From an uncultured Acidobacteriaceae bacterium (GTDB lineage Bacteria; Acidobacteriota; Terriglobia; Terriglobales; Acidobacteriaceae): a DNA stretch of 64,000 nucleotides. Positions 1 through 64,000 of the stretch are shown here, piece by piece. The stretch is from assembly GCA_963715875.1 (NCBI GenBank), contig OY970281.1, positions 1,135,946 to 1,199,945 of the forward strand. Reading direction: 5' to 3'. Within the stretch, counting starts at the first letter, position 1. Each line of letters starts with the position of its first letter. Below the pieces are notes generated by a model, which saw only the letters and a list, made by a program, of their open reading frames with translations, was not told the DNA's origin and ran no database searches. Both the position numbers and the translations under genes were made by a program.

Positions 1-3000
1 CGCCGGTAGTTGGGACAACGCCGTTTCCGCCCCCCCAGCTCCGACTTGGATCACCATATTCCGCGATTGGTTCCCGTGCTGCATCCGAAACTCGCCATCC
101 TCGATCAACCAATGGTCGGGACCAGGAGCATTGCTCAATGCATGATTCGTGCACTGTGCCACCACTCCGCCCACCGGACTGCAAAACTGCAACGCCTGCG
201 TGTTCCCCGACGTCTCCACCGTCCACATCGACTGCGCATCGTTGTAATTCTCTGTGTTGATCGCGGTGCCATTCGCCAGCGTGTACGCGCATCCCGTCGC
301 GCAAAGTGTCACGCTCGCCCCATACGCATGCGCTTTGGTAAACGTAGCGTAGATTCCAATCTGGTTCGGCCCACTTTGTGCGGCAACAATTTCCTGATTC
401 GCCCCAGTGTCGACCGTGTACGAGTTCCCCGGTGCCACATACCCGTTCGTCAGGGGAATCACAACTGGAATCCCTCCCGAAACCATCGCACTACTCACCG
501 CCGCCAACGTAGTCGTATTCGCCGAGAGTGTCGTAATCCCCGTGATCACAGGCTGCGTGTTGAGATCGCCACTCGCAGTACTCGCCGCCAGACCACTTAC
601 GCAGGTTGGCCCCGAACCGTAGCACGAACTTGCCGTCAACACGGCCCCGCCCGCGCCTCCACTCAATATCGTCCAACTCGTGTTGTATCCCGTCGGCGCA
701 AAACTGCCCCCGCTCACATACAGCCCTACCGTAAAACTCGCCGGATAAGACGTCGCGCAATTACTTCCCGCAACCAGCGTGAACGTGGCTATGCTGCCCG
801 TCATCGACGCCGTCACGCATGAAGTTCCGCCCCCGCTTCCCGCATCCGCTTGCAGCCCTTGCGCCCCCAGCGCGTAGTACATGTTCTGCCCAGTGCAATC
901 TGGATTCACCAACCCGATGTCGCTGGAACTCGCAAGATCATCCTGCATCCCGTGTGCGCACACGATGTTTCCATCCGGCAAGCTCGCGTCCTGCGTCGAA
1001 CGCAGCACGAGAAAACTGCTCGATGTTGCCGAGTTCGTCTGTGGAATCGTCAACCCACTCGCGCTCGAATACAGTCCCGGAGGAATGTCCAGCGCGATAC
1101 CCACCCCCGTCGCCGTCCGGCACGCTTCGATATCGTTAATCGCCGACTGCAACCCGCTGCTGCTTGGCGCTCCCGTCCAATAAGGAGCGTGAAACGTGCA
1201 ACTCGGCGCAGGCCCACTGATCCATGTACCCGGCAACGAAAGCTCGTAACTGAACAGCGTGTCTCCCTCATGGCTGTTTACCCAGGTCTGAGGCAGCGTT
1301 ACCTGCACCGCGGTCGGAGCCGCAACTGTCTCCCCGATCGTGAACTCTCCCGGCCCTGTGCTTCCGCCATACGCCGCATACCCTTCGTACACGTGCGCTC
1401 CAATCTCCCACCCAGTCCCGTACGCGTTCTGGTTCACTCCGTTAATGTCAACCGCATACGCCGCTCCCAGATTCTGTCCCGCATCCACCACTGGAGAATT
1501 CTTCGTCGGACGAAAATCCAGCCCGCCTGCCGAAGAGAATCCGCTCGTCGCCGCCAGCTTGTAGTAATAATTTCCATCCGTCCCCGTCTCCTGCGCCCCG
1601 CCCAGCAGCCAGTTCACCAGCCCCGTATTTGTCAGGATCGTCGCCCCGCTCGCTTTGAAATCCTGAATCAGATTCGTGATCTCCGTGCCTCCCACCGGAT
1701 CGCTGTTCGTCAATTCGTTCACGTGCCAGAAAATTCCCCACGGAACTCCCCACACCGCCTCTTTCCACACCAGAGCCTGGATCTTCTCATTCAACGCCGT
1801 CGCTGGAATTCCCATCCACGTCGGGTTCACTCCAAAACTCGTAACGTTCTGCGCGTTGAATCCATCGGCGTACGTGTCCTTCACTCCCAAATCTTCTTTC
1901 AGCGCCCCCCGCGCCCCCGCATACGGCACGCCCGCCGTGATCCCCTGCATCGCCGTCGTTTCATATCCTCCCGGATACACATACACCGGCGTCGCCGGCA
2001 AGCCACTCAGGTTCTTCGTCATCCACTGCCGCGACAGCGTGATCTCGTCCGTCGTCAGCCGCGTTACATCCAATTGCATGGCATATACCGCGCTCTTCAC
2101 GTCCACTCCGCTCACATCCGCCAGGTCCTGTGCCAGCAGTGCCGCTTCGGTATATGCCGAACATCCCGTTCCGTAAGGCCCTTGGCATGTCTGGATTTCT
2201 GTCGCCGTAAACTTGCCCGTTGCCACCAGCGCCAGTCGCAGTCCTTGGATCGTCCCCTGCGCCTGACCCTGCGCCAGGTTGTAACTCACGCTGTCGCCCG
2301 TTGCGCCCGCCACCGTAATCGTCAAAGTCTTGTTGCCGATGCTCAACGCCGCCGCCGTCCCGCTCCCCTTGTATTGAATGTCCAGCGCGTCAAGATTTGT
2401 GTAATACGTGTGCGACATCGAATGCGCAACCACGTCCCGACCCGCATTCACCCATCCCTGAAACTCTCCCACCAGTGTCTGCGCCAGCGGATATCCCACC
2501 GTGATCGCCGCCCCCACTGGAACCCCCGCCGCATCCGCCACCGGCAACACCGTCCCCGCATAATACGTATCCGCGCCAGCCGTCATTCCCGCATCGTCCA
2601 CCGTCAGCGTGACCATTGCCGGATACCTCTGATACACCTGCACCGCCGGCGCCGTATCTGCCGCAATGTTCCCCGCACCCGCAGTCGGCCCTGTCCCGCT
2701 CGTCCACTCCACGTCCGTCGATCCCGCCACCGCCAGGCTCGATGCATAAAAGTGACAGTAGGAATAAGTTACGGCCCCTGTGTTGTCCACCAGCGCCCCA
2801 TCCCGATTCGCATAGCCTTTGTCATTCACCATCGCGATCGCCGTCGCCGCCCCATCAAACCTGAAGCCGTCGTAATTGAGGTGCGCCTCCGAGTTGAAAA
2901 TCTTGATGTCCCCCGGCCCCGGCGCGCTCTCATTCACATAAAATCCCAGCGGCTGCGTCCCTTGTGGAATCATCGAATCCGCTTCCATATTCGCGAACAC

Positions 3001-3663
3001 CAGATGATCACTCGCTCCCTGCACATACACGCCGTACTCATCGAACCAGTTCACCAGAAAATGCTGGAACGTCAGCCACGATTTCCCATTGACATTGATC
3101 ACCGGCACGTTGCTCAGCGCCATCGGCACGATCGCCGCGTTGTAATAACTTGCCGGACTCCCCACCGAATAAACGTACACATACCCGCTCGCCAGGAAAA
3201 AGTCCCACTGCGCCGTCAGGTTCGGCGACGCAGCGGCGACCTTTTGGCCCCACACCGATCCAAATAAACAAAAACTGATCGTCGTATAACTCGCCGGCAG
3301 CGGCGCCTTCCACGCATTCCCCGTCACCTGCACCCACGCCGTCGCCGGTACCGCGTAATATCCCGTCAGATTCGGCGCCGCCCCACTCCCATACGCGTCA
3401 AACGTAATCGGATTTCCCACACTCCCTGAAGAATTCGGAACCAGGCTCTCATTCCAAACATCCCCCCTCTTGAACAGAATCGAATCCCCCGCCAGAAACG
3501 TCTGCCCATTCACCTGCGCAACCGTCTGCCACGCCGCCGCCGCCGAACTCCCGCTATTAGCATCGTTCCCCGTACTCGAACTCACGTAGTAAGTAGTAGC
3601 CGAAGCCACTCCACTCCACACCATGAACACGAAGAGGATGATCTTCCGCCCGGCCTCGTACAT
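1..3663 (-). CDS. Secreted beta-helix protein with a NodB-like (polysaccharide deacetylase) segment and a tailspike-like distal part. The 5' end is complete and the 3' end lies beyond the window start.
   Basis: The minus-strand frame (codon first bases at positions divisible by 3) is open from ATG 3663 to position 1. Because it has no in-window stop it is absent from the ORF track, and no other minus-strand track ORF uses this frame in 1-3663. My translation starts MYEAGRKIILFVFMVWSGVASATTYYVSSSTGNDANSGSSAAAAWQTV (signal/anchor followed by a beta-helix-type N-terminus). It contains VTLTVDDAG (about 2590-2615) and VVAHSMSHTY (about 2405-2435), which resemble NodB motifs 1 and 2. Further on, GLQSAINDIEAC...LDIPPGLY resembles the start of a pectate-lyase-3/tailspike domain. 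The Arg-rich + strand ORFs 10..822 and 850..3267 are its antisense shadows. Confidence 0.6.
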   Translation of the reverse strand, partial: MYEAGRKIILFVFMVWSGVASATTYYVSSSTGNDANSGSSAAAAWQTVAQVNGQTFLAGDSILFKRGDVWNESLVPNSSGSVGNPITFDAYGSGAAPNLTGYYAVPATAWVQVTGNAWKAPLPASYTTISFCLFGSVWGQKVAAASPNLTAQWDFFLASGYVYVYSVGSPASYYNAAIVPMALSNVPVINVNGKSWLTFQHFLVNWFDEYGVYVQGASDHLVFANMEADSMIPQGTQPLGFYVNESAPGPGDIKIFNSEAHLNYDGFRFDGAATAIAMVNDKGYANRDGALVDNTGAVTYSYCHFYASSLAVAGSTDVEWTSGTGPTAGAGNIAADTAPAVQVYQRYPAMVTLTVDDAGMTAGADTYYAGTVLPVADAAGVPVGAAITVGYPLAQTLVGEFQGWVNAGRDVVAHSMSHTYYTNLDALDIQYKGSGTAAALSIGNKTLTITVAGATGDSVSYNLAQGQAQGTIQGLRLALVATGKFTATEIQTCQGPYGTGCSAYTEAALLAQDLADVSGVDVKSAVYAMQLDVTRLTTDEITLSRQWMTKNLSGLPATPVYVYPGGYETTAMQGITAGVPYAGARGALKEDLGVKDTYADGFNAQNVTSFGVNPTWMGIPATALNEKIQALVWKEAVWGVPWGIFWHVNELTNSDPVGGTEITNLIQDFKASGATILTNTGLVNWLLGGAQETGTDGNYYYKLAATSGFSSAGGLDFRPTKNSPVVDAGQNLGAAYAVDINGVNQNAYGTGWEIGAHVYEGYAAYGGSTGPGEFTIGETVAAPTAVQVTLPQTWVNSHEGDTLFSYELSLPGTWISGPAPSCTFHAPYWTGAPSSSGLQSAINDIEACRTATGVGIALDIPPGLYSSASGLTIPQTNSATSSSFLVLRSTQDASLPDGNIVCAHGMQDDLASSSDIGLVNPDCTGQNMYYALGAQGLQADAGSGGGTSCVTASMTGSIATFTLVAGSNCATSYPASFTVGLYVSGGSFAPTGYNTSWTILSGGAGGAVLTASSCYGSGPTCVSGLAASTASGDLNTQPVITGITTLSANTTTLAAVSSAMVSGGIPVVIPLTNGYVAPGNSYTVDTGANQEIVAAQSGPNQIGIYATFTKAHAYGASVTLCATGCAYTLANGTAINTENYNDAQSMWTVETSGNTQALQFCSPVGGVVAQCTNHALSNAPGPDHWLIEDGEFRMQHGNQSRNMVIQVGAGGAETALSQLPA

Positions 3664-3719
3664 CGCGTTCGTAGCTTTTGTCGGATCCTTCACAGCAATC
3701 TCTCCAATCTTGTTTTTCC

Positions 3720-3752
3720 AATAAAAAAGCCACCGGATCGAACCCGATGGCA
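3720..3752 (-). terminator. Putative intrinsic terminator between the two giant genes
   Basis: On the minus strand, the imperfect hairpin GCCATCGG-GTTCGAT-CCGGTGGC is followed by TTTTTTATT. It lies downstream of the stop at 3975 and upstream of ATG 3663. Confidence 0.45.
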
Positions 3753-3863
3753 CCCAGCAAAATTTGTTTTCCTAACGCCCTCAAGCCGCAACTCTTTGCG
3801 ATCTAGCGGCACTTCAGAGCCGCGTCCATCTGACATCTGATGGCTGACGGCTGACTTGGGTTC

Positions 3864-3897
3864 ACCCCGTGATACCCCGTGTACCCCGTGGTAAAGG
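3864..3897 (+). repeat. Family D repeat (CCCTGTG-word doublet + GGTAAAG), copy 1
   Basis: ACCCCGTGATACCCCGTGTACCCCGTGGTAAAGG. Confidence 0.7.
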
Positions 3898-3974
3898 CCT
3901 TTGGCTTCGTCGCGCTTCGCCAAAGCCGTACAAGACCCAACCGACGGCTGACGGCTGACAGCTGACAGCTGGGC

Positions 3975-6900
3975 TTAATGAATTTCCCAAGCCATAATCG
4001 CAGCCTGCGTAGGATTATCCGCCGGAATCGTAATCCCACTATTCAAAGCTCCCCCCAAAGTCACGCTCTCCGGAGTCCCGCTAGTTCCCCCCACAAAGCT
4101 GAACCCGGCCGAGGTCCCGCCATAAATCTGCGCGCACGAACTCATACAACTGCTGGTAATCGCCAGATAATATTTCCCCGGCTGCAGTGTCGCGCCCGCG
4201 GTCCAATTCAATGTCTTCCATCCCGTACTCCCCGCAAACGCCGTTCCCGCCGTAGTTCCAATGTGCGCCACCACGCTCCCCGCGCTGTTCAACACTCCAA
4301 CGTCATAGGTATTACTCGTGTTGTCCGCAGTCGAAACGTAATAGGTGACCTGCGTCGTGCTCAGCGGAAACGTCAGCACCGCTCCCCACAACTCCGCCTT
4401 GTTCGCCGTACTCGAGAAGCTGATCGCCGTCCCCGTAGTGTTCGTCGTGAACCACGGAATCGCGTACCCCGCGCTGCTGCTCACATTCGACCCCGGCATA
4501 TCCAGAAACATCTGCACCGTCGTGCTCCCTGCGCTCGCCTGCAGCACTCGTCCTAATATCTGTGCTCCCGTCGGTCGCGTCGCCCCGGCGTCATGGCACA
4601 AAGGATAAAAACTCCCGTTCGCCGTCCCCGATGGAACGACGTAATCCCCCACCACCGTCGCGCTCCCATCGAAGCTGCAATAAGCCGATCCCGCCCGCGC
4701 CAGCGTTGCCACCCCGGACGTCCCCGCATTCGCAATCACCACTCCGATCGCTCCACTGCTCAGCGCGCTCCCCGGCTTCGCCGCGCAGCCCGCCGTCGTC
4801 AGCACCGCCAACCCGTTCACCACAGTGCCGTTCGTCGTGTCATTGCAAAGTTCATAACTCTCGCTGGCATACTTTCCCAACTCGAATCCACTCCCGCTCG
4901 CCGCATTTCCCGACACATACACGGTCCCCGGACGGAATCCGCTCCCGCTTCCCGCGCCGTTGAACGATCCCACCGTGTACGCCTGGTCCGTCCACGGCTT
5001 CAAATTTCCCGTCGCGTCCACCACCCACTTCAGTCCGTTGTTGATCCACAATCCCAACCCCGGCGCCGCGCCGGAACTCGAACTCTCGCTGCGCAACACC
5101 GCATAATTGTCCCCGGCGTCGTATCCCAGCGAAGTCCGCTGCCACGTGGAGCTGTTCGTATAAATCGAATACACATGCAGGTTCTGCGCCGTCGCCCCGT
5201 ACTGCCCCACATCGCTCCCATCTTCCTGGAACAAATTCGAGAAGTAGGAACTCGTTCCCATCGTCGCCACTTGCTGCGGAGCCCCCGCATTCGCCGAGAT
5301 ATAAAAATTCCCGTCGTTCGAGATTCCCAGCGACGACGTCCCCGCTCCCGCCGCCACCATCGCCGCCCCCGCCACCGGAGAGTTCACCATCCACGGCCCT
5401 GCCACCATCAGTTGCCCGTTCACCGTCACGTTTCCGCTGAACGTTCCCGCTGCCGCCGCAATCCCGTTGCTCCCCGCGTAGTTCAATGTCGAACCGTTGT
5501 CCGTCAGCCCGCTGTCGCCGCTCACTGCCGTTCCATTCGCCGCATACATCGCCAGTTGCGTCGCCGTGCCCCCGTTCACCGTTCCCGCACCGCCACCTCC
5601 GCAACCTGCGCACGTCCCCGTCACCGTCAAGTTGCCATTCACCGTCACCGGCACGTTGAACGTCTTCGCCGCCGCCGTTACCCGCTCCACAAAATTCGCT
5701 CCCGTCGGAATCGCCCCTATATACGAAGAGATCGCCGTCCCCGCTCGCTCCGTCAACCCTCCAGCCTGGTCCACTCCCAGCGCCATATCCCCGGCGTCGT
5801 TCCCCGGACGCTCACCCGCCGTCGCCACCGTCTTCGCAAAATTTGAATCCTGCAAAGTCACCAGATCATTCGGAACATTCCCAATCGCCTTCCCTAAATT
5901 CAGCCGCCCCTTGCTGTTCGTCACTGGACCGTTATTCGCATTGTCCTGCTCCTGCAGAACCGTCGCGATCGTTCCCGCCCCGCCGTTGTTCGCGCTCGCC
6001 AGGCACGTAATCCATATCGGACTTCTTTGTTGGCTCACGCCCGCCGGCTGGCACTGCTCCGCCACGATCGAAACTCCCATCGTCCCTTGACTTGCCACCG
6101 CCGACACGCTCGTCCCAATCTCATCCGCAAACACCGTCGTTCCATTGATCGCCAGGCTCACCGGCCAGAACCAGAACGCTGGAGTGTACTGCTGCCCCGC
6201 CACCGTATACGTCGTCGCTGCCGCCTGCGTGTCCGTAAACGAGCACATCCCGTTCGTTCCGCACGCCCCTGAAACATTGGTCGCGATCGCAAATGCGCCC
6301 GTACTAAACGGAGCCACCGCCGCCGTCCCCGTCGTCTCCAGAATGTCCCACGTCAGCGTTCCCACACTCTGCCCCGTCACCGATTGCAACTCCACCGAAG
6401 GCCACGCCAGCGGGATGTTCACGCTCCCGCTCGCCGGATCGGCCGATCCGATAAACAACACCGGCCCATATCCCAGCGTCGAACTCCTCGGCACCACAAA
6501 ATACGCTCGCTCCGCCGCCGCTAATCCTCCCGTCGCAAACACCGGAGAGTATCCGCCCAACGGAAACGTCCCCAGAATCTTCGTCCCCACTCCGCCCTGA
6601 ACCACCAGCCCAGCCTGCGCGCTCCCCGCTCCGTACAGCGGATTGCTCGTCGTCCCCGTCGACTCCTGATAAACGTTTTCAAACGTCGCCGGCTGCAGCC
6701 CGCCAAAATATCGCACCCCGTACGCCGGAAATCCCTGGCACACCGAATCCGTCATCACCAGTCCGTTCCCAGCCCCGGTTGCGCAATTCACGTTGGTCAA
6801 TTCGGCATCGTGGATGTACGTGATCCCGTTGTTTCCCTGATCGTTGCGCTCGTACACGAACGCCCCCATCGGAAAGTTCGCGTCGCTGCGGATCGATATG

Positions 6901-8954
6901 TCGCTTCGGTTCGCCGCCCCTTCAATCACCAGCGCCTGATCGTTATCGTTGACAATGCCAAAACTGAATACGTTGCTCGCCGTCGCTCCGTAATAAATAT
7001 TGATGTCCTGCATCACCACGTGATCGGAATTGTCTTCAATCGCTGCATTCAGTAGCCCGCAGAATCCGAATGTCGTCCCCGCGGCGAATGTCGTATTTCC
7101 AAACGACACCTCAAAGTGTGTCGCGTTCAATCCCGCCGCCAGCACCACCCCCGCCCAGTGCTGCGTCGCTCCCGTCGCGTAATACTCGCAGTCCACCGTG
7201 TCGCCCGCCACAAACGGATGCGCGCTCGCCGTCGTCACCGTATACGTCCCCGCCGTCGCGCTCACACTCGCAACCTGTACCCCATCCACGTTCACTCCCG
7301 AAATCATGCTCAGGTTGTAGAGCTTGTGATAATTCACCGCCGGCGCGCCCTGCGTCGTCCCCACATAAATGCAGCGGTCTCGCGTGAAGCAGTTCAGTTC
7401 TGCGCCCTGCGCCTCCAGCACTCCGCCTCGCCCGCGCAAATACACCGCCGAGTAAACGTTGTACATCGTGTCCGCCGCCAGCTTCACATAAGGAGCCGTC
7501 GTTGTATTCGCCGTCGTCCCCGAATCCGCAATCCACGCGTCGTTCCACGCCTCCTGCATCCCGCTCGAAGCCGATCCAACCGTGTATCCATTCGGATGGT
7601 TATTCGCCGTTGTCACCGTCAGTTGGCAACTCCCGCTAGTCGCCCCCGGCGTACAACTTCCTCCCGTCACCGGCGCCGCTTCCGGAGTTCCAGTCCCCGA
7701 GATGTAGACCGCATAAACGTAGTAATGAATGTTGATCGGATAATGCCCCGCCAGCGTCCCCGCCGCATCAATTCCCAGTGGGCACGGATTCGCCGTCGTG
7801 CACGTCAGCGTGATCGTCAGCCCCGTCCCCGCCGTTGCGAGGTTCCCGAGACTCCCGCCGTTATCCGTATACGCCCAGTTCCAGCTCGGCATCACATAAC
7901 GGATATTCGCCAGATTATTCGCCGAGAACTGTGTTCCCCCCGGCTGCGCGATATTTTGATTCGACGCCGGATTCATCGATAATCCTCCGGCCCCGCCCGC
8001 CGCGGTCGTCGGCGCATACTGGCCAGCCGCCGCTGAATACGCCAGCACCTGGCCATCCGACGGCGCTGTCGTCCCCACCGGAACGCTCTGAATCTCCGTT
8101 GCATTCGCGCTCGATCCGCATGCTCCCCAAGTCCCATTTCCAAGCAGGCAGTTCAACCCCGAAGCCACTCCCGTCCCCAACTCGCTCCGAGGCACCAAGC
8201 CGCTCACCAGGTCCGCCTTCCCGCTCCCCGCCAGATCGACATATTGTTTTGGAGCCGCTTGCAACGGCGCTGTCGGATTTCCGCTCAGCGTCACCGGACC
8301 AGTCATAGTCCCCCCCGCAGTCGGCAAAAAAGTTCCGGCCCCGACATTGGAGATCGAGGTATCGACGTACCCCTTATTCGCCACATCCCCCGTACCCACC
8401 GGCGCCGGTACACTCGGAGGCGCCACAAACGTTTTCGTCCCCGTCACCGTCTCCGCTCCCGCCAAATGGATCACCGCGCTATCGTCCGCTTTCCCCGCCA
8501 GCGCCGTATTCACGTACTCCATCGACACCGGTTGCGCCGCTGTCCCCGTTCCCGGCGTCGCCCGCACCTGCGCCAGCGTCGCCGGAGAGCTCGTCGGCAC
8601 CACCCAGTATTCGGTCCTCACCTCTCCCGGCCCCAGCTGGTACACCACCACGTAATAGATTCCCGCTGGCGTCGCTGCCGCATTCGGAACCAGTTGCACG
8701 CTCAGCGCTCCATTCGCTCCCAGCGTCGCATTCACCGTGCCCGGCGCGATCGCCGCTCCACTCGCCGTCACAAATGCCGGCCACGTAATCACCAGAGTCC
8801 CTTGGGCCGCGCTACCATCCGCCTCGTAGACGGTATCTTCCACCGTTGTCAGTGCAGGCCCACTCTGCGCCCAGGCTCCCACACTCGATGCCATCACCAC
8901 CGTCACCAGCGCCCAATAAAAAAGCCGCCCCATCGGGCGGCACGCCTGCAACAT
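3975..8954 (-). CDS. Giant secreted tail-fibre/tailspike-like beta-helix protein (1659 aa)
   Basis: Track ORF. The signal peptide is MGRLFYWALVTVVMASSVGAWAQ (alternative start 8933). The segment GYVDTSISNVGAGTFLPTAGGTMTGPVTLSGNPTAPLQAAPKQYVD is the motif I associate with phage tail-fibre proteins. The central GMQEAWNDAW...YVKLAADTMYNV...NLSMISGVNVDG region resembles pectate-lyase-3/tailspike beta-helices. The whole protein is G/T/A/S-rich. Confidence 0.75.
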   Translation of the reverse strand: MLQACRPMGRLFYWALVTVVMASSVGAWAQSGPALTTVEDTVYEADGSAAQGTLVITWPAFVTASGAAIAPGTVNATLGANGALSVQLVPNAAATPAGIYYVVVYQLGPGEVRTEYWVVPTSSPATLAQVRATPGTGTAAQPVSMEYVNTALAGKADDSAVIHLAGAETVTGTKTFVAPPSVPAPVGTGDVANKGYVDTSISNVGAGTFLPTAGGTMTGPVTLSGNPTAPLQAAPKQYVDLAGSGKADLVSGLVPRSELGTGVASGLNCLLGNGTWGACGSSANATEIQSVPVGTTAPSDGQVLAYSAAAGQYAPTTAAGGAGGLSMNPASNQNIAQPGGTQFSANNLANIRYVMPSWNWAYTDNGGSLGNLATAGTGLTITLTCTTANPCPLGIDAAGTLAGHYPINIHYYVYAVYISGTGTPEAAPVTGGSCTPGATSGSCQLTVTTANNHPNGYTVGSASSGMQEAWNDAWIADSGTTANTTTAPYVKLAADTMYNVYSAVYLRGRGGVLEAQGAELNCFTRDRCIYVGTTQGAPAVNYHKLYNLSMISGVNVDGVQVASVSATAGTYTVTTASAHPFVAGDTVDCEYYATGATQHWAGVVLAAGLNATHFEVSFGNTTFAAGTTFGFCGLLNAAIEDNSDHVVMQDINIYYGATASNVFSFGIVNDNDQALVIEGAANRSDISIRSDANFPMGAFVYERNDQGNNGITYIHDAELTNVNCATGAGNGLVMTDSVCQGFPAYGVRYFGGLQPATFENVYQESTGTTSNPLYGAGSAQAGLVVQGGVGTKILGTFPLGGYSPVFATGGLAAAERAYFVVPRSSTLGYGPVLFIGSADPASGSVNIPLAWPSVELQSVTGQSVGTLTWDILETTGTAAVAPFSTGAFAIATNVSGACGTNGMCSFTDTQAAATTYTVAGQQYTPAFWFWPVSLAINGTTVFADEIGTSVSAVASQGTMGVSIVAEQCQPAGVSQQRSPIWITCLASANNGGAGTIATVLQEQDNANNGPVTNSKGRLNLGKAIGNVPNDLVTLQDSNFAKTVATAGERPGNDAGDMALGVDQAGGLTERAGTAISSYIGAIPTGANFVERVTAAAKTFNVPVTVNGNLTVTGTCAGCGGGGAGTVNGGTATQLAMYAANGTAVSGDSGLTDNGSTLNYAGSNGIAAAAGTFSGNVTVNGQLMVAGPWMVNSPVAGAAMVAAGAGTSSLGISNDGNFYISANAGAPQQVATMGTSSYFSNLFQEDGSDVGQYGATAQNLHVYSIYTNSSTWQRTSLGYDAGDNYAVLRSESSSSGAAPGLGLWINNGLKWVVDATGNLKPWTDQAYTVGSFNGAGSGSGFRPGTVYVSGNAASGSGFELGKYASESYELCNDTTNGTVVNGLAVLTTAGCAAKPGSALSSGAIGVVIANAGTSGVATLARAGSAYCSFDGSATVVGDYVVPSGTANGSFYPLCHDAGATRPTGAQILGRVLQASAGSTTVQMFLDMPGSNVSSSAGYAIPWFTTNTTGTAISFSSTANKAELWGAVLTFPLSTTQVTYYVSTADNTSNTYDVGVLNSAGSVVAHIGTTAGTAFAGSTGWKTLNWTAGATLQPGKYYLAITSSCMSSCAQIYGGTSAGFSFVGGTSGTPESVTLGGALNSGITIPADNPTQAAIMAWEIH

Positions 8955-8973
8955 AATTCCTCCTCAAACCTTG

Positions 8974-9067
8974 GTTGTCATCCTGAACAAGCGCTTTTTG
9001 CGCAGTGAAGGATCTGGGCGTGCCGCGCGAAGCTGCCTGCCCTGAGCAAGCGCAGCGCGCCGATGGG
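8974..9067 (+). repeat. Family A repeat, copy 1 (degenerate, followed by GCCTGCCCTGAG module)
   Basis: The family consensus is (T)TCTGTCATCCTGAGCG - central hairpin - GCAGTCGAAGGATCCCTA(CCC). This copy reads GTTGTCATCCTGAACAAGCGCTTTTTGCGCAGTGAAGGATCT. Confidence 0.6.
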
Positions 9068-9158
9068 TCGCGTTTTTTGCGACGCAACAATCGCGCGTTT
9101 GGCTCGCTTCGCTATAACTGCACCACTCAGCGATCTCCGCGACAAAAGCTCTAAAGCC

Positions 9159-9614
9159 TCACCCGACCAGCGGCTGTCCCCGCCCCTTAAGAAACGACTC
9201 CACACTCTCCACATAAACCTCCGCAAAATCCGCCACCGGACGCCGCTTCTCAATCAAATCCATCGCATCCTCCACCGTCCACCCCATCACTCCCAGCAGC
9301 GCCAGCGTCATCATCGGCGCCCGGTGCACTCCCGCCGCGCAATGGATATACAATTTCGTCCCATCTTCATCCAGCGCCGCCAGTCCGAACTCCACCCCGC
9401 GCTCAAACACTTCCGCCGGCTTCGACTCGAAATCGTCGTCCACCGGATTCCAGCACACTTCAATCCCCTGCGCCTTCCCCAGCGTCGTGTCATCGAACTC
9501 AATCTGCATGTCGATGATGTGCGTCACTCCCGCCCGCGCCACTTCCGCCATGTTCTCCGCATTCCAGATTCCGCCCCCGACCGCGATTCGGTCGGTCACC
9601 CACGTCATATCCAT
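9159..9614 (-). CDS. Dual-specificity (Cys-based) protein phosphatase
   Basis: The HCAAGVHRAP active-site loop fits HCxxGxxR. I chose the start at MDMTWVTDRIAVGG (ATG 9614). The longer track ORF to 9926 adds an Arg-rich extension that runs through repeat DNA. Confidence 0.75.
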   Translation of the reverse strand: MDMTWVTDRIAVGGGIWNAENMAEVARAGVTHIIDMQIEFDDTTLGKAQGIEVCWNPVDDDFESKPAEVFERGVEFGLAALDEDGTKLYIHCAAGVHRAPMMTLALLGVMGWTVEDAMDLIEKRRPVADFAEVYVESVESFLKGRGQPLVG

Positions 9615-9790
9615 TCCCACTCTGCGTCCTGTGCTGCGGATTTTTCCATCCGCGAGATTTCTCCCGGAAAACTCTCCCCGGACCCTTCCCGGAATCGCTC
9701 CCGCCATCTCTCTCCGGCGCGATCCCACTCGCGGCGAAACCGACAGCGCCATCGCCCTGTCCATCTCTCCCGCACCAAAACTCCCGCGCT

Positions 9791-10234
9791 TCATTTTACG
9801 GTATCCCCTCCACACGCACCCGTCTGTTCTTCTCCGCGCCCCCCGCGGATCTTCTCCGCGTTCTCCGCGCTGAAAGGCGTCAATCTGTCGTCCCGCAAGC
9901 GACCAGGTTCGTTGTTCTTCCCACACTCCGCAACCACCGGTTCCAGTGGCAGCCCCAGCCGCATCAGCAGAGTTCCCGCCAGCGAATTCTCCGGGAACGC
10001 CTCCCCCGTAGTCGCCTCCGTCGCCGGATACAACCCGACGATTTCAAACAAATACTTCATCGCGGCCAGCCGCGCACTATTTCCATCGTCAATCAGCGTA
10101 CCCACCATTCCGTTCGCCTTTTCGCCCACCAACTTGCTGATCCCTTTCCGCACCGCAACAAAATCCACCGCCAAATCCTCTTTCAACACGCCGTCGTTTT
10201 CAGTCACCCGCCCCCCCTGCTCCAATCTTGTCAT
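9791..10234 (-). CDS. Hypothetical protein
   Basis: Track ORF with ordinary composition and no recognisable domain. The C-terminal ...FSAENAEKIRGG is encoded by a CTCCGCG-word repeat, so the tail may be a repeat-derived extension. Confidence 0.45.
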   Translation of the reverse strand: MTRLEQGGRVTENDGVLKEDLAVDFVAVRKGISKLVGEKANGMVGTLIDDGNSARLAAMKYLFEIVGLYPATEATTGEAFPENSLAGTLLMRLGLPLEPVVAECGKNNEPGRLRDDRLTPFSAENAEKIRGGRGEEQTGACGGDTVK

Positions 10235-10295
10235 TCCGAACCGCCGGGACGGCGGGTGAGGAACCTGCTGTTAGCCGCCACTCCCCCGCCGCCCG

Positions 10296-10330
10296 CCAAA
10301 AAACACGAAAGGCGCGCCCGAAGCGCGCCT
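10296..10330 (-). terminator. Intrinsic terminator ending the Zn-ribbon/sigma-like operon
   Basis: An 8-bp GC stem AGGCGCGC/GCGCGCCT (10310-10317 and 10323-10330) encloses a 5-nt loop. On the minus strand it is followed by TTCGTGTTTTTTG. Confidence 0.6.
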
Positions 10331-10441
10331 TCCCAGTACTATTGCTTTTTCTTTTACTCTATATATCCAGAATAGCATACGGCAATGGGTAGCTGCATCA
10401 CGATTTGCTGAACTTTATTCCCCACCTCTTCAGCAACTTAA

Positions 10442-11065
10442 CTACTTTTCCACAGATTTTGCCTCTTGACAGCTTTTCGCTCCTTCCGTTTTTTCCGCCT
10501 CCGTCAGCAATCCCACTCGCAAAAACTCCTCGCTCAGCAGGTCCAGCACCTCATACAGCCTCCGCTGAACTGTGGCCCGCCCGCAATTCAGCAAGCGCGC
10601 CGCCTCCCACTGATCGTGTTCCTGCAGGATCACCCTAGCGATCAACTCCTGATCCCACTTCCGCAGCCGCCCCAGGCACATCTCCACATCCCGCACCAAA
10701 ATCACTCGATCCTCGAACGTCACCGGACGGTACGCCGTCACCTTCGCCCGAAAAAATTCCCGCCCCATGATCGACGGCAATCTTCCCGTCTCCAGCGAAA
10801 ACCTCATATACCGCCGCAACAGTCCCACCGTGCGGTTCCGGTACATCCAAACATCCGGATTCCGATCCGAGGCATCGCCTTCCGGCCATCCCTCATCGCA
10901 GTCCGGCCCTGCCGTAAATCTGTACGGTGGCAGTTCCACTCCCATCGCACCCGCTCCGCACTGCGGACCCTGATTGCCAACTGGCATTCCGTTTGGGACG
11001 ATTCCGCCTTTCGCCGGATCCCATCCCTCCGCCTCAGCCGCGATCCATTCCACAAAGTTGCTCAT
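10442..11065 (-). CDS. Sigma-70 region-4-like / HTH transcription factor (no recognisable region 2)
   Basis: The C-terminal WDQELIARVILQEHDQWEAARLLNCGRATVQRRLYEVLDLL resembles a sigma region 4 HTH. The start ATG overlaps the upstream stop (ATGA at 11062-11065), which indicates translational coupling. Confidence 0.6.
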   Translation of the reverse strand: MSNFVEWIAAEAEGWDPAKGGIVPNGMPVGNQGPQCGAGAMGVELPPYRFTAGPDCDEGWPEGDASDRNPDVWMYRNRTVGLLRRYMRFSLETGRLPSIMGREFFRAKVTAYRPVTFEDRVILVRDVEMCLGRLRKWDQELIARVILQEHDQWEAARLLNCGRATVQRRLYEVLDLLSEEFLRVGLLTEAEKTEGAKSCQEAKSVEK

Positions 11066-11337
11066 TCCTCGCCTCCCGTTTCGTCTACGTCCAGATCGTC
11101 ATGGCTCTCGTAGTCTTCGTACCAGTCGCTGTCGGAACCACACCCCAACTCCGGAAACAGCTGTTCCTCGTCGGGCTCATGCGAAACCGCGGGCAATTGC
11201 GCGATCGCGCTCTCGCATGCCGCGCAATACACCTGCCCTGTGCCCACTTGCCGCAGCCACAACCCGCCACAGCGTTCGCAATACTTCAACTCAAATTGCA
11301 TTCTTGTTGCCGAACTCCCGTCTTCTTCTTTCATCAT
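11062..11337 (-). CDS. Small zinc-ribbon protein with an acidic tail
   Basis: The sequence has CERCGG...CAACES (CxxC-N17-CxxC) and a D/E-rich C-terminus. The preferred start is MMKEEDG, just after AGGAGG. The track start at 11382 would abut the U-tract of the upstream terminator. Confidence 0.55.
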   Translation of the reverse strand: MMKEEDGSSATRMQFELKYCERCGGLWLRQVGTGQVYCAACESAIAQLPAVSHEPDEEQLFPELGCGSDSDWYEDYESHDDLDVDETGGEE

Positions 11338-11384
11338 TCCTCCTAAAGTCTCGCGCTTTCGAATAGCCGGGCCCAGCGGCATAA

Positions 11385-11439
11385 CAAAAAAAGCCCTGCG
11401 TCGGTCAGCCGCCCTCTCAGCGGAAACCGGACGCAGGGC
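11385..11439 (-). terminator. Strong intrinsic terminator after the YezD-like gene
   Basis: A 10-bp stem GCCCTGCGTC (11393-11402) / GACGCAGGGC (11430-11439) is followed on the minus strand by TTTTTTTG. Confidence 0.65.
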
Positions 11440-11529
11440 TCGTTTCTCTTACGATGGCCTGCTTGGCTATTTACTTGTCGTACCCACTCCTCGAACTTCG
11501 CCTCCTCGCTTCAGCAGGCGATTTCTGCG

Positions 11530-11769
11530 CTACAGTTCGCTCCTACCCTCTTGCTCCAGCATCGTCCCCGAACCGTGTTGGTGGAAATATCCTTCGTCGT
11601 ATCCCGATTTCAGCACCCGCCCGTTCTGCACCACCACGCTGATCCGCCCGCTGAATTTCACAGACCTCAGCAGGTGCTCCATCGCTGCCGACAGCACTTC
11701 TGCGTCCCGCATCTTCCGCCGGAATTCCCCGAAGTGCTTTTCTTCGTTGGGGTTATATCCGTTGTTCAT
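11530..11769 (-). CDS. Small protein, DUF2292/YezD-like
   Basis: KFSGRISVVVQNGRVLKSGYDEGYF resembles the YezD motif (GS-hTh-hQDGKVhQ). A GAGGAGAGG RBS sits about 6 nt upstream of the ATG. Confidence 0.5.
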   Translation of the reverse strand: MNNGYNPNEEKHFGEFRRKMRDAEVLSAAMEHLLRSVKFSGRISVVVQNGRVLKSGYDEGYFHQHGSGTMLEQEGRSEL

Positions 11770-11922
11770 GGCCGCCTCTCCTCGATCGATAGACTGAGTT
11801 ATAGTCTGTTGGCGATCCTATAGCTGTCGAATATTGCGGGTCAAGGTCGTTATACCAATGGGGCTGTGGAAAACTCTTTTCGATTAGCGCATTGCTATAG
11901 CCCACATGCTATACTCCGAGTT
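11770..11922. promoter_or_regulatory. Divergent promoter/operator region of the CI/LexA-like switch
   Basis: ATAG-containing words are present: GATAGACT 11788, TATAGTCT 11800 (together forming AGACT-N7-AGTCT inverted arms) and CTATAGCT 11818. There is a direct repeat TGCTATAG 11893 / TGCTATAC 11907. TGCTATACT fits an extended -10 that ends 7 nt before ATG 11923. Confidence 0.4.
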
Positions 11923-12639
11923 ATGAAATTCCGAGTTCTGCAGGAAAATCTCCGCAACACCATCTGGGAGCGCATCGAAGAAGGCGATCTCACCGGCCTC
12001 CGTCTCGCCCAGCAAACCGGCTTCAAACAGGCCCATATCTCCAACTTCCTCAATCGCAAGCGCGGCCTCAGCCTCGAGGGCATGGACCGTGTCCTCGCTG
12101 TCCAGCATCTCTCCGTTCTCGATCTCCTCGATCCTTCCGAGGTCAACAAGCGCGCTTCAATTCTGCCTCCCAGCAACGACGAGTTTCAAAACGTTCTTCT
12201 GGCCGACTCCACCGTCGCCGCTACCAACCCCATCATCACCAGCATGAACGTCAAAGAAATCGTCAAGTTCAAAAAGAGTTTTCTGAAAAAGCTCAAGGCG
12301 GAATCCGAAGGCCCTCGCGAAGATTGGGAGCGTTTCGTCGTCATCAAAGTCGATGCTCGCGAGGGGATGAGCATGTACCCGCGCCTGCTCCCCGGCGCCA
12401 CGCTCCTCATCGACCGCCATTACAACTCACTCAAGCCCTACCGCAAGGGCGAGTTCAGCATGTACGCTGTCCGTAAAAACGACACCTGCACCGTCAAATA
12501 CGTCGAACTAGCCGGCAATCATCTCATCCTCCGCCCCCACAACCAGGCCTATCCCATCGAAGTCATGACCATTGAAGACGGCAAGCACCCCTCCGACTAC
12601 TTAGTAGGCCGCATCTGCCACATAAGCATCGAAACCTAA
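11923..12639 (+). CDS. CI/LexA-like repressor (XRE-type HTH + S24 peptidase domain)
   Basis: The N-terminal LRLAQQTGFKQAHISNFLNRKRGLSLEGMDRV is an HTH. The C-terminal EGMSMYPRLLPGATLLID carries the Ser motif G-x-S-M, and CTVKYVEL...LRPHN carries the Lys motif of S24 peptidases. ATG 11923 is preferred over the GTG at 11866. Confidence 0.8.
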   Translation: MKFRVLQENLRNTIWERIEEGDLTGLRLAQQTGFKQAHISNFLNRKRGLSLEGMDRVLAVQHLSVLDLLDPSEVNKRASILPPSNDEFQNVLLADSTVAATNPIITSMNVKEIVKFKKSFLKKLKAESEGPREDWERFVVIKVDAREGMSMYPRLLPGATLLIDRHYNSLKPYRKGEFSMYAVRKNDTCTVKYVELAGNHLILRPHNQAYPIEVMTIEDGKHPSDYLVGRICHISIET

Positions 12640-12676
12640 CAGGGAAGACCGCAACGTGAGCGTGCCGGTCGGAATA

Positions 12677-12765
12677 AGCCGCGAAGCGGCGCAAGAATGC
12701 AGCCCACCGCGCAAGCGGTGGGTTGCGATAAGGAAATTAGTCAGAGCCCCAGCGGGGCGACAGAC
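12677..12765 (+). repeat. Family B repeat (triple-hairpin ~90-nt element), copy 1
   Basis: The consensus is AGCCGCGAAGCGGCGCAAGAATGCAGCCCACCGCGCAAGCGGTGGGT..(about 20 nt)..AGAGCCCCAGCGGGGCGAAAGA. Confidence 0.8.
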
Positions 12766-12788
12766 AGCCCACCCGAACCGATGCGCAG

Positions 12789-12877
12789 TTCTGTCATCCT
12801 GAACAAAACCAAGACGATCACAGGGAGTCCCGGTGCAGTCGAAGAGCCTGCCCCGAGGTTGTCGAGGGGATCCCTAC
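12789..12877 (+). repeat. Family A repeat, copy 2 (long form with nested module)
   Basis: TTCTGTCATCCTGAAC...GGGAGTCCCGGTGCAGTCGAAG[AGCCTGCCCCGAGGTTGTCGAGG]GGATCCCTAC. Confidence 0.7.
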
Positions 12878-12926
12878 TCGCACCCAACCGCCGAAGTCCA
12901 GCGAAGCCGTCCCTGGAAGAAGCACC

Positions 12927-14468
12927 CTACCCATTCCCCAAACTATCGAACATCTTCCACAACTTATCTCCCGTAGCCCGATAAATCACATACCCGCTGC
13001 CCGCATCGCTCGTCTCCCGGAACAGCAACTCCCCACGCCCATCTCCATCCACATCCACCGCATCAATCAGCTCCAGTTGCGGAGTCACGTCCAGATGAAA
13101 TTTATCCGTCACTCCGCTATACAGCTTGCGCAGGTTGCCGTAGATATCGGTTTTCGCCACCAGCATCACGCTGTAGCTTTCCTCCGGCTCCCCCGCAGCC
13201 CCCGCCAGATGCGCCTCCGCGCTCAAGATCATCACCGGCTGGTTGTTCCCCCAAAGGTCATAGCCGCGAAACTGGACCTTCTCAAACGACGCCTGTACCG
13301 GCTTCACCGCAGCCTTGTGTCCCTTCGCCTTCACGCTCGGTGCATTCGCCGGGATCCGATTCTTTGCCAATGCACTCGCATACGCCCGCACTTCATCTCC
13401 CGCCAGTGCCAGCATCTGCTTCTGCCGATCTTCATCTTCCCCTGTCTTCCAGAAAAAATTGTACGTTCGTGGCTCCGGCCCACCCTCATCGGATATCGCC
13501 GCCACCACCCGCACCTCCGTCTCCCCACCGGCTTTCTTCTCACCTGTCGCGGCCTTCGCCGTCTCCTCTTCCACCGCCGGAGCCGCTTCCGTTGGTTTTC
13601 CTCGCCTCAGCGTCGGCCGGTAATAATTCTGATCCTGACCCTGAGGAGCCGTGTCCGACCCAGCTTTTGCCTGCGCCGCCTGATTCCCCCCCGAGTCGGA
13701 AGGTTTTCCTCCAGCTGTCCCGGACGTACCGCCGCTCGCCGTCCCGCCCGCCGCCGAACCGCTCCCGGCCGCTGGCGTAGACGCGCCCGGCTTCTCCGCC
13801 GCTCCAGTCCCCGCCCCTGAATCGCCCGCTGCCGCCGGACTCCCCGCCCCAGCCGCACTTCCCGCACTCGGAGCCGCCCCTGCTTTCGCCCCATTCCCCT
13901 TAGTCAGCCGCGGCGGTTCATCTCCCCCGCTGTTGTCCAGCCCCACCGGCACCGTCTCTGCTTTCAGACTTGTCTTGGCCGGCCCGGTTCCATTCGGGTA
14001 GTAGGCCCCCGCTCCCACCCAGGGATGCACGCTCGCCGCCTTGTAATGCCGTGCCTGGTTGATCGTGAACAGCCCCTGCGATACCCCCGCCTGCTCCGCC
14101 TCATACACCGTGCCCGGTTCCACCGCCATCGGCACCGGCTCCGCTTTGTACGCGCTGGCATCGTAAAACTTGCCCTCAACCAGTATTGCGATCGGGATCA
14201 GCATCGCCTTTCCCTCGCTGCTGAATTGCACCACCCCCACCGCCCGCGGCCCTTTCACCTTCGGTTTCTTTTTTACCTCCGGCGGCTTTTCCTCCGGAGT
14301 GTCTCCGGGCCGCTTCAGTTGCGGCATTTGCGCCGCTCCCCGCGCCACCCCCATGGCAAAAAACGCCAGAATCACCATGACGGCTGGCCCTGATCTGCGG
14401 TATAAACGCTTTCTGGACAAAACGAGTCCCGTCCACCCTGACTTCCATCGAATCGAGGCGATCTTCAT
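12927..14468 (-). CDS. Secreted protein with a long G/A/S/P low-complexity linker and a C-terminal FG-GAP/VCBS-like DVDGDGRGELLF motif
   Basis: Track ORF. The signal-like segment is RKRLYRRSGPAVMVILAFFAMGVARGAAQ. The start is uncertain: ATG 14468 or ATG 14378. Confidence 0.6.
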   Translation of the reverse strand: MKIASIRWKSGWTGLVLSRKRLYRRSGPAVMVILAFFAMGVARGAAQMPQLKRPGDTPEEKPPEVKKKPKVKGPRAVGVVQFSSEGKAMLIPIAILVEGKFYDASAYKAEPVPMAVEPGTVYEAEQAGVSQGLFTINQARHYKAASVHPWVGAGAYYPNGTGPAKTSLKAETVPVGLDNSGGDEPPRLTKGNGAKAGAAPSAGSAAGAGSPAAAGDSGAGTGAAEKPGASTPAAGSGSAAGGTASGGTSGTAGGKPSDSGGNQAAQAKAGSDTAPQGQDQNYYRPTLRRGKPTEAAPAVEEETAKAATGEKKAGGETEVRVVAAISDEGGPEPRTYNFFWKTGEDEDRQKQMLALAGDEVRAYASALAKNRIPANAPSVKAKGHKAAVKPVQASFEKVQFRGYDLWGNNQPVMILSAEAHLAGAAGEPEESYSVMLVAKTDIYGNLRKLYSGVTDKFHLDVTPQLELIDAVDVDGDGRGELLFRETSDAGSGYVIYRATGDKLWKMFDSLGNG

Positions 14469-14946
14469 GAGTGTCAATGTCAATGATAAGGCTCCTGAAT
14501 TTACTTTGCAGGACGAAAACGGAAAGGAAATCTCGCTCAAAAGTTTGCGCGGCAAAGTCGTTGTGCTCTATTTCTATCCCCGCGCCGACACTCCCGGCTG
14601 CACCATCGAGGCCTGCGAGTTTCGCGACACCTACAAACAGATGCAGAAAACCGGCGCCGTGTTACTCGGCATCTCCCCCGACACCCCCGCTGCCCAGAAA
14701 AAATTCCAGGACAAATTCCATCTCCCCTTCACTCTCCTCGCCGACGCCGACAAGAAAGTCGCCATCGCCTTCGACGTGCTCAAAGAAAAAAATATGTACG
14801 GCAAAAAAGTCATGGGGATCGTCCGTACCACCTTCATCATCGGCCCCGACGGCAAAATTCAACACATCTTCCCCAAAGTAAAAGCCGAAGGCCACGCCGC
14901 AGAAGTCCTGGCCTACCTAAAAGAATCAGCCAAAGGCGCAGCCTGA
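14467..14946 (+). CDS. bcp: Thioredoxin-dependent peroxiredoxin Bcp
   Basis: APEFTLQDENGKEISLKSLRGKVVVLYFYPRADTPGCTIEACEFRD carries the PxxxTxxC peroxiredoxin motif. The start is MSVNVND. Confidence 0.9.
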   Translation: MSVNVNDKAPEFTLQDENGKEISLKSLRGKVVVLYFYPRADTPGCTIEACEFRDTYKQMQKTGAVLLGISPDTPAAQKKFQDKFHLPFTLLADADKKVAIAFDVLKEKNMYGKKVMGIVRTTFIIGPDGKIQHIFPKVKAEGHAAEVLAYLKESAKGAA

Positions 14947-14950
14947 GCGG

Positions 14951-15270
14951 AAGTCAGAAGTCAGAACGAAGAATGCAGAAGTAAGAGGTAAGAAGTAAGA
15001 ATGAAGAACGAATCGTAACCAGGGATATCCAAGTTTAACCTCTGCATCCTGACCCCCGACCGCGTAGCGCCGGCATCCTGCCGGCTGTCCCGAGGGCGTC
15101 TCGCCCTCGGCCCGGCGACCACAACCGGCCTACATTTTCGATTGCTCTTTGTTGACTTCCGCCCCCGGGCAGGGATGTCCAGGTTTTAACTTCTGATTCT
15201 GACTTCTGACCTCTGCATTCTGATTCGCATTCTAGCTTCTAACTTCTGACCTCTGCCTTTTGACTTCCGC
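14951..15270. repeat. Family E: purine-rich word block (GTCAGAAGTCAGAA...GCAGAAGTAAGA) and its complement about 230 nt downstream
   Basis: The left block is 14951-15012 and the right block (TTCTGACTTCTGAC, CTCTGCATTCTGA ...) is 15186-15270. GTCAGAAGTCAGAA (14953-66) is exactly complementary to 15196-15209. The interior holds two GC hairpins (GCCGGCATCCTGCCGGC; CCGAGGGCGTCTCGCCCTCGG). Confidence 0.65.
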
Positions 15271-15294
15271 CCCCGAAATTCTGCATCCTGACCT

Positions 15295-15924
15295 GTGCCC
15301 CCGCCCATCTCCTCGCTCCCCCGCGCCTTTTTCCTCCGCGGCCCGCGTCTCGTCGCCCGCGCCCTGCTCGGCAAGGTCCTGGTCCGCGACGCCGGCCAAC
15401 TGACCGCCCGCATCGTCGAGGTCGAAGCCTATCTCGGAGAGCGCGATCCCGCCTCTCACGCTTTTCCCGGATTAACTCCGCGCAATGCCGTCATGTTCGG
15501 TCCTCCCGGCTTCGCCTATGTCTACTTCATTTATGGAGTTCATTATTGCCTGAACGTCTCCTGCCAACGCGAGGGCCTCGCTGGCGCCGTTCTTTTCCGC
15601 GCTGCCGAACCGCTCACCGGACTCGAAGAAATGGCGCGCGCACGCGGCGTCACCGTACACGGTCCCCGCGATCTTCCCAAACTCACCAGCGGCCCCGGAC
15701 GCCTCGCCGAAGCCTTCAGCATCACTCGCGCCCGCGATAACGGCTGCGATCTAACCTCGCCCGCATCCAGACTGTGGCTTGGCGATGACGGTTTTCGCTC
15801 CGGAAAAATCCTGGTCACCCCACGCATCGGCATCACCAAAGCCGCCGACGAACCCCTGCGCTACCTCCTGGCAGGAAACGCGTTCGTCTCCGGCCCGAAA
15901 GCTCGGCCTAAATCGGAAGCGTGA
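15295..15924 (+). CDS. mpg: DNA-3-methyladenine glycosylase (AAG/MPG family)
   Basis: FFLRGPRLVARALLGKVLV...RIVEVEAYLGERDPASHAF...PGFAYVYFIYGVHYCLNV is typical of the family. GTG start. Confidence 0.85.
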   Translation: MPPPISSLPRAFFLRGPRLVARALLGKVLVRDAGQLTARIVEVEAYLGERDPASHAFPGLTPRNAVMFGPPGFAYVYFIYGVHYCLNVSCQREGLAGAVLFRAAEPLTGLEEMARARGVTVHGPRDLPKLTSGPGRLAEAFSITRARDNGCDLTSPASRLWLGDDGFRSGKILVTPRIGITKAADEPLRYLLAGNAFVSGPKARPKSEA

Positions 15925-16203
15925 GGAAATGATCGCTTGAATGGTTTTTTCAAGCGTCCTTGTGTGCATCCTGGCGTTCTAACCCACAAACTTCTTCGCG
16001 TCCTTAGCGGATTTCCTTAGCGGACTTGGCGCTCAAAGGCTTTTGGTCGACCCCGGCAACCGGATTTGACAAACGGGTGTAGACTATCGCTCGGGCCAAA
16101 TGCACGCGGAACCCCGTGCTGGACAAGGCATTTGCCGGAAAGACCGACAGATTAGGCTTCAAAGTTTCAACGAAAAAACTTTGAAACCTTGAGACTTTGA
16201 AAC

Positions 16204-16956
16204 TTGAAACTACGCCGTTCAATTACCGCCCTTGCGATTCTGCTCGCCGCCCTGCCCCCGCTCTCTCGCGCCGCCGATGGTTCCGCCGTTCACTCCAGCC
16301 CTCCGGCGAATATCGTGATCGGCTTCGTTGGAGGTTTCGTCTCTCACGACAACCCCCACCATGGCCCGGTTCAGCTCGCGCAACGCATCCAGCGCAACCT
16401 TCCCCAAGATAAAAATACGTATGTCCGGATTTTTGAGAACCGCCGCAGGAAGCGCGCTTACGATACCGTCGTCCATCTTCTCGATACCGATCGCGACGGC
16501 ACTCTCTCCGCCGCCGAAAAGGCTCGCGCTCACATCATTCTGTTCGGCCACAGCTGGGGAGCCGCTTCCGCCGTTCTCCTCGCTCGTGATCTCCGCCGCG
16601 AAGGCGTCCCCGTCACGCTCACCGTGCAAGTCGATAGCGTCGCCAAAATCTGGCAGAACGATTCCATCATTCCCGACAACGTCGCCGCCGCCGTAAATTT
16701 CTACCAACCCCACGGCATCATTCACGGACGCCGCCGTATCACCGCCGCCGATCCCGCCAAAACTCAAATCCTCGGCAACTTCCTCGTGGACTACAAGAAA
16801 ACTCCGGTGGATTGTCCCGACGCCTCCTGGGGCGATCGCGTATTCACCCCCGGCCACATGGAAAGCGAGTGCGACCCCCACCTCTGGTCCCAAATCGAAG
16901 ACCTGGTCCGCCAAAGCCTCGCAACCACCCCAGCCATCGAGTCATTGAATCATTGA
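16204..16956 (+). CDS. Secreted alpha/beta-hydrolase-like protein
   Basis: The signal peptide is KLRRSITALAILLAALPPLSRA. A GHSWG nucleophile-elbow motif is present. TTG start. Confidence 0.6.
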   Translation: MKLRRSITALAILLAALPPLSRAADGSAVHSSPPANIVIGFVGGFVSHDNPHHGPVQLAQRIQRNLPQDKNTYVRIFENRRRKRAYDTVVHLLDTDRDGTLSAAEKARAHIILFGHSWGAASAVLLARDLRREGVPVTLTVQVDSVAKIWQNDSIIPDNVAAAVNFYQPHGIIHGRRRITAADPAKTQILGNFLVDYKKTPVDCPDASWGDRVFTPGHMESECDPHLWSQIEDLVRQSLATTPAIESLNH

Positions 16957-17010
16957 ATCATTGAATCAATGTCTAATTGACTCAATGACTCAATGATTCA
17001 ATCCCTCAAT
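16941..17010. repeat. Word-repeat hairpin (TCATTGAA)n / (TCAATGA)n between convergent genes
   Basis: GTCATTGAATCATTGAATCATTGAATCAATG...CTCAATGACTCAATGATTCAATCCCTCAAT. GAATCATTGA pairs with TCAATGATTC. The left arm includes the last codons and stop (16954-56) of the hydrolase gene. Confidence 0.6.
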
Positions 17011-17848
17011 CCAGCCCCACGTTATCAATCAACCGCGTTGCCCCCACATACGCTGCAACCGCCACCAACGCCCCCGCACTAGCCGATACAACCGGGTCTA
17101 ACCCATCCCGATCGACAATCTCAAAATAATCGATTCGCACCGATTCTTCCTTCGCCAACTCCTCGCGGCCCGCACTCACCAACCTGCCCGCATCACGCTC
17201 GCCCTCTTCCCACATCCTCTTCACGCGCCTCAAAGACCGCTGTAACGCCAGCGCCTGTTTCCTCTGCTCTGCATCCAGATAAGCATTGCGCGAACTCATC
17301 GCCAGCCCGTCCGCCTCGCGCACAATCGGACACGCCACAATCTCCACTCCGAAATTCAAATCCCTGACCATCCGACGGATCACCGCCACCTGCGCCGCAT
17401 CCTTCTGCCCGAAAAAAGCCGCGTCCGGTTCCACGATGTGAAACAACTTCGCCACTACCGTCGTCACGCCGCGAAAATGTCCCGGCCGCGAACGCCCGTC
17501 CAGCTTCCCGCCCAGCCCCTCCACCGTCACCCACGTCACCGCTCCCGCCGGATACATTTCCTCCGCCTCCGGCGCAAACAGCAACTCCACTCCCTCTTTT
17601 TCCAGCAACTCCCGGTCCCGCTCGAAGCTCCGCGGATATTTCACCAAATCCTCATTCGGACCAAACTGCGTGGGATTTACGAATATCGACGCTGCCACCA
17701 CGTCGCACGAAGCCCGTGCCGCTCGCACCAAAGATAAGTGTCCTTCATGCAGCGCTCCCATCGTCGGAACAAACCCCAGTCGCTTGCCCCCGCCCCGCGC
17801 CGCGCGGCACGCCCCCCGCATCTCCTCGATGGTCTTACAGATTTTCAT
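17006..17848 (-). CDS. panC: Pantoate--beta-alanine ligase
   Basis: LGFVPTMGALHEGHLSLV...IFVNPTQFGPNEDL is the canonical PanC sequence. Confidence 0.95.
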   Translation of the reverse strand: MKICKTIEEMRGACRAARGGGKRLGFVPTMGALHEGHLSLVRAARASCDVVAASIFVNPTQFGPNEDLVKYPRSFERDRELLEKEGVELLFAPEAEEMYPAGAVTWVTVEGLGGKLDGRSRPGHFRGVTTVVAKLFHIVEPDAAFFGQKDAAQVAVIRRMVRDLNFGVEIVACPIVREADGLAMSSRNAYLDAEQRKQALALQRSLRRVKRMWEEGERDAGRLVSAGREELAKEESVRIDYFEIVDRDGLDPVVSASAGALVAVAAYVGATRLIDNVGLD

Positions 17849-17974
17849 GATGTCGGAGTATTGAAATCTTCATCGGAGTGGAGTCAGCCGTCACCGCAAC
17901 TGCATCCACGAATTGCGTACACGACCACCAAAAAAGGTGCCCCATGTTTCGCGAAGTTTGCGAAACGTGGGAAC

Positions 17975-18047
17975 CACGGCCCCATCCCCCTTAGGGTTTA
18001 CCTGATCCCAAACAAAAATATGTGGGGACAGCCGCCGTCGGCTGTCC
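17975..18047. repeat. Family C repeat (GGACAGCCG-N4-CGGCTGTCC palindromic hairpin with conserved 5' leader), copy 1
   Basis: CCACGGCCCCATCCCCCTTAGGGTTTACCTGATCCCAAACAAAAATATGTGGGGACAGCCGCCGTCGGCTGTCC. Confidence 0.75.
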
Positions 18048-18107
18048 ATCGAGCAGCTCGATCGTTTTTCTCTCGCTCTTCTCCACAAGGTGAAACCCGA
18101 AACTCCC

Positions 18108-18581
18108 TCACTGCGTAGGAACCCAACTGATCACAACCCCCGCCCCTCGCAAATCCCCCTCAACAATTCCCCGGCTTCTTCGAATCGCAACCTTCTCCGC
18201 ATCCGTCGCCGCACCTTTCTCCTCCACCAGAATCGCCACCGCCCGCCCGTAAGGCCACGCCGACGCCGGCACCTGCGCCAGCGCAGTCAAAACTTGTTCC
18301 GGTTTCAGAATCTGTTCTTCATTGGCGGCGGCGCTGCTGAGCAATGCCACCGCATCCGGTCGAATCACCAGATAAGGATTGCTCCATTGCCTCGCGCCTT
18401 GCAGGGAAGGGAACTTCGCAGGATCGGCAACCGGCAGCGCCCGCAGCAGGCTAGCCGCATCGGGCGGCGGCGGCACGCTCTGTCGCGAACAGGCCGCCAG
18501 AGAGAAACTCACCATCAACAAAAATCCAAGTCCGGATGCAGCGCACCCTCGTGCACCGCCCCGAGCCGCGCACCAACTCAC
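18108..18581 (-). CDS. Lipoprotein of unknown function
   Basis: A lipobox is present (FSLAAC). The proposed GTG start at 18581 overlaps the stop of the upstream gene (GTGA). Confidence 0.5.
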   Translation of the reverse strand: MSWCAARGGARGCAASGLGFLLMVSFSLAACSRQSVPPPPDAASLLRALPVADPAKFPSLQGARQWSNPYLVIRPDAVALLSSAAANEEQILKPEQVLTALAQVPASAWPYGRAVAILVEEKGAATDAEKVAIRRSRGIVEGDLRGAGVVISWVPTQ

Positions 18582-18787
18582 CGCGCCACCATCGGAATGT
18601 CCGTCTTCACCGCCCAAACCAGCGCCACCACCCACCCAATCATCGTCCAGCCCAGCAGGAAGTTCAGCAGAATGATCCCCACAATGTCCCGCTTGCTGCG
18701 CGCCAGCGCAATAATCGACGGCAAAAAATACATCACGAACCCAACCCCAAAAAACGGAAGAAAAAATCCAGGCAGGAAATGCAGCAT
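18578..18787 (-). CDS. Superinfection-immunity-family small membrane protein
   Basis: MYFLPSIIALARSKRDIVGIILLNFLLGWTMIGWVVALVWAV matches the Imm_superinfect signature (YFLPxIIA...GWTxIGW). A GGAGG RBS precedes ATG 18787. Confidence 0.7.
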   Translation of the reverse strand: MLHFLPGFFLPFFGVGFVMYFLPSIIALARSKRDIVGIILLNFLLGWTMIGWVVALVWAVKTDIPMVAR

Positions 18788-18903
18788 AGCAACCTCCACA
18801 AAATAGCCTAGCACTTTTTGCAGCACCCAGTTAGCTCTGGGCGCTGAGCACTAGGTACTAGGTACTAAGTACTCGGGACTCGGGACTCGAATTAGCCCCT
18901 GCC

Positions 18904-19806
18904 CTACCGCATCGCCCGCTTCCGCACCAGCACCGTCTCCAACCCCGCCCGCGTCTCCTTCGGCAGATGGTACGACTCTTCATCCGACGGATACTGCATC
19001 GACTTCACATCCGCCGCAAACGCCCTCACGCTCTTCGAGATCAACTCAGCCGCATCGCCATAACGCCGCACAAACTTCGCCGGCGGCGCAAACGTCAGGT
19101 TCACCACGTCGTGGAACACCAGCACCTGCCCATCGCATTCCGGACCCGCTCCAATCCCGATCGTCGGCGCACTTACTTCCGCCGTAATCATCGCCGCCAC
19201 TTCCCGCGGAATCCCCTCCAGCACAATGCACGCCGCCCCCGCCCGGTCCAGCGCCACCGCATCGCGCATCAGTTGCTCGATCGCTCCCAGATTTTTCCCC
19301 TGCACCTTGTAGCCGCCCATCACATTCACCGACTGCGGCGTCAGCCCGATATGCCCGCACACTGGAATCTCTGCGTCGATGATTCGCCGAATCAGATCCG
19401 AGCGTTTCTCCCCGCCTTCAATCTTCACCACCTCCGCCCCGCCTTCTTTCACAAAGCGCGTCGCGTTTCGCAGCGCCTCATCGGCGTCCACGTGATAGGA
19501 CCCATACGGCATGTCCGCCAGCAGCAGCGCCCGCTTCACACCCCTCCGCACCGCCTTCACATGGTGCAGCATCTCGTCCATCGTGACCGAGAGCGTGTTC
19601 TCATAACCAAGCATGGCCTGCGCCAGCGAATCCCCCACCAGAATCATTTCGATTCCAGCTTCGTCCACAAGCCGCGCCGTAGCGTAGTCGTAGGCCGTCA
19701 GGCAAGTAATGGGTTCGTGTCGGAGTTTCCGTTCCCGCAGGGAACCGGTCGTAATCTTGGGCTGCGATCCGTCCAGCGGCCGCCCGCCCATCGGCGTGAG
19801 ACTCAT
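18904..19806 (-). CDS. panB: 3-methyl-2-oxobutanoate hydroxymethyltransferase
   Basis: ITCLTAYDYATARLVDEAGIEMILVGDSLAQAMLGYENTL is the canonical PanB sequence. Confidence 0.95.
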   Translation of the reverse strand: MSLTPMGGRPLDGSQPKITTGSLRERKLRHEPITCLTAYDYATARLVDEAGIEMILVGDSLAQAMLGYENTLSVTMDEMLHHVKAVRRGVKRALLLADMPYGSYHVDADEALRNATRFVKEGGAEVVKIEGGEKRSDLIRRIIDAEIPVCGHIGLTPQSVNVMGGYKVQGKNLGAIEQLMRDAVALDRAGAACIVLEGIPREVAAMITAEVSAPTIGIGAGPECDGQVLVFHDVVNLTFAPPAKFVRRYGDAAELISKSVRAFAADVKSMQYPSDEESYHLPKETRAGLETVLVRKRAMR

Positions 19807-19895
19807 CTTTTCCTCCAGTGCCCCTCCGGCTCGGCCGGATAGAGCCTGTACGCATCTTGGTGGATGCTAGGACGTATTGTAGCCCGAAATCCGCC

Positions 19896-20306
19896 GTTGG
19901 TCGATGGTCGTTTGTCGTTGGCCTGCCGTCACCAGCAGGCTGCGAAAAAACGTCGGTTCGAAGCCTAAACTTCTTGGCCATCCCCCACTAGTAAGTTCTG
20001 TCATCCTGGCGCAGTCGAAGGATCCCTACCCACGCCCAGTGCGGGCGCTATGGGGAAGCTGAACGAGTTCCGCAATGCCTGGCTGGTAACGGCTGACCCA
20101 GAGTTTTCCAAGGTTGGCCAGACGCTTTCCATCGATTCGCTGCCGCGGCATGAAAACTAAGAAACTCGGGCTCCATTCCGGCACCGTCGTCGAGTGGAGC
20201 AGAGGGAAGGGAAGAATTGTGCTAACTCCTTTACCACGTTCCAAATCCAGAAAGGTCAGCCGCCCTTCCAAGACTTAGGCCAACGACCAACGACTATCGA
20301 CCAACC
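19896..20306. mobile_element. MITE-like element bounded by 28-nt low-complexity terminal inverted repeats
   Basis: GTTGGTCGATGGTCGTTTGTCGTTGGCC (19896-19923) matches the reverse complement of 20279-20306 at 26 of 28 positions. The interior carries a truncated family A repeat. Confidence 0.45.
19996..20072 (+). repeat. Family A repeat, copy 3 (no central hairpin; 3' extension shared with copy 5)
   Basis: TTCTGTCATCCTGGCGCAGTCGAAGGATCCCTACCCACGCCCAGTGCGGGCGCT...GAACGAGTTCCG. Confidence 0.7.
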
Positions 20307-20313
20307 ACGCTTT

Positions 20314-20979
20314 TCAGGCCCCCACCGCCTCCTGCCCACCCAGCGGCAAGAAATACTGCGTCCCCTTGATCGGCTCCGTCACTTTGCGCAGCAACTCCTG
20401 CAAGTCCTCGTTGCGATCCACGAAATCAATGTCCGAAGTATTCACGATCAACAAATCCGACGACGTGTAATGAAAAAAGAAGTGTTCATACGCCTTCACC
20501 ACTTCTTCCAGATACTCGTCGCTGACGGCGCGTTCGTTGGCGGCATTCTTTTTCCGTAACCGCTTCTTCAGCACCTCGGGTGTCGCTTGCAAATAGATAA
20601 CGAGATCCGGCGTGGGCAGCTTTTCGCGGAAGAGGGTGTAGTAGCGGTTGTAGGTGTCGAGTTCCTGGTCGGTCAGGTTGAGGCACGCGAAGAGTTTGTC
20701 TTTTTCGATGATGTAATCCGCCACCACCGTCTTCTGCGACCTCGGACCCAGATCGAGCGCCTGCAACTGCTCGAAGCGCTGCACCAGAAAGGTAAACTGC
20801 GCCTGAAACGCCGCTCCCCGCTTGCCTTCGTAAAAATCTCCGAGGAAGGGATTGATCTCCGGCTCGATCACGCGCTGCGCATTCAGGCGCTCCGCCAGGA
20901 TGCGCGCCAGCGTGCTTTTGCCGACTCGAATCGGTCCTTCCACCGCAATGTATCGGGGCAGCTCGAAAAGGTTAGCCAT
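20314..20979 (-). CDS. Deoxynucleoside kinase family protein
   Basis: The P-loop is IAVEGPIRVGKSTLA, followed by dNK-like FQAQFTFLVQRFEQ. The start is MANLFELPRY. Confidence 0.85.
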   Translation of the reverse strand: MANLFELPRYIAVEGPIRVGKSTLARILAERLNAQRVIEPEINPFLGDFYEGKRGAAFQAQFTFLVQRFEQLQALDLGPRSQKTVVADYIIEKDKLFACLNLTDQELDTYNRYYTLFREKLPTPDLVIYLQATPEVLKKRLRKKNAANERAVSDEYLEEVVKAYEHFFFHYTSSDLLIVNTSDIDFVDRNEDLQELLRKVTEPIKGTQYFLPLGGQEAVGA

Positions 20980-21065
20980 GAACTTGCAACAATCCGGAAA
21001 TGGCAGGATAGCTCGGATCACGACGACTGGCAATTGAGGGATGAGTTAACAGGGCGAAGGCACAG

Positions 21066-21147
21066 GTCAGAAGTCAAAATGCAGAAGTAATCACCCCAGA
21101 TTGAGGTGGGCTAGGTTTTACTTCTGCATTTTGAATTCTGACTTCTG
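21066..21147. repeat. Family E long hairpin in the dNK / deacetylase divergent promoter region
   Basis: The left arm is GTCAGAAGTCAAAATGCAGAAGTAA and the right arm is TTACTTCTGCATTTTGAATTCTGACTTCTG. There is a 15-bp perfect stem plus further pairing, and a ~27-nt loop. Confidence 0.75.
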
Positions 21148-21168
21148 CCTTGCATTTACAATCCCCAC

Positions 21169-21909
21169 ATGCTCGCCTACCTCATCTCCGGCGCCGCTGC
21201 CGCATCCGCCGTCGCCGCCGGATACCAGTCCATGGCCCCCACCGGACAATGGTATGGCCGCACGTTCACTGGCCTTCCCCCCACTTCGCGCCAACTCGCC
21301 CTAACCTACGACGACGGCCCCAACGATCCGCACACGCTTCGTCTCCTCGACGTCCTCGCCCGTCACAGCGTCCACGCAACTTTTTTTCTAATCGGACGCT
21401 ACGTCGAGCAGCATCCTGGAATCGTCCGCGAGATTGCCCACGCCGGCCACACGATCGGGAACCACACCTTCACGCATCCTCTGCTCACGTTCAAAAGCGA
21501 AACAGAGATTCGTCGGGAACTCTCGCAATGCCGTGCCGCGTTGCAGGATGCGGTTGGCGAGCACTCAAATCTTTTTCGCCCGCCCTTCGGTGGACGCCGC
21601 CCGGCGGTTCTGCGCGTAGCCCGCGAACTAGGCCTCGAACCGATCATGTGGAACGTAACCGGCTACGACTGGAACGCCCCGCCAGCAGAGGCAATCGAAC
21701 GCAAAGTCGCAAAGCAAATTCGTGGCGGCGACGTAATCCTCCTCCACGATGGCGGTCACAAACAGTTTGGTGCCGACCGCTCCCAAACCGTCCTGGCCAC
21801 TCATAACCTCCTCAAGCGCTACAAAGCCGAAGGCTATGAATTTGTCCCAATCCCCCAAATGCGGACGAAGTTATCCACCAGCGACCACTCATCGCAGTCA
21901 AATAGCTAG
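21169..21909 (+). CDS. Polysaccharide deacetylase (NodB homology domain)
   Basis: The NodB motifs LTYDDGP and GNHTFTHP are present, along with RPPFG. Confidence 0.85.
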   Translation: MLAYLISGAAAASAVAAGYQSMAPTGQWYGRTFTGLPPTSRQLALTYDDGPNDPHTLRLLDVLARHSVHATFFLIGRYVEQHPGIVREIAHAGHTIGNHTFTHPLLTFKSETEIRRELSQCRAALQDAVGEHSNLFRPPFGGRRPAVLRVARELGLEPIMWNVTGYDWNAPPAEAIERKVAKQIRGGDVILLHDGGHKQFGADRSQTVLATHNLLKRYKAEGYEFVPIPQMRTKLSTSDHSSQSNS

Positions 21910-21994
21910 GATTGCCCACCAGAACTAAAGAGGATTTGTCTTCTCGGCGCTCTCCGCGGCATTTCTCCGCGACCTCCGCGGTCTAAAGCTTTCC

Positions 21995-23305
21995 CTAAGA
22001 AAGCGCCCCAAACGCCCCCTTCGCCGCCGCCACCGTCCGCGATACATCTTCCTCCGTATGCGTCGCCCCCAAGAACGCCGCCTCATACTGCGATGGCGGC
22101 AAATACACTCCGCTGTCGAGCATCGCCCGAAAGAATTTTCCAAACGCCTTCGTATCCGACTTCGATGCCGAATCCCAATCCGTCACCGGCCCTTCAGTGA
22201 AGAACCACGTAAACATCGATCCCACGCGGTTGTAGCAAAGCGGCACGCTTGCTTCTTTCGCCGCCGCCCCCACTCCCTCCACCAACTTCCCGCTCAGCGT
22301 ATCGATCCGCGAATAGATTTCTTTTTTCCCATCGCGCAAATGTTTCAACATCGCGCATCCCGCCGCCATCGCCAGCGGATTCCCTGACAAAGTCCCCGCC
22401 TGGTACATCGGCCCCAGCGGCGCCACCAGATTCATCATCTCGCTCGACCCGCCATACGCCCCCACCGGCAATCCTCCGCCAATAATCTTCCCCATCGTCG
22501 TCACGTCTGGACGGATGTTGTAAAGTTCCTGCGCTCCCCCGTAAGCCACGCGAAATCCCGTCATCACCTCATCGAAAATCAGTACCGATTTTTCCCGCTC
22601 CGTTATCATCCGCAACGCCACCAGATAATCGTCCGCCGCCGGAACGCATCCCATATTTCCCACGATCGGTTCCACGATCACGCACGCAATCTGATGCTTG
22701 AACTTCTGGAACGCATATTCCACCGCCTTCACGTTATTGAACGGCAGCGCCAGCGTGAATTGCGTGAACTCCTCCGGAACCCCCGCCGATCCCGGAATCC
22801 CCAGCGTCGCCACTCCCGACCCCGCCTTCACCAGCAGGGAATCGGAGTGCCCGTGATAACACCCCTCAAACTTCACAATATATTTTCGTTTCGTATATGC
22901 GCGCGCCAGCCGGATCGCCGACATCGTCGCTTCCGTCCCCGAACTCACGAACCGCACTTTCTCCATCGATGGAAACGCCGCCAGCACCAGCTCCGCCAGA
23001 TCCGCCTCCGACGGCGTCGACGCTCCAAAGCTCGTTCCATTGCACGCCGCGCTGACGATCGCATCCAGCACGTCCGGCGCAGCATGGCCCAGAATCAGCG
23101 GCCCCCACGATCCCACGTAATCGATGTATTCGTTTTCGTCGGCATCCCACGTGTGCGACCCTTTCCCCCGCACGATAAACGGAGGATCGCCTCCCACCGA
23201 GCCAAACGCCCGCACTGGCGAATTCACTCCGCCGGGAATCATGCTTTCGGCGCGTTGCTGCAGACGCCGCGACTGCTCCACTTTTCGAGACGTGATAGAC
23301 GGCAT
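21995..23305 (-). CDS. hemL: Glutamate-1-semialdehyde 2,1-aminomutase
   Basis: [19 protein letters not shown]...[16 protein letters not shown] is diagnostic. The start is ATG 23305, with an alternative GTG at 23323. Confidence 0.95.
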
Positions 23306-23472
23306 AACGCTCCAGATCGCCACAATTCAACCACTGATTTCGCGCAAGCGAATACTATAGCAGCGCACCGCCCCACAAATTAACCAGATATTCACCTTTT
23401 CGCCATCTTCGTGCAACATCGCCCCAGTAGCCTCATCTCATCACGTTGCCCTTCTAACCGGGAGGGTTTCGA

Positions 23473-23506
23473 GGACAGCTTCGGGGGCTCCGAGCTGTCC
23501 TTTTTA
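23473..23506 (+). terminator. Orphan terminator-like hairpin (+ orientation) upstream of the porin promoter
   Basis: The stem GGACAGCT (23473-80) / AGCTGTCC (23493-500) is followed by TTTTT. No + strand CDS ends upstream of it. Confidence 0.35.
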
Positions 23507-23581
23507 CTTTCCCCCATTTGTATGTTCCCGCAGAGCTGTTTCGGCCTGTTACGCGCCTTCCCCAACACTCTGGGTCCTCGA

Positions 23582-23599
23582 AGTTAACTATAGTTAACT
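23582..23599. promoter_or_regulatory. Perfect 18-bp palindrome, predicted MntR (DtxR-family) operator
   Basis: AGTTAACTATAGTTAACT is its own reverse complement. It sits 8 nt upstream of a TATAGT -10 candidate (23608-13) and 42 nt upstream of the porin ATG. Confidence 0.5.
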
Positions 23600-23640
23600 C
23601 GCTGTGATATAGTTCCGTAACCACCGCTGCCATCGTAATC

Positions 23641-25122
23641 ATGAAATTGGAATTTGTTTTCAAAATCGCTCTGGGAACTCACGCGCCCTATCGTTCTGTT
23701 CCTCCCTGCCTGGTGCTGCTGCTGATTGCCTTCGCATGCTTTGCCCCTGCCCGCGCCCAGCAGCCCGACGTCCCTTCCGCGCCACAGGCCGCCTCCGCGC
23801 AATCGCCGGACGCCGCCACTGCCGCCGCCGCGCCCGCAGACGATGATCCCGAACCGATGCTTCCCCATTTCAAAGACTCGCGCTTCTGGCTCTCCGGTCA
23901 GGCCAACTTCATCTTTCAGACTCATCCTCCGTTCCACGCGCCTTATAGCGGCACGAACAGTCTCAGCCCCAACTACGAGAAGGCCACGTCCCGCGTCATG
24001 ACGCTTTACACCGGCGTCCGCCTCAACAATTCCACCGAAATCCTCATCGACATCGAAGAGGCCGGAGGAGCCGCGCTCAGCACCGGTCTCGGCCTGGCCG
24101 GCAACACCGATCTCGACATCGTGCGCAATCCCAGCCTGAGCAAAGCTCCGTATCTCGGCCGTGGCATGATTCACAAGGTTTTTGCCTTGAGCAAAGACAA
24201 AGTCGAAAACCAGCGCAGCTTCCTTTCTCTCTTCGACCAACTCCCGCGCCGCCGCCTCGAACTCCGCTTCGGCAAATTCAGCATGCCCGATTTTTTCGAC
24301 ATCAATTCCGTCGGCTCCGACACTCATCTTCAATTCATCAACTGGACCACCGACAACAACGGTGCCTACGACTATGCCGCCGACACCCGCGGTTACACCG
24401 TCGGCCTGACCGCCGATTTCGAAGACCGCAACTGGGGATTCCGTTTCGCCGAGGTCTTGATGCCGAAAGTGGCGAACGGAATTGATCTGGTGTGGAAGCC
24501 CTGGCAAGCCCACGCGGAAAACTTCGAGTACGAATTGCGCCACGGCTTGATCCCAAAAAAAACCGGCACAGTCCGGCTCCTGGCCTATACCAACTACGCC
24601 AACATGGGCATCTACCGCGAAGCCGTCGCCAATTTCGCAGCCGGCCTCACGCCCGTCCCCGAGATCGCCGACCATCCCTGGCACATCACCCGCAAGTATG
24701 GATTCGGTATCAACCTCGAGCAGAACCTCACCCACTACCTCACCGCATTCGCTCGCTTTGGCTGGGACAACGGCAAGACCGAATCTTTCGCCTACACCGA
24801 AGTCGATCAAACTTTCGCCGAAGGCGTCGGCGCTAACGGCGCATGGTGGCATCGCAAACATGATCGCGCCGGCATCGCCTTCGTCAGCAACGCCATCTGC
24901 AAAGACCACCAAACCTATCTTGCCGATGGCGGACTCGGCTTCCTCCTCGGCGACGGAAAACTAAACTACGGCCGCGAAAATATCCTCGAGTCCTATTACA
25001 CCGTCCACCTCTGGCGCGGCATCTACCTCGCGCCCGGCGTCCAACACATCGAAAATCCCGGCTACAACCGCGACCGCGGCCCAGTCGTAGTCCCCAGCTT
25101 CCGCGCCCACGTAGAGTTCTGA
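23641..25122 (+). CDS. OprB-family (carbohydrate-selective-type) outer-membrane porin
   Basis: A signal peptide ends in APARAQ. Segments typical of OprB-like porins are present: FWLSGQANFIFQ...APYSGTNSL, RFGKFSMPDFFD, the aromatic-rich NWTTDNNGAYDYAADTRGYT, and a terminal F. Confidence 0.8.
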   Translation: MKLEFVFKIALGTHAPYRSVPPCLVLLLIAFACFAPARAQQPDVPSAPQAASAQSPDAATAAAAPADDDPEPMLPHFKDSRFWLSGQANFIFQTHPPFHAPYSGTNSLSPNYEKATSRVMTLYTGVRLNNSTEILIDIEEAGGAALSTGLGLAGNTDLDIVRNPSLSKAPYLGRGMIHKVFALSKDKVENQRSFLSLFDQLPRRRLELRFGKFSMPDFFDINSVGSDTHLQFINWTTDNNGAYDYAADTRGYTVGLTADFEDRNWGFRFAEVLMPKVANGIDLVWKPWQAHAENFEYELRHGLIPKKTGTVRLLAYTNYANMGIYREAVANFAAGLTPVPEIADHPWHITRKYGFGINLEQNLTHYLTAFARFGWDNGKTESFAYTEVDQTFAEGVGANGAWWHRKHDRAGIAFVSNAICKDHQTYLADGGLGFLLGDGKLNYGRENILESYYTVHLWRGIYLAPGVQHIENPGYNRDRGPVVVPSFRAHVEF

Positions 25123-25150
25123 AGATATCCCGCAGAGCGATGCTCATGTG

Positions 25151-25174
25151 GAGACAGCCGCCCTCGGCTGTCCC
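25151..25174. repeat. Family C hairpin, copy 2
   Basis: GAGACAGCCGCCCTCGGCTGTCCC. Confidence 0.7.
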
Positions 25175-25222
25175 GCCACTGCCGCCGGAGTTTCCGCCTC
25201 TTTGCGTTAGGAAAAAGGACCG

Positions 25223-25288
25223 CTTGTCGTGCTGAGCGAAGTCGGGACGACCGAAGGGAGTCCCGGCGCAGTCGAAGCATCCCTACCC
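25223..25288 (+). repeat. Family A repeat, copy 4
   Basis: GTCGTGCTGAGCGAAGTCGGGACGACCGAAGGGAGTCCCGGCGCAGTCGAAGCATCCCTACCC. The central hairpin is of the CGGGAC/GTCCCG type. Confidence 0.75.
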
Positions 25289-25312
25289 CCTGAACAACTC
25301 CCTAAGCGAGGC

Positions 25313-25576
25313 TCAAAGGAACCGAAACCAGGGTGGCCGCATCGAACTCGCTGAGTCGCGCCAACTCTGGCGTTCCTTCTGAATGTGTCGAGAAGAATAG
25401 GGCTTGCGAGCGATTCCCCGCACGGCTGCCCGGTAGGAGTCTGGTTTCCGCAGCACCACCGCGCTCTTGCCGCGCACCACTACCAAGACTTTATCGCCGG
25501 CTTTTAGACCGAGCGCCTGCCGCGCCTCCCGGGGAATTACGATTTGGTTCCTGGAAGCAATGGTGGCCTGTTCCAT
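25313..25576 (-). CDS. AbrB/MazE/SpoVT-type antitoxin-like DNA-binding protein (no partner toxin)
   Basis: IASRNQIVIPREARQALGLKAGDKVLVVV is a swapped-hairpin AbrB motif. Confidence 0.65.
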   Translation of the reverse strand: MEQATIASRNQIVIPREARQALGLKAGDKVLVVVRGKSAVVLRKPDSYRAAVRGIARKPYSSRHIQKERQSWRDSASSMRPPWFRFL

Positions 25577-25617
25577 GCTTTACATTCTGACATAAGGCAA
25601 AGTGCTCGCGACTTTCA

Positions 25618-25902
25618 TCATTTCTCCACCTTCACACCCTTCCAGAACGCCACATACCCCTGAATCTGTTTCGCCGCATCCTTCGGCTCCGGATAAAACC
25701 ACGCCGCCCCCGCATTCCGTTTCCCATGGACCTCCACATCGTAATAACTCGCCGTACCCTTCCACGAACACACCGTATGCGCCTCGCTCGCCTTGAAATA
25801 TTCCTTGTGAATCGCCTCCGGAGGAAAATACTGATTCCCCTCCACCTCCACCGTCGCATCACTTTCAGCCAGCACCGCGCCTTCCCACATTGCTTTTGCC
25901 AT
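25618..25902 (-). CDS. DUF427 domain protein
   Basis: CSWKGTASYYDV...AAWFYPEPKDAAKQIQGYVAFW is typical of DUF427. The start is MAKAMWEG. Confidence 0.8.
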   Translation of the reverse strand: MAKAMWEGAVLAESDATVEVEGNQYFPPEAIHKEYFKASEAHTVCSWKGTASYYDVEVHGKRNAGAAWFYPEPKDAAKQIQGYVAFWKGVKVEK

Positions 25903-25965
25903 AATGCCCATATAGATTCGTAACATCTTCCGTGGGTTCAGAAGGGTGGCCAGAAGGTTAGAAAG

Positions 25966-26862
25966 ATGCCAGAGACGTCAACTCAAACCCATTTCAACGG
26001 ACACTCCATGGTGGGCGCCCTTCAGCGCGTGATGGTGTATTCGCCGCGCAGTGCCGGATGGAATCGTCCCGAATCCTCAGCCCGCTGGCGTGAACTCGGT
26101 TTCCGCCACGCTCCCGCTTTCGAGCAAGCGCAAGCGCAGCACGATGTCCTCTGCCGTCAACTCGCGACCGCCGGTGCGGAAGTCATCGAGCTCAGCCCCT
26201 CGAATGAACTCTCCCTCGACGCCGTTTACGCTCACGATGCCTCTCTCCCCACCGACCACGGCCTGATCGTGATGCGCCCCGGCAAATCCAATCGCGTCCC
26301 CGAAGGCCCGCGCCACGCGGCGTTCTGCGAGACCATCGACATTCCAACTCTCGGCTTCATCAACCCTCCCGGCACCACCGAAGCCGGAGACATTCTCTGG
26401 CTCGATTCCAAAACTCTCCTCATCGGCCACGGATACCGCACCAACGCCGCCGGCATCGAACAAATTCGCAATCTTCTCGCGCCCCATGGCGTCCAGGTCC
26501 TCTCCGCCCCACTGCCCCACGGCGCCGGCCCCTCCGAGTGCCTCCATCTCATGTCGCTGATCAGCCTCCTCGACGAACATACCGCGCTAGTCGATCTCCC
26601 CTGGCTCGCTGTCGAAACCGTCGAACTCCTCCAATCCCGCGGATTCCAATTCATCGAAATCGATCCCTCGGAACGCGACACGCTAGCCTGCAACGTCCTC
26701 GCCCTAGGCCACAACCGCCTACTCGCGCTCGAAGAAAATCCGCGGACGAACGCCCGTCTCCGCGAAGCCGGATTCGACCTCCGCACCTTCCCCGGCACCG
26801 AACTCTGCATAAACGGCAGCGGCGGCCCGACGTGTCTAACGCGACCCCTTTTGCGGGGATAA
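25966..26862 (+). CDS. Dimethylarginine dimethylaminohydrolase / amidinotransferase-family enzyme
   Basis: TTEAGDILWLD...LIGHGYRTN and the C-terminal NGSGGPTCLTRPL (catalytic Cys context) fit the family. Confidence 0.75.
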   Translation: MPETSTQTHFNGHSMVGALQRVMVYSPRSAGWNRPESSARWRELGFRHAPAFEQAQAQHDVLCRQLATAGAEVIELSPSNELSLDAVYAHDASLPTDHGLIVMRPGKSNRVPEGPRHAAFCETIDIPTLGFINPPGTTEAGDILWLDSKTLLIGHGYRTNAAGIEQIRNLLAPHGVQVLSAPLPHGAGPSECLHLMSLISLLDEHTALVDLPWLAVETVELLQSRGFQFIEIDPSERDTLACNVLALGHNRLLALEENPRTNARLREAGFDLRTFPGTELCINGSGGPTCLTRPLLRG

Positions 26863-26922
26863 TCAAGGATCGGATGCGGAGCGAGAACCATGCGCTGAAC
26901 AGGGCCATGCGTTAGCCGGAAG

Positions 26923-27032
26923 TTCTGTCATCCAGAGCGGAGCCGGGATGACCGAAGGGAGTCCCGGCGCAGTCGAAGGGTCCCTACCCACGCCCTAGTG
27001 CGGGTGCTGTCAGGAAGCTAGAACGAGTTCCG
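26923..27032 (+). repeat. Family A repeat, copy 5 (with 3' extension)
   Basis: TTCTGTCATCCAGAGCGGAGCCGGGATGACCGAAGGGAGTCCCGGCGCAGTCGAAGGGTCCCTACCCACGCCCTAGTGCGGGTGCT...GAACGAGTTCCG. Confidence 0.75.
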
Positions 27033-27135
27033 AAGAGTCTGCTTCTGGAGAGCGCAGCCGAAGGGTTCGCCGAGCGCAGCGAGGCCACCCCTCCTCAACT
27101 CTCACCACCTCTCACTCCTGCTAAAATATCCCTGC

Positions 27136-30100
27136 ATGCTTCTTCCCTTCGTCCGCGAACTCTTCACGGACGTAGAATCGCTTCCCGCCTTCGTGCGTGT
27201 AGCCTCCCACCTTAAGGAGGGCACGGGGCGCATTCGTGTCTCCGGCCTCACCCCCACCGCGAAAGCCTTGCTGCTCGTGCTGTTTCAGCGTACTGCCGCG
27301 CGCCCGCTCATCTTCGTCGTCAACGACAACCGCGCCGCCGAAGACTTCCTTCCCGTCCTGCGCGGCTTCTGCGAACTCACCGGCGCCTGCGATCCGGATT
27401 CAGTCATCTCGCTTCCCGCCCGCGACGTGCTTCCATTCCAGAATCTTTCGCCACATCCTGAGCTTCAGGAAGAACGCGCCACCGCTCTCTGGAAAATTTC
27501 CACCGGCGCAGCTTCCATCGTGATCTCTCCCGTCGCTGCCACCGCCATCCGCCTGCGCTCCAGCGATTATTACGTCAATCTGGCGCGCACCATCCGCCGC
27601 GGAGAGTCCTTCGACCTCGAGTCTCTGCTCGCGCACCTCAATACCGTCGGCTATACTTCCACCGACGTCGTCGAAATGCCCGGCCAGTACGCCGTTCGCG
27701 GTGGCATCCTCGACGTTTACTCCCCCGAAGCCGATCGCCCTCTGCGCATCGAATTCTTCGGAGACGAGGCTGACTCCATCCGCAAATTTGACCCCGCCTC
27801 GCAGCGTTCCTCAAATCCCGTCGATGAAGCTCTGCTGCTGCCGCTCACCGAGACTCCGGTCAACGAACAATTGCTCGCCGCGATTCACACTCGCCTCAGC
27901 GGCAAGCGCATCACGGGCAACGAAGAAATTATCGAAGCCGCAGTTCGCGCCGGAGGCGTCAACGTCTTCCCCGGATGGGAGTTTTACTCTCCCGTCGCCG
28001 GAGCCGACAGCACCGTCTTCGATCTCATTCCGCGCGCCGCGGTCCTGCTCGACGAAACCGACCAACTCCGTCAGGAATTCGACCGCTTCTGGACTCGCGT
28101 CGCCGAAGCCCACGAGCGCAGCGGCGTTGGCAACTTAGTTCGCCCTGAAGATCTCTACCTCCCGCCCGACGCATGGTGGCGGAAAACCGCCACCCTTCCC
28201 GGCGCAGACATCGAACATCTCGGCATCACCCAAAGCCTCGAAGAGAACGCGGTCGAGTTCCTCACCCAGCCCTCGCCCCGCTTCCACGGCGCCGTTCCCG
28301 CCATGCTCGAAGATGTTCAAAAACTCACTCGCGAAGGCAAGCGCGTCCTCCTCGCCGTCCCCAACATCGGAGAAGTCGAGCGCCTCGCCGACGTCTTCAC
28401 CGAATACAATGTCTCGTTCAAACTCGGCAGCCGCACCCGCGGCGGCGAAAGCTACGCCGACGAAACCAGTTACTTTGCCGGAGAAGTCTTCACCACCACG
28501 CTCGCCACTGCTTACGTCCCCGACGGCGTTCTGCTCCCTCAAGCCAATCTCGCCGTTTTCGGCTCTCGCGATCTCTTCGACGAATCCGACACCGTCGCCA
28601 CGCGCCCCCAACGCTCCAAATCCAAAGTCTCCGCCTTCCTCTCCGACTTTCGCGATCTTCAAGTCGGAGACTACGTCGTCCACGTCGAACACGGCATCGG
28701 CCAATATCAGGGACTGAAAGAAATTAATCACGGCGACGGTCCCGCCGAATTCATGCTGCTCGAATTTGCCGAAGCCGCGCGCCTCTACGTCCCGCTCACC
28801 CGCCTCGATCTCGTCCAGAAATACCGCTCCTCCGAAGGTGTCAAGCCAGCGCTGAGTCATCTCGGCACGCAATCCTGGTCGAAGACCAAAGCTCGCGTCC
28901 GCAAGGCCATGAAAGACATGGCCGACGAACTCCTCAAGCTCTACGCCGAGCGCAAAACCGCCGTCGGACACGCCTTCCCCCCGGGCAATGAATGGTTCCG
29001 CGAGTTCGAAGACGCCTTCGAGTTCAACGAAACCGAGGATCAGGCCCACGCCATCAAAGACGTTATTCGCGACATGGAATCTTCCCAGCCCATGGACCGT
29101 CTGCTCTGCGGCGACGTCGGCTACGGCAAGACTGAAGTCGCCATGCGCGCCGCTTTCAAAGCCATCGCCGATAACAAACAGGTCGCCGTGCTCGCCCCCA
29201 CCACCGTCCTCGCCTTCCAGCACTTCGAAACCTTCAAGCAGCGTTTCGCCCCGTTCCCCGTCACCATCGAAATGATCAGCCGCTTCCGCAACGCCAAACA
29301 GCAAAAAGAAATTCTGCAGAAAACCGAAGCCGGCAAAATCGATGTCCTCATCGGCACCCACCGCATCCTCTCCAAAGACATCAAATTTTCCGACCTCGGC
29401 CTCCTCATCGTCGACGAAGAACAGCGCTTCGGCGTCCGCCACAAAGAGCGCATCAAGCAAATGCGCAAGCAGGTGGACGTGCTCACCATGTCGGCCACGC
29501 CCATTCCGCGCACCCTGCACATGTCCCTCGTCGGACTCCGCGACATGAGCGTCATCGAAACTCCGCCCAAAGATCGCATGGCGATTCAAACTGTAGTCGC
29601 CAATTGGGACGAAAAATTAATCCAATCCGCCATCGAACAGGAACTCGAACGCGGCGGCCAGGTCTACTTCGTCCACAACCGCGTCGACACCATCTGGGAA
29701 ATTGCCGCGAAAATCCAGGCGCTCGTTCCCCCCGCGCGCATCATCGTCGGCCACGGACAAATGTCGGAAGGCGAACTCGAAAAAGTGATGCTGAAATTCA
29801 TGCACCACGAAGCCGACATTCTGGTTTCGACCACAATCATCGAGAACGGCCTCGACATCCCGCTCTGCAACACGATTCTCATCAATCGCGCCGACCGCCT
29901 CGGCCTCTCCGAGCTTTACCAGCTTCGCGGACGCGTCGGCCGCTCCAATCGCCGCGCCTACGCCTATCTCATGCTGCCCCCGGAAGTCGAACTCACACCC
30001 ATCGCCCGCCGCCGCCTCGCCGCCCTCAAAGAATTTTCCGATCTCGGCGCCGGATTCAAAATCGCCGCCCTCGATCTCGAACTTCGCGGCGCCGGCAACA

Positions 30101-30675
30101 TGCTCGGTGGCGAGCAGAGCGGACACATCGAAGCCATCGGCTTCGAACTTTACACACAGATGCTGGAACGCGCGGTAAGGGAAATGAAGGGCGAAGCCGC
30201 CCCCGACGAAGCCGAAACCCAGCTCAATCTCGGCCTCAATATTCGCATCCCCGCGGACTACGTCCCCGAAGAAAATCAGCGCCTGCAAATGTACAAACGC
30301 GTAGCCCGCGTTGAAACCGAATCGCAACTCACCGACGTCGCCGCCGAACTGCAAGACCGCTACGGCCCGCCCCCGCCCGCCGTCCGCAACCTGCTCGACT
30401 ACGCCTCCCTCAAGCTTCTATGCATGAAAGTCGGAGTCAACGCCATCGAGCGCAAACGCGACTTCGTAACTCTGAAATTCCAGCAGAACGCGGCGGTTGA
30501 TCCCGAGCAGTTGGCGCGCTTTGTCTCTAGCCAGCGCGGCACGCAGTTCACGCCAGATGGCATGTTGAAATTTGCCTTGAAAGCCACAGCAGCCGAAGAA
30601 GTCCTCCGAGCCCTCCGCACAGTATTGGAGCAACTAGCCACCGCGGAAACCACATCAGAAGTTTCAAGAAACTAA
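27136..30675 (+). CDS. mfd: Transcription-repair coupling factor
   Basis: The 1179-aa protein has helicase motifs LLCGDVGYGKTEVAMRAAF and DEEQRFGV, plus a TRG-like RGRVGRSNRRAYAY. Confidence 0.97.
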   Translation: MLLPFVRELFTDVESLPAFVRVASHLKEGTGRIRVSGLTPTAKALLLVLFQRTAARPLIFVVNDNRAAEDFLPVLRGFCELTGACDPDSVISLPARDVLPFQNLSPHPELQEERATALWKISTGAASIVISPVAATAIRLRSSDYYVNLARTIRRGESFDLESLLAHLNTVGYTSTDVVEMPGQYAVRGGILDVYSPEADRPLRIEFFGDEADSIRKFDPASQRSSNPVDEALLLPLTETPVNEQLLAAIHTRLSGKRITGNEEIIEAAVRAGGVNVFPGWEFYSPVAGADSTVFDLIPRAAVLLDETDQLRQEFDRFWTRVAEAHERSGVGNLVRPEDLYLPPDAWWRKTATLPGADIEHLGITQSLEENAVEFLTQPSPRFHGAVPAMLEDVQKLTREGKRVLLAVPNIGEVERLADVFTEYNVSFKLGSRTRGGESYADETSYFAGEVFTTTLATAYVPDGVLLPQANLAVFGSRDLFDESDTVATRPQRSKSKVSAFLSDFRDLQVGDYVVHVEHGIGQYQGLKEINHGDGPAEFMLLEFAEAARLYVPLTRLDLVQKYRSSEGVKPALSHLGTQSWSKTKARVRKAMKDMADELLKLYAERKTAVGHAFPPGNEWFREFEDAFEFNETEDQAHAIKDVIRDMESSQPMDRLLCGDVGYGKTEVAMRAAFKAIADNKQVAVLAPTTVLAFQHFETFKQRFAPFPVTIEMISRFRNAKQQKEILQKTEAGKIDVLIGTHRILSKDIKFSDLGLLIVDEEQRFGVRHKERIKQMRKQVDVLTMSATPIPRTLHMSLVGLRDMSVIETPPKDRMAIQTVVANWDEKLIQSAIEQELERGGQVYFVHNRVDTIWEIAAKIQALVPPARIIVGHGQMSEGELEKVMLKFMHHEADILVSTTIIENGLDIPLCNTILINRADRLGLSELYQLRGRVGRSNRRAYAYLMLPPEVELTPIARRRLAALKEFSDLGAGFKIAALDLELRGAGNMLGGEQSGHIEAIGFELYTQMLERAVREMKGEAAPDEAETQLNLGLNIRIPADYVPEENQRLQMYKRVARVETESQLTDVAAELQDRYGPPPPAVRNLLDYASLKLLCMKVGVNAIERKRDFVTLKFQQNAAVDPEQLARFVSSQRGTQFTPDGMLKFALKATAAEEVLRALRTVLEQLATAETTSEVSRN

Positions 30676-30680
30676 GCCTT

Positions 30681-30718
30681 ACCCTGTGATACCCCGTGTC
30701 CCCCGTGGTAAAGATTTT
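30681..30718 (+). repeat. Family D repeat, copy 2
   Basis: ACCCTGTGATACCCCGTGTCCCCCGTGGTAAAGATTTT. Confidence 0.75.
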
Positions 30719-30743
30719 AGAAGTCCTAAGGTAAAATCGCAGC

Positions 30744-31625
30744 ATGCCCATGAAAGTCCGCAAAGCCGTTTTCCCCGCAGCCGGCCTCGGTACCCGCTTC
30801 CTCCCCGCAACCAAAGCCCAACCCAAAGAAATGCTTCCGCTGGTCGACAAGCCCATCATCCAGTACGGAGTCGAAGAAGCCATGGCCTCCGGCTGCGACC
30901 AGATCCTCATCATCACCGGACGCGGCAAGCAATCCATCGAAGACCACTTCGACGTCAGCTACGAACTCGAACGCATGCTCGAGGATCGCAAGAAGCTTGA
31001 CCTGCTCAAGATCGTCCGCTCCATCTCCGACATGATGCACGTAGCCTACGTCCGCCAGAAAGAAGCGCTCGGCCTTGGACACGCCGTGCTGATGGCCCGC
31101 GAACTCGTCGGCAACGAACCGTTCGCCGTCCTCCTCGCCGATGACGTCATCGACGCCGAGGTCCCGTGTCTCAAGCAGATGGTCGATGTTTTCAATCAGA
31201 CGCAGTGTTCGGTGATCGCCACGCAGGTGGTCGAAGGCAAGATGATTTCTTCCTACGGAGTGCTCGACGTGAAGCCGGCCGACAAAACTCTCGGCGGCCG
31301 CGTCTTCGAAATCAAGAACATGGTGGAGAAACCGAAAGCCGAAGACGCACCCTCCAACCTCGCCATCACCGGCCGCTACATCCTCACTCCCGCTATCTTC
31401 GACTGCCTCGCCAACACCAAGACCGGCGCCGGAGGCGAGCTCCAGCTAACCGACGGCATGCGCCTGCTGCTGAAGAAAGAAAAAATGTACGGCTACGTCT
31501 ACGAAGGAAAGCGCCACGACACGGGCGACAAGCTGGGATTTCTGAAAGCCACAGTAGAATTCGCCCTGAAACGCGAAGACCTGGGCGCCCCCTTCCGCGA
31601 CTATTTGAAGGGACTCAATCTCTAA
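30744..31625 (+). CDS. galU: UTP--glucose-1-phosphate uridylyltransferase
   Basis: [35 protein letters not shown] is diagnostic. Confidence 0.93.
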
Positions 31626-31630
31626 CCAGA

Positions 31631-31687
31631 TTTGTCATTCTGAGCGCCGGGCGAGCGATAGCGAGCACAAGTCGAAGAATCCCTATC
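31631..31687 (+). repeat. Family A repeat, copy 6
   Basis: TTTGTCATTCTGAGCGCCGGGCGAGCGATAGCGAGCACAAGTCGAAGAATCCCTATC. Confidence 0.65.
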
Positions 31688-31735
31688 ACCCCGCCACCAG
31701 CCGAGCAATTCCGGAAGGCAGCCCGCATTCAAACC

Positions 31736-31845
31736 AGCCATTCCGAGCAGCGACAAAGTGTGTACTCAAAACCCGTCATTCGGAACAGCGACAGCGCGTG
31801 TATCAAAACTTGTCATTCCGAGGAGCGACAGCGACGAGGGACCCG
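31736..31845 (+). repeat. Three tandem ~37-nt units (GTCATTCCGAGGAGCGACAGCG type)
   Basis: The units start at about 31738, 31773 and 31810: CATTCCGAGCAGCGACAAAGTGTGTACTCAAAAC / CCGTCATTCGGAACAGCGACAGCGCGTGTATCAAAAC / TTGTCATTCCGAGGAGCGACAGCGACGAGGGACCC. Confidence 0.65.
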
Positions 31846-31887
31846 CTTTCCCCTCCCACAGTCGAGCATCCTGCATGACCCGGGTCG

Positions 31888-32385
31888 TCACGCCCCTCTC
31901 AACTTCTTCGACTTCTCCTCGACCCCCCGCGCCAATTTCTCCTTATGCCCCACCAGCTTCTTAGCCACCCCAGCGTCCCCCAGCCCAATCATCTGCGCCG
32001 CCAGAATCCCCGCGTTGGTCGCCCCCGGCTTTCCAATCGCCACCGTCGCCACCGGAATCCCCGCCGGCATCTGCACCGTAGCCAGCAGGGAATCGAGCCC
32101 GTTCAGCGACGTCGCAGGAATCGGCACCCCAATCACCGGCAGCGTAGTGTGCGCCGCGATCACGCCCGCCAGATGCGCCGCCCCGCCTGCTCCCGCAATA
32201 ATCACCTGAATCCCGCGCCCCGCAGCCTTCCGCGCATAATCCGCCGTCCGGTCCGGAGACCGGTGCGCCGAAGTCACATCGATTTCATAAGCGATGCCGA
32301 ATTCGTCCAAAGCCTTCCCCGCCTCCCGCATAATCTCCAAATCCGAATCACTCCCCATCACAATCGAAACCAATATTTTGCTCAT
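31888..32385 (-). CDS. purE: 5-(carboxyamino)imidazole ribonucleotide mutase
   Basis: [11 protein letters not shown]...SAHRSPD...[14 protein letters not shown] is diagnostic. Confidence 0.95.
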
Positions 32386-32458
32386 CCCTCTCCCCTTTTT
32401 ATTCCCGAATCCTGTTGCCGATATTTTTCATTCTGTCAGCCAGTGAGTGCATATTTTC

Positions 32459-32526
32459 CTTCTGTCATCCTGAGCGGAGTGAATGCGAGCGTAGCGAAGC
32501 ACTCACGCAGTCGAAGGATCCCTATC
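32459..32526 (+). repeat. Family A repeat, copy 7 (GTGAATGC/GCACTCAC hairpin type; partial duplicate at about 32426-32455)
   Basis: CTTCTGTCATCCTGAGCGGAGTGAATGCGAGCGTAGCGAAGCACTCACGCAGTCGAAGGATCCCTATC. Confidence 0.8.
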
Positions 32527-32594
32527 AGCGAGAACAAGCCGATCCGATATCGTCAGCACTCGCAACTCGGTACCTGCAACTCGCAGCTCGCAAC

Positions 32595-33866
32595 TCACTT
32601 CCCCAGCGCCCTCGCCGCAATATCCCTCCGGTAATGCGCCCCCTCAAACCGGATCTTCCCACAAGCCTCATAAGCCCGTTCCACCGCCGTCTCCAGCGAA
32701 CCCGCCCGCGCCGTCACGCCCAGCACCCGCCCGCCCGCCGTATAAAATTCCCCATCCCGCTTCGAAGTTCCCGCATGAAACACCTTCACTCCCTCAACTC
32801 CACCCGCCTCGCTCAATCCCGAAATCTTTTTCCCCACCTCATACGTCCCCGGATATCCCCCCGAAGCCATCACCACGCACACCGATGCATCCCGCGACCA
32901 CTCCAATTCCTCTTCACTCACGCGTCCCTCGATCGACGCCTCCAGCGCATCCACCAGATCGCTCTCCAGCCGCATCAGAATCGGCTGTGTCTCCGGATCG
33001 CCAAACCGGCAATTAAACTCCAGAACCATCGGACCGCGCGCCGTCATCATCAGCCCGCAATACAGCACGCCCTTAAACTCCGCGCCCTCCGCCTTCATCC
33101 CCGCGACCACCGGCTGCGCAATGTGATGCACCAGCCAGTCCCGCATCTCGTCATCGACAATGTCAGCCGTCGAGTAAGCCCCCATCCCTCCCGTGTTCGG
33201 ACCGCTATCGCCATCTCCCACGCGCTTGTGATCCTGTGCCGCCACCAGCGGTGCCACCCGCTCGCCATCGCTCAACACCAGAAACGATAGCTCATCCCCC
33301 TTCAAGAATTCTTCCAGCACCACCCGCGCGCCCGCCGCCCCCACCATCTTCCCGCTCAACATATCCGCGGCCACGCTGGCCGCTTCTTCTTTAGTCGCCG
33401 CGATCACCACTCCTTTGCCCGCCGCCAATCCATCCGCCTTGACTACCACCGGCAGATGAAAGTGCCCCAGCGCCGTCCGCACTTCCTCCACCGAATCGCA
33501 GATCGCATAAGCCGCCGTCGGAATCCTATGCCGCTGCAGAAATTCCTTCGCGAAGCTCTTGCTCGATTCCAGTTGCGCCCCCGCCTTCGTCGGACCGAAC
33601 GTCGCCCATCCCCGCCTCGTGAATTCCTCCACCACTCCCAGCGTAAGCGGCAACTCCGGCCCCACCACCGTGAGCTCAGGACGCAACTTCTCCGCCAGCG
33701 CCACCATCGACTCCATGCTCTTCAAATCGACCGCCAAACACTCCGCGTCATCCGCAATTCCGCCATTGCCCGGCGCGCAGTAAAGCTCCGACACGCGCTT
33801 CGACTGCCGCAGCTTCCACACCAGCGCGTGCTCCCGTCCTCCGCTTCCCAAAACCAGTACTTTCAT
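32595..33866 (-). CDS. purD: Phosphoribosylamine--glycine ligase
   Basis: MKVLVLGSGGREHALVWKL and an ATP-grasp core are present. ATG 33866 is preferred over the TTG at 33881. Confidence 0.96.
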   Translation of the reverse strand: MKVLVLGSGGREHALVWKLRQSKRVSELYCAPGNGGIADDAECLAVDLKSMESMVALAEKLRPELTVVGPELPLTLGVVEEFTRRGWATFGPTKAGAQLESSKSFAKEFLQRHRIPTAAYAICDSVEEVRTALGHFHLPVVVKADGLAAGKGVVIAATKEEAASVAADMLSGKMVGAAGARVVLEEFLKGDELSFLVLSDGERVAPLVAAQDHKRVGDGDSGPNTGGMGAYSTADIVDDEMRDWLVHHIAQPVVAGMKAEGAEFKGVLYCGLMMTARGPMVLEFNCRFGDPETQPILMRLESDLVDALEASIEGRVSEEELEWSRDASVCVVMASGGYPGTYEVGKKISGLSEAGGVEGVKVFHAGTSKRDGEFYTAGGRVLGVTARAGSLETAVERAYEACGKIRFEGAHYRRDIAARALGK

Positions 33867-33923
33867 AAATGAGAAACTCAAGGTTAGGGGAGAGGAGGAA
33901 AGCTGTCAAACGCACAAGGGAAA

Positions 33924-34003
33924 GTCAGAAGTCAGAATTCAAAATGCAGAAGTAAAATCCATGTTCCCGGTCCAAGATTATTACTTCTGCATTCTTACTT
34001 CTG
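33924..34003. repeat. Family E long hairpin in the purD / mntR divergent promoter region
   Basis: The left arm is GTCAGAAGTCAGAATTCAAAATGCAGAAGTAA and the right arm is TTACTTCTGCATTCTTACTTCTG. Thirty nt of the left arm are identical to the reverse complement of 21118-21147. Confidence 0.75.
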
Positions 34004-34006
34004 TCC

Positions 34007-34033
34007 TACCCTGTGTCCCCCTGTGGTTAAAGG
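34007..34033 (+). repeat. Family D repeat, copy 3
   Basis: TACCCTGTGTCCCCCTGTGGTTAAAGG. Confidence 0.65.
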
Positions 34034-34047
34034 TCTCGATCTTACCC

Positions 34048-34063
34048 ATTAACTACGCTTAAC
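34048..34063. promoter_or_regulatory. Degenerate MntR-box upstream of mntR (possible autoregulation)
   Basis: ATTAACTACGCTTAAC matches the core GTTAACTATAGTTAAC at 12 of 16 positions. It ends 6 nt before a perfect TATAAT (34070-75). Confidence 0.35.
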
Positions 34064-34084
34064 CCATCGTATAATCATCCCCAG

Positions 34085-34756
34085 ATGATCACCGTCTCTA
34101 AAGAGGACTATCTAAAAGCCATCCTCGAAGCCGAGAGCGAAGGCGAAGCCGTCATCTCCGCGCGCCTCGCCGAGTGGCTCAAAGTCTCCGCCCCCGCCGT
34201 CACCATGGCCGTGCGCCGCCTCAAAAAGGACGGCCTCGTCCGCGTTCCCGCCGACGGCCACGTCCGCCTCACCGCCGCCGGACGCAAGATCGCCCGCAAA
34301 CTCACCCTCCGCCACCACCTCATCGAACGTATGCTGTCGGAACTTTTCGGCATGGAATGGTGGAAGGTTCACGACGAAGCCGAGCGCCTCGAGCACGCCG
34401 TCTCCCCCGACTTCGAAGCCAAACTCCTGGCTAAACTCGGCAAGCGTGGCGCCTGCCCTCACGGCAATCTCAGCGAGATGGAAAGCCCCGCCAGCCGCCG
34501 CCATCGCGGACTCCTTCGCCTCGCCGACGCCTCTCCCGGCTCCGCCTACGCCGTCAGCGGCATCTACGAACGCGACCGCCGTCTCCTCGAATTCCTCGAA
34601 GCCCGCGGCATCCGTCCCGCCGCCAGACTCCGCCTCCTAGAGCGCAATTACGACCAGACTCTCACTCTATCCACCACCGCCGGCAGCGTCTCCCTCGGCC
34701 GCTCCGCCGCCGAACGCGTCTGGGTCTCCCCCGCCGACCCCCGCCCCGCCCGCTAA
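34085..34756 (+). CDS. mntR: DtxR/MntR-family metal-dependent transcriptional regulator with FeoA/SH3-like C-terminal domain
   Basis: KEDYLKAILEAESEGEAVISARLAEWLKVSAPAVTMAVRRLKKDGLV...RHHLIERML...HDEAERLEH is diagnostic. Confidence 0.88.
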   Translation: MITVSKEDYLKAILEAESEGEAVISARLAEWLKVSAPAVTMAVRRLKKDGLVRVPADGHVRLTAAGRKIARKLTLRHHLIERMLSELFGMEWWKVHDEAERLEHAVSPDFEAKLLAKLGKRGACPHGNLSEMESPASRRHRGLLRLADASPGSAYAVSGIYERDRRLLEFLEARGIRPAARLRLLERNYDQTLTLSTTAGSVSLGRSAAERVWVSPADPRPAR

Positions 34757-34787
34757 CCGCCAATTTCATGCCTCCGCCATCCATGCC

Positions 34788-34850
34788 TCTGTCATCCTGA
34801 GCGAAGTGAGTGCGAGCGAAGCGGAGCACTCACGCAGTCGAAGGATCCCT
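34788..34850 (+). repeat. Family A repeat, copy 8 (perfect GTGAGTGC/GCACTCAC hairpin)
   Basis: CTCTGTCATCCTGAGCGAAGTGAGTGCGAGCGAAGCGGAGCACTCACGCAGTCGAAGGATCCCT. Confidence 0.8.
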
Positions 34851-34898
34851 TTGCGCTTCACAGCCCACAGAGCACTAGAGATTTTGACTTTGACTCCC

Positions 34899-34960
34899 AC
34901 TGTGACCTCTGTGTCCCCTGTGTTAAAGACTTTGACTTTGATCCTTCTGTGTTAAAGAAT
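34899..34960 (+). repeat. Family D repeat, copy 4 (with GACTTTGACTTTG words)
   Basis: ACTGTGACCTCTGTGTCCCCTGTGTTAAAGACTTTGACTTTGATCCTTCTGTGTTAAAGAATC. Confidence 0.7.
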
Positions 34961-34975
34961 CTAGCCCCTCCCCAA

Positions 34976-34993
34976 AGTTAACCATAGTTTATC
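34976..34993. promoter_or_regulatory. Predicted MntR operator upstream of mntH
   Basis: AGTTAACCATAGTTTATC matches the porin palindrome at 14 of 18 positions. It ends 8 nt before a TATACT -10 candidate (35002-07). Confidence 0.5.
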
Positions 34994-35023
34994 CCATCAT
35001 GTATACTATCGCTAACCCGACCG

Positions 35024-36382
35024 ATGAAGCCTCTGAGCACCGAAGAAGTCATCATCACCCACGAAGACGTCGACCGCGCCCATGACCGCGTCCGCGTCTC
35101 CGACGCCCGCGCCCACCGCGGCTTCTCCTCCAACGCCCGTCTTTTCTGGCTCCTCTTCGGTCCCGGCGTCCTAGTCATGCTCGGAGAGAACGACGGTCCC
35201 AGCATGCTCTCCTACGCCGCCACCGGAGCTAAATTCGGCGTCGGCTTCTTCATCCCCTTCGTCGCCCTCACCTTCTGCATGGCCATCGTCGTCCAGGAAA
35301 TGACCGTCCGCCTCGGCGCTGCCACCCATCGCGGCCATGCCGAACTCATCTTCGAGCGCTTCGGCCCCTTCTGGGGATGGTTTTCCATGATCGACCTCGG
35401 CATCGGCAATTTCCTCACCCTGATCACCGAGTTCATAGCCGTCCGCGCCGGCCTCGGTTTCTTCGGAGTCCCTCCCTGGATCGCCGTCCTCATCGCCCTC
35501 GTCATCCTCTACGCCGCCCTCATGAGCCACCGCTACTGGACATGGGAGCGCATCACCCTCGCCGCCGCCGCCTTCAATCTCGTCTTCATCCCAGTAGCGC
35601 TCATGACCCATCCCCACTGGCATGAAGTCACTCACGCCTTCATCACCTGGCAACCGCTCCCCGGCTTCAACAAGGACACGCTCTTGATCGTCCTCGCTGA
35701 CATCGGCGCCACCGTCACCCCATGGATGCTCTTCTTCCAGCAGAGCGCCACGGTCAACAAGGGCATGACCACCAAAGATATTCGCTTCGGCCGCGCCGAC
35801 ACCGTCCTCGGCGCCGCTCTCGCCACCGCTGCCGCCATCGCCACCATCCTCTGCACCGCGCCGCTCTTCGCTCATCAAATGTCCGCCGGAAATTTCGAAG
35901 CCGCCCAATTCGCCCAGGCCCTCGAACCCATCATCGGACACATCGGCGCATCTCTCTTCGCTCTCGGCATGGTCGAAGCCGGCATCGTCGCCGCCATCAC
36001 CATCTCCACTTCCTCCGCCTACGCCTTCGGAGAAGTGACCCACCGTCCCCACAGCCTCAATCTCCCCATGGGCGAAGGCAAATCGTTTTACGCCGTGCTC
36101 ACGCTCTGCGCTCTTGCCGCCGCCGTCATTGTTCTCATCCCCGGCCTTCCGCTCGTCTACGTCGTCCTCATCGTCAACGTGGTCGCAGTCCTCGCCATGC
36201 CGCCAGCCTTGGTCTTTCTCTTCATGTTGGTCAACGACAAAGAAATAATGGGAGACCTCGTCAGCCCCCTCTGGGCCAACATTCTCTCCAGCGGCGTGGT
36301 CCTGGTCCTCACCGCCGCCGGAATCCTCTTCGGCATCAGCATCCTGGCCCCCAACCTCTTCGCCACATTAGGAGGAAAATAG
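35024..36382 (+). CDS. mntH: NRAMP-family divalent metal (Mn2+) transporter
   Basis: GPGVLVMLGENDGPSM (DPGN-like region) and about 11 hydrophobic segments are present. Confidence 0.92.
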   Translation: MKPLSTEEVIITHEDVDRAHDRVRVSDARAHRGFSSNARLFWLLFGPGVLVMLGENDGPSMLSYAATGAKFGVGFFIPFVALTFCMAIVVQEMTVRLGAATHRGHAELIFERFGPFWGWFSMIDLGIGNFLTLITEFIAVRAGLGFFGVPPWIAVLIALVILYAALMSHRYWTWERITLAAAAFNLVFIPVALMTHPHWHEVTHAFITWQPLPGFNKDTLLIVLADIGATVTPWMLFFQQSATVNKGMTTKDIRFGRADTVLGAALATAAAIATILCTAPLFAHQMSAGNFEAAQFAQALEPIIGHIGASLFALGMVEAGIVAAITISTSSAYAFGEVTHRPHSLNLPMGEGKSFYAVLTLCALAAAVIVLIPGLPLVYVVLIVNVVAVLAMPPALVFLFMLVNDKEIMGDLVSPLWANILSSGVVLVLTAAGILFGISILAPNLFATLGGK

Positions 36383-36504
36383 TGCGCACAATCCATCGCA
36401 AATCCGCGCTCGCACAAGATTCGTATTCGAAGGGATTGCGTATTTACGGGATTGGCATCGACGCGACCCGCTTCAAGGGATTCATACCGACCAGATTCGT
36501 ATCA

Positions 36505-36525
36505 GGGCACGACTTCAGTCGTGCC
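36505..36525. repeat. Family F hairpin (GGGCACGAC-loop-GTCGTGCC), copy 1
   Basis: GGGCACGACTTCAGTCGTGCC. Confidence 0.6.
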
Positions 36526-36610
36526 GACGAGGCGCTTTACAGAATGGACTCTAGAGACCGCGTGAGAACTAACTTTCGCCAACTCCAGTGAAATTGTGCC
36601 CGCGAGTTTT

Positions 36611-36700
36611 AGCCGCGAAGCGGCGCCAGAATGCAGCCCCCGGCGCAAGCCCTGGGTGAATAGTAGGAGGATAAAACAAGCCCCGAGGGGGCGAAAGAGC
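36611..36700 (+). repeat. Family B repeat, copy 2 (divergent)
   Basis: AGCCGCGAAGCGGCGCCAGAATGCAGCCCCCGGCGCAAGCCCTGGGTG...AGCCCCGAGGGGGCGAAAGAGC. The middle stem is changed on both sides (CCCCCGGC/GCCCTGGG). Confidence 0.7.
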
Positions 36701-36757
36701 AGTTCTACAACTCTTTAGCCCCTGTGGCCTGCGCCCTAAAACGAAGAGACGAACATC

Positions 36758-36973
36758 ATGCTAAAAAATCAAACCCCGCCCCACTTCTCCACCTACGATC
36801 AAAATCTTGTCCTCACGACCCTCGAACACGACCAACTCGTCAGAGCCAAAAAACACCCGATCCCCCGCCGCCACCTCAAAGGAGCCGAACTCGCAATCCT
36901 CTGGTCCCTCCGCATCTACCTGCTATTCATGATGACGGTAGTAGCCTACCAAGCCTGGATCGCCGCCCACTAA
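36758..36973 (+). CDS. Small hypothetical membrane protein
   Basis: Third-position C bias resembles that of neighbouring genes, and there is a C-terminal TM segment (LAILWSLRIYLLFMMTVVAYQAWIAA). The caveat is that its last ~25 nt are shared with a repeat copy at about 39915-39945. Confidence 0.35.
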   Translation: MLKNQTPPHFSTYDQNLVLTTLEHDQLVRAKKHPIPRRHLKGAELAILWSLRIYLLFMMTVVAYQAWIAAH

Positions 36974-36974
36974 C

Positions 36975-37024
36975 TTGTGAGCCCCTCTGTGAACCCCTGT
37001 GCCCCCTGTGGTAAAGATTTTGAC
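36975..37024 (+). repeat. Family D repeat, copy 5
   Basis: TTGTGAGCCCCTCTGTGAACCCCTGTGCCCCCTGTGGTAAAGATTTTGAC. Confidence 0.75.
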
Positions 37025-37043
37025 GTGTGACGGCCTCCACGCC

Positions 37044-38270
37044 CTAATTCAGATTCAAGCTGAAAATCACCCCCGCGTGGTGGGAACCGCCGTACGAGGC
37101 AGTCCCTTTCAGCGTCGTGTCCGAACTCTGCACGATGCCCGCGGGCACATAACCATCCGAAGCATCGAAATCGTGCAGCGATTCGAAACTACCCGAGGTA
37201 CTTACGGAAAAAACCGTGCCGCATCCCGCGCCATTTCCGCACTCCCCACCGAAAAACGTGATCCCGTACAAAGCGCCGTTGCTGCCTTGAATCAGATCAT
37301 ACGGAGCATAGCCCGAGGTATTTCCCTTGGCCCCAGAGAAGCTGTGCAGCGGAGTCACCACGCCGCTGGCCGTGAGTTGAAAAACCGTTCCGCCGCCAGT
37401 CGCCTCAGAACCACCAAGACTCGTCGTGCCATAGAAGTTGCCGTCCGATCCCTGAATCAACCACGCGGGCGAGCCGCCATCGGCGCAATCGGACAGACTG
37501 CAGAAACTGTAGACGACGCTGAATTGTCCTTGCGGAGTGATCTTGAAAACCGTGCCGCAGCCCCCGGGAGAGCAGAGATAGTAATATTGCCCTCCAGTCG
37601 TGGTAATGCCGTAAACGCTGCCATCGGCGGCGCGGATCAGAGGTTGAGGTTCGCCCGTGTTGCTGTAGGCATCAATGCAACCCGGTTGCGAGTCGCAGAA
37701 GTTATAGAGCGTCGTCAGCTTTCCGTTCGCGGCAAGGTGAAAGGCGCCGCCGAACTGGTGCGAGCCTGCTTCCAGAGTTGTGCCAAAAAAACCGCCCGCG
37801 CCGTCTTCCACCAGGCTGTTCGCATACCATCCTTCGGCGCAAAGGCAAAAACTGTGCAGCACCGTGAGTTTGCCGCTCAGGGTCAGCCGGTACACCTCGC
37901 CCAGGTCATTGGCTCCGCCGTTGGACGTCGTTCCGTACAGATTTCCGTCCGAGCCGAGGATCGGGCCGAACTCCGGAAGCGAACCGTCGGTGCACTTCGT
38001 CTGCGAACAAAAAGTGTAGAGCGCGGTGAGTTTCCCTGCCGGCGTGAGCTTGTAGATCAGCCCCTGCGAATTGGCGCCGCCCTGTAATGTAGCGCCGTAC
38101 AGATTGCCATCTTTCGCCAGGACCGGCGGCGTGAGCGGACGATTCCCGTTGCTGTTATCGAAGTTCTGCAACACTGCAAAGCTTTGTGCCGACACTGCCA
38201 GCGGCAACATGACCACGATGATCAAAGCCAGCAAGGCAAAGGTAGAGAAAGCACTTGAGATAGAACGCAT
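37044..38270 (-). CDS. GloVer-repeat (TIGR03803-like) secreted beta-propeller protein, paralogue 1. It has a distinct signal peptide and no IPT tail.
   Basis: Units such as DGNLYGTT..GG....G.V(F/Y)KLT..GK.T.L(Y/H)SFC recur. An AAGGAG RBS precedes ATG 38270. Confidence 0.8.
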   Translation of the reverse strand: MRSISSAFSTFALLALIIVVMLPLAVSAQSFAVLQNFDNSNGNRPLTPPVLAKDGNLYGATLQGGANSQGLIYKLTPAGKLTALYTFCSQTKCTDGSLPEFGPILGSDGNLYGTTSNGGANDLGEVYRLTLSGKLTVLHSFCLCAEGWYANSLVEDGAGGFFGTTLEAGSHQFGGAFHLAANGKLTTLYNFCDSQPGCIDAYSNTGEPQPLIRAADGSVYGITTTGGQYYYLCSPGGCGTVFKITPQGQFSVVYSFCSLSDCADGGSPAWLIQGSDGNFYGTTSLGGSEATGGGTVFQLTASGVVTPLHSFSGAKGNTSGYAPYDLIQGSNGALYGITFFGGECGNGAGCGTVFSVSTSGSFESLHDFDASDGYVPAGIVQSSDTTLKGTASYGGSHHAGVIFSLNLN

Positions 38271-38335
38271 GGCACACTCCTTGGCTGAGGCCAAAACAAG
38301 TTTGTTTGCGATCTGGAATCGCCTTCGTTAAGCTC

Positions 38336-39805
38336 CTACTTCGTCACCACAAACTGCGGATTACTATTCAGCGTTCCCGACGGAGTCACCACCGACACCA
38401 CCCCCGTCGTCGCTCCTGCTGGAACCGTCGCTTTGATATAGCTATCGGTTTCCACCGTGAAGGCGGCCTTCATGCCGTTGAACTCAACACTGCTTGACCC
38501 GGTCAAGTGATTGCCGAGAATAATGACGTGGGTCCCGACGATCCCGCGTACCGGTACCGTTTCTACCAGCGGGCTCAAATTGTTCGACACCGCGAAGATG
38601 GTGCCGTATTCACCCTCGCCCTGCGGCGCGCATCCATACAGCGTGCTGCCGTAGAGTTGTCCGTTCGTGGCTTGAAAAAGCGGGCTCCACGAGTCATAGC
38701 CTGGGCCACCGTAACTGCCGGCAACGCAATTGCCGAATGCATAAAGCTGCGTGGCTTTTCCCTCGGGCGTGACCTCCAGGATGCTTCCCGCGTTGTACAG
38801 CAATCCCGGCGTGGTCATATAAAGATTTCCATCGCTGGCCAGCGTCAATCCTTCGAAGGCATAGGCTTGTCTGAAGGTGAAATTCTGCAGCACGCTATAC
38901 ACATTTTCCGGAGTGATCTTAAAAACTGTCCCGTAGCCCTTGCTGCCACCACCCGAGGTTGTGCCATAAAAATTCCCGCCAGCGTCCTGCACGATCGTGG
39001 TCGGTCCCGTACCGGTAGGGCAGTTCCCGTTACGGATGTAACAGAAGTTCACCAGCGTCTGGTAAGTGCCCGAGGTTGGCAGTTCGTAAACGACGCCGCC
39101 TCCCCCCGCCGTACCTCCGGAAACCGCCACCCCGTACAGGTTTCCATCCATGCCTTCGATCGGGGGGAAAATCGGATACTCTCCATCTGTGCAATTCGCC
39201 TGCGAGCAAAAAGAGTACAGCGTCTTAAATTGGCCGGTTGCACTGATCTCGAAGATCGTCCCGACATTGGCATTCCCGCCGTTGTGGGTCGTGCCGTAAA
39301 GATTCCCATCGCTGCCCTGGATGATTCCGTTCGGGGACTGGCCATCCACACATGGCGTCGTGGGACAGAAGCTATACAAGGTCGTGAGCTCGCCGCGCAG
39401 CGTCATCTTGTAAACCGTTCCTGAGCCGTTTGTGGCGCCGGCATCGTTGCCACCGGAGTACGTCACTCCATACAGGTTTCCGTCGCTGCCGAGTACCGGC
39501 GACGCGGCGGGATACTCCCCGTCAGCGCAGTTAGCCAGCGAACAGAAACTGTAAAAATTGCTGGTCTTCCCTCCTGGAGTCAATTCGTAAACATTGCCCT
39601 TTCCATAGGCACCGCCGGCATTGGTCGTGCCGTAGTAGCGCCCGTTCGTCGCCTGAATGATCGTTTGTCCTTGCGGCAAATGTCCGTTCTCGCCATTGAA
39701 GTTCACGACGTTCGTGACGGTCTGTGCCTGGACGCCCACCGCCAGGCTGAAGGTGAAGGCCGCGATCGTAAGGCCGAGAACGGTCTGAAACTTGAAACTC
39801 TTCAT
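38336..39805 (-). CDS. GloVer-repeat beta-propeller protein with C-terminal IPT/TIG domain, paralogue 2
   Basis: The leader is MKSFKFQTVLGLTIAAFTFSLAVGVQAQ, followed by GloVer units with FC...C.DG Cys pairs. The tail is SSSVEFNGMKAAFTVETDSYIKATVPAGATTGVVSVVTPSGTLNSNPQFVVTK. Confidence 0.9.
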   Translation of the reverse strand: MKSFKFQTVLGLTIAAFTFSLAVGVQAQTVTNVVNFNGENGHLPQGQTIIQATNGRYYGTTNAGGAYGKGNVYELTPGGKTSNFYSFCSLANCADGEYPAASPVLGSDGNLYGVTYSGGNDAGATNGSGTVYKMTLRGELTTLYSFCPTTPCVDGQSPNGIIQGSDGNLYGTTHNGGNANVGTIFEISATGQFKTLYSFCSQANCTDGEYPIFPPIEGMDGNLYGVAVSGGTAGGGGVVYELPTSGTYQTLVNFCYIRNGNCPTGTGPTTIVQDAGGNFYGTTSGGGSKGYGTVFKITPENVYSVLQNFTFRQAYAFEGLTLASDGNLYMTTPGLLYNAGSILEVTPEGKATQLYAFGNCVAGSYGGPGYDSWSPLFQATNGQLYGSTLYGCAPQGEGEYGTIFAVSNNLSPLVETVPVRGIVGTHVIILGNHLTGSSSVEFNGMKAAFTVETDSYIKATVPAGATTGVVSVVTPSGTLNSNPQFVVTK

Positions 39806-39842
39806 CGAAATATCCCCCCGTTCCCACGAATGAATTCGGGAA

Positions 39843-39864
39843 GGGCACGACGTTTAGTCGTGCC
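39843..39864. repeat. Family F hairpin, copy 2
   Basis: GGGCACGACGTTTAGTCGTGCC, preceded by TTCGGGAA as in copy 3. Confidence 0.6.
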
Positions 39865-39914
39865 ATCCGTCGCAATTAAAGACACGGGCTTTAGCCACTG
39901 GAGGATACCGGTCG

Positions 39915-40046
39915 GCCGTTCAAGTCTGGATTGCCGCCCACTAACATCTGAGTCCCTCTGTGAGCCTCTGTGTCCCCTGTGTTAAAGATTTTGACTTTGA
40001 CTCTGTGAGCCTCTGTGTCCCCGTGTTAAAGACTTTGACTTTGGTT
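39915..40046 (+). repeat. Family D repeats, copy 6 (two tandem units)
   Basis: ...GCCGCCCACTAACATCTGAGTCCCTCTGTGAGCCTCTGTGTCCCCTGTGTTAAAGATTTTGACTTTGACTCTGTGAGCCTCTGTGTCCCCGTGTTAAAGACTTTGACTTTGG. Confidence 0.75.
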
Positions 40047-40071
40047 TGAATGAAACGCTACTGCGTAACCA

Positions 40072-41580
40072 CTATTTGCTCACCACAAACTGCGGATTCC
40101 CATTCAACGTCCCCGACGGAGTCACCACAGACACCACTCCCGTCGCCGCGCCCCTGGGCACCGTCGCCGTGATGTAGGTATCGGACTTCACCTTGAACGC
40201 CGCCTCCACGCCGTTGAACGTGACGCTGCTCGTTCCTGTCAGACCGTTCCCCAGAATGATCACGCTCTGCCCCACTTTGCCCGCCACGGGCGATGTTTCC
40301 ACCAGCGGGCTCAAGCCGTTCGTAACCGAATAAATCGTGCCATAGCCCCCACAGCCACCAGAGACGGTGCCGTCACCGCCATAAACGGTCATTCCGTAGA
40401 GAATGCCATTGGTGCCTTGAAAAAGCGTGCTCACCGGGTTGTAGCCCGTGGAACCACACTCGCTAAACGTGTAAAGCAGCGTCGCCACGCCCGCAGGAGA
40501 AATCTCCACGAGAATTCCTCCATTCGCGCCGAATTCGTTGCCTGTCGTCGTCGCATAGAGATTGCCATCATTGGCGATCATCAATCCTCCGACGGCCTGT
40601 CCTTGAGTGATGTTGAAACTCTGCACGACACTGAATTGGTTTGCCGGTGTGATCTCGAACACCACCCCATATCCCGCGTTGTCGCCGGTCTCGCTGCTGC
40701 CTCCAAATTCGGTTGTGCCAAAAATATTTCCATGGACATCCTGCACGATGTTGGTCGGAACCGACCCATCCGGACATGAGCCGCTCGAATAATTGCAAAA
40801 GTTGTGGAGCACCGTATAGGTTCCCGAAGCTGTCAGCTCATAAACCACTCCCGCCCCCATCGCGCCGCCGGAAGCAGTCCCGTAAAAGTTTCCGTCGATG
40901 CCCTGCAGCGGCGGGAACAGTGGACGTTCGCCATCGATGCAATTCGCCCGCGAACAGAAAGAGTACAGCTCGGTGAACTTGCCCTCCGGAGTGACCTTGA
41001 AGATCACACCTTCCTTAAACCTTCCCCCAATGGTTGTCGTTCCGTAAAAACTTCCGTCGCTCGCCTGGATGAGACCAGTCGGCCCCTGGCCGTCAATGCA
41101 GGGAGTAGAAGGACAAAAGGTATGGAGCGTCGTCAGCTTGCCCCCCAGCGTCAGCTTGTAGATGGTTCCTGAACCTGGATCGTCGTCGCCCTTGTAGTCG
41201 CCGGCATTGCTGCCACCGGCCAGCGTAACTCCATAGAGGTTTCCATCCCGTCCCAGCACAGGAGCCCAGATGGCGTTGGCCCCGTCCGTACACGCGCCCT
41301 TCACTGGCTTGGCGCAAAAGCTGTAAAGATTGCTCAGTTCTCCGCCGGATGTCACTTCGAAAATATTCCCTTGCCGATAAAATCCACCGGCGTCGGTTCC
41401 CCCATAAAAGCGTCCGTTCGTCGCCTGAATCAACGATCCAAAAGGTGCATCTCCCGTTTCGCGATTGAAGTTGGCAAGATTGGTGACAGTCTGTGCCTGC
41501 GCACACACTGCCAGGCCGAAGGTAAGCACCGCACATGCCAGTGCGCGTGCAACAGTGAGTAATGATTTGGAGTTCTTCAT
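40072..41580 (-). CDS. GloVer-repeat beta-propeller protein with IPT/TIG tail, paralogue 3
   Basis: The leader is MKNSKSLLTVARALACAVLTFGLAVCAQAQ (ATG 41580). The tail is ...VTFNGVEAAFKVKSDTYITATVPRGAATGVVSVVTPSGTLNGNPQFVVSK. Confidence 0.9.
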   Translation of the reverse strand: MKNSKSLLTVARALACAVLTFGLAVCAQAQTVTNLANFNRETGDAPFGSLIQATNGRFYGGTDAGGFYRQGNIFEVTSGGELSNLYSFCAKPVKGACTDGANAIWAPVLGRDGNLYGVTLAGGSNAGDYKGDDDPGSGTIYKLTLGGKLTTLHTFCPSTPCIDGQGPTGLIQASDGSFYGTTTIGGRFKEGVIFKVTPEGKFTELYSFCSRANCIDGERPLFPPLQGIDGNFYGTASGGAMGAGVVYELTASGTYTVLHNFCNYSSGSCPDGSVPTNIVQDVHGNIFGTTEFGGSSETGDNAGYGVVFEITPANQFSVVQSFNITQGQAVGGLMIANDGNLYATTTGNEFGANGGILVEISPAGVATLLYTFSECGSTGYNPVSTLFQGTNGILYGMTVYGGDGTVSGGCGGYGTIYSVTNGLSPLVETSPVAGKVGQSVIILGNGLTGTSSVTFNGVEAAFKVKSDTYITATVPRGAATGVVSVVTPSGTLNGNPQFVVSK

Positions 41581-41644
41581 CGAATTATCCCCCATGGATG
41601 CCCTGGCAGACTGCAGAAAACCCCGGTTCGAAGCGGTTCGGGAA

Positions 41645-41688
41645 GGGCACGAGTTCCAGCCTGCCCTGAGCGAAGCCGAAGGGTGCCG
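41645..41688. repeat. Family F hairpin, copy 3, split by the nested GCCTGCCCTGAG module
   Basis: TTCGGGAAGGGCACGAGTTCC[AGCCTGCCCTGAGCGAAGCCGAAGG]GTGCC. Confidence 0.55.
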
Positions 41689-41812
41689 CTAAGTCGCTGA
41701 AAATTGGATCGCGCTTCAGCGCCTGAGGTACGCTCCTTGCTGCTCCCCCGAGTTTTTCCGCAGCCTGCTAAAAAGGCACAGCACAAATTTTTGAAATCAG
41801 TGAAAACTCGAA

Positions 41813-43246
41813 CTACTTCGTCACCGCAAACTGCGGATAGCTATTCAACGTCCCCGACGGTGTGACCACAGACACCACCCCCGTCGTCGCCCCCGCCGGA
41901 ACCGTCGCCTTGATGTAGGTGTCCGACTCGATCGTGAATGCCGCTTCCACGCCGTTGAACGTCACGCTCGTCGATCGGTTCAAGCCATTGCCCAGAATCA
42001 GCACGCTCTGCCCAGTCGCTCCGGCTACAGGCACGGTCTCCACCAGCGGGCCAAGCCCGTACGAAAACTTGAAGACTTCGCCATCGTAGGTGCCCGGGCC
42101 GTAAGGTGTGACTCCATAAAAATTGCCATCCGTGCCCTGGAAAAGCGGCCCAACCGGTGGTGCGCCAATGCTCTTGTCCTCCGGCTTGAAGGTATAGATC
42201 CTCGAGTAAGCACCCTCCGGAGTCACCTTATAAATCGATCCGCTCGCCTCGGTGTCATAGCCAAACACTCCGTAGACATTGCCGTCGCTGCCGAGCATCA
42301 CTCCTTCATAGGGCCAGTCGTTGTAGTCGTCGAAATTGTGCAGCACCTGCAATTGATTGCCCGACGTGATCTCGAACACGCTGCCGTACGGACTGCCGCT
42401 TGCGCTGTACTCGGCTGTGCCAAAGAAGTTGCCATTGGCATCCCGCACCACGTCGTAGGGCTCTCCAGGAGCGGAACAGCCTTCGACGTAATAGCAGAAG
42501 TTGTAGAGCACCGAATATTTTCCTGCGGGAGTCAGTTCATATAAGACTCCGCCGCCCAGGCTTCCGCCGCCCGCAGTTACGCCATAAAAATTGCCGTCTG
42601 TCCCCAGGATGGGCGTGTTGGGGCCTGCGCCATCCGGGCAATTCGGACCCGCCGAGCAAAATGTGTGCACCACCTTCAACACCCCGGCCGGGGTGATGGA
42701 GAAAATGATTCCTCCGTTACTGGCATTGCCGCCCCCCGCGGCGCCGTAGAAATTCCCGTCCGCGCCAAGAACGATTGCGCCCGGCCCGGCGCCGCCCGTA
42801 CAAGGATGTGTGGGGCAGAACGAATACAGCACGCTGTATCTGCCGCTGAGACTCCATTTGTAAACCACCCCTTGATTTAGAATCCCGCCTCCCGCGGTTC
42901 CATAAAGGTTTCCATCGGTTCCCACCACCGGAGGCGTAGCCGGACTCGATCCGTCGGTACATCTCGGCTTCGAGCAAAAATTGTAGAGATCAGTGAGCTT
43001 TCCCGAAGGCGTCACGCGAAACAGCGTGCCGGACTGAGTGATTGGACTGCCGCCCGAGTCCGTCACGCCATAAATATTTCCATCGATCCCCTGGACGACC
43101 GATGAGAACGGTCCATATCCGTTATTCCCGTCGAAGCGTGCGATCGTGTGCAGGATTTGCCCCTGCGCGCGCACCGCCAGGCTGAGCGTGAAGGCCGCAC
43201 ACGCTAATGCAAAGCCAAGAGTGAGTAGAGATTTGGAACCCTTCAT
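41813..43246 (-). CDS. GloVer-repeat beta-propeller protein with IPT/TIG tail, paralogue 4
   Basis: The leader is MKGSKSLLTLGFALACAAFTLSLAVRAQGQ. The tail is ...VTFNGVEAAFTIESDTYIKATVPAGATTGVVSVVTPSGTLNSYPQFAVTK. Confidence 0.9.
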   Translation of the reverse strand: MKGSKSLLTLGFALACAAFTLSLAVRAQGQILHTIARFDGNNGYGPFSSVVQGIDGNIYGVTDSGGSPITQSGTLFRVTPSGKLTDLYNFCSKPRCTDGSSPATPPVVGTDGNLYGTAGGGILNQGVVYKWSLSGRYSVLYSFCPTHPCTGGAGPGAIVLGADGNFYGAAGGGNASNGGIIFSITPAGVLKVVHTFCSAGPNCPDGAGPNTPILGTDGNFYGVTAGGGSLGGGVLYELTPAGKYSVLYNFCYYVEGCSAPGEPYDVVRDANGNFFGTAEYSASGSPYGSVFEITSGNQLQVLHNFDDYNDWPYEGVMLGSDGNVYGVFGYDTEASGSIYKVTPEGAYSRIYTFKPEDKSIGAPPVGPLFQGTDGNFYGVTPYGPGTYDGEVFKFSYGLGPLVETVPVAGATGQSVLILGNGLNRSTSVTFNGVEAAFTIESDTYIKATVPAGATTGVVSVVTPSGTLNSYPQFAVTK

Positions 43247-43296
43247 CGGAACGTCCTCCTAAAGTGCGCCGCCAATGCAAAACAATCTCCGAACCT

Positions 43297-44745
43297 CTAC
43301 TTCGCCACCACAAACTGCGGATTACTATTCAGCGTCCCCGACGGCGTCACCACAGACACCACGCCGGTCTTCGCGCCCACCGGCACCGTCGCCGTGATGT
43401 AGGTATCGGATTCAACCGTAAAAGCCGCCGCCACGCCGTTGAACGTGACGCTGCTCGCTCCCGTCAGCCCGCTGCCCAAAACAATCACGCGCGCGCCCAC
43501 CGCCGCCGCACCCGGAACGGTTTTCACCAGCGGGCTCAGATTATTGGAAAAGCTGTACACAACTCCATCGCCGTGCGAGCCCCCGTCCGCCGTCGCGCCG
43601 TAGAAAATTCCGTCGGTGCCTTGCAGCAATCCGTAAGCCGCGTCGTAGGCGCTGCAGGTGGACGCGTTGCAGAAGCTATAGAGAGAAGTGTAGGTGCCCT
43701 CCGCCGTGATCTGGTAGATGTTGCCGTGGCCTTCGTCGCCACCGTTGGCCGTCGTTCCATACAGGTTGCCGTCATTGGCCAGAGTGGGTGCGGATTGGGG
43801 AAATCCTCCGTCGGTGTCGCCGTCAACGTTGAAGCTGTGCAGCACGATGTATTGGTCGGACGGGGTAATCTCGAAGACGGTGCCGTCCCCGTAAGCTCCG
43901 CCATACACGGTCGTGCCATAAAGATTGCCGTTTGCGTCCTGCACCAGCGTTGCGTCGGGATAGTTGCCGTCAGCGCAGTTTGGTTGAGAACAGAAGTTGT
44001 AGAGCGCTTTGTAGAGTCCCGCTGGCGTAATTTCATAGACCACGCCGCCGCTATGAAATCCTCCCCGAGAAGCCGTGCCGTAGAAGTTGCCGTTGCTGGC
44101 CTGCATCGGGCTGGCTTGTGGATTGGAACCGGTGCTGCAGCCAAGCTGGGCACAAAAGCTGTGCAGCGCCCTGAACTCGCCGAGCGAGGTGAGCTCGAAG
44201 AAAGTGCCATCGCCATATGCCCCGCCGTCCTCTGTCACTCCGTAGAAATTTCCGTTACTGCCCTCGATGATTCCCACCGGACTGATGCCGTCGGAACATG
44301 GCTCTGTCGGACAGAAGCTGTAGATGGTGGTCAATTTGCCACCAAGAGTCATTTTGTAGACCGTGCCGGCACCGCTGCTGTTGCCGCCGTTGACAGTGGT
44401 GCCATAGAAGTTTCCGTCGCTGCCCAGGATGGGAGCCGCTATCGGACGTATCCCATCGGCACAATTGGCGAGAGCGCAAAAGCTGTACAGATTGGTCAAT
44501 TTCCCGGCCGGCGTCAACTGGAAAATATCCCCGAAGCCGTACTTGCCCCCATAGAATGCAGCCCCGTAGTAGTGGCCGTTGGTGTCCTGCACCAGGCTTC
44601 CAAAGAAGGGAGCTTCGCCGTTGAATCCAGTGAAAGCACCCAGTGTGGTGAACGTTTGTGCCTGGGCGCGCACTGCCTGGCTGAGGGAGAAGGCCGCGCA
44701 TGTGAGTGCAAGGCCGAAAGTGAGCAAAAATTTGGAACGCTTCAT
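43297..44745 (-). CDS. GloVer-repeat beta-propeller protein with IPT/TIG tail, paralogue 5
   Basis: The leader is MKRSKFLLTFGLALTCAAFSLSQAVRAQAQ. The tail is ...VTFNGVAAAFTVESDTYITATVPVGAKTGVVSVVTPSGTLNSNPQFVVAK. Confidence 0.9.
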   Translation of the reverse strand: MKRSKFLLTFGLALTCAAFSLSQAVRAQAQTFTTLGAFTGFNGEAPFFGSLVQDTNGHYYGAAFYGGKYGFGDIFQLTPAGKLTNLYSFCALANCADGIRPIAAPILGSDGNFYGTTVNGGNSSGAGTVYKMTLGGKLTTIYSFCPTEPCSDGISPVGIIEGSNGNFYGVTEDGGAYGDGTFFELTSLGEFRALHSFCAQLGCSTGSNPQASPMQASNGNFYGTASRGGFHSGGVVYEITPAGLYKALYNFCSQPNCADGNYPDATLVQDANGNLYGTTVYGGAYGDGTVFEITPSDQYIVLHSFNVDGDTDGGFPQSAPTLANDGNLYGTTANGGDEGHGNIYQITAEGTYTSLYSFCNASTCSAYDAAYGLLQGTDGIFYGATADGGSHGDGVVYSFSNNLSPLVKTVPGAAAVGARVIVLGSGLTGASSVTFNGVAAAFTVESDTYITATVPVGAKTGVVSVVTPSGTLNSNPQFVVAK

Positions 44746-44800
44746 CGAAATGTTCTCCTGATTTCTTCCGCCGTTACGGAATGAAAATGAGTCGCCACAA

Positions 44801-46222
44801 CTACTTCGTCACCACAAACTGCGGATTACTATTCAGCGTTCCCGACGGCGTAACCACAGAAACCACGCCGGTCTTCGCTCCCGCCGGCACCGTCGCTTTG
44901 ATGTACGTATCAGACTCGACCGTGAACGCCGCTTCCACGCCGTTGAACGTGACGCTGCTCGCTCCCGTCAGCCCGTTGCCGAGGATGAAAACAGTTTTTC
45001 CGACTTTGCCCGCCCCCGGTGCCGCTTGTACCGACTGCCCCAGCCCATTCGAGAATTCGAAGACCGTACCCAACGGGTCGTACCCAGGGTTGCTCGGAGT
45101 AGTTCCATATAAATTGCCGTTGGTCCCTTGCATCAGCGGTCCAGCCGGCTCGTCCCCATAAGGAGGCGCGAAGGCATAGAGCGTCTTGAATCCTCCCGAC
45201 GCACCAATCTCAAAAATAGTTCCGGCATTGGAGGGACCGCCTTCTGCCGTGATTCCATAAAAATGGCCATCGCTGGCCAACGTCAATTTTTCGTCAGGAT
45301 AGGCTCCATCGGTCTTGTTGAAGGTGTGCAGGTTGATGAATTTTTGTTGCGCTGTGAGTTCAAAGACGGTTCCGTAGCCGCCACTGTCGCCACCATACTG
45401 GGTTGTGCCAAAGAAATTCCCATTGGCATCCTGCACCATCGCCACCGGCCCCGAGCCCGCGGTACAGGTGACTATCCCCCTGCAGAAGCTGTAGAGCACC
45501 TTAAATCTTCCCGCCAGCGTGAATCTGTACAAGACGCCGCCTGTGGGGGATTGCCACGTCGCGCCATACAGGTTTCCGTCGTTGCCCACGATCGGCGAAG
45601 AGACCGGACTAAAGCCATCTGCGCAATTCGCCAGCGAACAAAAACTGTAGAGCGATGTGAACTGGCCCGCCGGCGTGATCCTGAAAATCGTGCCCGCGTG
45701 GAAATTCCCTCCCCCGAAGGTTGTGCCGTAAAAGTTCCCGTCGCCGGCCTGGATGAGGCCGTTTGGAGCTAATCCGTCGGCGCAGTCCGCCAGCGAGCAG
45801 AACGTATAGAGGGTCGTAAGTTCGCCGCTCAGCGTCATCTTGTATACCGTTCCGTATCCCAAGGTGATTCCCGTGGTCGTACCGTAAAGGTTGCCGTCAC
45901 TTGCGAGTACGGGAGCCGACTCGGGAGCTGTGCCGTCGGCGCAATTAGACCGCAGGCAAAAATCGTAAACTGAGGTGATCTCTCCGCTGGGCGTAATACG
46001 GTAGACATTTCCCCCCCCATGTCCGCCGCCATTGGTGGTCGTGCCGTAAAAGTTCCCGTCCGTCGCCTGGGTTAACGAACCAAACGGCTGGTAGCCATTC
46101 GTTCCATCGAAGCTGGCAAGGTAGGAGAAGGTCTGTGCCTCGGCGCGCACCGCCAGGCTGAAGGTGAGAGCCGCACATGCGAGCGCAAGGCCAAGAGTGG
46201 TGAGAGATTTTGAGCGTTTCAT
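44801..46222 (-). CDS. GloVer-repeat beta-propeller protein with IPT/TIG tail, paralogue 6
   Basis: The leader is MKRSKSLTTLGLALACAALTFSLAVRAEAQ. The tail is ...VTFNGVEAAFTVESDTYIKATVPAGAKTGVVSVVTPSGTLNSNPQFVVTK. Confidence 0.9.
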   Translation of the reverse strand: MKRSKSLTTLGLALACAALTFSLAVRAEAQTFSYLASFDGTNGYQPFGSLTQATDGNFYGTTTNGGGHGGGNVYRITPSGEITSVYDFCLRSNCADGTAPESAPVLASDGNLYGTTTGITLGYGTVYKMTLSGELTTLYTFCSLADCADGLAPNGLIQAGDGNFYGTTFGGGNFHAGTIFRITPAGQFTSLYSFCSLANCADGFSPVSSPIVGNDGNLYGATWQSPTGGVLYRFTLAGRFKVLYSFCRGIVTCTAGSGPVAMVQDANGNFFGTTQYGGDSGGYGTVFELTAQQKFINLHTFNKTDGAYPDEKLTLASDGHFYGITAEGGPSNAGTIFEIGASGGFKTLYAFAPPYGDEPAGPLMQGTNGNLYGTTPSNPGYDPLGTVFEFSNGLGQSVQAAPGAGKVGKTVFILGNGLTGASSVTFNGVEAAFTVESDTYIKATVPAGAKTGVVSVVTPSGTLNSNPQFVVTK

Positions 46223-46263
46223 GATTCCCCCCAGTTTCGCGAAATCCTATCCAACCCCGATTG

Positions 46264-47692
46264 CTACTTCCCCACCACAAACTGCGGATTGCTCTTCAAC
46301 GTTCCCGACGGAGTTACCACAGACACCACGCCGGTCTTCGCACCCGCCGGAACCGTCGCCTTGATGTAGGTATCGGATTCCACCGTGAACGCCGCCGGCA
46401 CGCCGTTGAAACGTGACGCTGCTCGATCCCGTCAGGCCGTTGCCCAGAATATTCACACTGGTTCCCGCCGTGCCTCTCAGCGGCACAGTTCGCACCAGCG
46501 GCCCGAGGTTATTATTGAACCTGTATTCGGCGCCGTTCGAATTGATCACGTAGTATTCGAGCCCACCGTAGAAATTTCCGTCAGGAGCCTGATACAGCCC
46601 GGTATAGGGAACCGTGCCCCCGCCATAAGTGAAATTGTGCAGCGTCGTATACGCGCCCGCCGGAGTGATCTGATAAATCGTTCCGTAACCGTTGATCCCC
46701 TCCGTTGTCCCATACAAATTCCCGTCACTGCCCAGCGTCAACGTGTTCGGAGCCGTGCCCGCTCCGTACGTGAAACTGTGCAGCAGCTTGAATTGTTGCT
46801 TCGACGTGATCTCGAATGCCGTGCCCTCGCCCGCGCTTCCTCCGAAGTACGTCGTCCCAAAAAGATTTCCAGCCGCATCCTGCACCACTCCCCTCGGGTC
46901 ATACCCTCTGGGACACGGGCCGTTCGAACAAAAGAAGGTGTGCACCACGTTGAACGTTCCCGCAGGACTCAGCGAATACACCACGCCGCCTCCGTGCGTT
47001 CCTCCTCCGCCTGTGGTGCCAATCAAACTTCCGTCGAGGCCCTGGATCGGCGGGGAACTTGGTCCGTTGCCATCCGCACAATTGGCCAGAGAACAAAAGT
47101 TGTGCACCACCGAAAACTCGCCCGCCGGAGTGATCTTGAAAAGATTGCCCGCGCCGAACGCACCGCCCAGGATCGTGGTTCCATAAAAGTTGCCATCGCT
47201 GGCCTGCATGAGCCCAGCCGGGTTGCCGCCGTCGATGACGCAACTGGAAACACAGAACGTGTAGAGAGTGGTCAACTGCCCGTCCAGCGTCAACTTGTAA
47301 ACCGTTCCCCAGCCCGCTCCATTATTCAAATCGGAGCCCCCGCCCCACGTCACGCCGTAGAGATTTCCATCCGTGCCCAGGATGGGAGGTGTCTCCGGAA
47401 GTTGTCCATCGGGACAGTGCGGTTGTGAGCAGAAGGTGTAGATCGAGCTGATCTCTCCGCTGGGCGTAATTCTCACCACGTTCCCAACCGAGCCGTCACC
47501 CTCGCCCGCGCCGGCCGTTGTGGTATAAAAATTTCCGTCCGTCGCCTGGATCACCGCACTCGGTGCGGCCCCGTCGATACCGTTGAAGATCGCGAGATAG
47601 GACAAGCTCTGTCCATGCGCGCCCACCGCCAGACTAAAAGTGATGGCCGCGCACGCCAGCGCAAAGCCCAAGCTGATTCTTGAATTTTTCAT
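46264..47692 (-). pseudogene. GloVer-repeat paralogue 7, frameshifted in its IPT/TIG tail
   Basis: The leader is MKNSRISLGFALACAAITFSLAVGAHGQ (ATG 47692). The track frame reads ...SSVTFQRRAGGVHGG... to a stop at 46247. Removing one base of the AAA run at 46409-46411 restores FNGVPAAFTVESDTYIKATVPAGAKTGVVSVVTPSGTLKSNPQFVVGK plus a TAG at 46264-46266. Paralogues read GTTGAACGTGAC where this copy reads GTTGAAACGTGAC. Confidence 0.7.
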
Positions 47693-47768
47693 TGCCCCCC
47701 CAAGATTCCCCAGAAGAAATAGAAATAAACTAATTTGAAGTCCCCAAAACTGCGCTTGCCCCGAATTC

Positions 47769-47978
47769 CCCACAACTGAGGCTGCCCCACCCTTGCCGCG
47801 TTCCCATAGCCAGGCGCGCCCGCACCCAGCATTCGCGGCAAGTGCCTGCCCTGAGCGGAGCCGAAGGGGTGGGTTTCCACAAAATGCCGACAGCTCGTCA
47901 CCACAACCGAGGCTGCCCCATCCTTGCCGCGTTCCCATAGCCAGGCGCGCCCGCACCCAGCATTCGCGGCAAGGGTGG
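47769..47978 (+). repeat. Family H: two tandem ~75-nt units with 132-bp period; unit 1 carries a nested module
   Basis: CCACAAC(T/C)GAGGCTGCCCCA(C/T)CCTTGCCGCGTTCCCATAGCCAGGCGCGCCCGCACCCAGCATTCGCGGCAAG occurs at 47769 and 47901. In unit 2 the arm CCTTGCCGCG pairs with CGCGGCAAGG. In unit 1 TGCCTGCCCTGAGCGGAGCCGAAGG is inserted after CGGCAAG. Confidence 0.8.
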
Positions 47979-48018
47979 GATACTACGAACGTCGAAAGCT
48001 CATCACCACCGCGATCCC

Positions 48019-49215
48019 CTACGGCCCAAAAACATAAGCCACGCCATTGCCCGGCGCTCCGGCCGCCATCACTGAACCGCTTATCGCAACCGGGGATCCC
48101 CATTCCCCCCCGCTCACAGTCGCGTCTGAAGTTGCCAGCATACTTTTCCAGCCAGTTGCTGGCTCGTTGTAGACGTAAGCGGTGCCGTTCGTAGGAGTAG
48201 TCACCGAGGCGACGGCGATCTTCGTCGGCGCAACCGCAACTCCGAACCCAAAGTAATCGCCGACAGCCAGACCGGATGCCGACAGTTCCCCCGTCTGCGT
48301 CATATTCTTCCAGCCCGATGCCGGTTCCACGAAAACGTACGCGAGGCCGGTGTCGTTGTTTCTCTTTGGCGCGCCGGCCACGATGGTATTTCCGTTGATC
48401 GCCACCGCCACGCCCAAGCCATCCTGCGCTCTGCCGTCGGAAGCTGTCAGTTTCGCCTTTTGACTGTGCGATCCACCCCAACCCGCTGCCGGTTTGGTAA
48501 ACACGTAGACCGCGCCCAGATTGTCGTTGTTATACGCACCCGCGACAATCGTCGATCCGCTCACAGACAGGGACGCGCCAAAATAGTCGTAGTCCGTCGT
48601 ATCGCTCGCAATAATGCTTCCCGTCGGAAGGGAACTCACCCATCCTCCGGCCGGCTCCGTAAATATCTGCACCCGTCCACGGTAGGTGTAAGTTTTTGGC
48701 TCGCTCACCGCAATGGTCGTTCCGTCAATCGCCACAGTCTCGCCAAACAGCGTTGCTACTCCGTTGGTGTTGCTGAGCACCGCCGTCTCCGTCGCGTTCT
48801 GCCATCCGCCCGCCGGCTCGGTAAAAACATAGGCGGCATTGTTGCCGTAAGATCCCACGACAATGGTGTTGCCGCTGATGCCTACAGAAAGCCCGAAATC
48901 GAGGAACGTAAAGCCGTCGGAGGGAGTGAGTTCGGCCGTCTCTGTCATGTTTGCCCAGCCGCTCGCGGGCTTCACATAAACGTACACAGCGCCGAAATTG
49001 CCGTGCGCCTCCGGGGCGCCTACCACAATGGTGTTCCCGCTCATCGCGATGGCCACGCCAAAGCCGTCTGGATATCCATCGTTGTCCGACTCTGAGAGTT
49101 GGGCCAGCTGATTCAGACTGCTGGGGCCTTTCTTCTGTGCCTGAGCGCGCGCCGCCAGGCTAAAGGTGAAAGCGCACGCCAGCGCCAGGCCAAGACTGAA
49201 TTTCAAACTCTTCAT
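48019..49215 (-). CDS. FG-GAP-repeat (integrin-alpha-like) seven-bladed beta-propeller, secreted
   Basis: Seven units of the type FG.SVAISGNTIVVGAP....GAVYVF..PA.GW are present. The leader MKSLKFSLGLALACAFTFSLAARAQAQ is homologous to the GloVer leaders. A GGAGGA RBS precedes ATG 49215. Confidence 0.85.
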   Translation of the reverse strand: MKSLKFSLGLALACAFTFSLAARAQAQKKGPSSLNQLAQLSESDNDGYPDGFGVAIAMSGNTIVVGAPEAHGNFGAVYVYVKPASGWANMTETAELTPSDGFTFLDFGLSVGISGNTIVVGSYGNNAAYVFTEPAGGWQNATETAVLSNTNGVATLFGETVAIDGTTIAVSEPKTYTYRGRVQIFTEPAGGWVSSLPTGSIIASDTTDYDYFGASLSVSGSTIVAGAYNNDNLGAVYVFTKPAAGWGGSHSQKAKLTASDGRAQDGLGVAVAINGNTIVAGAPKRNNDTGLAYVFVEPASGWKNMTQTGELSASGLAVGDYFGFGVAVAPTKIAVASVTTPTNGTAYVYNEPATGWKSMLATSDATVSGGEWGSPVAISGSVMAAGAPGNGVAYVFGP

Positions 49216-49450
49216 AGAAATATCCTCCACAAACGCCCCTCAAAAGGGGGCATCGGTCAATGGGAAAGGCCGCGGAATCCGTGCAGATTCCCGTGTGCGA
49301 ACGCACACAGATTGGGGGGAGGGGCGATGCTTTGCTCCAAACCATAGCACAAATAACCCCCCTAAAACAGCCAGATTCGCGGCGAAAAGCCCGTTTTGCA
49401 AGAAGTTCAGCACTGTGCAAATTCCTTCATCTTTTACAGTCAGTTCCGCA

Positions 49451-49525
49451 GTTGTCATCCCGAAACGCGGCGTACTTCAGCCGCGTGAGGAGCCTGCCCT
49501 GAGGCGAATGCCGAAGGGATCTCCC
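49451..49525 (+). repeat. Family A-like repeat, copy 9 (with nested module)
   Basis: GTTGTCATCCCGAAACGCGGCGTACTTCAGCCGCGTGAGG[AGCCTGCCCTGAGGCGAATGCCGAAGG]GATCTCCC. Confidence 0.55.
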
Positions 49526-49573
49526 CCAGATATGGCCAGCGGGAGATCCAGTCAGTCCTGCAACCCACACTCT

Positions 49574-49978
49574 TCAAGCCCGTCCAGCCGCCCCCGAATG
49601 CACCAGATGCAAACCCCGAAACCTCACCCTAGCCGACCGCCGCTGCAGTCGGATGGCCTCTGCCTGGGGCAACAGCCTCACCAACTCGGCATCGATCCGG
49701 CATAGCGACCGAATCCTCAGTTCCCGCGAAAACGCCAGCGAAGGGTTGATGGCCAGCCGCGGCGCCTTCTGCTCGGGCCTGTGCCACAGCGCCACCAACG
49801 CCACCAGCGCCTCCGGGCCCAGCGACTTCACTTTCGAGAAATCCAGAACCACATTGACCTCGGGGAACTTTGTGTTGATCTCGGCCCACAGCGCATTCAC
49901 ATCTTCTTTACTCGTCATCGGGCCCTGGCAAAACACCACGGCGGGGTCCGCCACATTGAGCAAACTTGTGCGTTCCAT
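49574..49978 (-). CDS. STAS-like domain protein (possible anti-sigma-factor antagonist)
   Basis: VVFCQGPMTSKEDVNALWAEIN...VNVVLDFSKVKSLGPEALVALVAL fits the STAS pattern only loosely. Confidence 0.4.
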   Translation of the reverse strand: MERTSLLNVADPAVVFCQGPMTSKEDVNALWAEINTKFPEVNVVLDFSKVKSLGPEALVALVALWHRPEQKAPRLAINPSLAFSRELRIRSLCRIDAELVRLLPQAEAIRLQRRSARVRFRGLHLVHSGAAGRA

Positions 49979-50283
49979 GGATACACCTCCTGGGATGATC
50001 CTGTTTCCGACGCTCTCTGCGCCGATTTCATGTATTTTTCAGCGTGTGAGGCCAGGCTTTACGAACCAGGCGGGGGAATCTCGCCAAAGAACTTTGCGCC
50101 AACTCCCTCCAACCCACAAGCGACTGGATGCGCCTGTCGCACAATGTCGCCTTATGTCGCACTTCCTCCCCGGCCCCACCCCCTTCGCTGTGGTTTGAAA
50201 CCGCGCCGAAAACCGTTTACACTCGCTTGGCGGCGTGCGCGGGGGCGGTACACACTCACTGGCGGAGCCCTGCACGATGTCCA

Positions 50284-51975
50284 ATGACCACGGGGGATCA
50301 CAAGACGAAATCCATAGTCGAGCCCTTCAGCCTCGCTGATCGTCTCGACTATTGGCAGGAGATCGCAAAATATCTCGGCCGCGAGGTGCGTACCGTCCAG
50401 CGCTGGGAGCGAGACAAATCCCTGCCCGTTCGCCGCCTCACCGGCAACGGCGAAGACAATCAGCCCAGAGTTTTCGCCTACAGATCAGAAATCGATGCCT
50501 GGGTCGCCCTTCATTCCGCCCACGGCGCACTTCCGTCCCTCGGCCTCGCCGAACTCAGAGATAGAGATAAAGATAAAGATAAAGAACCGTCCGTCCTCCG
50601 CATCGCCGTTTTGCCGCTCGAGAACAGCGGAGGCAATCCCGACACCGAATTCCTCAGCGACGGCGTCAGCGACAGCCTCATTACCCGCCTCTCCCAGTTA
50701 TCGATTCTCCGCGTCATCTCCCGCACCTCTGCCTTCCGCTACAAGGAACAAGCCATCGATCCCGGCGCAGTCGGAAGGGAACTGGAAGTCGACGCCGTCC
50801 TCGCTGGCCGCATGGTCACTCGCGGCAACGCTCTTTCCATCAGCCTCGAACTCATTGACGTCCGCGACAACAGCATCATGTGGGCCGGCCGCTATAACCG
50901 CGGCATCAACGATCTCGTCACCGTCGAGGACGAGATCTCCCAGAGCGTTGCCGAGAAACTTGAAGTCAAGCTCACCGGAGGCGCTCATACCCTCCTGCCC
51001 AAACGCACCCACCAGAACCCCGAGGCCTACCAGCTTTATTTGAAGGGCCGCTACTACTGGAACAAGCGCACCGGCGACGCCGTCAAGAAAGGACTCGACT
51101 ACTTCAACCAGGCCATCGAGCTCGATCCCGTCTACGGCCTCGCCTACGCCGGAATCGCCGACTCCTACGCGATGATGGTTTTCAATATCACCATTTCACC
51201 GCGCGATGGTCTGCTCAAAGCGCGCGCAGCAGCCACCAGGGCTTTGGAACTCGATGAGCGTCTGGCCGAAGCTCGCTCCTCCGTCGCCTTCGTCAAAATG
51301 TTTTATGACTGGGACTGGGCTGGCGCGGAACTCGAATTTCATCGCACCTTCGATCTCAATCCCAACTACTCCATCGCCCGCCAGTGGTACGCCATGGAAT
51401 TAGCCGCTCTCGGTCGCCACGAGGAAGCCGTGCGCGAAACCGAGCGCGGCCTGCGCATCGATCCTCTCTCCTTGTCCATCAACGCCACCTCCGGCCTGCT
51501 CTTCTACTTCGTCCGCCAGTACGACGAAGCTCTGGAGCAGGGCCTCGCCACCGTCAACATGGACCCCAATTTCTTTGCCTCGCATTTCGTAGCAGCCCTC
51601 GCCCTCGAACAGAAAGGCCAACTCGAGAAAGCCATCCCAGAGTTCAAGGCGAGTGTCGATCTTTCCGGCCGATGGCCGCTGTTCCTGGCTGCTTACGGAC
51701 ATGCCTGCGCTGTCGCCGGCGACCAGGAAGAAGCCATGAAGGTAGTCGCCGAACTGCGCGACACCTCTGTGCGCAAGTACGTGTCATCTTTCGCCGTAGC
51801 CGCCGTCTACGCCGGCTCCGGCGAAAAAGATCTCACCCTCGACTGGCTCGAGAAAGCCTACGAAGAGCGCGGAACCTGGATGATCTTCCTCAACGTCCAC
51901 CCCTACTTCGATTTCCTCCGCACCGAACCCCGCTTCCAAAATCTCCTAACCAGAATGGGCCTCCCCGCCCGCTAA
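50284..51975 (+). CDS. Regulator with N-terminal excisionase/MerR-like HTH, central TolB-N/CsgG-like module and C-terminal TPR repeats
   Basis: YWQEIAKYLGREVRTVQRWERDKSLPVRR is the HTH. RIAVLPLENSGGNPDTEFLSDGVSDSLITRLSQ is the central module. TPR-like NPEAYQLYLKGRYYW... runs through the C-terminus. The start is MTTGD (ATG 50284). Confidence 0.7.
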   Translation: MTTGDHKTKSIVEPFSLADRLDYWQEIAKYLGREVRTVQRWERDKSLPVRRLTGNGEDNQPRVFAYRSEIDAWVALHSAHGALPSLGLAELRDRDKDKDKEPSVLRIAVLPLENSGGNPDTEFLSDGVSDSLITRLSQLSILRVISRTSAFRYKEQAIDPGAVGRELEVDAVLAGRMVTRGNALSISLELIDVRDNSIMWAGRYNRGINDLVTVEDEISQSVAEKLEVKLTGGAHTLLPKRTHQNPEAYQLYLKGRYYWNKRTGDAVKKGLDYFNQAIELDPVYGLAYAGIADSYAMMVFNITISPRDGLLKARAAATRALELDERLAEARSSVAFVKMFYDWDWAGAELEFHRTFDLNPNYSIARQWYAMELAALGRHEEAVRETERGLRIDPLSLSINATSGLLFYFVRQYDEALEQGLATVNMDPNFFASHFVAALALEQKGQLEKAIPEFKASVDLSGRWPLFLAAYGHACAVAGDQEEAMKVVAELRDTSVRKYVSSFAVAAVYAGSGEKDLTLDWLEKAYEERGTWMIFLNVHPYFDFLRTEPRFQNLLTRMGLPAR

Positions 51976-52002
51976 CATTTCTGTCATCCAGACGTTGCCA
52001 GG

Positions 52003-52123
52003 GATTTTCAACCCGAGGTGTGCCCAGTCCCAGCCGCGAAGCGGCGAAAGAATGCAGCCCACCGCGTAAGCGGTGGGTCGGCCCAGCCGACAACGGAACC
52101 AGAGCCCCGAAGGGGCGAAAGAC
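52003..52123 (+). repeat. Family B repeat, copy 3 (with 5' extension GGGATTTTCAACCCGAGGTGTGCCCAGTCCC)
   Basis: The extension is shared with copy 4. The core runs 52032-52123. Confidence 0.8.
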
Positions 52124-52244
52124 AGCCTCGCAGACTCGACCATCCCGCTAAAACGCCGTGCAAAGTGACCCTCATCACATCCCTTCCCCAAGCGCGGCTT
52201 CACACTATACGAAATTTCCGGCGGGCTGAAGGGACGTCAGTAGG

Positions 52245-52580
52245 ATGGACTCGTGGAGTTACGAGCGAGGGGAACGTTGCAAGTTAGCACACGATCTTAA
52301 AAACCACTTGACGGTGATCCTCGGAGCCGTCGAACTCTTGCAGGAAGAGCCGCAAGTTGGGCCTGAATGCGCGAAACGCCTCAAACAAATTGGCGAGGCA
52401 GCCCGGCGCATGGCCGAAGATCTCAGACGCAGGCCATGCCAGTTCGACCCGAATCTGAGAAAACCCGTCACCAGTGCGCTGCCGCCAGCCTGGGGAAATC
52501 CCGTCATGAGTCCGCCGCTTGCAGGCGAGTCCGCATGCCCGGGGCTCCCGAATCCGGCTGTGCAGAATGCTGCGAAATGA
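52245..52580 (+). CDS. Stand-alone HisKA (DHp) domain protein or histidine-kinase remnant
   Basis: LAHDLKNHLTVILGAVELLQEE matches the H-box of HisKA. No HATPase_c domain follows, and the C-terminus is Pro-rich and low-complexity. Confidence 0.4.
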   Translation: MDSWSYERGERCKLAHDLKNHLTVILGAVELLQEEPQVGPECAKRLKQIGEAARRMAEDLRRRPCQFDPNLRKPVTSALPPAWGNPVMSPPLAGESACPGLPNPAVQNAAK

Positions 52581-52780
52581 GCCGGGCGTCCGTAGCAGGT
52601 GCATTTCGGATCTCTTGGCGGGATGCTACCTTGAAAGAAGTCAAAGCGCGGAGCGTCGGCCGATAAAAAATACGTTTTAGAAACCACCAGCAAGCCACCA
52701 AGAATCTGCAGACCTTTCGCTCCCCGCTCCCAAATCCACGCGCCTGAAATTCCCGCCAGAAAAAATGCTATAACGTTCAA

Positions 52781-53263
52781 ATGAAAATCCTCGTCCTCCT
52801 CTTCACCTTGGTCGCCGCATCCCCGCTTCTCGCACAAACCGATTCCCCGAAAGGATCACCCATGCTCCACGCCACCGGCCCATTCGAAGTAAAGATCACC
52901 CCGCAAACTCCCGACGGCAAATTCGAAGACGCCACCATGGGACGCCTCACCATCGACAAACAATTTCACGGCGACCTCGAAGCCACCAGCAAAGGCACAA
53001 TGCTCACCGGCATGACCGACACCAAAGGCTCCGCCGGATACGTCGCCATCGAGCGTGTCACCGGCACCCTGAAAGGCCGCGCCGGAACATTCATCCTCCA
53101 GCACTCCGCCACCATGACACGCGGCGTCCCCCAACTCTCCGTCACCGTAGTCCCCGACTCCGGCACCGGACAACTCACCGGCCTCACCGGCAAAATGACC
53201 ATCAACATCGCCGACGGCAAACACTCCTACGATTTCGACTACACCCTACCCCCAGCCCAATGA
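52781..53263 (+). CDS. DUF3224 domain protein (secreted)
   Basis: The signal peptide is MKILVLLFTLVAASPLLAQ. The FEVKITPQ...GDLEATSKGTML...GYVAIERVTGTLKGRAGTFILQHS pattern matches DUF3224. Confidence 0.75.
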   Translation: MKILVLLFTLVAASPLLAQTDSPKGSPMLHATGPFEVKITPQTPDGKFEDATMGRLTIDKQFHGDLEATSKGTMLTGMTDTKGSAGYVAIERVTGTLKGRAGTFILQHSATMTRGVPQLSVTVVPDSGTGQLTGLTGKMTINIADGKHSYDFDYTLPPAQ

Positions 53264-53348
53264 GAAGAGGCCTCCTAATTAAGGACAGAAAAAAATGAAG
53301 ATAGAAAATAGAAATAAAGATAAAAGATGGGAAATAGAGGACCATGTG

Positions 53349-53371
53349 GGGACAGCCGCCCTCGGCTGTCC
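53349..53371. repeat. Family C hairpin, copy 3
   Basis: GGGACAGCCGCCCTCGGCTGTCC. Confidence 0.75.
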
Positions 53372-53387
53372 TACCGCGAACAACAGC

Positions 53388-53418
53388 TTTACCCTGTGCC
53401 CCCTGTGGTAAAGGTTTT
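53388..53418 (+). repeat. Family D repeat, copy 7
   Basis: TTTACCCTGTGCCCCCTGTGGTAAAGGTTTT. Confidence 0.7.
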
Positions 53419-53430
53419 AGAGGACTACCC

Positions 53431-53817
53431 ATGACCGACTGGTTCGCCCGCCCCATCCTGCACGTAACCGACGCCGAAGCCTCTCTCCGCTTCTACGTGG
53501 ACCGCCTCGGCTTCACCAGCCCCTGGCGCTACGACGAAAATGGCAAGCTGCACATCACCCAAGTCGATCGCCAAGGCTGCGCTCTGATCCTGGCCGACAC
53601 TTGGCCCGAGAAGGCCGGCAAAGCGGTGATGTTCATCTCCCTGAACGTTGAACCACCTACTCCCCAAGCCGCAACCGCCGCATTAGACGCCCTCCGCGCC
53701 GAACTCGAATCCAAAGGCGTCCCCGTAAAAGAAGGTTCCTGGGGCTACCGCCTCCTAGTAGTAGAAGATCCCGACGGCAATCAACTCCTCTTCAACTATC
53801 CCAAAGAAACCGCATGA
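53431..53817 (+). CDS. VOC (glyoxalase/bleomycin-resistance) family protein
   Basis: ILHVTDAEASLRFYVDRLGF...LLVVEDPDGNQLLF is diagnostic. The start is MTDWFARP; the longer track ORF begins inside a repeat. Confidence 0.8.
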   Translation: MTDWFARPILHVTDAEASLRFYVDRLGFTSPWRYDENGKLHITQVDRQGCALILADTWPEKAGKAVMFISLNVEPPTPQAATAALDALRAELESKGVPVKEGSWGYRLLVVEDPDGNQLLFNYPKETA

Positions 53818-53867
53818 AAAATTCGCGGCGCCCTAAAATTCGCGCTGAGCATCATCCCGTAAAACTA

Positions 53868-53975
53868 TCGTCCTGAGCGCAGCCGGGACCGACTGAACGT
53901 TCCTTAAGCTCTGTCATTCTGAGCGCAGCCCGGACGACCGTAGGGAGTCCCGGCTGAGTCGAAGAATCCCTACCC
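53868..53975 (+). repeat. Family A repeats, copy 10 (a partial unit followed by a full unit)
   Basis: TCGTCCTGAGCGCAGCCGGGACCGACTGAACG... is followed by CTCTGTCATTCTGAGCGCAGCCCGGACGACCGTAGGGAGTCCCGGCTGAGTCGAAGAATCCCTACCC. Confidence 0.75.
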
Positions 53976-54052
53976 GCACCACGGCCCCGTCCCCTCTTAG
54001 GCTTTACCCGCCCCAAACAAGCACATGTGGGGACAGCCGCCCCCGGCTGTCC
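53976..54052. repeat. Family C repeat with leader, copy 4
   Basis: ...CACGGCCCCGTCCCCTCTTAGGCTTTACCCGCCCCAAACAAGCACATGTGGGGACAGCCGCCCCCGGCTGTCC is followed by GGTTTTTG. Confidence 0.75.
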
Positions 54053-54066
54053 GGTTTTTGCGACCC

Positions 54067-55197
54067 CTAACCCCGCAGCCCCCGATCCAAATCCCCCCAA
54101 AGATCCTCCACATCCTCAATCCCCACGCTGAGCCGCAGCAAAGACGCCGGCAAATGTTCTTGCCCCAAAATCCCCGCCCGCCGCTCGATCGTCGATTCAA
54201 CCGCCCCCAAACTAGTCGCATGCTGGATCAGCTGCACCCTCCCGCACACCGCATCCGCCGCCGCCGCATCGCCACGCACATCGAACGAAATAATGGTCCC
54301 GAATCCCCGCAGCTGCCGTCGCGCCGCCTCATAGGTCGCATGGCTCTTCAGCCCCGGATACCGCGTCACGCTGACATTCGCATGACTCGCCAGCCGTTCT
54401 GCCAGCGTCATCGCATTGCGCTGCGCCCGCTCCAACCTCACTGCCAGCGTTCGCACTCCGCGCACCGCTAGAAAAGTTTCCAGCGTCCCCGGAGTCGCGC
54501 CCATCAGTTCCCTCGACTGCCGCAGCCCAGCCAGCATTTTCGCGTCGCGCACCGTGACCACTCCGCCCAGCAGGTCCGAGTGTCCGCCAATAAACTTCGT
54601 CACCGATTGCACCGCCGCATCCGCCCCCAACGCCAGCGGACGCTGGTTGAGCGGCGTAGCGAACGTATTATCCACGGCCAGGATCGTGCCCTGTTTTCGC
54701 GGTGCCGCACAGATCGTGTCCACGTCCGCCACCGTCAGCAAAGGATTCGACGGCGACTCCAGCCAGATCAAATCGGCCACGCCGCACATCTTGATCCACC
54801 CCGCCGTGTCAGTCACCGCCACGCGCTGCACCGTCCATCGCTGCCGGATCTCGCCCGCTTTCGCCAGGCCTCCAACTCCCTGATAGCAGTCATCCGGCAG
54901 TGCCACCACCGACCCGGCACGCAGTTGATCGAAGATCGCCGCGATTCCCGCCATCCCCGAAGCGAACGACAGCGACGATCCACCCTCAAGCCCGCCAACA
55001 ATTTCTTCGAGCGCCTCCCACCCCGGCGTTCCGTCGTCGCGCGAATATGCACGCTCCTCGCCCAGCACAAAATTCGACGCCGGCCACGGCGGCACATTCA
55101 GCGGAGCCCCCGCCCGTCGATCTCGCCCCGCCGAAACCACCCAAGATTCCACCGCAGCACCGCTTCCGTTGTGACGCATCGTATTGTTCGCTGTCAT
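54067..55197 (-). CDS. Cys/Met-metabolism PLP-dependent enzyme (cystathionine gamma-synthase/lyase family)
   Basis: DNTFATPLNQRPLALGADAAVQSVTKFIGGHSD contains the PLP-Lys motif. Confidence 0.88.
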   Translation of the reverse strand: MTANNTMRHNGSGAAVESWVVSAGRDRRAGAPLNVPPWPASNFVLGEERAYSRDDGTPGWEALEEIVGGLEGGSSLSFASGMAGIAAIFDQLRAGSVVALPDDCYQGVGGLAKAGEIRQRWTVQRVAVTDTAGWIKMCGVADLIWLESPSNPLLTVADVDTICAAPRKQGTILAVDNTFATPLNQRPLALGADAAVQSVTKFIGGHSDLLGGVVTVRDAKMLAGLRQSRELMGATPGTLETFLAVRGVRTLAVRLERAQRNAMTLAERLASHANVSVTRYPGLKSHATYEAARRQLRGFGTIISFDVRGDAAAADAVCGRVQLIQHATSLGAVESTIERRAGILGQEHLPASLLRLSVGIEDVEDLWGDLDRGLRG

Positions 55198-55282
55198 TGC
55201 TAGATTCTATCGAATGGAGGTTCGCCGAAGCCTGCACTACCACGAAAAAGGCTGAGGTAGCTCCGTGGAAACATCCCTAATA

Positions 55283-55373
55283 TTCTGTCGTCCTGAGCGA
55301 AGCTGGAACGACCGAAGGGAGTCCCGGCGCAGTCGAAGAGCCTGCCCCGAGCTTGTCGAGGGGACCCCTACCC
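55283..55373 (+). repeat. Family A repeat, copy 11 (long form with nested module)
   Basis: TTCTGTCGTCCTGAGCGAAGCTGGAACGACCGAAGGGAGTCCCGGCGCAGTCGAAG[AGCCTGCCCCGAGCTTGTCGAGG]GGACCCCTACCC. Confidence 0.8.
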
Positions 55374-55449
55374 GCTCCCCAGACCCGTCCCTCTGAGCTT
55401 CACCTGATCCCAAACAAGAACATGTCGGGACAGCCGCCCCCGGCTGTCC
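55374..55449. repeat. Family C repeat with leader, copy 5
   Basis: ...CCCGTCCCTCTGAGCTTCACCTGATCCCAAACAAGAACATGTCGGGACAGCCGCCCCCGGCTGTCC. Confidence 0.75.
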
Positions 55450-55458
55450 GGGGTTGGC

Positions 55459-55580
55459 TGGGATTTTCAACCTGAGGTGTGCCCAGTCCCAGCCGCAAAG
55501 CGGCGAAAGAATGCAGCCCACCGCGCAAGCGGTGGGTCACGAAAGGAAAACCAAGCAGAGCCCCAGCGGGGCGAAAGAGC
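55459..55580 (+). repeat. Family B repeat, copy 4 (with 5' extension)
   Basis: GGGATTTTCAACCTGAGGTGTGCCCAGTCCCAGCCGCAAAGCGGCGAAAGAATGCAGCCCACCGCGCAAGCGGTGGGTCACGAAAGGAAAACCAAGCAGAGCCCCAGCGGGGCGAAAGAGC. Confidence 0.85.
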
Positions 55581-55669
55581 CACCTGGCGCGCACCGAAAA
55601 GGGTGTCAGACAAAATCTGGCATGCAATAAGTCACGAAATTCGAGGAAACGGCAAGGTTCCAGCCGCGT

Positions 55670-55780
55670 TCACAGCACGTACATCCGAAGCATCCACCAC
55701 ACCAGGAATATCGCGACGATGGCCCCCGCGATGTGAACGATCCAATCACCAATCGTTTTCGGTTTCCCAAAATTGAACAT
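55670..55780 (-). CDS. Possible 36-aa membrane peptide
   Basis: MFNFGKPKTIGDWIVHIAGAIVAIFLVWWMLRMYVL has a single TM segment. The upstream part of the track ORF is encoded by a family D repeat. Confidence 0.25.
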   Translation of the reverse strand: MFNFGKPKTIGDWIVHIAGAIVAIFLVWWMLRMYVL

Positions 55781-55837
55781 GCGCCAATGGTAGCAGCCCC
55801 GCGCAGACCGCAGAAATGTGCCCGTGATCGCCCGCTC

Positions 55838-55878
55838 TACCCCGTGTCCCTCTGTGCCCCCTGTGGTAAAGATTTTTC
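55838..55878 (+). repeat. Family D repeat, copy 8
   Basis: TACCCCGTGTCCCTCTGTGCCCCCTGTGGTAAAGATTTTTC. Confidence 0.75.
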
Positions 55879-55904
55879 CGCCCACCCTGACCTTGGACCG
55901 TAGC

Positions 55905-58472
55905 TTAGTGCTTCAGCACGCAAATGCGTCCTTTGCATCCGGTTTTGGGCGGCGCTGTTGCCTGAGTCGTAACCGCAAACACGTAAGATGTGATGTTCCC
56001 GATTAATCCCTGCGCCGCTCCGGTGGAAGTCGCATCCTGGCCGTCCGTGGCAAAGGCATACAGAATGTGCTGGCCCGCTAATAAGGTTGGCGCCGTGCCG
56101 GTGAAATTGGGCTCCATACCGGACGCGCGCAGCCACGTTCCTTGCCACGTATCGAACTGGTACCACACCGCCTGCGGCGTGGTGTTCGTGGGAGTGAACG
56201 AACTGGCCGCAGTGAAATTAAATGTGGGTGTGGCGCTGGCGGTCACATTGCCGGTTAGCGGAGTAATCACCGTGGTCAGCGGGATCGTCTGCACCTGCTG
56301 TTCCGCGATGACGCTGACAGTTTCGTCACTATAGTTCGTGGCATAGAGCAGGCCTGCCGGTGCGTTGACGGCTATGGCATTGGGGCCCTCTCCTGCCGGA
56401 ATGTAATTAACCGCACTGGTTGCGCCATCGATCACCGCAATAAAATCCCCGTACTGTTTCGATTGGCCGCCCACATAGATCTTGTTAGTGGCAACATTCA
56501 CGTCCACATAGGTGGGTTCCAAAACGCAGCCGTAGTTACAGATGTTGATCGTCGAGGGCGTATTGGTTGCGCCGTTGATGGCTACCAGGCCACCCACCCA
56601 GGTCACCGCATAGATCATGTTGGTCACGGGGTTGACGACCAAGTCGAGAGGATAAGTCTGACTCTCGCTGATCCCAAGAGTGACCGTCGTGGTAACCGAA
56701 TTCGTGGCGCCGTTTATCACGGTAACATTGTCGCTGTCGGAGTTCGCCACGTAAACCATATTGGTCGCCGGATTCACGGCCACCATATAGGGGACCAGCG
56801 CCTTCGGGTCGGTAATCGTCGTGCTCGTGTTGGTGGCTCCGTTGATCACGGTGACGCTCCCGTTGCCAGTACCGTAATAGCAACCAGCGCCACAATCGGC
56901 CACGTAAATTTCATCCGTCACCGGATTCACCGCCAGGGCCACCGGGGCGCTGCCCGTCGCCACGGTTTGTGTCGCAAGCGTTGCGCCGTTTAAGACGGTG
57001 ACGTCGTTGCTGCCGGCGGGGCCGGTGCCACCATAGACGCCGAAGTTGCAGATGTAGATTTTGTTGGTTACAGGATTCACGCCGACGCACGCGGGTCCGA
57101 GTCCGGTTGAGAGCACGGTTTGGGTGTCAAATGTGGCCCCATTGACTATGGAGATATCGTTACTGATATTGTTGGTCACATAGACCATTTCCGTCACCGG
57201 ATTCACGACCGCCGCTACCGGGCCGTATCCTACTCGGAGCGCTGCGTCGTAATACCCGTCAACGTACATCAGTTCGTCGCTGCTGTAGCTGGGCACGTAG
57301 GTCCAACCAGAAGATGGGTCCACCGCCGGGCGCTCCAGCAGTGCGTCGGTGCCGAAGGTTTGTGTTGCATAAGTGGATCCGTCGATGACCGAGACGTTGT
57401 TGCTGCCGAAATTGGCCACGTAGATTTTGTCGGTGATCGGGTTGACAGCCAGCACCCGGACATTCAGCGCGTTTGCGTCCTTTATCGTGGCGGTCACGGT
57501 ATTGGTCGCACCGGCAATCACCGAAACGTTGGAGCTTGTGTTATTCCCTACATAAATCTCGTTGTTCAGCGGATTCACGGCTACACACACGGGGGTAGTC
57601 CCGACCGCGACCGTGGCCGCGACTGCATTGGTCGCGCCGTTGATCACCGTGACATTATTGCTGCCCTCATTGGTCGTGTAGATCATATTGGTCACCGGAT
57701 TGACCGCGATGGCATACGGCGAAGTTCCCGCAACGACCGTAGAAGCCGCATTGGTCGCGCCGTTAATCACCGTTACGTTGGCGCTGCCGGTGTTGGTCAC
57801 ATAGATCATGTTGGTGATGGGGTTGATGGCGACCGCCCAGGGACGCGTCCCGGCGGCGATCGTGGCCGTCACTTTATTGCTGGCGCCATTGATCACCGAC
57901 ACGTTATTGCCGCCGTAGTTCGGCACATAAATCATTCCCGTAACCGGATTGACAGCGACCGCCCAGGGATTCGTCCCCACGTTGATCGTAGCCGTCACCG
58001 CATTGGTCGCGCCGCTGATTACACTGACGGTGTTGCCCGCCGAGTTCACTACGTAGATCATGTCGGTCACGGGGTTGATCGCGATGAACAGCGGGTTCGC
58101 TCCCACCGGCACCGAGGTGGTGATCGCGTTGGTCGCACCGTTTATCACCGTAACCGTGTTACTGCCGTTGTTGGCCACATAAATCGTATTGGTCTCCGGA
58201 TTCACGGCAACGCCCGCCGGAGTGATCCCGACGCTGAGCGTGGCCGCGACCGTGCTGGTGGCGCCATTGATCACCGTGACGGTGTTGCTGAACTCGTTGG
58301 CCTGGTAAATCATGTTGGTGACGGGGTTCACCGCAGAGTACTCGGGAGAGACTCCGACGGCGATTGTGGTAGTAACGAATTGCGCGTACAGAGGATGGAG
58401 CGCGAGCAGACAAACAAAAATGGCTGACAAGAATTTGCCGGGAAACTGGTGCCGTTCGCTGAGCGTTCTCAT
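55905..58472 (-). CDS. YVTN-family beta-propeller repeat protein (855 aa, secreted)
   Basis: There are at least 15 tandem ~40-aa units of the type VGxxPxAVAVNPVTNMIYVxNxGSNNVTVINGATNxV. A GGAG RBS precedes ATG 58472. Confidence 0.9.
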   Translation of the reverse strand: MRTLSERHQFPGKFLSAIFVCLLALHPLYAQFVTTTIAVGVSPEYSAVNPVTNMIYQANEFSNTVTVINGATSTVAATLSVGITPAGVAVNPETNTIYVANNGSNTVTVINGATNAITTSVPVGANPLFIAINPVTDMIYVVNSAGNTVSVISGATNAVTATINVGTNPWAVAVNPVTGMIYVPNYGGNNVSVINGASNKVTATIAAGTRPWAVAINPITNMIYVTNTGSANVTVINGATNAASTVVAGTSPYAIAVNPVTNMIYTTNEGSNNVTVINGATNAVAATVAVGTTPVCVAVNPLNNEIYVGNNTSSNVSVIAGATNTVTATIKDANALNVRVLAVNPITDKIYVANFGSNNVSVIDGSTYATQTFGTDALLERPAVDPSSGWTYVPSYSSDELMYVDGYYDAALRVGYGPVAAVVNPVTEMVYVTNNISNDISIVNGATFDTQTVLSTGLGPACVGVNPVTNKIYICNFGVYGGTGPAGSNDVTVLNGATLATQTVATGSAPVALAVNPVTDEIYVADCGAGCYYGTGNGSVTVINGATNTSTTITDPKALVPYMVAVNPATNMVYVANSDSDNVTVINGATNSVTTTVTLGISESQTYPLDLVVNPVTNMIYAVTWVGGLVAINGATNTPSTINICNYGCVLEPTYVDVNVATNKIYVGGQSKQYGDFIAVIDGATSAVNYIPAGEGPNAIAVNAPAGLLYATNYSDETVSVIAEQQVQTIPLTTVITPLTGNVTASATPTFNFTAASSFTPTNTTPQAVWYQFDTWQGTWLRASGMEPNFTGTAPTLLAGQHILYAFATDGQDATSTGAAQGLIGNITSYVFAVTTQATAPPKTGCKGRICVLKH

Positions 58473-58800
58473 AAGAATCTCCTTTTCCTTTGCCAGAACC
58501 GCGGGCGATACGTTGGAGAGAGACCGGAAAACCCGGCGTGATCCTGCGTTAGGCCGTGGTTCGCATCTGCGATGGGGTTGCGTGGTTGTTGCTCACGTCG
58601 ATTTCGCGCTTCCGGCCTGCGGGGGAATAGATTGCGGGCGAGCGACGGGCGCAGTTCCAGCCCAATAAGATCACAACCACGGTGAACGCGCGGTGACGAC
58701 TGACAGCACGAAAGGTGATATATCGCACTTGGGGACCCTTAGAGCAAATGGGCCCCGCAAGTATTCCGCATGTATTACAGATCTGCAGCCGAAAAGCCCC

Positions 58801-58890
58801 AGCCGCGAAGCGGCGCAAGAATGCAGCCCACCGCGCAAGCGGTGGGTCACGAAAGGAAAATTAAGCAGAGCCCCAGCGGGGCGAAAGACC
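58801..58890 (+). repeat. Family B repeat, copy 5
   Basis: It is almost identical to copy 4 across the core. The trailing CGCTAACGGTGAC(T/C)ACCAT is shared with copy 6. Confidence 0.85.
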
Positions 58891-58983
58891 ACCCCTCACG
58901 CGCTCACGAACGGGCGCTAACGGTGACTACCATTCCTCACATAAAGCAGCCCCGCATTTCTGCGAGGCTGCTTGGAATGATGC

Positions 58984-61900
58984 CTACTTCCCGGTTCCCG
59001 TCAGGCTGACAGTCTGCGGGCTGTTGTTGCCGCTGTCGTTGAGGCTCATCGTCGCCGTGCGTGTGCCTTTGGCTTGCGGAGTAAATGTCACCGAAATCGT
59101 ACACCTCGCCTTGCTGGCGACCGTGCTGCCGCAGGTGTCGGTCTCAGCAAAATCCCCTGGATCAGCACCCGTGAACGTGACACCTGTAAAGCTGAGAGCT
59201 GAAGGCAGTTCGTTGGTTAAGGTTACTTTCTTGGCCAGACTCGTTGTGCCCACAGTCTGTGAGGCAAATGTAAGGCTGGTTGGGGTCCAGGTCACTTGAG
59301 CCTCACCTTTTCCCGTCAACGAAACCGTCTGCGGGCTGCTCAGCGCGCTGTCAGTCAGCGTCAACACGCCACTACGCGTGCCCGTACTCGACGGCGTAAA
59401 ACTGACTTTAATAGTGCACGATTTTCCCGGAGCGATCGACCCCGTGCAAGTATTGGTCTGGGCAAAATCGCCGCCGTTGGCGCCGGAGATCACGATACTC
59501 GTGAAGGTCAGCCCGTAGGTTGTCCCGGTGTTCTTCACGGTCACGCTCTTTGTCGCGCTAGTGGTGTCGATTGCCTGGGTGGCAAAGCTCAAGCTCACCG
59601 GCGTCACGGTTACGGTTGTCCCCGGAGTAGTTCCGGTTCCGCTGAGGTAGGCCACTTGCGGACTGTTCGCCCCGCTATCGCTGATCAGGAGTGCGCCTTC
59701 GAGCAGTCCTGTTTCAGTCGGCGAAAAGTAAACGGTGATGACGCAACTCGTTCCAGCGGCGATACTCGATCCACAGTTGTTGCCCTGCGTAAAGTTGGTG
59801 GTCGCTTCAATCAGGGTAAACGTGATGGCCTGGCCGCCGTTATTGGTCAGCAGCACAGGCTGGCCTGCGCTCGTTGTGCCGACAAGTTGATTGCCAAAGC
59901 TGAGGCTGGTGGGCGATACGCTGACCGCGGCAACATACACCTGCTCGCTGAGCACCGAAGAAGTGCTGCCGAGGTTGTTCGCATCTCCGCTGTAGCTGGC
60001 GGTGATGCTGTGGGAACCAGCGGCCAGCGCCTGCGTGAACCAGGTCGTCTGTCCGTTCGTTCCCACCGAGGTACTACCCACATTCGTGGCCCCGTCAAAG
60101 AACGTCACGGTTCCCGTCGGAGTTCCGGTGCCCGGATAATTCTCGGTTGTGCTTGCGGTGAACTGGATCCACTGCCCCGCGTCAGCGGGGTTGGGGTTTG
60201 AGCTCAGGGTCGTGGCCGTGCTCGCAGGAACGACAGCGAACAAGTAGGCGGCCTTGAAGCCAATCAACTGCTGCTCCACCCCGGTCGAGGTTGAATCCTG
60301 GCCATCGGTGGCGAAGGCGTAGATGACGTGAATGCCCAAGGGCACCCCTGTTAGGGTCGCGCCGAAATACGGCGCTACTCCTGAGGCGCGCAGCCACGGA
60401 CCCTGGAAGCTGTCAAGCTGATACCACACGGCTTGCGGCGTCGGAGCCGTCGGCCCGAAGGAACTGGTCGCGGTGAAGTCGAAAGTGATGGGGCCCTGCA
60501 CCGTCTGGTTGTTGGGCAGGGTCGAAATCGTAGTGGTGAGCGGGATGGCATACACTTGCTGCTCCGCGATCACGTTGACGTTGTCGCTGGCGAGACCGTA
60601 ATTCACCACGTAAATCCTGGGGTACAACGGATTGAATGCCATCTGATAAGGGTTAACGCCCACAGCTATGGTCTCGGTTCCGTTGCTCGCGCCATCAATC
60701 ACGGTGAGGCTGCTGCCGAGTGAGTTGGAGACATAGATCTTGTTGCTCAACGGATTCACCAGCACAGCCCCAGGAATTTGGCCCACGGCGATAGTTTTCG
60801 TCGCATTGGTAACTCCGTTGATGATAGAAACTGTATTGTCCTGCGCGTTCACGACGTAAATGTTGTTGGTTTGCAGGTTCACGGCCACGGCACTGGGATA
60901 TTTCCCGACCGTGATGGTCTGGGTGGCATAGGTCACGCCATTGATCACCGTAACCGTCCCGGCGAATGTATTGGCGACGTAGATCATGTTGGTAAGCGGG
61001 TTCACGGCTAAAGCCGTGGAACCGTATCCAGTCGATATCGTCTGCGTCGCATTGGTGACGCCATCAATCACGGTCACATTGAAGCTGTTCCCGTTAGCGA
61101 CAAAGATCTTGTTGGTGACCGGATTCACGGCCACGGCTATGGGATACGTTCCGGTCGGAATCGTCTGGGTGGTATTCGTCGCGCCATTGATCACGCTGAC
61201 ATTATTGCTCTGGCAATTCGCCACGTAGATCATGTTGGTCAATGGATTGATATCGAGGGCGATGGGACCGGAACCCACATTCACTTCCTGGGTGGCATTG
61301 GTTTCCCCGTCGATCACCGTCACCGTGCTCGCGTTGCCCCCGTTGTAGTTGGGAACATAAATAGTGTTGGTCAGCGGGTTCAAGGCAACCGCGTACGGAG
61401 TTGTGCCCGCAGGCACAGTCTGGGTGGTCAAAGTCACGCCGTTGATGACGGTGACGTTATTGCTATCCTGATTCGGTACGTAGATTGTGTTGGTCTCCGG
61501 ATTCACCGCGACTCCATACGGAACGGATCCCGCAGCCACAGTCTGAGTCGTATTGATCGCGCCATCGATGACGGTGACGTTGTTGCTTCCATGATTGGCG
61601 ACGTAAATTCGGTTGCTTGTGGTGTCGGAAGCGATAGCGTCAGGATTGCTTCCAACAACGGCCGGCATGTTGGTGGTGATATTGGTCACGCCGTCGATTA
61701 CAGTGACGTTGCTGCCGGTGTAATCGGCCACGTAAATCCTGTTTGTCAGCGTGTTGACGGTTACCGAGAGGGGCTCTCCCCCGGTCGCTACCGTCTGAGT
61801 TGCGTTCGTTGCGCCATTAATCACCGTGACAGTGTTGCTGCTCGCATTCGTCACGTAGATCATATTGGTCACCGGGTTCACCGCTACCGCGTACGGATAC

Positions 61901-62622
61901 GTTCCCGTAGTTACGGCTTGGGTCGCGTTGGTCGCGCCATTGATGACCGTGACACTGTTGCTGCCCTTATTTGATACGTAGATCGTATCGGTCACCGGGT
62001 TCACCGCCACCCCGACGGGGCCTGACCCCACGGGTACGGTCTGGGTGGCATTGGTCGCTCCATTGATTGCGGTGACGTTATTGCTGCCATAGTTGGCGAC
62101 GTAGATCATATTAGTCGCCGGGTTCACTGCCACCGCGATGGGGGCTGACCCCGCAGGTACGGTCTGGGTGGCATTGGTCGCTCCATTGATGACTGTGACG
62201 TTATTGCTCTCATAGTTTGTCACGTAAATCATGTTTGTCACTGCATTGACGGCCACGGCGGTGGGATTGCTGCCCGCGCTGACCGTCGTAGTTGCGTTGG
62301 TCGCGCCGTTGATCACGGTCACGGTGCCGCCATCATTGGCTACATAGATGGTGTTGGTCAGGGCGTTTACCGCTACCGCGGCAGGCTCGGTCCCGACCGG
62401 AACCACGGTGGTCGAATTCGTCAGTCCGTTGATCACCGTGACGCTGTTGCCTAGTATGTTGGCGACGTAGATGGTGTTGGTCTCCTGGTTGATGGCTACG
62501 GCGTTGGGACCGGTACCAGCGGGCACCGTGCCTAGTACCGTCTGGCTCGCGGTCACACCGGAAATCACGATGACGAACAAGAACGCGATGAAAAGCTTTT
62601 GTGACTTGGGAAGAGTGCGCAT
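58984..62622 (-). CDS. YVTN beta-propeller repeat protein with C-terminal Ig-like (Big_3-like) and four choice-of-anchor-D/ASH-like domains
   Basis: It has the same YVTN units, followed by VTFFDGATNVGS...SHSITASYSGDANN, and then repeated units of the type LSFGNQLVGTTSAGQPVLLTNNG...C...I.V.F.P...G. An AAGGAG RBS precedes ATG 62622 (MRTLPKSQKLFIAFLFVIVISG). Confidence 0.9.
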   Translation of the reverse strand: MRTLPKSQKLFIAFLFVIVISGVTASQTVLGTVPAGTGPNAVAINQETNTIYVANILGNSVTVINGLTNSTTVVPVGTEPAAVAVNALTNTIYVANDGGTVTVINGATNATTTVSAGSNPTAVAVNAVTNMIYVTNYESNNVTVINGATNATQTVPAGSAPIAVAVNPATNMIYVANYGSNNVTAINGATNATQTVPVGSGPVGVAVNPVTDTIYVSNKGSNSVTVINGATNATQAVTTGTYPYAVAVNPVTNMIYVTNASSNTVTVINGATNATQTVATGGEPLSVTVNTLTNRIYVADYTGSNVTVIDGVTNITTNMPAVVGSNPDAIASDTTSNRIYVANHGSNNVTVIDGAINTTQTVAAGSVPYGVAVNPETNTIYVPNQDSNNVTVINGVTLTTQTVPAGTTPYAVALNPLTNTIYVPNYNGGNASTVTVIDGETNATQEVNVGSGPIALDINPLTNMIYVANCQSNNVSVINGATNTTQTIPTGTYPIAVAVNPVTNKIFVANGNSFNVTVIDGVTNATQTISTGYGSTALAVNPLTNMIYVANTFAGTVTVINGVTYATQTITVGKYPSAVAVNLQTNNIYVVNAQDNTVSIINGVTNATKTIAVGQIPGAVLVNPLSNKIYVSNSLGSSLTVIDGASNGTETIAVGVNPYQMAFNPLYPRIYVVNYGLASDNVNVIAEQQVYAIPLTTTISTLPNNQTVQGPITFDFTATSSFGPTAPTPQAVWYQLDSFQGPWLRASGVAPYFGATLTGVPLGIHVIYAFATDGQDSTSTGVEQQLIGFKAAYLFAVVPASTATTLSSNPNPADAGQWIQFTASTTENYPGTGTPTGTVTFFDGATNVGSTSVGTNGQTTWFTQALAAGSHSITASYSGDANNLGSTSSVLSEQVYVAAVSVSPTSLSFGNQLVGTTSAGQPVLLTNNGGQAITFTLIEATTNFTQGNNCGSSIAAGTSCVITVYFSPTETGLLEGALLISDSGANSPQVAYLSGTGTTPGTTVTVTPVSLSFATQAIDTTSATKSVTVKNTGTTYGLTFTSIVISGANGGDFAQTNTCTGSIAPGKSCTIKVSFTPSSTGTRSGVLTLTDSALSSPQTVSLTGKGEAQVTWTPTSLTFASQTVGTTSLAKKVTLTNELPSALSFTGVTFTGADPGDFAETDTCGSTVASKARCTISVTFTPQAKGTRTATMSLNDSGNNSPQTVSLTGTGK

Positions 62623-62892
62623 GACAGTCTCCTTTACGCCTGTTCGATGGGCTTGGAGGAAGGGCCTTTCCGGAAGCAATTGCGGGACGGCTACGGGGGA
62701 CGGCAAGTCGTGTGCTTCCCTACAGCCCGATGTAACCCAGGAATCAGAGCGTTCTGCCTCAGGGCAGGGTCGCGTTCCATGGCAGGAAAGTGCTCTTACG
62801 AGGAGGCGCCTCAATATAGTCCAAAAGCGCGAAGAAGTCGGTGACCTGAGTCACCTAACGACGTGGGGGCTGGCCCACCTTTGCCGTAACAG

Positions 62893-62962
62893 CCACAACC
62901 GAGGATGCCCCACCTTTGCGTCCTTTGCAAAAGCCTGCCCTGAGCTTGCCGAAGGGGTGGGC
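62893..62962 (+). repeat. Family H-related unit with nested module
   Basis: CCACAACCGAGGATGCCCCACCTTTGCGTCCTTTGCAAA[AGCCTGCCCTGAGCTTGCCGAAGG]GGTGGGC. Confidence 0.6.
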
Positions 62963-63028
62963 CGCGATGCCGCCGTTAGCGAAAGGATTTTGATCCTGAC
63001 GCATAATGAAGAATGCGGGGAAGAATGC

Positions 63029-63190
63029 GGGGACAGACGGGGCTGGCACTATCTCCTTACTGTCCTACACCTCGAAGGTAAGGTGATTCTGCGGGATATC
63101 CGCGGCGCAAGCGCAGAGGGAAAATTCCTCCCGCAGAGCGGTCGTGCTCCCACATCGGGAAAAAACAATCGTGCCAGTCCCGTCTGTCCC
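63029..63190. repeat. 162-nt element bounded by ~20-nt inverted repeats
   Basis: GGGGACAGACGGGGCTGGCAC (63029-49) pairs with GTGCCAGTCCCGTCTGTCCC (63171-90). The interior has further hairpins (CCTTAC...GTAAGG; CTGCGGGA...TCCCGCAG). Confidence 0.6.
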
Positions 63191-63231
63191 TGCATGTATT
63201 CGTCCTGCGGTCGAACAAACACCCAGCCCAC

Positions 63232-63320
63232 AGCCGCGAAGCGGCGCAAGAATGCAGCCCACCGCGCAAGCGGTGGGTCACGATAGCAAAATCAAGCAGA
63301 GCCCCAACGGGGCGAAAGAG
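63232..63320 (+). repeat. Family B repeat, copy 6
   Basis: AGCCGCGAAGCGGCGCAAGAATGCAGCCCACCGCGCAAGCGGTGGGTCACGATAGCAAAATCAAGCAGAGCCCCAACGGGGCGAAAGAGC. Confidence 0.85.
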
Positions 63321-63350
63321 CAGCGCTAACGGTGACCACCATCTCTAAAG

Positions 63351-63440
63351 CTGTGTCTTCCTGAGCGCAGCCGGAACGACCGGAGGGAGTCCGGCGCAGT
63401 CGAAGAGCCTGCCCCGAGCCTGTCGAGGGGATCCCTACCC
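63351..63440 (+). repeat. Family A repeat, copy 12 (long form with nested module)
   Basis: CTGTGTCTTCCTGAGCGCAGCCGGAACGACCGGAGGGAGTCCGGCGCAGTCGAAG[AGCCTGCCCCGAGCCTGTCGAGG]GGATCCCTACCC. Confidence 0.8.
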
Positions 63441-63457
63441 GCGCCATTGCTCCTGCT

Positions 63458-63781
63458 TCACTTCCTATTCAGATATGACTCCAGGCACACGACGCTGTGC
63501 CCGTCATGCCCCTGGACGACGTGCCATCCGCGACCCTTGGCATAATCGTGCAGAACCGCTCCACTCATCCCCGTGAGCGTCTCGGCCTCCGCCAGGCCAA
63601 CCATGTCCACATCGCAACCACACTGCGGGCACCAGGCGCGCATCGACCGTCGCCGCCGGATCGTCACGGTTCGCTGCGTTTCGATGGTGATCTCGGTCCT
63701 TTTATAAGGAGTCATTCCACCTCCCGCGTGCGTAATGCGTAGCGTTTGCGCCCCTTCGGGCTTCAGGATGACGGGCATCAT
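63458..63781 (-). CDS. Hypothetical protein with a CPQCG zinc-ribbon-like knuckle
   Basis: Track ORF. The start ATG 63781 overlaps the stop of the upstream gene (ATGA). No family recognised. Confidence 0.45.
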   Translation of the reverse strand: MMPVILKPEGAQTLRITHAGGGMTPYKRTEITIETQRTVTIRRRRSMRAWCPQCGCDVDMVGLAEAETLTGMSGAVLHDYAKGRGWHVVQGHDGHSVVCLESYLNRK

Positions 63782-64000
63782 TCGTGCTTCCAATTCACCG
63801 AGAAGCTCGTCCCGTCCGTCGTGAGAGCGGTCGTGCTCGCCGCCGTTTCGCCCCCATCGACCATATTGATCTTCGTTCGGTTGCTGAACAGACCGATCCC
63901 TCCCGTGACCGCGCTATCGATCGCCCAATCGGTGCCGAGGATCAGCGTGTTGTCCCCGCCGGAATTGACGGTGCCAAAATCCATGAGGGGCGGCAGGGTT
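63778..64000 (-). CDS. Hypothetical protein, C-terminal part (the frame stays open to the window end)
   Basis: The track ORF starts at 63984, but the codons upstream of it (T L P P L) are open to position 64000, so the real start probably lies outside the window. Confidence 0.4.
   Translation of the reverse strand, partial: TLPPLMDFGTVNSGGDNTLILGTDWAIDSAVTGGIGLFSNRTKINMVDGGETAASTTALTTDGTSFSVNWKHE

Follow-up and report, generated by a model that had tools for sequence, protein, structure and literature searches.

According to reviews, Bradyrhizobium has an outer membrane channel, MnoP, through which Mn2+ passes in proteoliposomes and on which Mn uptake depends when the metal is scarce (PMC9334652). 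Its co-regulation with mntH is attributed to Mur sites (Hohle et al., 2011, as reported in PMC9334652 and PMC9653421). A porin of the OprB family, FeoP, has been tied to Fe2+ uptake in Acidithiobacillus, where it is associated with a Fur box (PMC2631029). Outer membrane receptors are the other described route: MntR controls a TonB-dependent receptor in Stenotrophomonas maltophilia (PMC13217887) and Burkholderia has MnoT (PMC9334652). In the streptococci, the operators of the metalloregulator SloR have the form AATTAA-N6-TTAATT, overlap the -35 element and act cooperatively in multiples; the S. mutans SloR site at mntH, TTTTAAGCATACTTAACA, for example, overlaps a TTAACA -35 (PMC12096823).

We analyzed a stretch of 64,000 nucleotides of DNA from an uncultured acidobacterium (the window) that encodes an OprB-type porin, an Nramp-related transporter and a DtxR-family regulator, MntR. 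The likeness to the B. japonicum MnoP-MntH pair lies in the combination of an outer membrane channel with an Nramp-type importer and in their predicted co-regulation by a Mn-responsive repressor via a common operator. The regulator differs, however, being a DtxR-family MntR here and the Fur-family Mur in Bradyrhizobium. The operator also has no relation to the Mur site, nor does the box look like Fur/Mur boxes. Further, the genes belong to an acidobacterium and are separated by 10 kb, and the inner membrane partner is a non-canonical Nramp. With FeoP (feoPABC cluster), the locus shares an OprB-family porin tied to a divalent metal importer by a metalloregulator box, yet FeoP is operon-linked and serves iron under Fur, whereas Mn and MntR are predicted here and the genes are distant. 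The Stenotrophomonas receptor module and MnoT resemble the locus in having an MntR box in the promoter of an outer membrane protein gene. The box of related bacteria extends this likeness, as it also precedes a TonB-receptor-like gene, often divergent from an mntR homologue. By contrast, the Stenotrophomonas MntR is of the two-domain E. coli type and has a 25-bp box, and the outer membrane component of our locus is a passive porin. We searched the window for a TonB-receptor-like protein and found none. The co-regulation predicted from the sequence for the porin and Nramp genes, through a common metalloregulator site, is MnoP-like.

The sequence upstream of the porin gene, AGTTAACTATAGTTAACT (23582-23599, no strand assigned), is its own reverse complement and forms a perfect 18-bp palindrome. 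We annotated it as the porin operator, with a 6-6-6 layout of AGTTAA-CTATAG-TTAACT; its score is the maximum of the matrix (33.9 bits) and it is conserved in 63 of 78 orthologous promoters. Eight nucleotides (cgctgtga) separate the box from a TATAGT at 23608-23613, and a TGA stands directly before this hexamer. The sequence, the promoter scan and the ortholog logo all identify an extended -10 element, TGATATAGT (TGn plus TATAGT; 23605-23613, + strand). Within positions 23300-23700, the sole sigma-70-like promoter match was TTAACT-18-TATAGT with the upstream TG, and this promoter overlaps the box: its -35-like TTAACT (23584-23589, + strand), 18 nt from the -10, lies inside the operator. A degenerate third half-site, CGTAAC (23616-23621, + strand), falls at the conserved box positions 35-40, near the predicted transcription start, and matches four of the six bases of the ortholog consensus cGTTAA. 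The palindrome is far rarer than chance allows. When up to three mismatches were tolerated, the window matched nowhere but at the palindrome itself, and 100 dinucleotide shuffles yielded no match at all; with up to six mismatches, the 64 kb yielded six matches, and the three boxes described here include the two best (0 and 4 mismatches).

An earlier note on this DNA had reported the palindrome 8 nt before the TATAGT, correctly in both coordinates and sequence, and had also placed related boxes before the TATACT of mntH (14 of 18 positions identical, 8 nt spacing) and the TATAAT of mntR; both are indeed located there. The Nramp-gene operator, AGTTAACCATAGTTTATC (34976-34993, no strand assigned; 22.0 bits), has 14 of 18 identities to the porin palindrome and is conserved as AGTTAACCATrGTTTATy in 20 of 21 aligned loci. 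It is followed after 8 nt by TATACT (35002-35007). The TG plus TATACT -10 of the Nramp gene (35000-35007, + strand) is therefore in the register of the porin promoter, 8 nt past the box. An alignment of orthologs places a downstream half-site, CGCTAA (35010-35015, + strand), at box positions 35-40, where the porin promoter has its own, and this half-site is the nearly invariant CGCTAATC in 20 of 21 aligned orthologous promoters. Hence, the porin and Nramp promoters have a common register of box, 8 nt, -10 and then CG(T/C)TAA at box positions 35-40. The Nramp promoters of relatives read AGTTAACCATrGTTTATy-N6-TGTATACTtaCGCTAATCT. The mntR operator, CATTAACTACGCTTAACC (34047-34064, no strand assigned), is a putative autoregulation site that scored 16.5 bits with an independent matrix. 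Its core, ATTAACTACGCTTAAC (34048-34063), precedes the -10 TATAAT of mntR (34070-34075, + strand), which lies approximately 9 nt ahead of the start codon and leaves a leader that is short or absent. The distance from box to -10 is 5-6 nt at mntR versus 8 nt at the porin and Nramp genes. In the relatives (32 aligned loci carrying mntR), the mntR promoter reads rTTAACCAyGCTTAACy-N5-CGTATAATC, about 20 nt ahead of the start codon. The half-sites are AGTTAA/TTAACT at the porin gene, AGTTAA/TTTATC at the Nramp gene and CATTAA/TTAACC at mntR.

We examined the conservation of the box in 80 loci of related Acidobacteriota, fetched at one per species-level genome and totalling 1.58 Mb, with porins 75-87% identical to the query. 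The closest relatives are metagenome-assembled genomes of Candidatus Sulfotelmatobacter, Acidobacteriaceae and Terriglobales. In 62 loci, the 350 nt ahead of the porin contained a box with up to five mismatches to the palindrome. The weight matrix placed a box in front of the porin in 63 of 78 related species-level genomes, a linkage between box and porin that the earlier note had suggested checking. In the logo of the porin sites, both TTAA cores are invariant (63/63). The upstream regions are otherwise randomised, because the flanks carry only 0-0.1 bits. Conservation extends to positions that played no part in locating the box, namely TGnTATAnT (24-32) and cGTTAA (35-40), and a -10-like hexamer is found exactly 8 nt past the box in 36 of 62 orthologs. 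As finding sites by similarity inflates conservation, we also ran an unbiased count of 8-mers in the 78 porin upstream regions. The two most enriched 8-mers were ATAGTTAA, present in 52/78 regions versus 3/1460 control segments, and GTTAACTA, present in 48/78 versus 4/1460. No box was detected within 3 kb of the remaining 15 of 78 porin orthologs; membership of the porin in the regulon is therefore not universal. In addition, an ECF-like promoter and a Fur-like palindrome are present ahead of the porin gene in some of the relatives.

The specificity of the box was assessed with a symmetric weight matrix built from the porin-ortholog promoters of other genomes only. At 8 bits or more, this matrix had exactly three matches in the window, at the porin (33.9), the Nramp gene (22.0) and mntR (16.5), while the top score across 20 shuffles was 11.6 bits. 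A matrix made from foreign porins thus recovered precisely the three boxes that had been proposed to be common to porin, mntH and mntR, and all three are conserved. Applied to the 1.58 Mb at 13 bits or more, the matrix returned 120 matches, all of them upstream: 63 at porins, 29 at mntR, 21 at mntH and 7 at other places. Five of these seven are mntR- or mntH-type boxes at the ends of loci, where the gene is cut off, and one stands ahead of a canonical Nramp (locus L075). The last (locus L049) precedes a gene for a TonB-receptor-like outer membrane protein of 1143 aa with a CarboxypepD_reg domain and a large beta-barrel. Hence, none of the 120 matches across 1.58 Mb was intragenic. The concern that the motif might recur at random or within genes did not materialise, as 120/120 matches precede metal-uptake genes or mntR.

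An exact scan of a metagenome collection for GTTAACYATRGTTAAC recovered at least 120 contigs; among the matches listed, 51 had a GC content of 0.5 or more and 69 were low-GC. On 33 of the 51 high-GC contigs among these listed matches, the box lies directly upstream of a porin, an Nramp, a TonB-receptor-like gene or an mntR homologue; the targets were porins (10), canonical Nramps (11) and TonB-receptor-like genes (11), plus an mntR homologue. Such a placement was found on 2 of the 69 low-GC contigs among the matches listed. We set the low-GC contigs aside, as their matches seem to be due to chance or to tandem GGTTAACCATGG repeats. Several contigs have a TonB-receptor-like gene on one side of the box and, on the other, a divergent mntR homologue that is 33-55% identical to the mntR of the window; in another (contig L159), the box is flanked by an mntR homologue and a Porin_O_P-like gene. 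The box travels with DtxR-family genes, since it is found with them in at least three different gene arrangements. In one genome that has the TonB-receptor-like protein, the porin has lost its box.

The regulator gene (34085-34756, + strand) encodes a predicted three-domain, Mn-type metalloregulator of the DtxR family with a C-terminal FeoA/SH3-like domain, an assignment based on Pfam and PDB matches. It has the winged-helix DNA-binding domain and the metal-binding dimerisation domain that mark the DtxR/MntR family (PF01325 Fe_dep_repress, 2.4e-13; PF02742 Fe_dep_repr_C, 2.1e-21), followed by FeoA (PF04023, 1e-08), and with the Nramp gene at 35024-36382 it bears out the proposal that mntR is encoded beside mntH. 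In NCBIfam, the protein scored below all equivalog cut-offs. Its best PDB match is the MntR of Mycobacterium tuberculosis (5zr4), followed by IdeR, DtxR, SloR and ScaR; considered by itself, the DNA-binding domain is nearest to IdeR/DtxR. Where DtxR has Gln43, the regulator has Met, and presumably a different operator is to be expected. The regulator keeps His77, Glu81, His96, Glu103 and His104, and its Asp8 and Glu100 align with Met10 and Cys102 of IdeR/DtxR. Within the family, acidic ligands in the primary site typify the members specific for Mn, and sulphur ligands the sensors of Fe (DR2539 study, 10.1101/2024.02.12.579695). By this measure, the primary site is predicted to be of the Mn type. 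The Asp/Asn plus Glu pattern is also present in all of the box-linked DtxR homologues from high-GC (acidobacterial-type) contigs and in one from a low-GC contig.

The operator is closest in type to those of SloR and ScaR. These regulators also have three domains with a C-terminal FeoA/SH3-like domain, and their 18-bp operators share the 6-6-6 layout, the TTAA-containing half-sites and the overlap with the -35. Indeed, the -35-like hexamer falls within the porin box, which stops 8 nt short of the -10. Neighboring extra sites that suggest cooperative binding, as well as autoregulation, complete the likeness. However, none of the three boxes carries the SloR half-site AATTAA/TTAATT, and the TTAA core alone is common to both; two of the three boxes have the half-site AGTTAA in place of AATTAA, a difference of one or two bases. 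The regulator sequence is overall nearer to M. tuberculosis MntR and IdeR. The host also differs in having two membranes, and the predicted regulon takes in outer membrane proteins. We compared the porin box with other operators of the family and found it dissimilar to the 19-mer of DtxR/IdeR. It is also dissimilar to the MntR box of E. coli and alpha-proteobacteria, AACATAGC-N4-GCTATGTT (PMC1698941), and to the DR2539 site of D. radiodurans, ATTTTAGTCGCGCCTAAAAT. At gathering thresholds, Rfam detected neither a riboswitch nor any other RNA in the vicinity of the three promoters.

The porin (23641-25122, + strand) is, from its Pfam, PDB profile and AlphaFold2 matches, an OprB-family outer membrane protein of 493 aa, and it is a MnoP-like candidate channel for Mn2+. 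Residues 203-493 match Pfam OprB (PF04966; 2e-25, 90.5 bits against a cut-off of 22.9), and NCBIfam has no model for the protein. A PDB search with the sequence alone returned nothing meaningful; a profile of 64 homologues matched only the OprB of P. putida (E 3e-06). An AlphaFold2 model built from this diverse 64-homologue alignment (pLDDT 88.9, pTM 0.84) has a signal peptide, a disordered, acidic and proline-rich linker and, from about residue 80, a beta-barrel. The top Foldseek match of the model was OprB (4gey; E 1.1e-19, TM 0.71 normalised to the target), and the predicted fold is that of OprB. The earlier note had doubted whether MnoP belongs to the same porin family. Homologues with 78-91% identity, all with PF04966, are mostly named 'high affinity Mn2+ porin' by JGI and 'carbohydrate porin' by NCBI, and the former name is that of KEGG K16080, mnoP (PMC9653421). 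JGI thus puts the OprB homologues of the porin in the MnoP group, a likeness at the level of annotation. The label is generous and weak evidence on its own, because JGI also gives it to homologues with only 34-42% identity, among them a 34%-identical 'Mn2+ porin' (P0290) whose neighborhood includes a two-component system and holds no Mn genes. As to the doubt, the K16080 name does fall on OprB proteins, but the name itself carries little weight.

The transporter gene (35024-36382, + strand) encodes an Nramp-related protein of 452 aa with a non-canonical metal site. It is an Nramp by Pfam (PF01566, 5.3e-63), as its earlier designation as mntH implied, but not a canonical MntH, as it lacks the DxxN/AxxM site. 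With the NCBIfam MntH model it scored 102.8 bits against a cut-off of 430, and it fell below all equivalog cut-offs. Its metal site reads DxxS (LGENDGPS) and AxxT, with a His-to-Trp replacement (GATVTPWM). Classical Nramps have the signature DxxN-A/CxxM, aluminum transporters DxxN-AxxT, and the NRMT magnesium transporters DxxG-TxxA/T with the His replaced by Trp (PMC8806188). The alignment revealed no canonical MntH signature (DxxN plus A/CxxM) in the protein, and its DxxS-AxxT is not the NRMT signature either. From its sequence, the DxxS-AxxT transporter fits none of the described signature classes exactly. The canonical Nramp behind the same box in L075 is 27% identical and, when aligned, the window protein has DGPS where it has DPGN and ATVT where it has ATVM, and the two His of helix 6b are replaced by Trp and Gln. 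Orthologs retain the non-canonical motifs (helix 1, 19/19; helix 6, 7/7), while the box-linked Nramps of the metagenomes have the canonical DPGN/GATVMPH. The Nramp-related outgroup (NrmT/NRMT; PMC4072509, PMC8806188) is similar in that the canonical Met is missing, and EleNRMT is similar in having Trp for the first conserved His after the binding site. The differences from NRMT are the DxxS-AxxT signature, the predicted control by a Mn-type repressor and the lack of an MgtE-fragment gene or M-box. We rejected an assignment as an NRMT (Nramp-related Mg2+ transporter), as an Rfam search of the window found no M-box and the upstream gene is mntR and not an MgtE-fragment gene. The transported metal is not certain, because the canonical Met and Asn ligands are missing. 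EcoDMT without the Met still transports Mn2+ (PMC8806188), and an Nramp-outgroup protein of Acidobacterium capsulatum was judged a likely Mn carrier (PMC4072509). Given the regulator, Mn2+ is our best guess for the substrate.

We consider it likely, on the sequence evidence, that the porin palindrome is the operator of the DtxR-family Mn sensor encoded 10.5 kb downstream, and comparative genomics supports the interpretation of the boxes as a putative Mn regulon. We infer that this MntR binds the box, that Mn is its effector and that Mn2+ is the solute of the porin. In the proposed circuit, sufficient Mn2+ would load the MntR dimer, which would then bind AGTTAA-N6-TTAACT, cover the -35 and the spacer directly upstream of the extended -10 and thereby exclude RNA polymerase. 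The CG[T/C]TAA half-site near the transcription start would probably recruit a second MntR dimer cooperatively. When Mn2+ is scarce, apo-MntR would leave the DNA and the promoters of the porin, the Nramp-related importer and mntR would fire together. The porin would then provide entry through the outer membrane and the Nramp-related importer through the inner membrane, with autoregulation of mntR. Repression rather than activation is suggested by the position of the sites and by the fact that the targets are uptake genes. The quality of the box declines from the porin to the Nramp gene to mntR, which suggests a graded release in which mntR is freed first and the porin last. The neighboring genes are housekeeping genes (aminotransferase, amidinotransferase-like, mfd and purD). 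A wider reading, which we put forward tentatively and regard as possible rather than probable, joins two proposals: that the outer membrane gates of the circuit are interchangeable between Terriglobia-type species, and that the transporter represents an uncharacterised Nramp subclass that imports Mn2+ or has another metal range. As part of that reading, the gate may be the OprB-type porin in most species, whereas some would use a TonB-receptor-like protein and another lineage a Porin_O_P-like one; the subclass may be defined by DxxS-AxxT and the His-to-Trp replacement, without the canonical Met and Asn.

Other explanations bear on the solute of the porin, the identity of the regulator and the nature of the box itself. 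It is conceivable, though on balance unlikely, that the operator is genuine but opens, under Mn limitation, a general or sugar OprB channel or one for divalent metals such as Fe2+, and not a gate dedicated to Mn2+. OprB is, after all, the founding glucose porin and the homologues are carbohydrate porins in the NCBI nomenclature, the K16080 label is applied generously, and the ECF-like promoter and Fur-like palindrome of some related porin promoters, like the link of the OprB-family FeoP to Fe2+ uptake with a Fur box (PMC2631029), could point to other uses. Yet the operator of the porin is common only to Nramp transporters, the TonB-receptor-like protein and mntR, and the K16080 reference protein, MnoP, lets Mn2+ through in proteoliposomes and is required for the uptake of Mn (PMC9334652). 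That the box instead answers to another regulator or metal, such as Fe2+ via a Fur-type or Fe-type DtxR protein, with the adjacency of mntR a coincidence, seems improbable. The recurrence of the box beside DtxR-family genes in three or more arrangements, with regulators just 33-55% identical, argues against coincidence, as does the presence of an own box at mntR in about 30 genomes. The targets are Nramp-type importers, and the box-linked regulators on high-GC contigs among the matches listed always have the Asp/Asn plus Glu pair. What speaks for a different regulator is the similarity of the DNA-binding domain to IdeR/DtxR, the binding of several transition metals in vitro by DtxR-family proteins and a low-GC contig (L141) that pairs the same 16-mer with a DtxR homologue having the Fe-type Met/Cys. 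The box, however, is unlike the DtxR/IdeR 19-mer. The same divergence counts against our own reading, since the operators of IdeR and DtxR, the regulators closest to the DNA-binding domain, differ from the box. Nor does the box resemble the E. coli MntR box (PMC1698941) or the DR2539 site.

The last alternative, that the three boxes are similar merely as core promoter elements (a -35-like TTAACT and an extended -10) or by chance, with no dedicated regulator, is very hard to credit. TTAACT does match the -35 consensus at four of six positions with an 18-nt spacer, and all three genes have a strong -10. A -35 hexamer, however, explains neither a perfect 18-bp dyad nor an invariant second TTAA core 10 bp downstream, and the motif is missing from every other promoter in the 1.58 Mb and from all 100 shuffles. 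Control of the porin by the Mn-type MntR through the palindrome is the reading that we favor.

Few groups of soil bacteria are as abundant as the Acidobacteria, whose cultured strains are stimulated in their growth by Mn. Which regulator controls Mn homeostasis was left unclear by a study of Granulicella that combined proteomics and genomics (PMC7315648). In our literature search, no paper turned up in which a Mn regulator, operator or regulon is defined for Acidobacteria, and searches joining OprB with manganese and mntH/MntR retrieved Acidithiobacillus papers only. The components and the logic of the circuit are already known from MnoP-MntH under Mur, the MntR regulons, the Stenotrophomonas receptor (PMC13217887) and FeoP. 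To a specialist the result will be useful rather than surprising, because the co-control of outer and inner membrane uptake by a Mn repressor is established in Bradyrhizobium and Stenotrophomonas. The analysis also flags a non-canonical Nramp, and it provides regulatory support, independent of homology and resting on predicted co-regulation, for an OprB-type porin as a metal channel. For the phylum, it supplies a predicted operator sequence, a candidate regulator and a small predicted regulon that would comprise the porin, the Nramp-type importer and mntR itself, joined in relatives by a gene for a TonB-receptor-like protein.

We identified box-linked genes for outer-membrane proteins other than the OprB-family porin in the related Acidobacteriota loci and in the metagenome contigs. 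In one related locus (L049), an MntR-type box (15194-15211) lies upstream of a gene for a TonB-receptor-like outer-membrane protein, and the porin gene of that locus has no box of its own. Among the metagenome matches listed, the box also precedes a TonB-receptor-like gene on contigs L110, L112, L113, L118, L142, L157, L175 and L198. The encoded protein (~1150 aa) carries CarboxypepD_reg and OMP_b-brl_4 domains, and a homologue of mntR is often divergent from its gene. The boxed TonB-receptor-like genes, together with the unboxed porin of L049, therefore suggest that these proteins are alternative outer-membrane gates for Mn. Further, on a metagenome contig with a GC content of 0.67 (L159), the box (position 3950) lies between an mntR homologue and the gene for a 424-aa, weakly Porin_O_P-like protein, which is a third kind of box-linked outer-membrane protein.

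The gene at 35024-36382 of the window, called mntH in the earlier note, encodes a non-canonical member of the Nramp family. The protein has DxxS (LGENDGPS) in place of the canonical DPGN, and AxxT with a His-to-Trp substitution (GATVTPWM) in place of MPH. Both motifs are kept in all of the orthologs examined, and the signature fits none of the classical, NRAT and NRMT types. In three related loci (L038, L047 and L059), the gene directly upstream of the porin gene, at 1-3 kb, encodes a remote Nramp homologue that shares 35-43% identity with the Nramp protein of the window; porin and Nramp genes are thus more closely linked there than in the window.

Repeated elements were also found within the window. 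The dispersed intergenic repeat CTGTG(T/C)CCCCTGTGGT(T)AAAGAyTTT has 8 matches with up to 2 mismatches, versus 0.38 expected (30694, 34009, 34909 with 34944, 36997, 39968, 53394 and 55852). All copies have the + orientation, and most are followed by a start codon within 40-100 nt; mntR and the Nramp gene are among the genes so preceded. The - strand carries the Acido-Lenti-1 RNA (RF01687) five times, at 49.5-56.7 bits versus a gathering score of 37 (12677-12722, 52032-52077, 55491-55536, 58801-58846 and 63232-63277). Between the aminotransferase and porin genes of the window (23440-23506), the conserved stretch ttctaaccgggagggttt precedes a GC-rich hairpin with a T-run, which together resemble a terminator on the + strand. 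This region is shared with related locus L048 and has no Rfam match; a small transcript may end here.

Upstream of the porin, many relatives (e.g., L001, L036 and L064) carry a small conserved ORF (…MAMATTQLAR…LRMNWVVVTG…RMHW…) between the preceding gene and the porin promoter; it is absent in the window. The element cTGTAACATTCCTTTAACC-N7-GCGTAGGCT occurs in about 40 of the 78 porin upstream regions (e.g., L030:9690-9725, L064, L074, L036 and L007), and ATGTTACA in 40 of the 78 versus 1 of 1460 control segments. With its AAC...CGT pattern, the element resembles a promoter of the ECF-sigma type. It is present also in loci without an MntR box, and none is recognisable in the window. Several relatives (L001, L007, L019, L036, L064, L074, L006, L068, L054 and L071) have a further palindrome, GTGAyGAATATCAC / TGTGATAATTGTCACA, in the porin leader, downstream of the -10 and ahead of the porin start. 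It is absent in the window, whose porin leader is much shorter than theirs. The palindrome resembles, and may be, a Fur-family site; if so, dual Fe/Mn control of the porin would be implied.

Follow-up and report, generated by a model that had tools for sequence, protein, structure and literature searches.

The window analysed here, a stretch of 64,000 nt from an uncultured Acidobacteriaceae bacterium, contains a row of genes for secreted beta-propeller proteins whose ends resemble each other more than their middles do, and the question it raises is what has kept those ends alike. A preliminary description proposed that the ends are homogenised by conversion or strongly constrained while the propeller faces diversify, and that the C-terminal tail could be an unrecognised sorting signal. 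Overall its observations are partly confirmed and its interpretation is partly supported. The explanation that we consider best, and probable, is an array of old paralogues for exported propellers with putative ligand binding, whose tail is constrained and is exchanged between copies.

Eight minus-strand ORFs follow each other at 37044-49230 (37044-49215 when the genes are counted from ATG), as had been described. In head-to-tail order they are seven genes for seven-bladed propellers of the GloVer type (TIGR03803), G1-G7, and one FG-GAP gene, G8 (Table 1). HMM searches back both assignments: TIGR03803 matches G1-G7 with E 1e-75 to 1e-100 in 6-8 stretches each, and Pfam FG-GAP_2 matches five stretches of G8 (E 1.6e-55). 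The FG-GAP gene, with the common leader, stands at the array head; at the array end is a GloVer gene that has a leader of its own and no tail. This last gene, G1 (TIGR03803 E 8.4e-88), does stand apart, as the earlier account implied, and its orthologues (~70% in L003, L004 and L005) also lie within arrays. A Sec-type leader of ~30 aa is common to G2-G7 and G8 (leader HMM 32 bits for G8); tblastn and HMM searches found it nowhere else in the window. Its reported sharing by six GloVer genes and the FG-GAP gene holds. In G2-G7 it is ~29 aa long, with an n-region MKxSK, a hydrophobic core and an A-x-A cleavage motif, AQA/Q (signal peptide judged by eye).

Table 1. Features of the propeller gene array and its flank (positions in the window)
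Feature	Position	Strand	Description
HTH + TPR gene	50128..51975	+	CadC/HilA-like protein, candidate regulator; TPR families, sub-threshold NCBIfam HilA/CadC matches
G8	48019..49215	-	FG-GAP_2 repeat protein, 398 aa from ATG 49215; shared leader, without TIG tail
G7	46264..47692	-	GloVer + TIG gene, frameshifted in the window by one extra T
1-nt insertion in G7	46409..46411	-	TTT, against TT in the other five tails and L001
G7 tail tract, 84 nt	46315..46398	-	10 of the 36 substitutions separating the window from L001
G6	44801..46222	-	Leader + 7-blade GloVer + TIG, 473 aa
G5	43297..44745	-	Leader + GloVer + TIG, 482 aa
G4	41813..43246	-	Leader + GloVer + TIG, 477 aa
G3	40072..41580	-	Leader + GloVer + TIG, 502 aa from ATG 41580
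G2	38336..39805	-	Leader (most divergent copy) + GloVer + TIG, 489 aa
G1	37044..38270	-	GloVer propeller, own signal peptide, without TIG tail, 408 aa from ATG 38270
Terminal TIG block, 6 copies	38336-38482 (G2), 40072-40218, 41813-41959, 43297-43443, 44801-44947, 46264-46410	-	From repeat search

The array is conserved in the clade, and tandem arrays of tail-bearing GloVer genes reach at least 15 genes in one acidobacterial clade. Orthologues of G8 are found at 80-85% in L004, L012 and L020, and those of G6 at 76-86%. The HTH + TPR gene, oriented divergently to the array, is a conserved neighbour: its protein has 75-83% identity in L004, L006, L007, L028, L031 and L034, and the array maps of L004, L006 and L007 show it immediately upstream of the array, encoded on the opposite strand.

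G2-G7 end in an IPT/TIG domain, the G7 copy being out of frame in the window. Pfam TIG scores above its cut-off at the C-terminus of G3, G4, G6 and G7, which bears out the earlier assignment for these four; it falls just under on G5 (20.7 versus 20.9 bits) and gives no match on G2, so that the fold assignment rests on an AF2 model of the tail (pLDDT 90) and Foldseek, the model being an ~80-aa beta-sandwich that matches IPT domains at TM 0.6-0.77. Divergence along the genes is not uniform, and the ends are closer than the bodies, as had been reported. Among G2-G7, nucleotide (amino acid) identity is 71% (63%) in the leader, 57% (47%) in the body, 63% (61%) in the first 28 TIG codons and 84% (86%) in the last 52. 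Synonymous divergence is lower in these last 52 codons, with a pS (differences per site) of 0.36 versus 0.67 in the body. The repeat search returned the terminal block as six copies of 147 nt at 84-90% identity (family D3), and by eye the genes cease to resemble each other beyond the stop codon. The long identical runs quoted for the tails are real, a 16-mer occurring five times and a 22-mer three times where 0 of each are expected. Judged by codon comparisons, purifying selection is very strong on the last ~49-52 TIG codons (dN/dS 0.05-0.12 for the last 52), and the tail protein sequence is conserved clade-wide, distant genomes included.

The bodies have a different history. For every paralogue, clear orthologues exist in related MAGs (65-89% aa; paralogue versus paralogue, 45-55%), and orthologue comparisons give body dS 0.30-0.69 and dN/dS 0.17-0.32. 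Quartet sites, given throughout as orthology/same genome/third topology, number 8840/88/59 for the bodies, 98% orthologous. These comparisons place the paralogues before the split of the sampled relatives and the bodies under purifying selection. On the orthologue identities and dN/dS, the set looks old and conserved rather than fast-diversifying, and diversification of the propeller faces is therefore not supported. Nor does every GloVer unit carry the conserved Cys pair described for it: F-C-x3-8-C is seen in just 3-5 of 7 blades (four in G2, G3, G4 and G6, five in G5, three in G1). In G2-G7 the pairs, in blades 1-4 or 1-5, would probably be joined as disulfides once the protein is exported.

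Conserved 5' and 3' ends around more divergent middles might also mark surface-variation cassettes, in which an expressed copy takes up silent ones by recombination, or bodies are shuffled, to give a rapidly changing ligand-binding or antigenic repertoire. Gene order does vary among related genomes, and a propeller-deleted gene of leader and tail exists (L015 8383-8697, P0037). We regard this as highly improbable, however: every copy is a full-length ORF with a start codon and ribosome-binding site of its own, the bodies have the constrained 1:1 orthologues and quartet signal just given, and between the window and L001, a 99.8% identical assembly, the bodies show scattered single substitutions, the sole cluster being in the G7 tail.

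The tails behave otherwise. Orthologue pairs with body nucleotide identity of 0.85-0.89 have just 0.69-0.78 in the last 52 codons, and their tail dS is 1.4-2.5 versus a body dS of ~0.35, that is, 4-7 times higher. Over the 88 genes compared, tails of same-genome paralogues have an identity of 0.797, those of orthologues 0.809 and those of non-orthologues from other genomes 0.767. Quartet sites are 366/20/4 in the first 28 TIG codons and 203/89/45 in the last 52; for window tails against L004 they are 2/14/0 (G3 and G5) and 2/8/0 (G6 and G5). The binomial p of 1.8e-4 should be read as indicative only, since genes recur across the quartets and independence is lost. Grouping by genome is seen in the tail only, where G3, G5, G6 and G7 are one another's nearest neighbours. 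Orthology nonetheless holds 60% of the informative tail sites overall, and several genome pairs show no tail exchange (e.g. 21/0/0 and 17/1/0), so conversion is episodic and lineage-specific. In the leader (87/54/48) the same-genome count has no excess over the control, and conversion is thus not shown there.

Could purifying selection alone, acting on the most constrained parts of old paralogues, have kept the ends similar with no exchange? The very low dN/dS of the tail, its clade-wide protein conservation, the orthology signal kept in many quartets and the leader result all fit. Selection at the protein level cannot, however, explain the excess of tail dS between orthologues, the higher synonymous identity of same-genome paralogues than of orthologues, the 2/14/0 and 2/8/0 quartets, or ten derived substitutions in 84 nt between strains 99.8% identical elsewhere. 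We think this reading quite unlikely in general, and for the tail in this lineage the sequence comparisons already contradict it. They support instead a 3' end homogenised by exchange between paralogues together with strong purifying selection, so that of the two alternatives offered earlier for the gene ends both homogenisation and strong constraint apply to the tail, while conversion is not shown for the leader. On these comparisons the terminal TIG segment has been replaced more than once by sequence from other copies in the array, through gene conversion or unequal recombination; the genes affected in this lineage are G3, G5, G6 and G7. The tails consequently group by genome and the bodies by orthologue. 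Selection on the tail may preserve enough nucleotide identity for homologous recombination there.

A candidate event at strain level lies in G7. The tail ascribed to paralogues 2-7 is intact in G2-G6 and out of frame in G7, where alignments place an extra T at ~46409-46411 (GTTTCAACGG versus GTTCAACGG); it shifts the frame, so that the ORF runs on into an unrelated peptide and stops at 46247. With the T removed, G7 encodes 475 aa (TIGR03803 E 7.5e-82, TIG 29 bits), and it is intact at 475 aa in L001. The window and L001 have 40 differences over 21.4 kb, 11 of them within 95 nt of the G7 tail (10 substitutions and the indel at 46409). At 9 of the 10 tract sites the L018 orthologue has the L001 state, which makes the window allele the derived one at all ten. 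No perfect donor exists in the window; G5 equals the derived state at 7 of 10 sites.

Both the frameshift and the clustered differences might be artefacts rather than biology, introduced when reads from paralogous tails corrupted the consensus of a long-read metagenome assembly, which we hold to be a real but not the favoured possibility. The indel directly adjoins the variant cluster, G7 is intact in L001, and split GloVer genes (body ORF plus tail-only ORF) occur in MFD MAG loci L007, L010, L012 and L014 and in none of the inspected PLDC or SPRUCE MAG loci; we take the MFD MAGs to be long-read and the PLDC and SPRUCE MAGs to be short-read assemblies. Yet the T run comprises just three bases, the ten substitutions make up one coherent derived haplotype that agrees for the most part with a single paralogue, and the deeper signal (G3, G5 and G6 versus orthologues in three other genomes) is independent of the tract. 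Either the frameshift is an indel error from long reads, or G7 was inactivated very recently in an event tied to the conversion tract.

A further reading makes the tail a dedicated sorting or anchoring module, comparable to the T9SS C-terminal domain or dockerin, that one machinery or scaffold recognises and perhaps cleaves, concerted evolution keeping the tails matched to their partner. Like those modules and PEP-CTERM, the tail is an ~80-aa unit at the extreme C-terminus of secreted paralogues, far more constrained than its passenger and homogenised within the genome, and the NCBI name for GloVer is a 'choice-of-anchor' repeat. In 71 sequences sampled by tail pattern, irrespective of passenger, 170 of 179 tail ORFs have it at the extreme C-terminus. 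Of these 179, however, 158 carry a GloVer body, and the other 21 are short or fall below threshold (20 of 50-162 aa, and one of 369 aa that matches GloVer weakly); the only long tail ORF without a GloVer match, of 327 aa, has the tail internally. The FG-GAP and HAF proteins of these arrays have the leader without the tail. T9SS, PEP-CTERM and LPXTG models are unmatched even at E up to 10, and the tail has no C-terminal transmembrane segment, sorting motif or identified machinery. Structurally it comes closest to ordinary IPT/TIG domains (Bacteroides SGBP-B, CGTase domain D, plexin, EBF), and the 50 matches listed include no T9SS cargo protein; giant proteins contain 7-51 repeats of the same domain type; and beside the arrays there is no conserved candidate partner gene, regulators only. 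With GloVer bodies or short remnants as the only passengers found and an ordinary fold, the tail is not supported as an unrecognised sorting signal, and we consider such a role unlikely.

Literature and structure searches found no paper, solved structure or described function for GloVer proteins. The seven genes reach 247-328 bits with TIGR03803 ('choice-of-anchor tandem repeat GloVer-containing protein'; cut-off 44), with 6-8 repeat matches each, and close homologues in public MAGs are already so named; added here are the architecture of fixed leader, seven blades and IPT/TIG domain, the tandem arrays and the tail exchange. The tail resembles bacterial IPT/TIG domains (PF01833; SGBP-B, CGTase domain D, giant multi-TIG proteins) by the HMM and model matches above, and has the motif 'V.FNG..A.FTV.S.T.I.ATVP.GATTG.V.V' in common with the multi-TIG proteins, but it occurs just once, at the extreme C-terminus, and closes with a lineage-specific TPSGTLNSNPQFVV[TSAG]K; in G2 and G5 it lies under the Pfam cut-off. 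Bacteroides 'auxiliary nutrient-binding' proteins (e.g. PDB 3tc9, 4hw6, 3kya) provide IPT/TIG domains among its best matches; we take these to be surface lipoproteins with an N-terminal IPT and a six-bladed NHL-type propeller. No sequence relationship between them and the array proteins was found.

For the propeller, an AF2 model of G6 (pLDDT 92, pTM 0.90) finds only generic propeller neighbours with Foldseek (TM-scores 0.4-0.65). The best seven-bladed ones are the Photorhabdus lectins PLL/PHL (e.g. PDB 5c9o, 5mxe, 8q83), secreted sugar-binding propellers, at TM-score 0.47-0.65, RMSD about 5 Å and 12-15% sequence identity, with six-bladed lactonases scoring equally. This modelled likeness is a functional lead rather than membership and lends no support to a common binding site. 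Extracellular ligand binding is the most likely function, and the putative lectin or adhesin role put forward for these propellers is reasonable; they are probably extracellular or periplasmic ligand-binding (glycan-binding) proteins, and the constrained common tail would probably contact one shared partner or serve as a common stalk. With tail exchange supported, and a diversifying repertoire and a sorting signal not, the array of this soil acidobacterium is a clean case, in the GloVer family, of a known process, selection together with copying between neighbours.

Eight ORFs follow one another on the minus strand of the window, as the preliminary description had it: seven GloVer beta-propeller genes (G1-G7) and an FG-GAP gene (G8). 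Membership of TIGR03803 (GloVer) was judged by a whole-protein score above the curated cut-off of 44 bits together with tandem repeats of ~50 aa. G1-G7 score 247-328 bits (E 1e-75 to 1e-100), each with 6-8 stretches of the repeat, and are clear family members; close homologues are already so named in public annotations. G8 belongs to PF14312 (FG-GAP_2; 185.5 bits, cut-off 23, E 1.6e-55, five stretches). Support from PF01833 (TIG) for the C-terminal domain of G2-G7, here the tail, is partial: G3, G4, G6 and G7 score 24.4, 25.1, 26.3 and 29.0 bits against a gathering threshold of 20.9, G5 falls just under it (20.7 bits) and G2 has no match at E<=0.01. The array is a real, well-documented, but ordinary kind of feature. 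Coordinates are collected in the table below.

Coordinates of features, in the window unless a related locus (L number) is named
Feature	Coordinates	Strand	Remark
Array of eight ORFs	37044-49230	-	G1-G8
Extra T in G7 tail	~46409-46411		
Cluster of differences in G7 tail	46315-46409		95 nt, indel included
Part aligned with L001	34801-56224		99.8% identical
HTH + TPR (CadC/HilA-like) regulator-like gene	50128-51975	+	75-83% identity in six other genomes
134-aa ORF between HTH + TPR gene and G8	49574-49978	-	no family match
Acido-Lenti-1 RNA motif	12677-12722, 52032-52077, 55491-55536, 58801-58846, 63232-63277	-	Rfam RF01687
25-27-nt element	41659-41683, 47844-47868, 49492-49518	-	long spacers upstream of G3, G7, G8
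76-nt direct repeat	47767-47842, 47898-47973		G8-G7 spacer; 96% identical
Spurious 744-aa ORF	46247-48481		
75-nt repeat	36950-37024, 39921-39995		downstream of G1 and in G3-G2 spacer; 88% identical
~43-nt tandem duplication	~39990-40070		
Secreted ORFs, signal peptides unrelated to leader	3975-8954, 23641-25122, 55905-58472		examples
Large secreted repeat proteins	55905-58472, 58984-62814	-	
Split GloVer genes	L007 11793-13281; L010 10296-11733; L012 5047-6127, 6163-7630; L014 8782-10231		MFD MAG loci
Leader-tail fusion (P0037)	L015 8383-8697		104 aa
HAF-repeat protein	L007 17779-18816		23.6 bits, TIGR02913
MarR-like gene	L002 4540-5145		201 aa

Structure prediction agrees with this layout. 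The AlphaFold2 model of G6, made from a 79-sequence alignment (pLDDT 92, pTM 0.90), shows an N-terminal helix formed by the shared ~30-aa leader, with low confidence over residues 5-25, then seven four-stranded blades and a C-terminal beta-sandwich (residues 398-472). Modelled separately (pLDDT 90), the tail superposes on solved IPT/TIG domains with query-normalised TM of 0.6-0.77 in Foldseek, the best matches being the IPT domains of Bacteroides SGBP-B, Sec5 and plexin, domain D of CGTase and the IPT/TIG domain of EBF. As modelled, the tail is an Ig-like beta-sandwich, an ordinary IPT/TIG domain. The full model matched generic propellers only, giving no functional assignment; among seven-bladed structures the Photorhabdus PLL/PHL lectins come closest to it, but at a TM of just 0.47-0.65. 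The Cys pair, earlier ascribed to every GloVer unit, is present in three to five of the seven blades. A sequence search of the PDB gave no match, literature searches on GloVer, TIGR03803, TIGR03437 and Sulfotelmatobacter with propeller returned nothing relevant, and neither a publication nor a solved structure for the GloVer family came to light in the literature and structure searches.

Codon-aligned comparison of G2-G7 confirms that the gene ends resemble each other more than do the bodies, the propeller parts between leader and tail. The tail was compared in two parts, its first 28 and last 52 codons.

Divergence among G2-G7 (pS, proportion of synonymous differences per synonymous site) and informative sites in quartets (orthology/same genome/third topology)
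Segment	Amino acid identity	Nucleotide identity	pS	Quartet sites
Leader	63%	71%	0.53	87/54/48
Body	47%	57%	0.67	8840/88/59
First 28 TIG codons	61%	63%	0.61	366/20/4
Last 52 TIG codons	86%	84%	0.36	203/89/45

The long identical nucleotide runs reported in the tails are also real: the two oligomers quoted for them occur five and three times against 0 expected, and a repeat search returned a 147-nt terminal block in six copies with 84-90% identity. By eye, similarity between genes stops at the stop codon.

The data give no support to the proposed diversification of the propeller faces. Each of G2-G7 has orthologues in other genomes with body identity of 65-89%, while paralogues are 45-55% identical, and orthologous bodies give dS of 0.30-0.69 and dN/dS of 0.17-0.32. 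The repertoire is therefore old and conserved; the bodies are under purifying selection and the arrays are conserved across the clade, with gene order differing among genomes.

Likeness of the tails could reflect constraint, exchange between copies, or both. We preferred orthologue-versus-paralogue and quartet tests to a GENECONV-style run-length test, which would yield false positives if the substitution rate of the tail were locally low. Several orthologue pairs with body nucleotide identity of 0.85-0.89 (third-position 0.77-0.81) have only 0.69-0.78 over the last 52 codons (third-position 0.40-0.46); tail dS in these pairs is 1.4-2.5, four to seven times body dS, with tail dN/dS of 0.05-0.12. 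RNA-level constraint was rejected as the cause of the low synonymous divergence among tails, since synonymous sites vary freely between orthologues. Across 88 genes, identity over the last 52 codons is 0.797 between paralogues of one genome, 0.809 between orthologues, and 0.767 where genes of different genomes are not orthologous. The quartet counts are from 29 quartets, each made of two orthologue pairs from two genomes, with the third topology as control. In the tail, same-genome sites outnumber orthology sites for window G3 and G5 against locus L004 (2/14/0) and for window G6 and G5 against L004 (2/8/0) and L002 (1/7/2); orthology prevails for window G2 and G6 against L006 (9/2/1) and is retained in other genome pairs, for example 21/0/0. 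The tails of G3, G5, G6 and G7 are one another's nearest neighbours. In these cases paralogues of one genome exceed orthologues in likeness over a bounded tract, synonymous sites included, as expected of gene conversion. The same-genome effect does not extend beyond the last ~52 codons and is most pronounced in G3, G5, G6 and G7 of the window lineage. From these sequence comparisons we conclude that in this lineage array members have overwritten one another's last ~50 codons, a segment that is also under strong purifying selection; G2 and G4 had no clear part in this. The tail thus combines extreme constraint with exchange. For part of a tandem gene family to evolve in concert is a familiar process.

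The earlier proposal of conversion at both gene ends holds for the tail, by the synonymous-site and quartet tests, and gains no support for the leader, which shows no same-genome excess; common descent together with the constraints on a signal peptide suffices to explain why the leaders are alike. The leader reads as MKxSK, ~20 hydrophobic residues and A-Q-A/Q (the slash marking the putative cleavage site), and was judged by the Sec/SPase I pattern of a basic n-region, a hydrophobic h-region and small residues at -3 and -1. A lipoprotein reading of its Cys was rejected: the residue is missing in G2 and in many orthologous leaders, and this lack of conservation argues against a lipobox. Upstream of G2-G8 lies a common ribosome-binding site and spacer (GGAGG...ATTTCG ATGAAG). 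We asked whether leader and tail are generic for secreted proteins; in the window both are confined to the array, other secreted ORFs having unrelated signal peptides. Beyond GloVer, in the ORFs of 71 sequences, the leader was found on FG-GAP proteins (window, L004, L012, L020), on ~345-aa HAF-repeat proteins (L003, L007, L012) and on three short fragments of 94-104 aa, with no others. The HAF assignment is marginal, the L007 protein just exceeding the TIGR02913 cut-off of 22.65 bits; this third leader-bearing family of related arrays is absent from the window. That three unrelated folds carry the leader implies that 5' ends have recombined at least to some extent in the past.

All of paralogues 2-7 had been said to end in the tail. 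At the nucleotide level six copies are indeed present, but the G7 tail is out of frame in the window through one extra T. It is intact (475 aa) in L001, a near-identical strain represented by a 3.09-Mb ENA contig that encodes the exact G6 protein. Window and L001 differ at 40 places over 21.4 kb, and 11 of these fall in the G7-tail cluster, where ~0.18 would be expected (P ~1e-16, Poisson estimate). The G7 orthologue of locus L018 (84% body identity) matches the L001 allele at nine of ten substitution sites and the window allele at none, so the window allele is derived; seven of its ten derived states equal the window G5 tail. As judged from these alleles the cluster may be a short gene-conversion tract or a chimeric consensus in a repeated region; either could look like this. 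Bearing on the latter, some GloVer genes in four MFD MAG loci, which we take to be long-read assemblies, are broken in two, one ORF holding the body and another only the tail; inspection of PLDC and SPRUCE MAG loci, which we take to be short-read, revealed no such case. The split genes suggest indel errors in this repeated gene family and account for the numerous 70-140-aa 'TIGR03437 family' fragments in protein databases. Repeated tails are sites where long-read MAG assemblies may hold frameshifts or chimeric consensus.

The tail was sought elsewhere by a scan of 185,579 species-representative genomes with a pattern from the tail alignment. We confirmed 173 matches and kept 80, all in Acidobacteriota except one Dormibacterota MAG; the Acidobacteriota comprise Ca. 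Sulfotelmatobacter and Acidobacteriaceae MAGs, Terriglobales, Bryobacterales and one Ca. Acidiferrales. All ORFs of 71 sequences, sampled by the tail pattern, were then scanned with HMMs from the window leader, body and tail. Among 179 tail ORFs the tail is C-terminal in 170 and accompanies a GloVer body in 158. That leaves 21; apart from one of 369 aa that matches GloVer weakly and one of 327 aa with an internal tail and no GloVer match, these are short remnants or split genes. The 194 GloVer ORFs carry the tail in 155 cases, the leader in 110 and both in 97. The largest array, on PLDC01000028 (covered by L011 and L005), has at least 15 genes. In one L015 ORF the leader runs straight into the tail: the whole propeller is missing, as are the first ~16 residues of the tail, and the ORF is probably a recombination remnant. 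GloVer proteins abound in soil and peat Acidobacteriota, and one query returned more than 8000 candidate homologues. A tail profile matched 33,100 cluster representatives among 1.84 billion, the best being giant multi-TIG proteins with 7-51 domain copies; the tail's domain type is common.

These data bear on the suggestion that the tail is an unrecognised sorting signal, which would be expected on varied passengers and alongside dedicated machinery. No long tail ORF with another passenger family was identified among the 179 in the 71 sequences, and a tail-only protein search gave only fragments of 50-140 aa, uninformative on passengers. Against NCBIfam at E up to 10 the tail matched only TIG-like models below cut-off (LIC10067_lipo, CoaZ_rpt_PGGG and Soli_cterm) and no T9SS sorting domain; the 50 Foldseek matches listed for the tail model include no T9SS cargo protein. 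Anchors of the PEP-CTERM or LPXTG type have a C-terminal motif with a hydrophobic segment and a basic tail behind it; the array proteins finish in ...NSNPQFVVTK, lack a hydrophobic segment and matched no such model. The ~20-kb flanks hold regulators (HTH-TPR, MarR-like) and no candidate processing or secretion machinery. Judged by passenger diversity, HMMs and fold, the sorting-signal reading fails, and we regard it as unlikely; we retain that of an IPT/TIG domain on a single passenger family in the sequences scanned.

Homologues of the HTH + TPR gene lie in L004, L006, L007, L028, L031 and L034, and the gene stands divergent beside the array in the window, L004, L006 and L007; the 134-aa ORF is weakly conserved (49% in L006, 43% in L007). 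A protein that is MarR-like by eye, absent from the window, is 72-94% identical across 12 loci (L002, L009, L010, L011, L014, L017, L019, L021, L023, L025, L029 and L032), and the maps inspected, those of L002, L009, L010, L011, L014 and L032, place it immediately upstream of the array. At least two array loci, each beside a different regulator, therefore seem to exist in the clade. A promoter and terminator scan gave fewer matches than in shuffles and was uninformative on operon structure.

The window holds further repeats. The 25-27-nt element, CCCTTCGGCT(T/C)CGCTCAGGGCAGGC, looks like a REP/MITE-type repeat. One copy is flanked by the 76-nt direct repeat, translation through which produces the spurious ORF. 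The second copy of the 75-nt repeat adjoins the ~43-nt tandem duplication (CAAAGTCAAAGTCTTTAACACGGGGACACAGAGGCTCACAGAG). The Acido-Lenti-1 copies (49-57 bits, gathering score 37) all lie outside the array. Each of the two large secreted repeat proteins near the array matches seven-bladed propeller models of the YncE/lactonase type and has a signal peptide unrelated to the leader; one also has Big_3_5 and ASH/Cep192-type Ig domains.

In the mechanism that we propose, the proteins would be exported via Sec with cleavage after A-Q-A, the Cys pairs would form disulfides outside the cytoplasm, the propellers would bind ligands and the TIG domain would serve as a common stalk or contact surface. Constraint on the protein would keep the tails alike enough in nucleotide sequence to permit RecA-type exchange or unequal crossing-over. 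The exchanged tract would then coincide with the most conserved coding segment because identity maintained by constraint permits exchange there, and such events would explain the variation in gene order and copy number. A bolder and rather unlikely extension would make the tail a common docking module fixing the varied GloVer repertoire to one cell-surface or matrix partner, conversion keeping the tails matched to it as it changes. The array would on that view be a modular, cellulosome-like display of ligand-binding propellers in Acidobacteriota of peat and soil, governed by the neighbouring HTH-TPR regulator.

In one clade, then, GloVer genes form conserved arrays whose paralogues are stable and share a fixed architecture. 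The most constrained part of these proteins is the C-terminal Ig-like domain, which is exchanged between copies and would be the likeliest place of a shared interaction. The locus illustrates cleanly how concerted evolution in nature can be confined to one segment of a gene.
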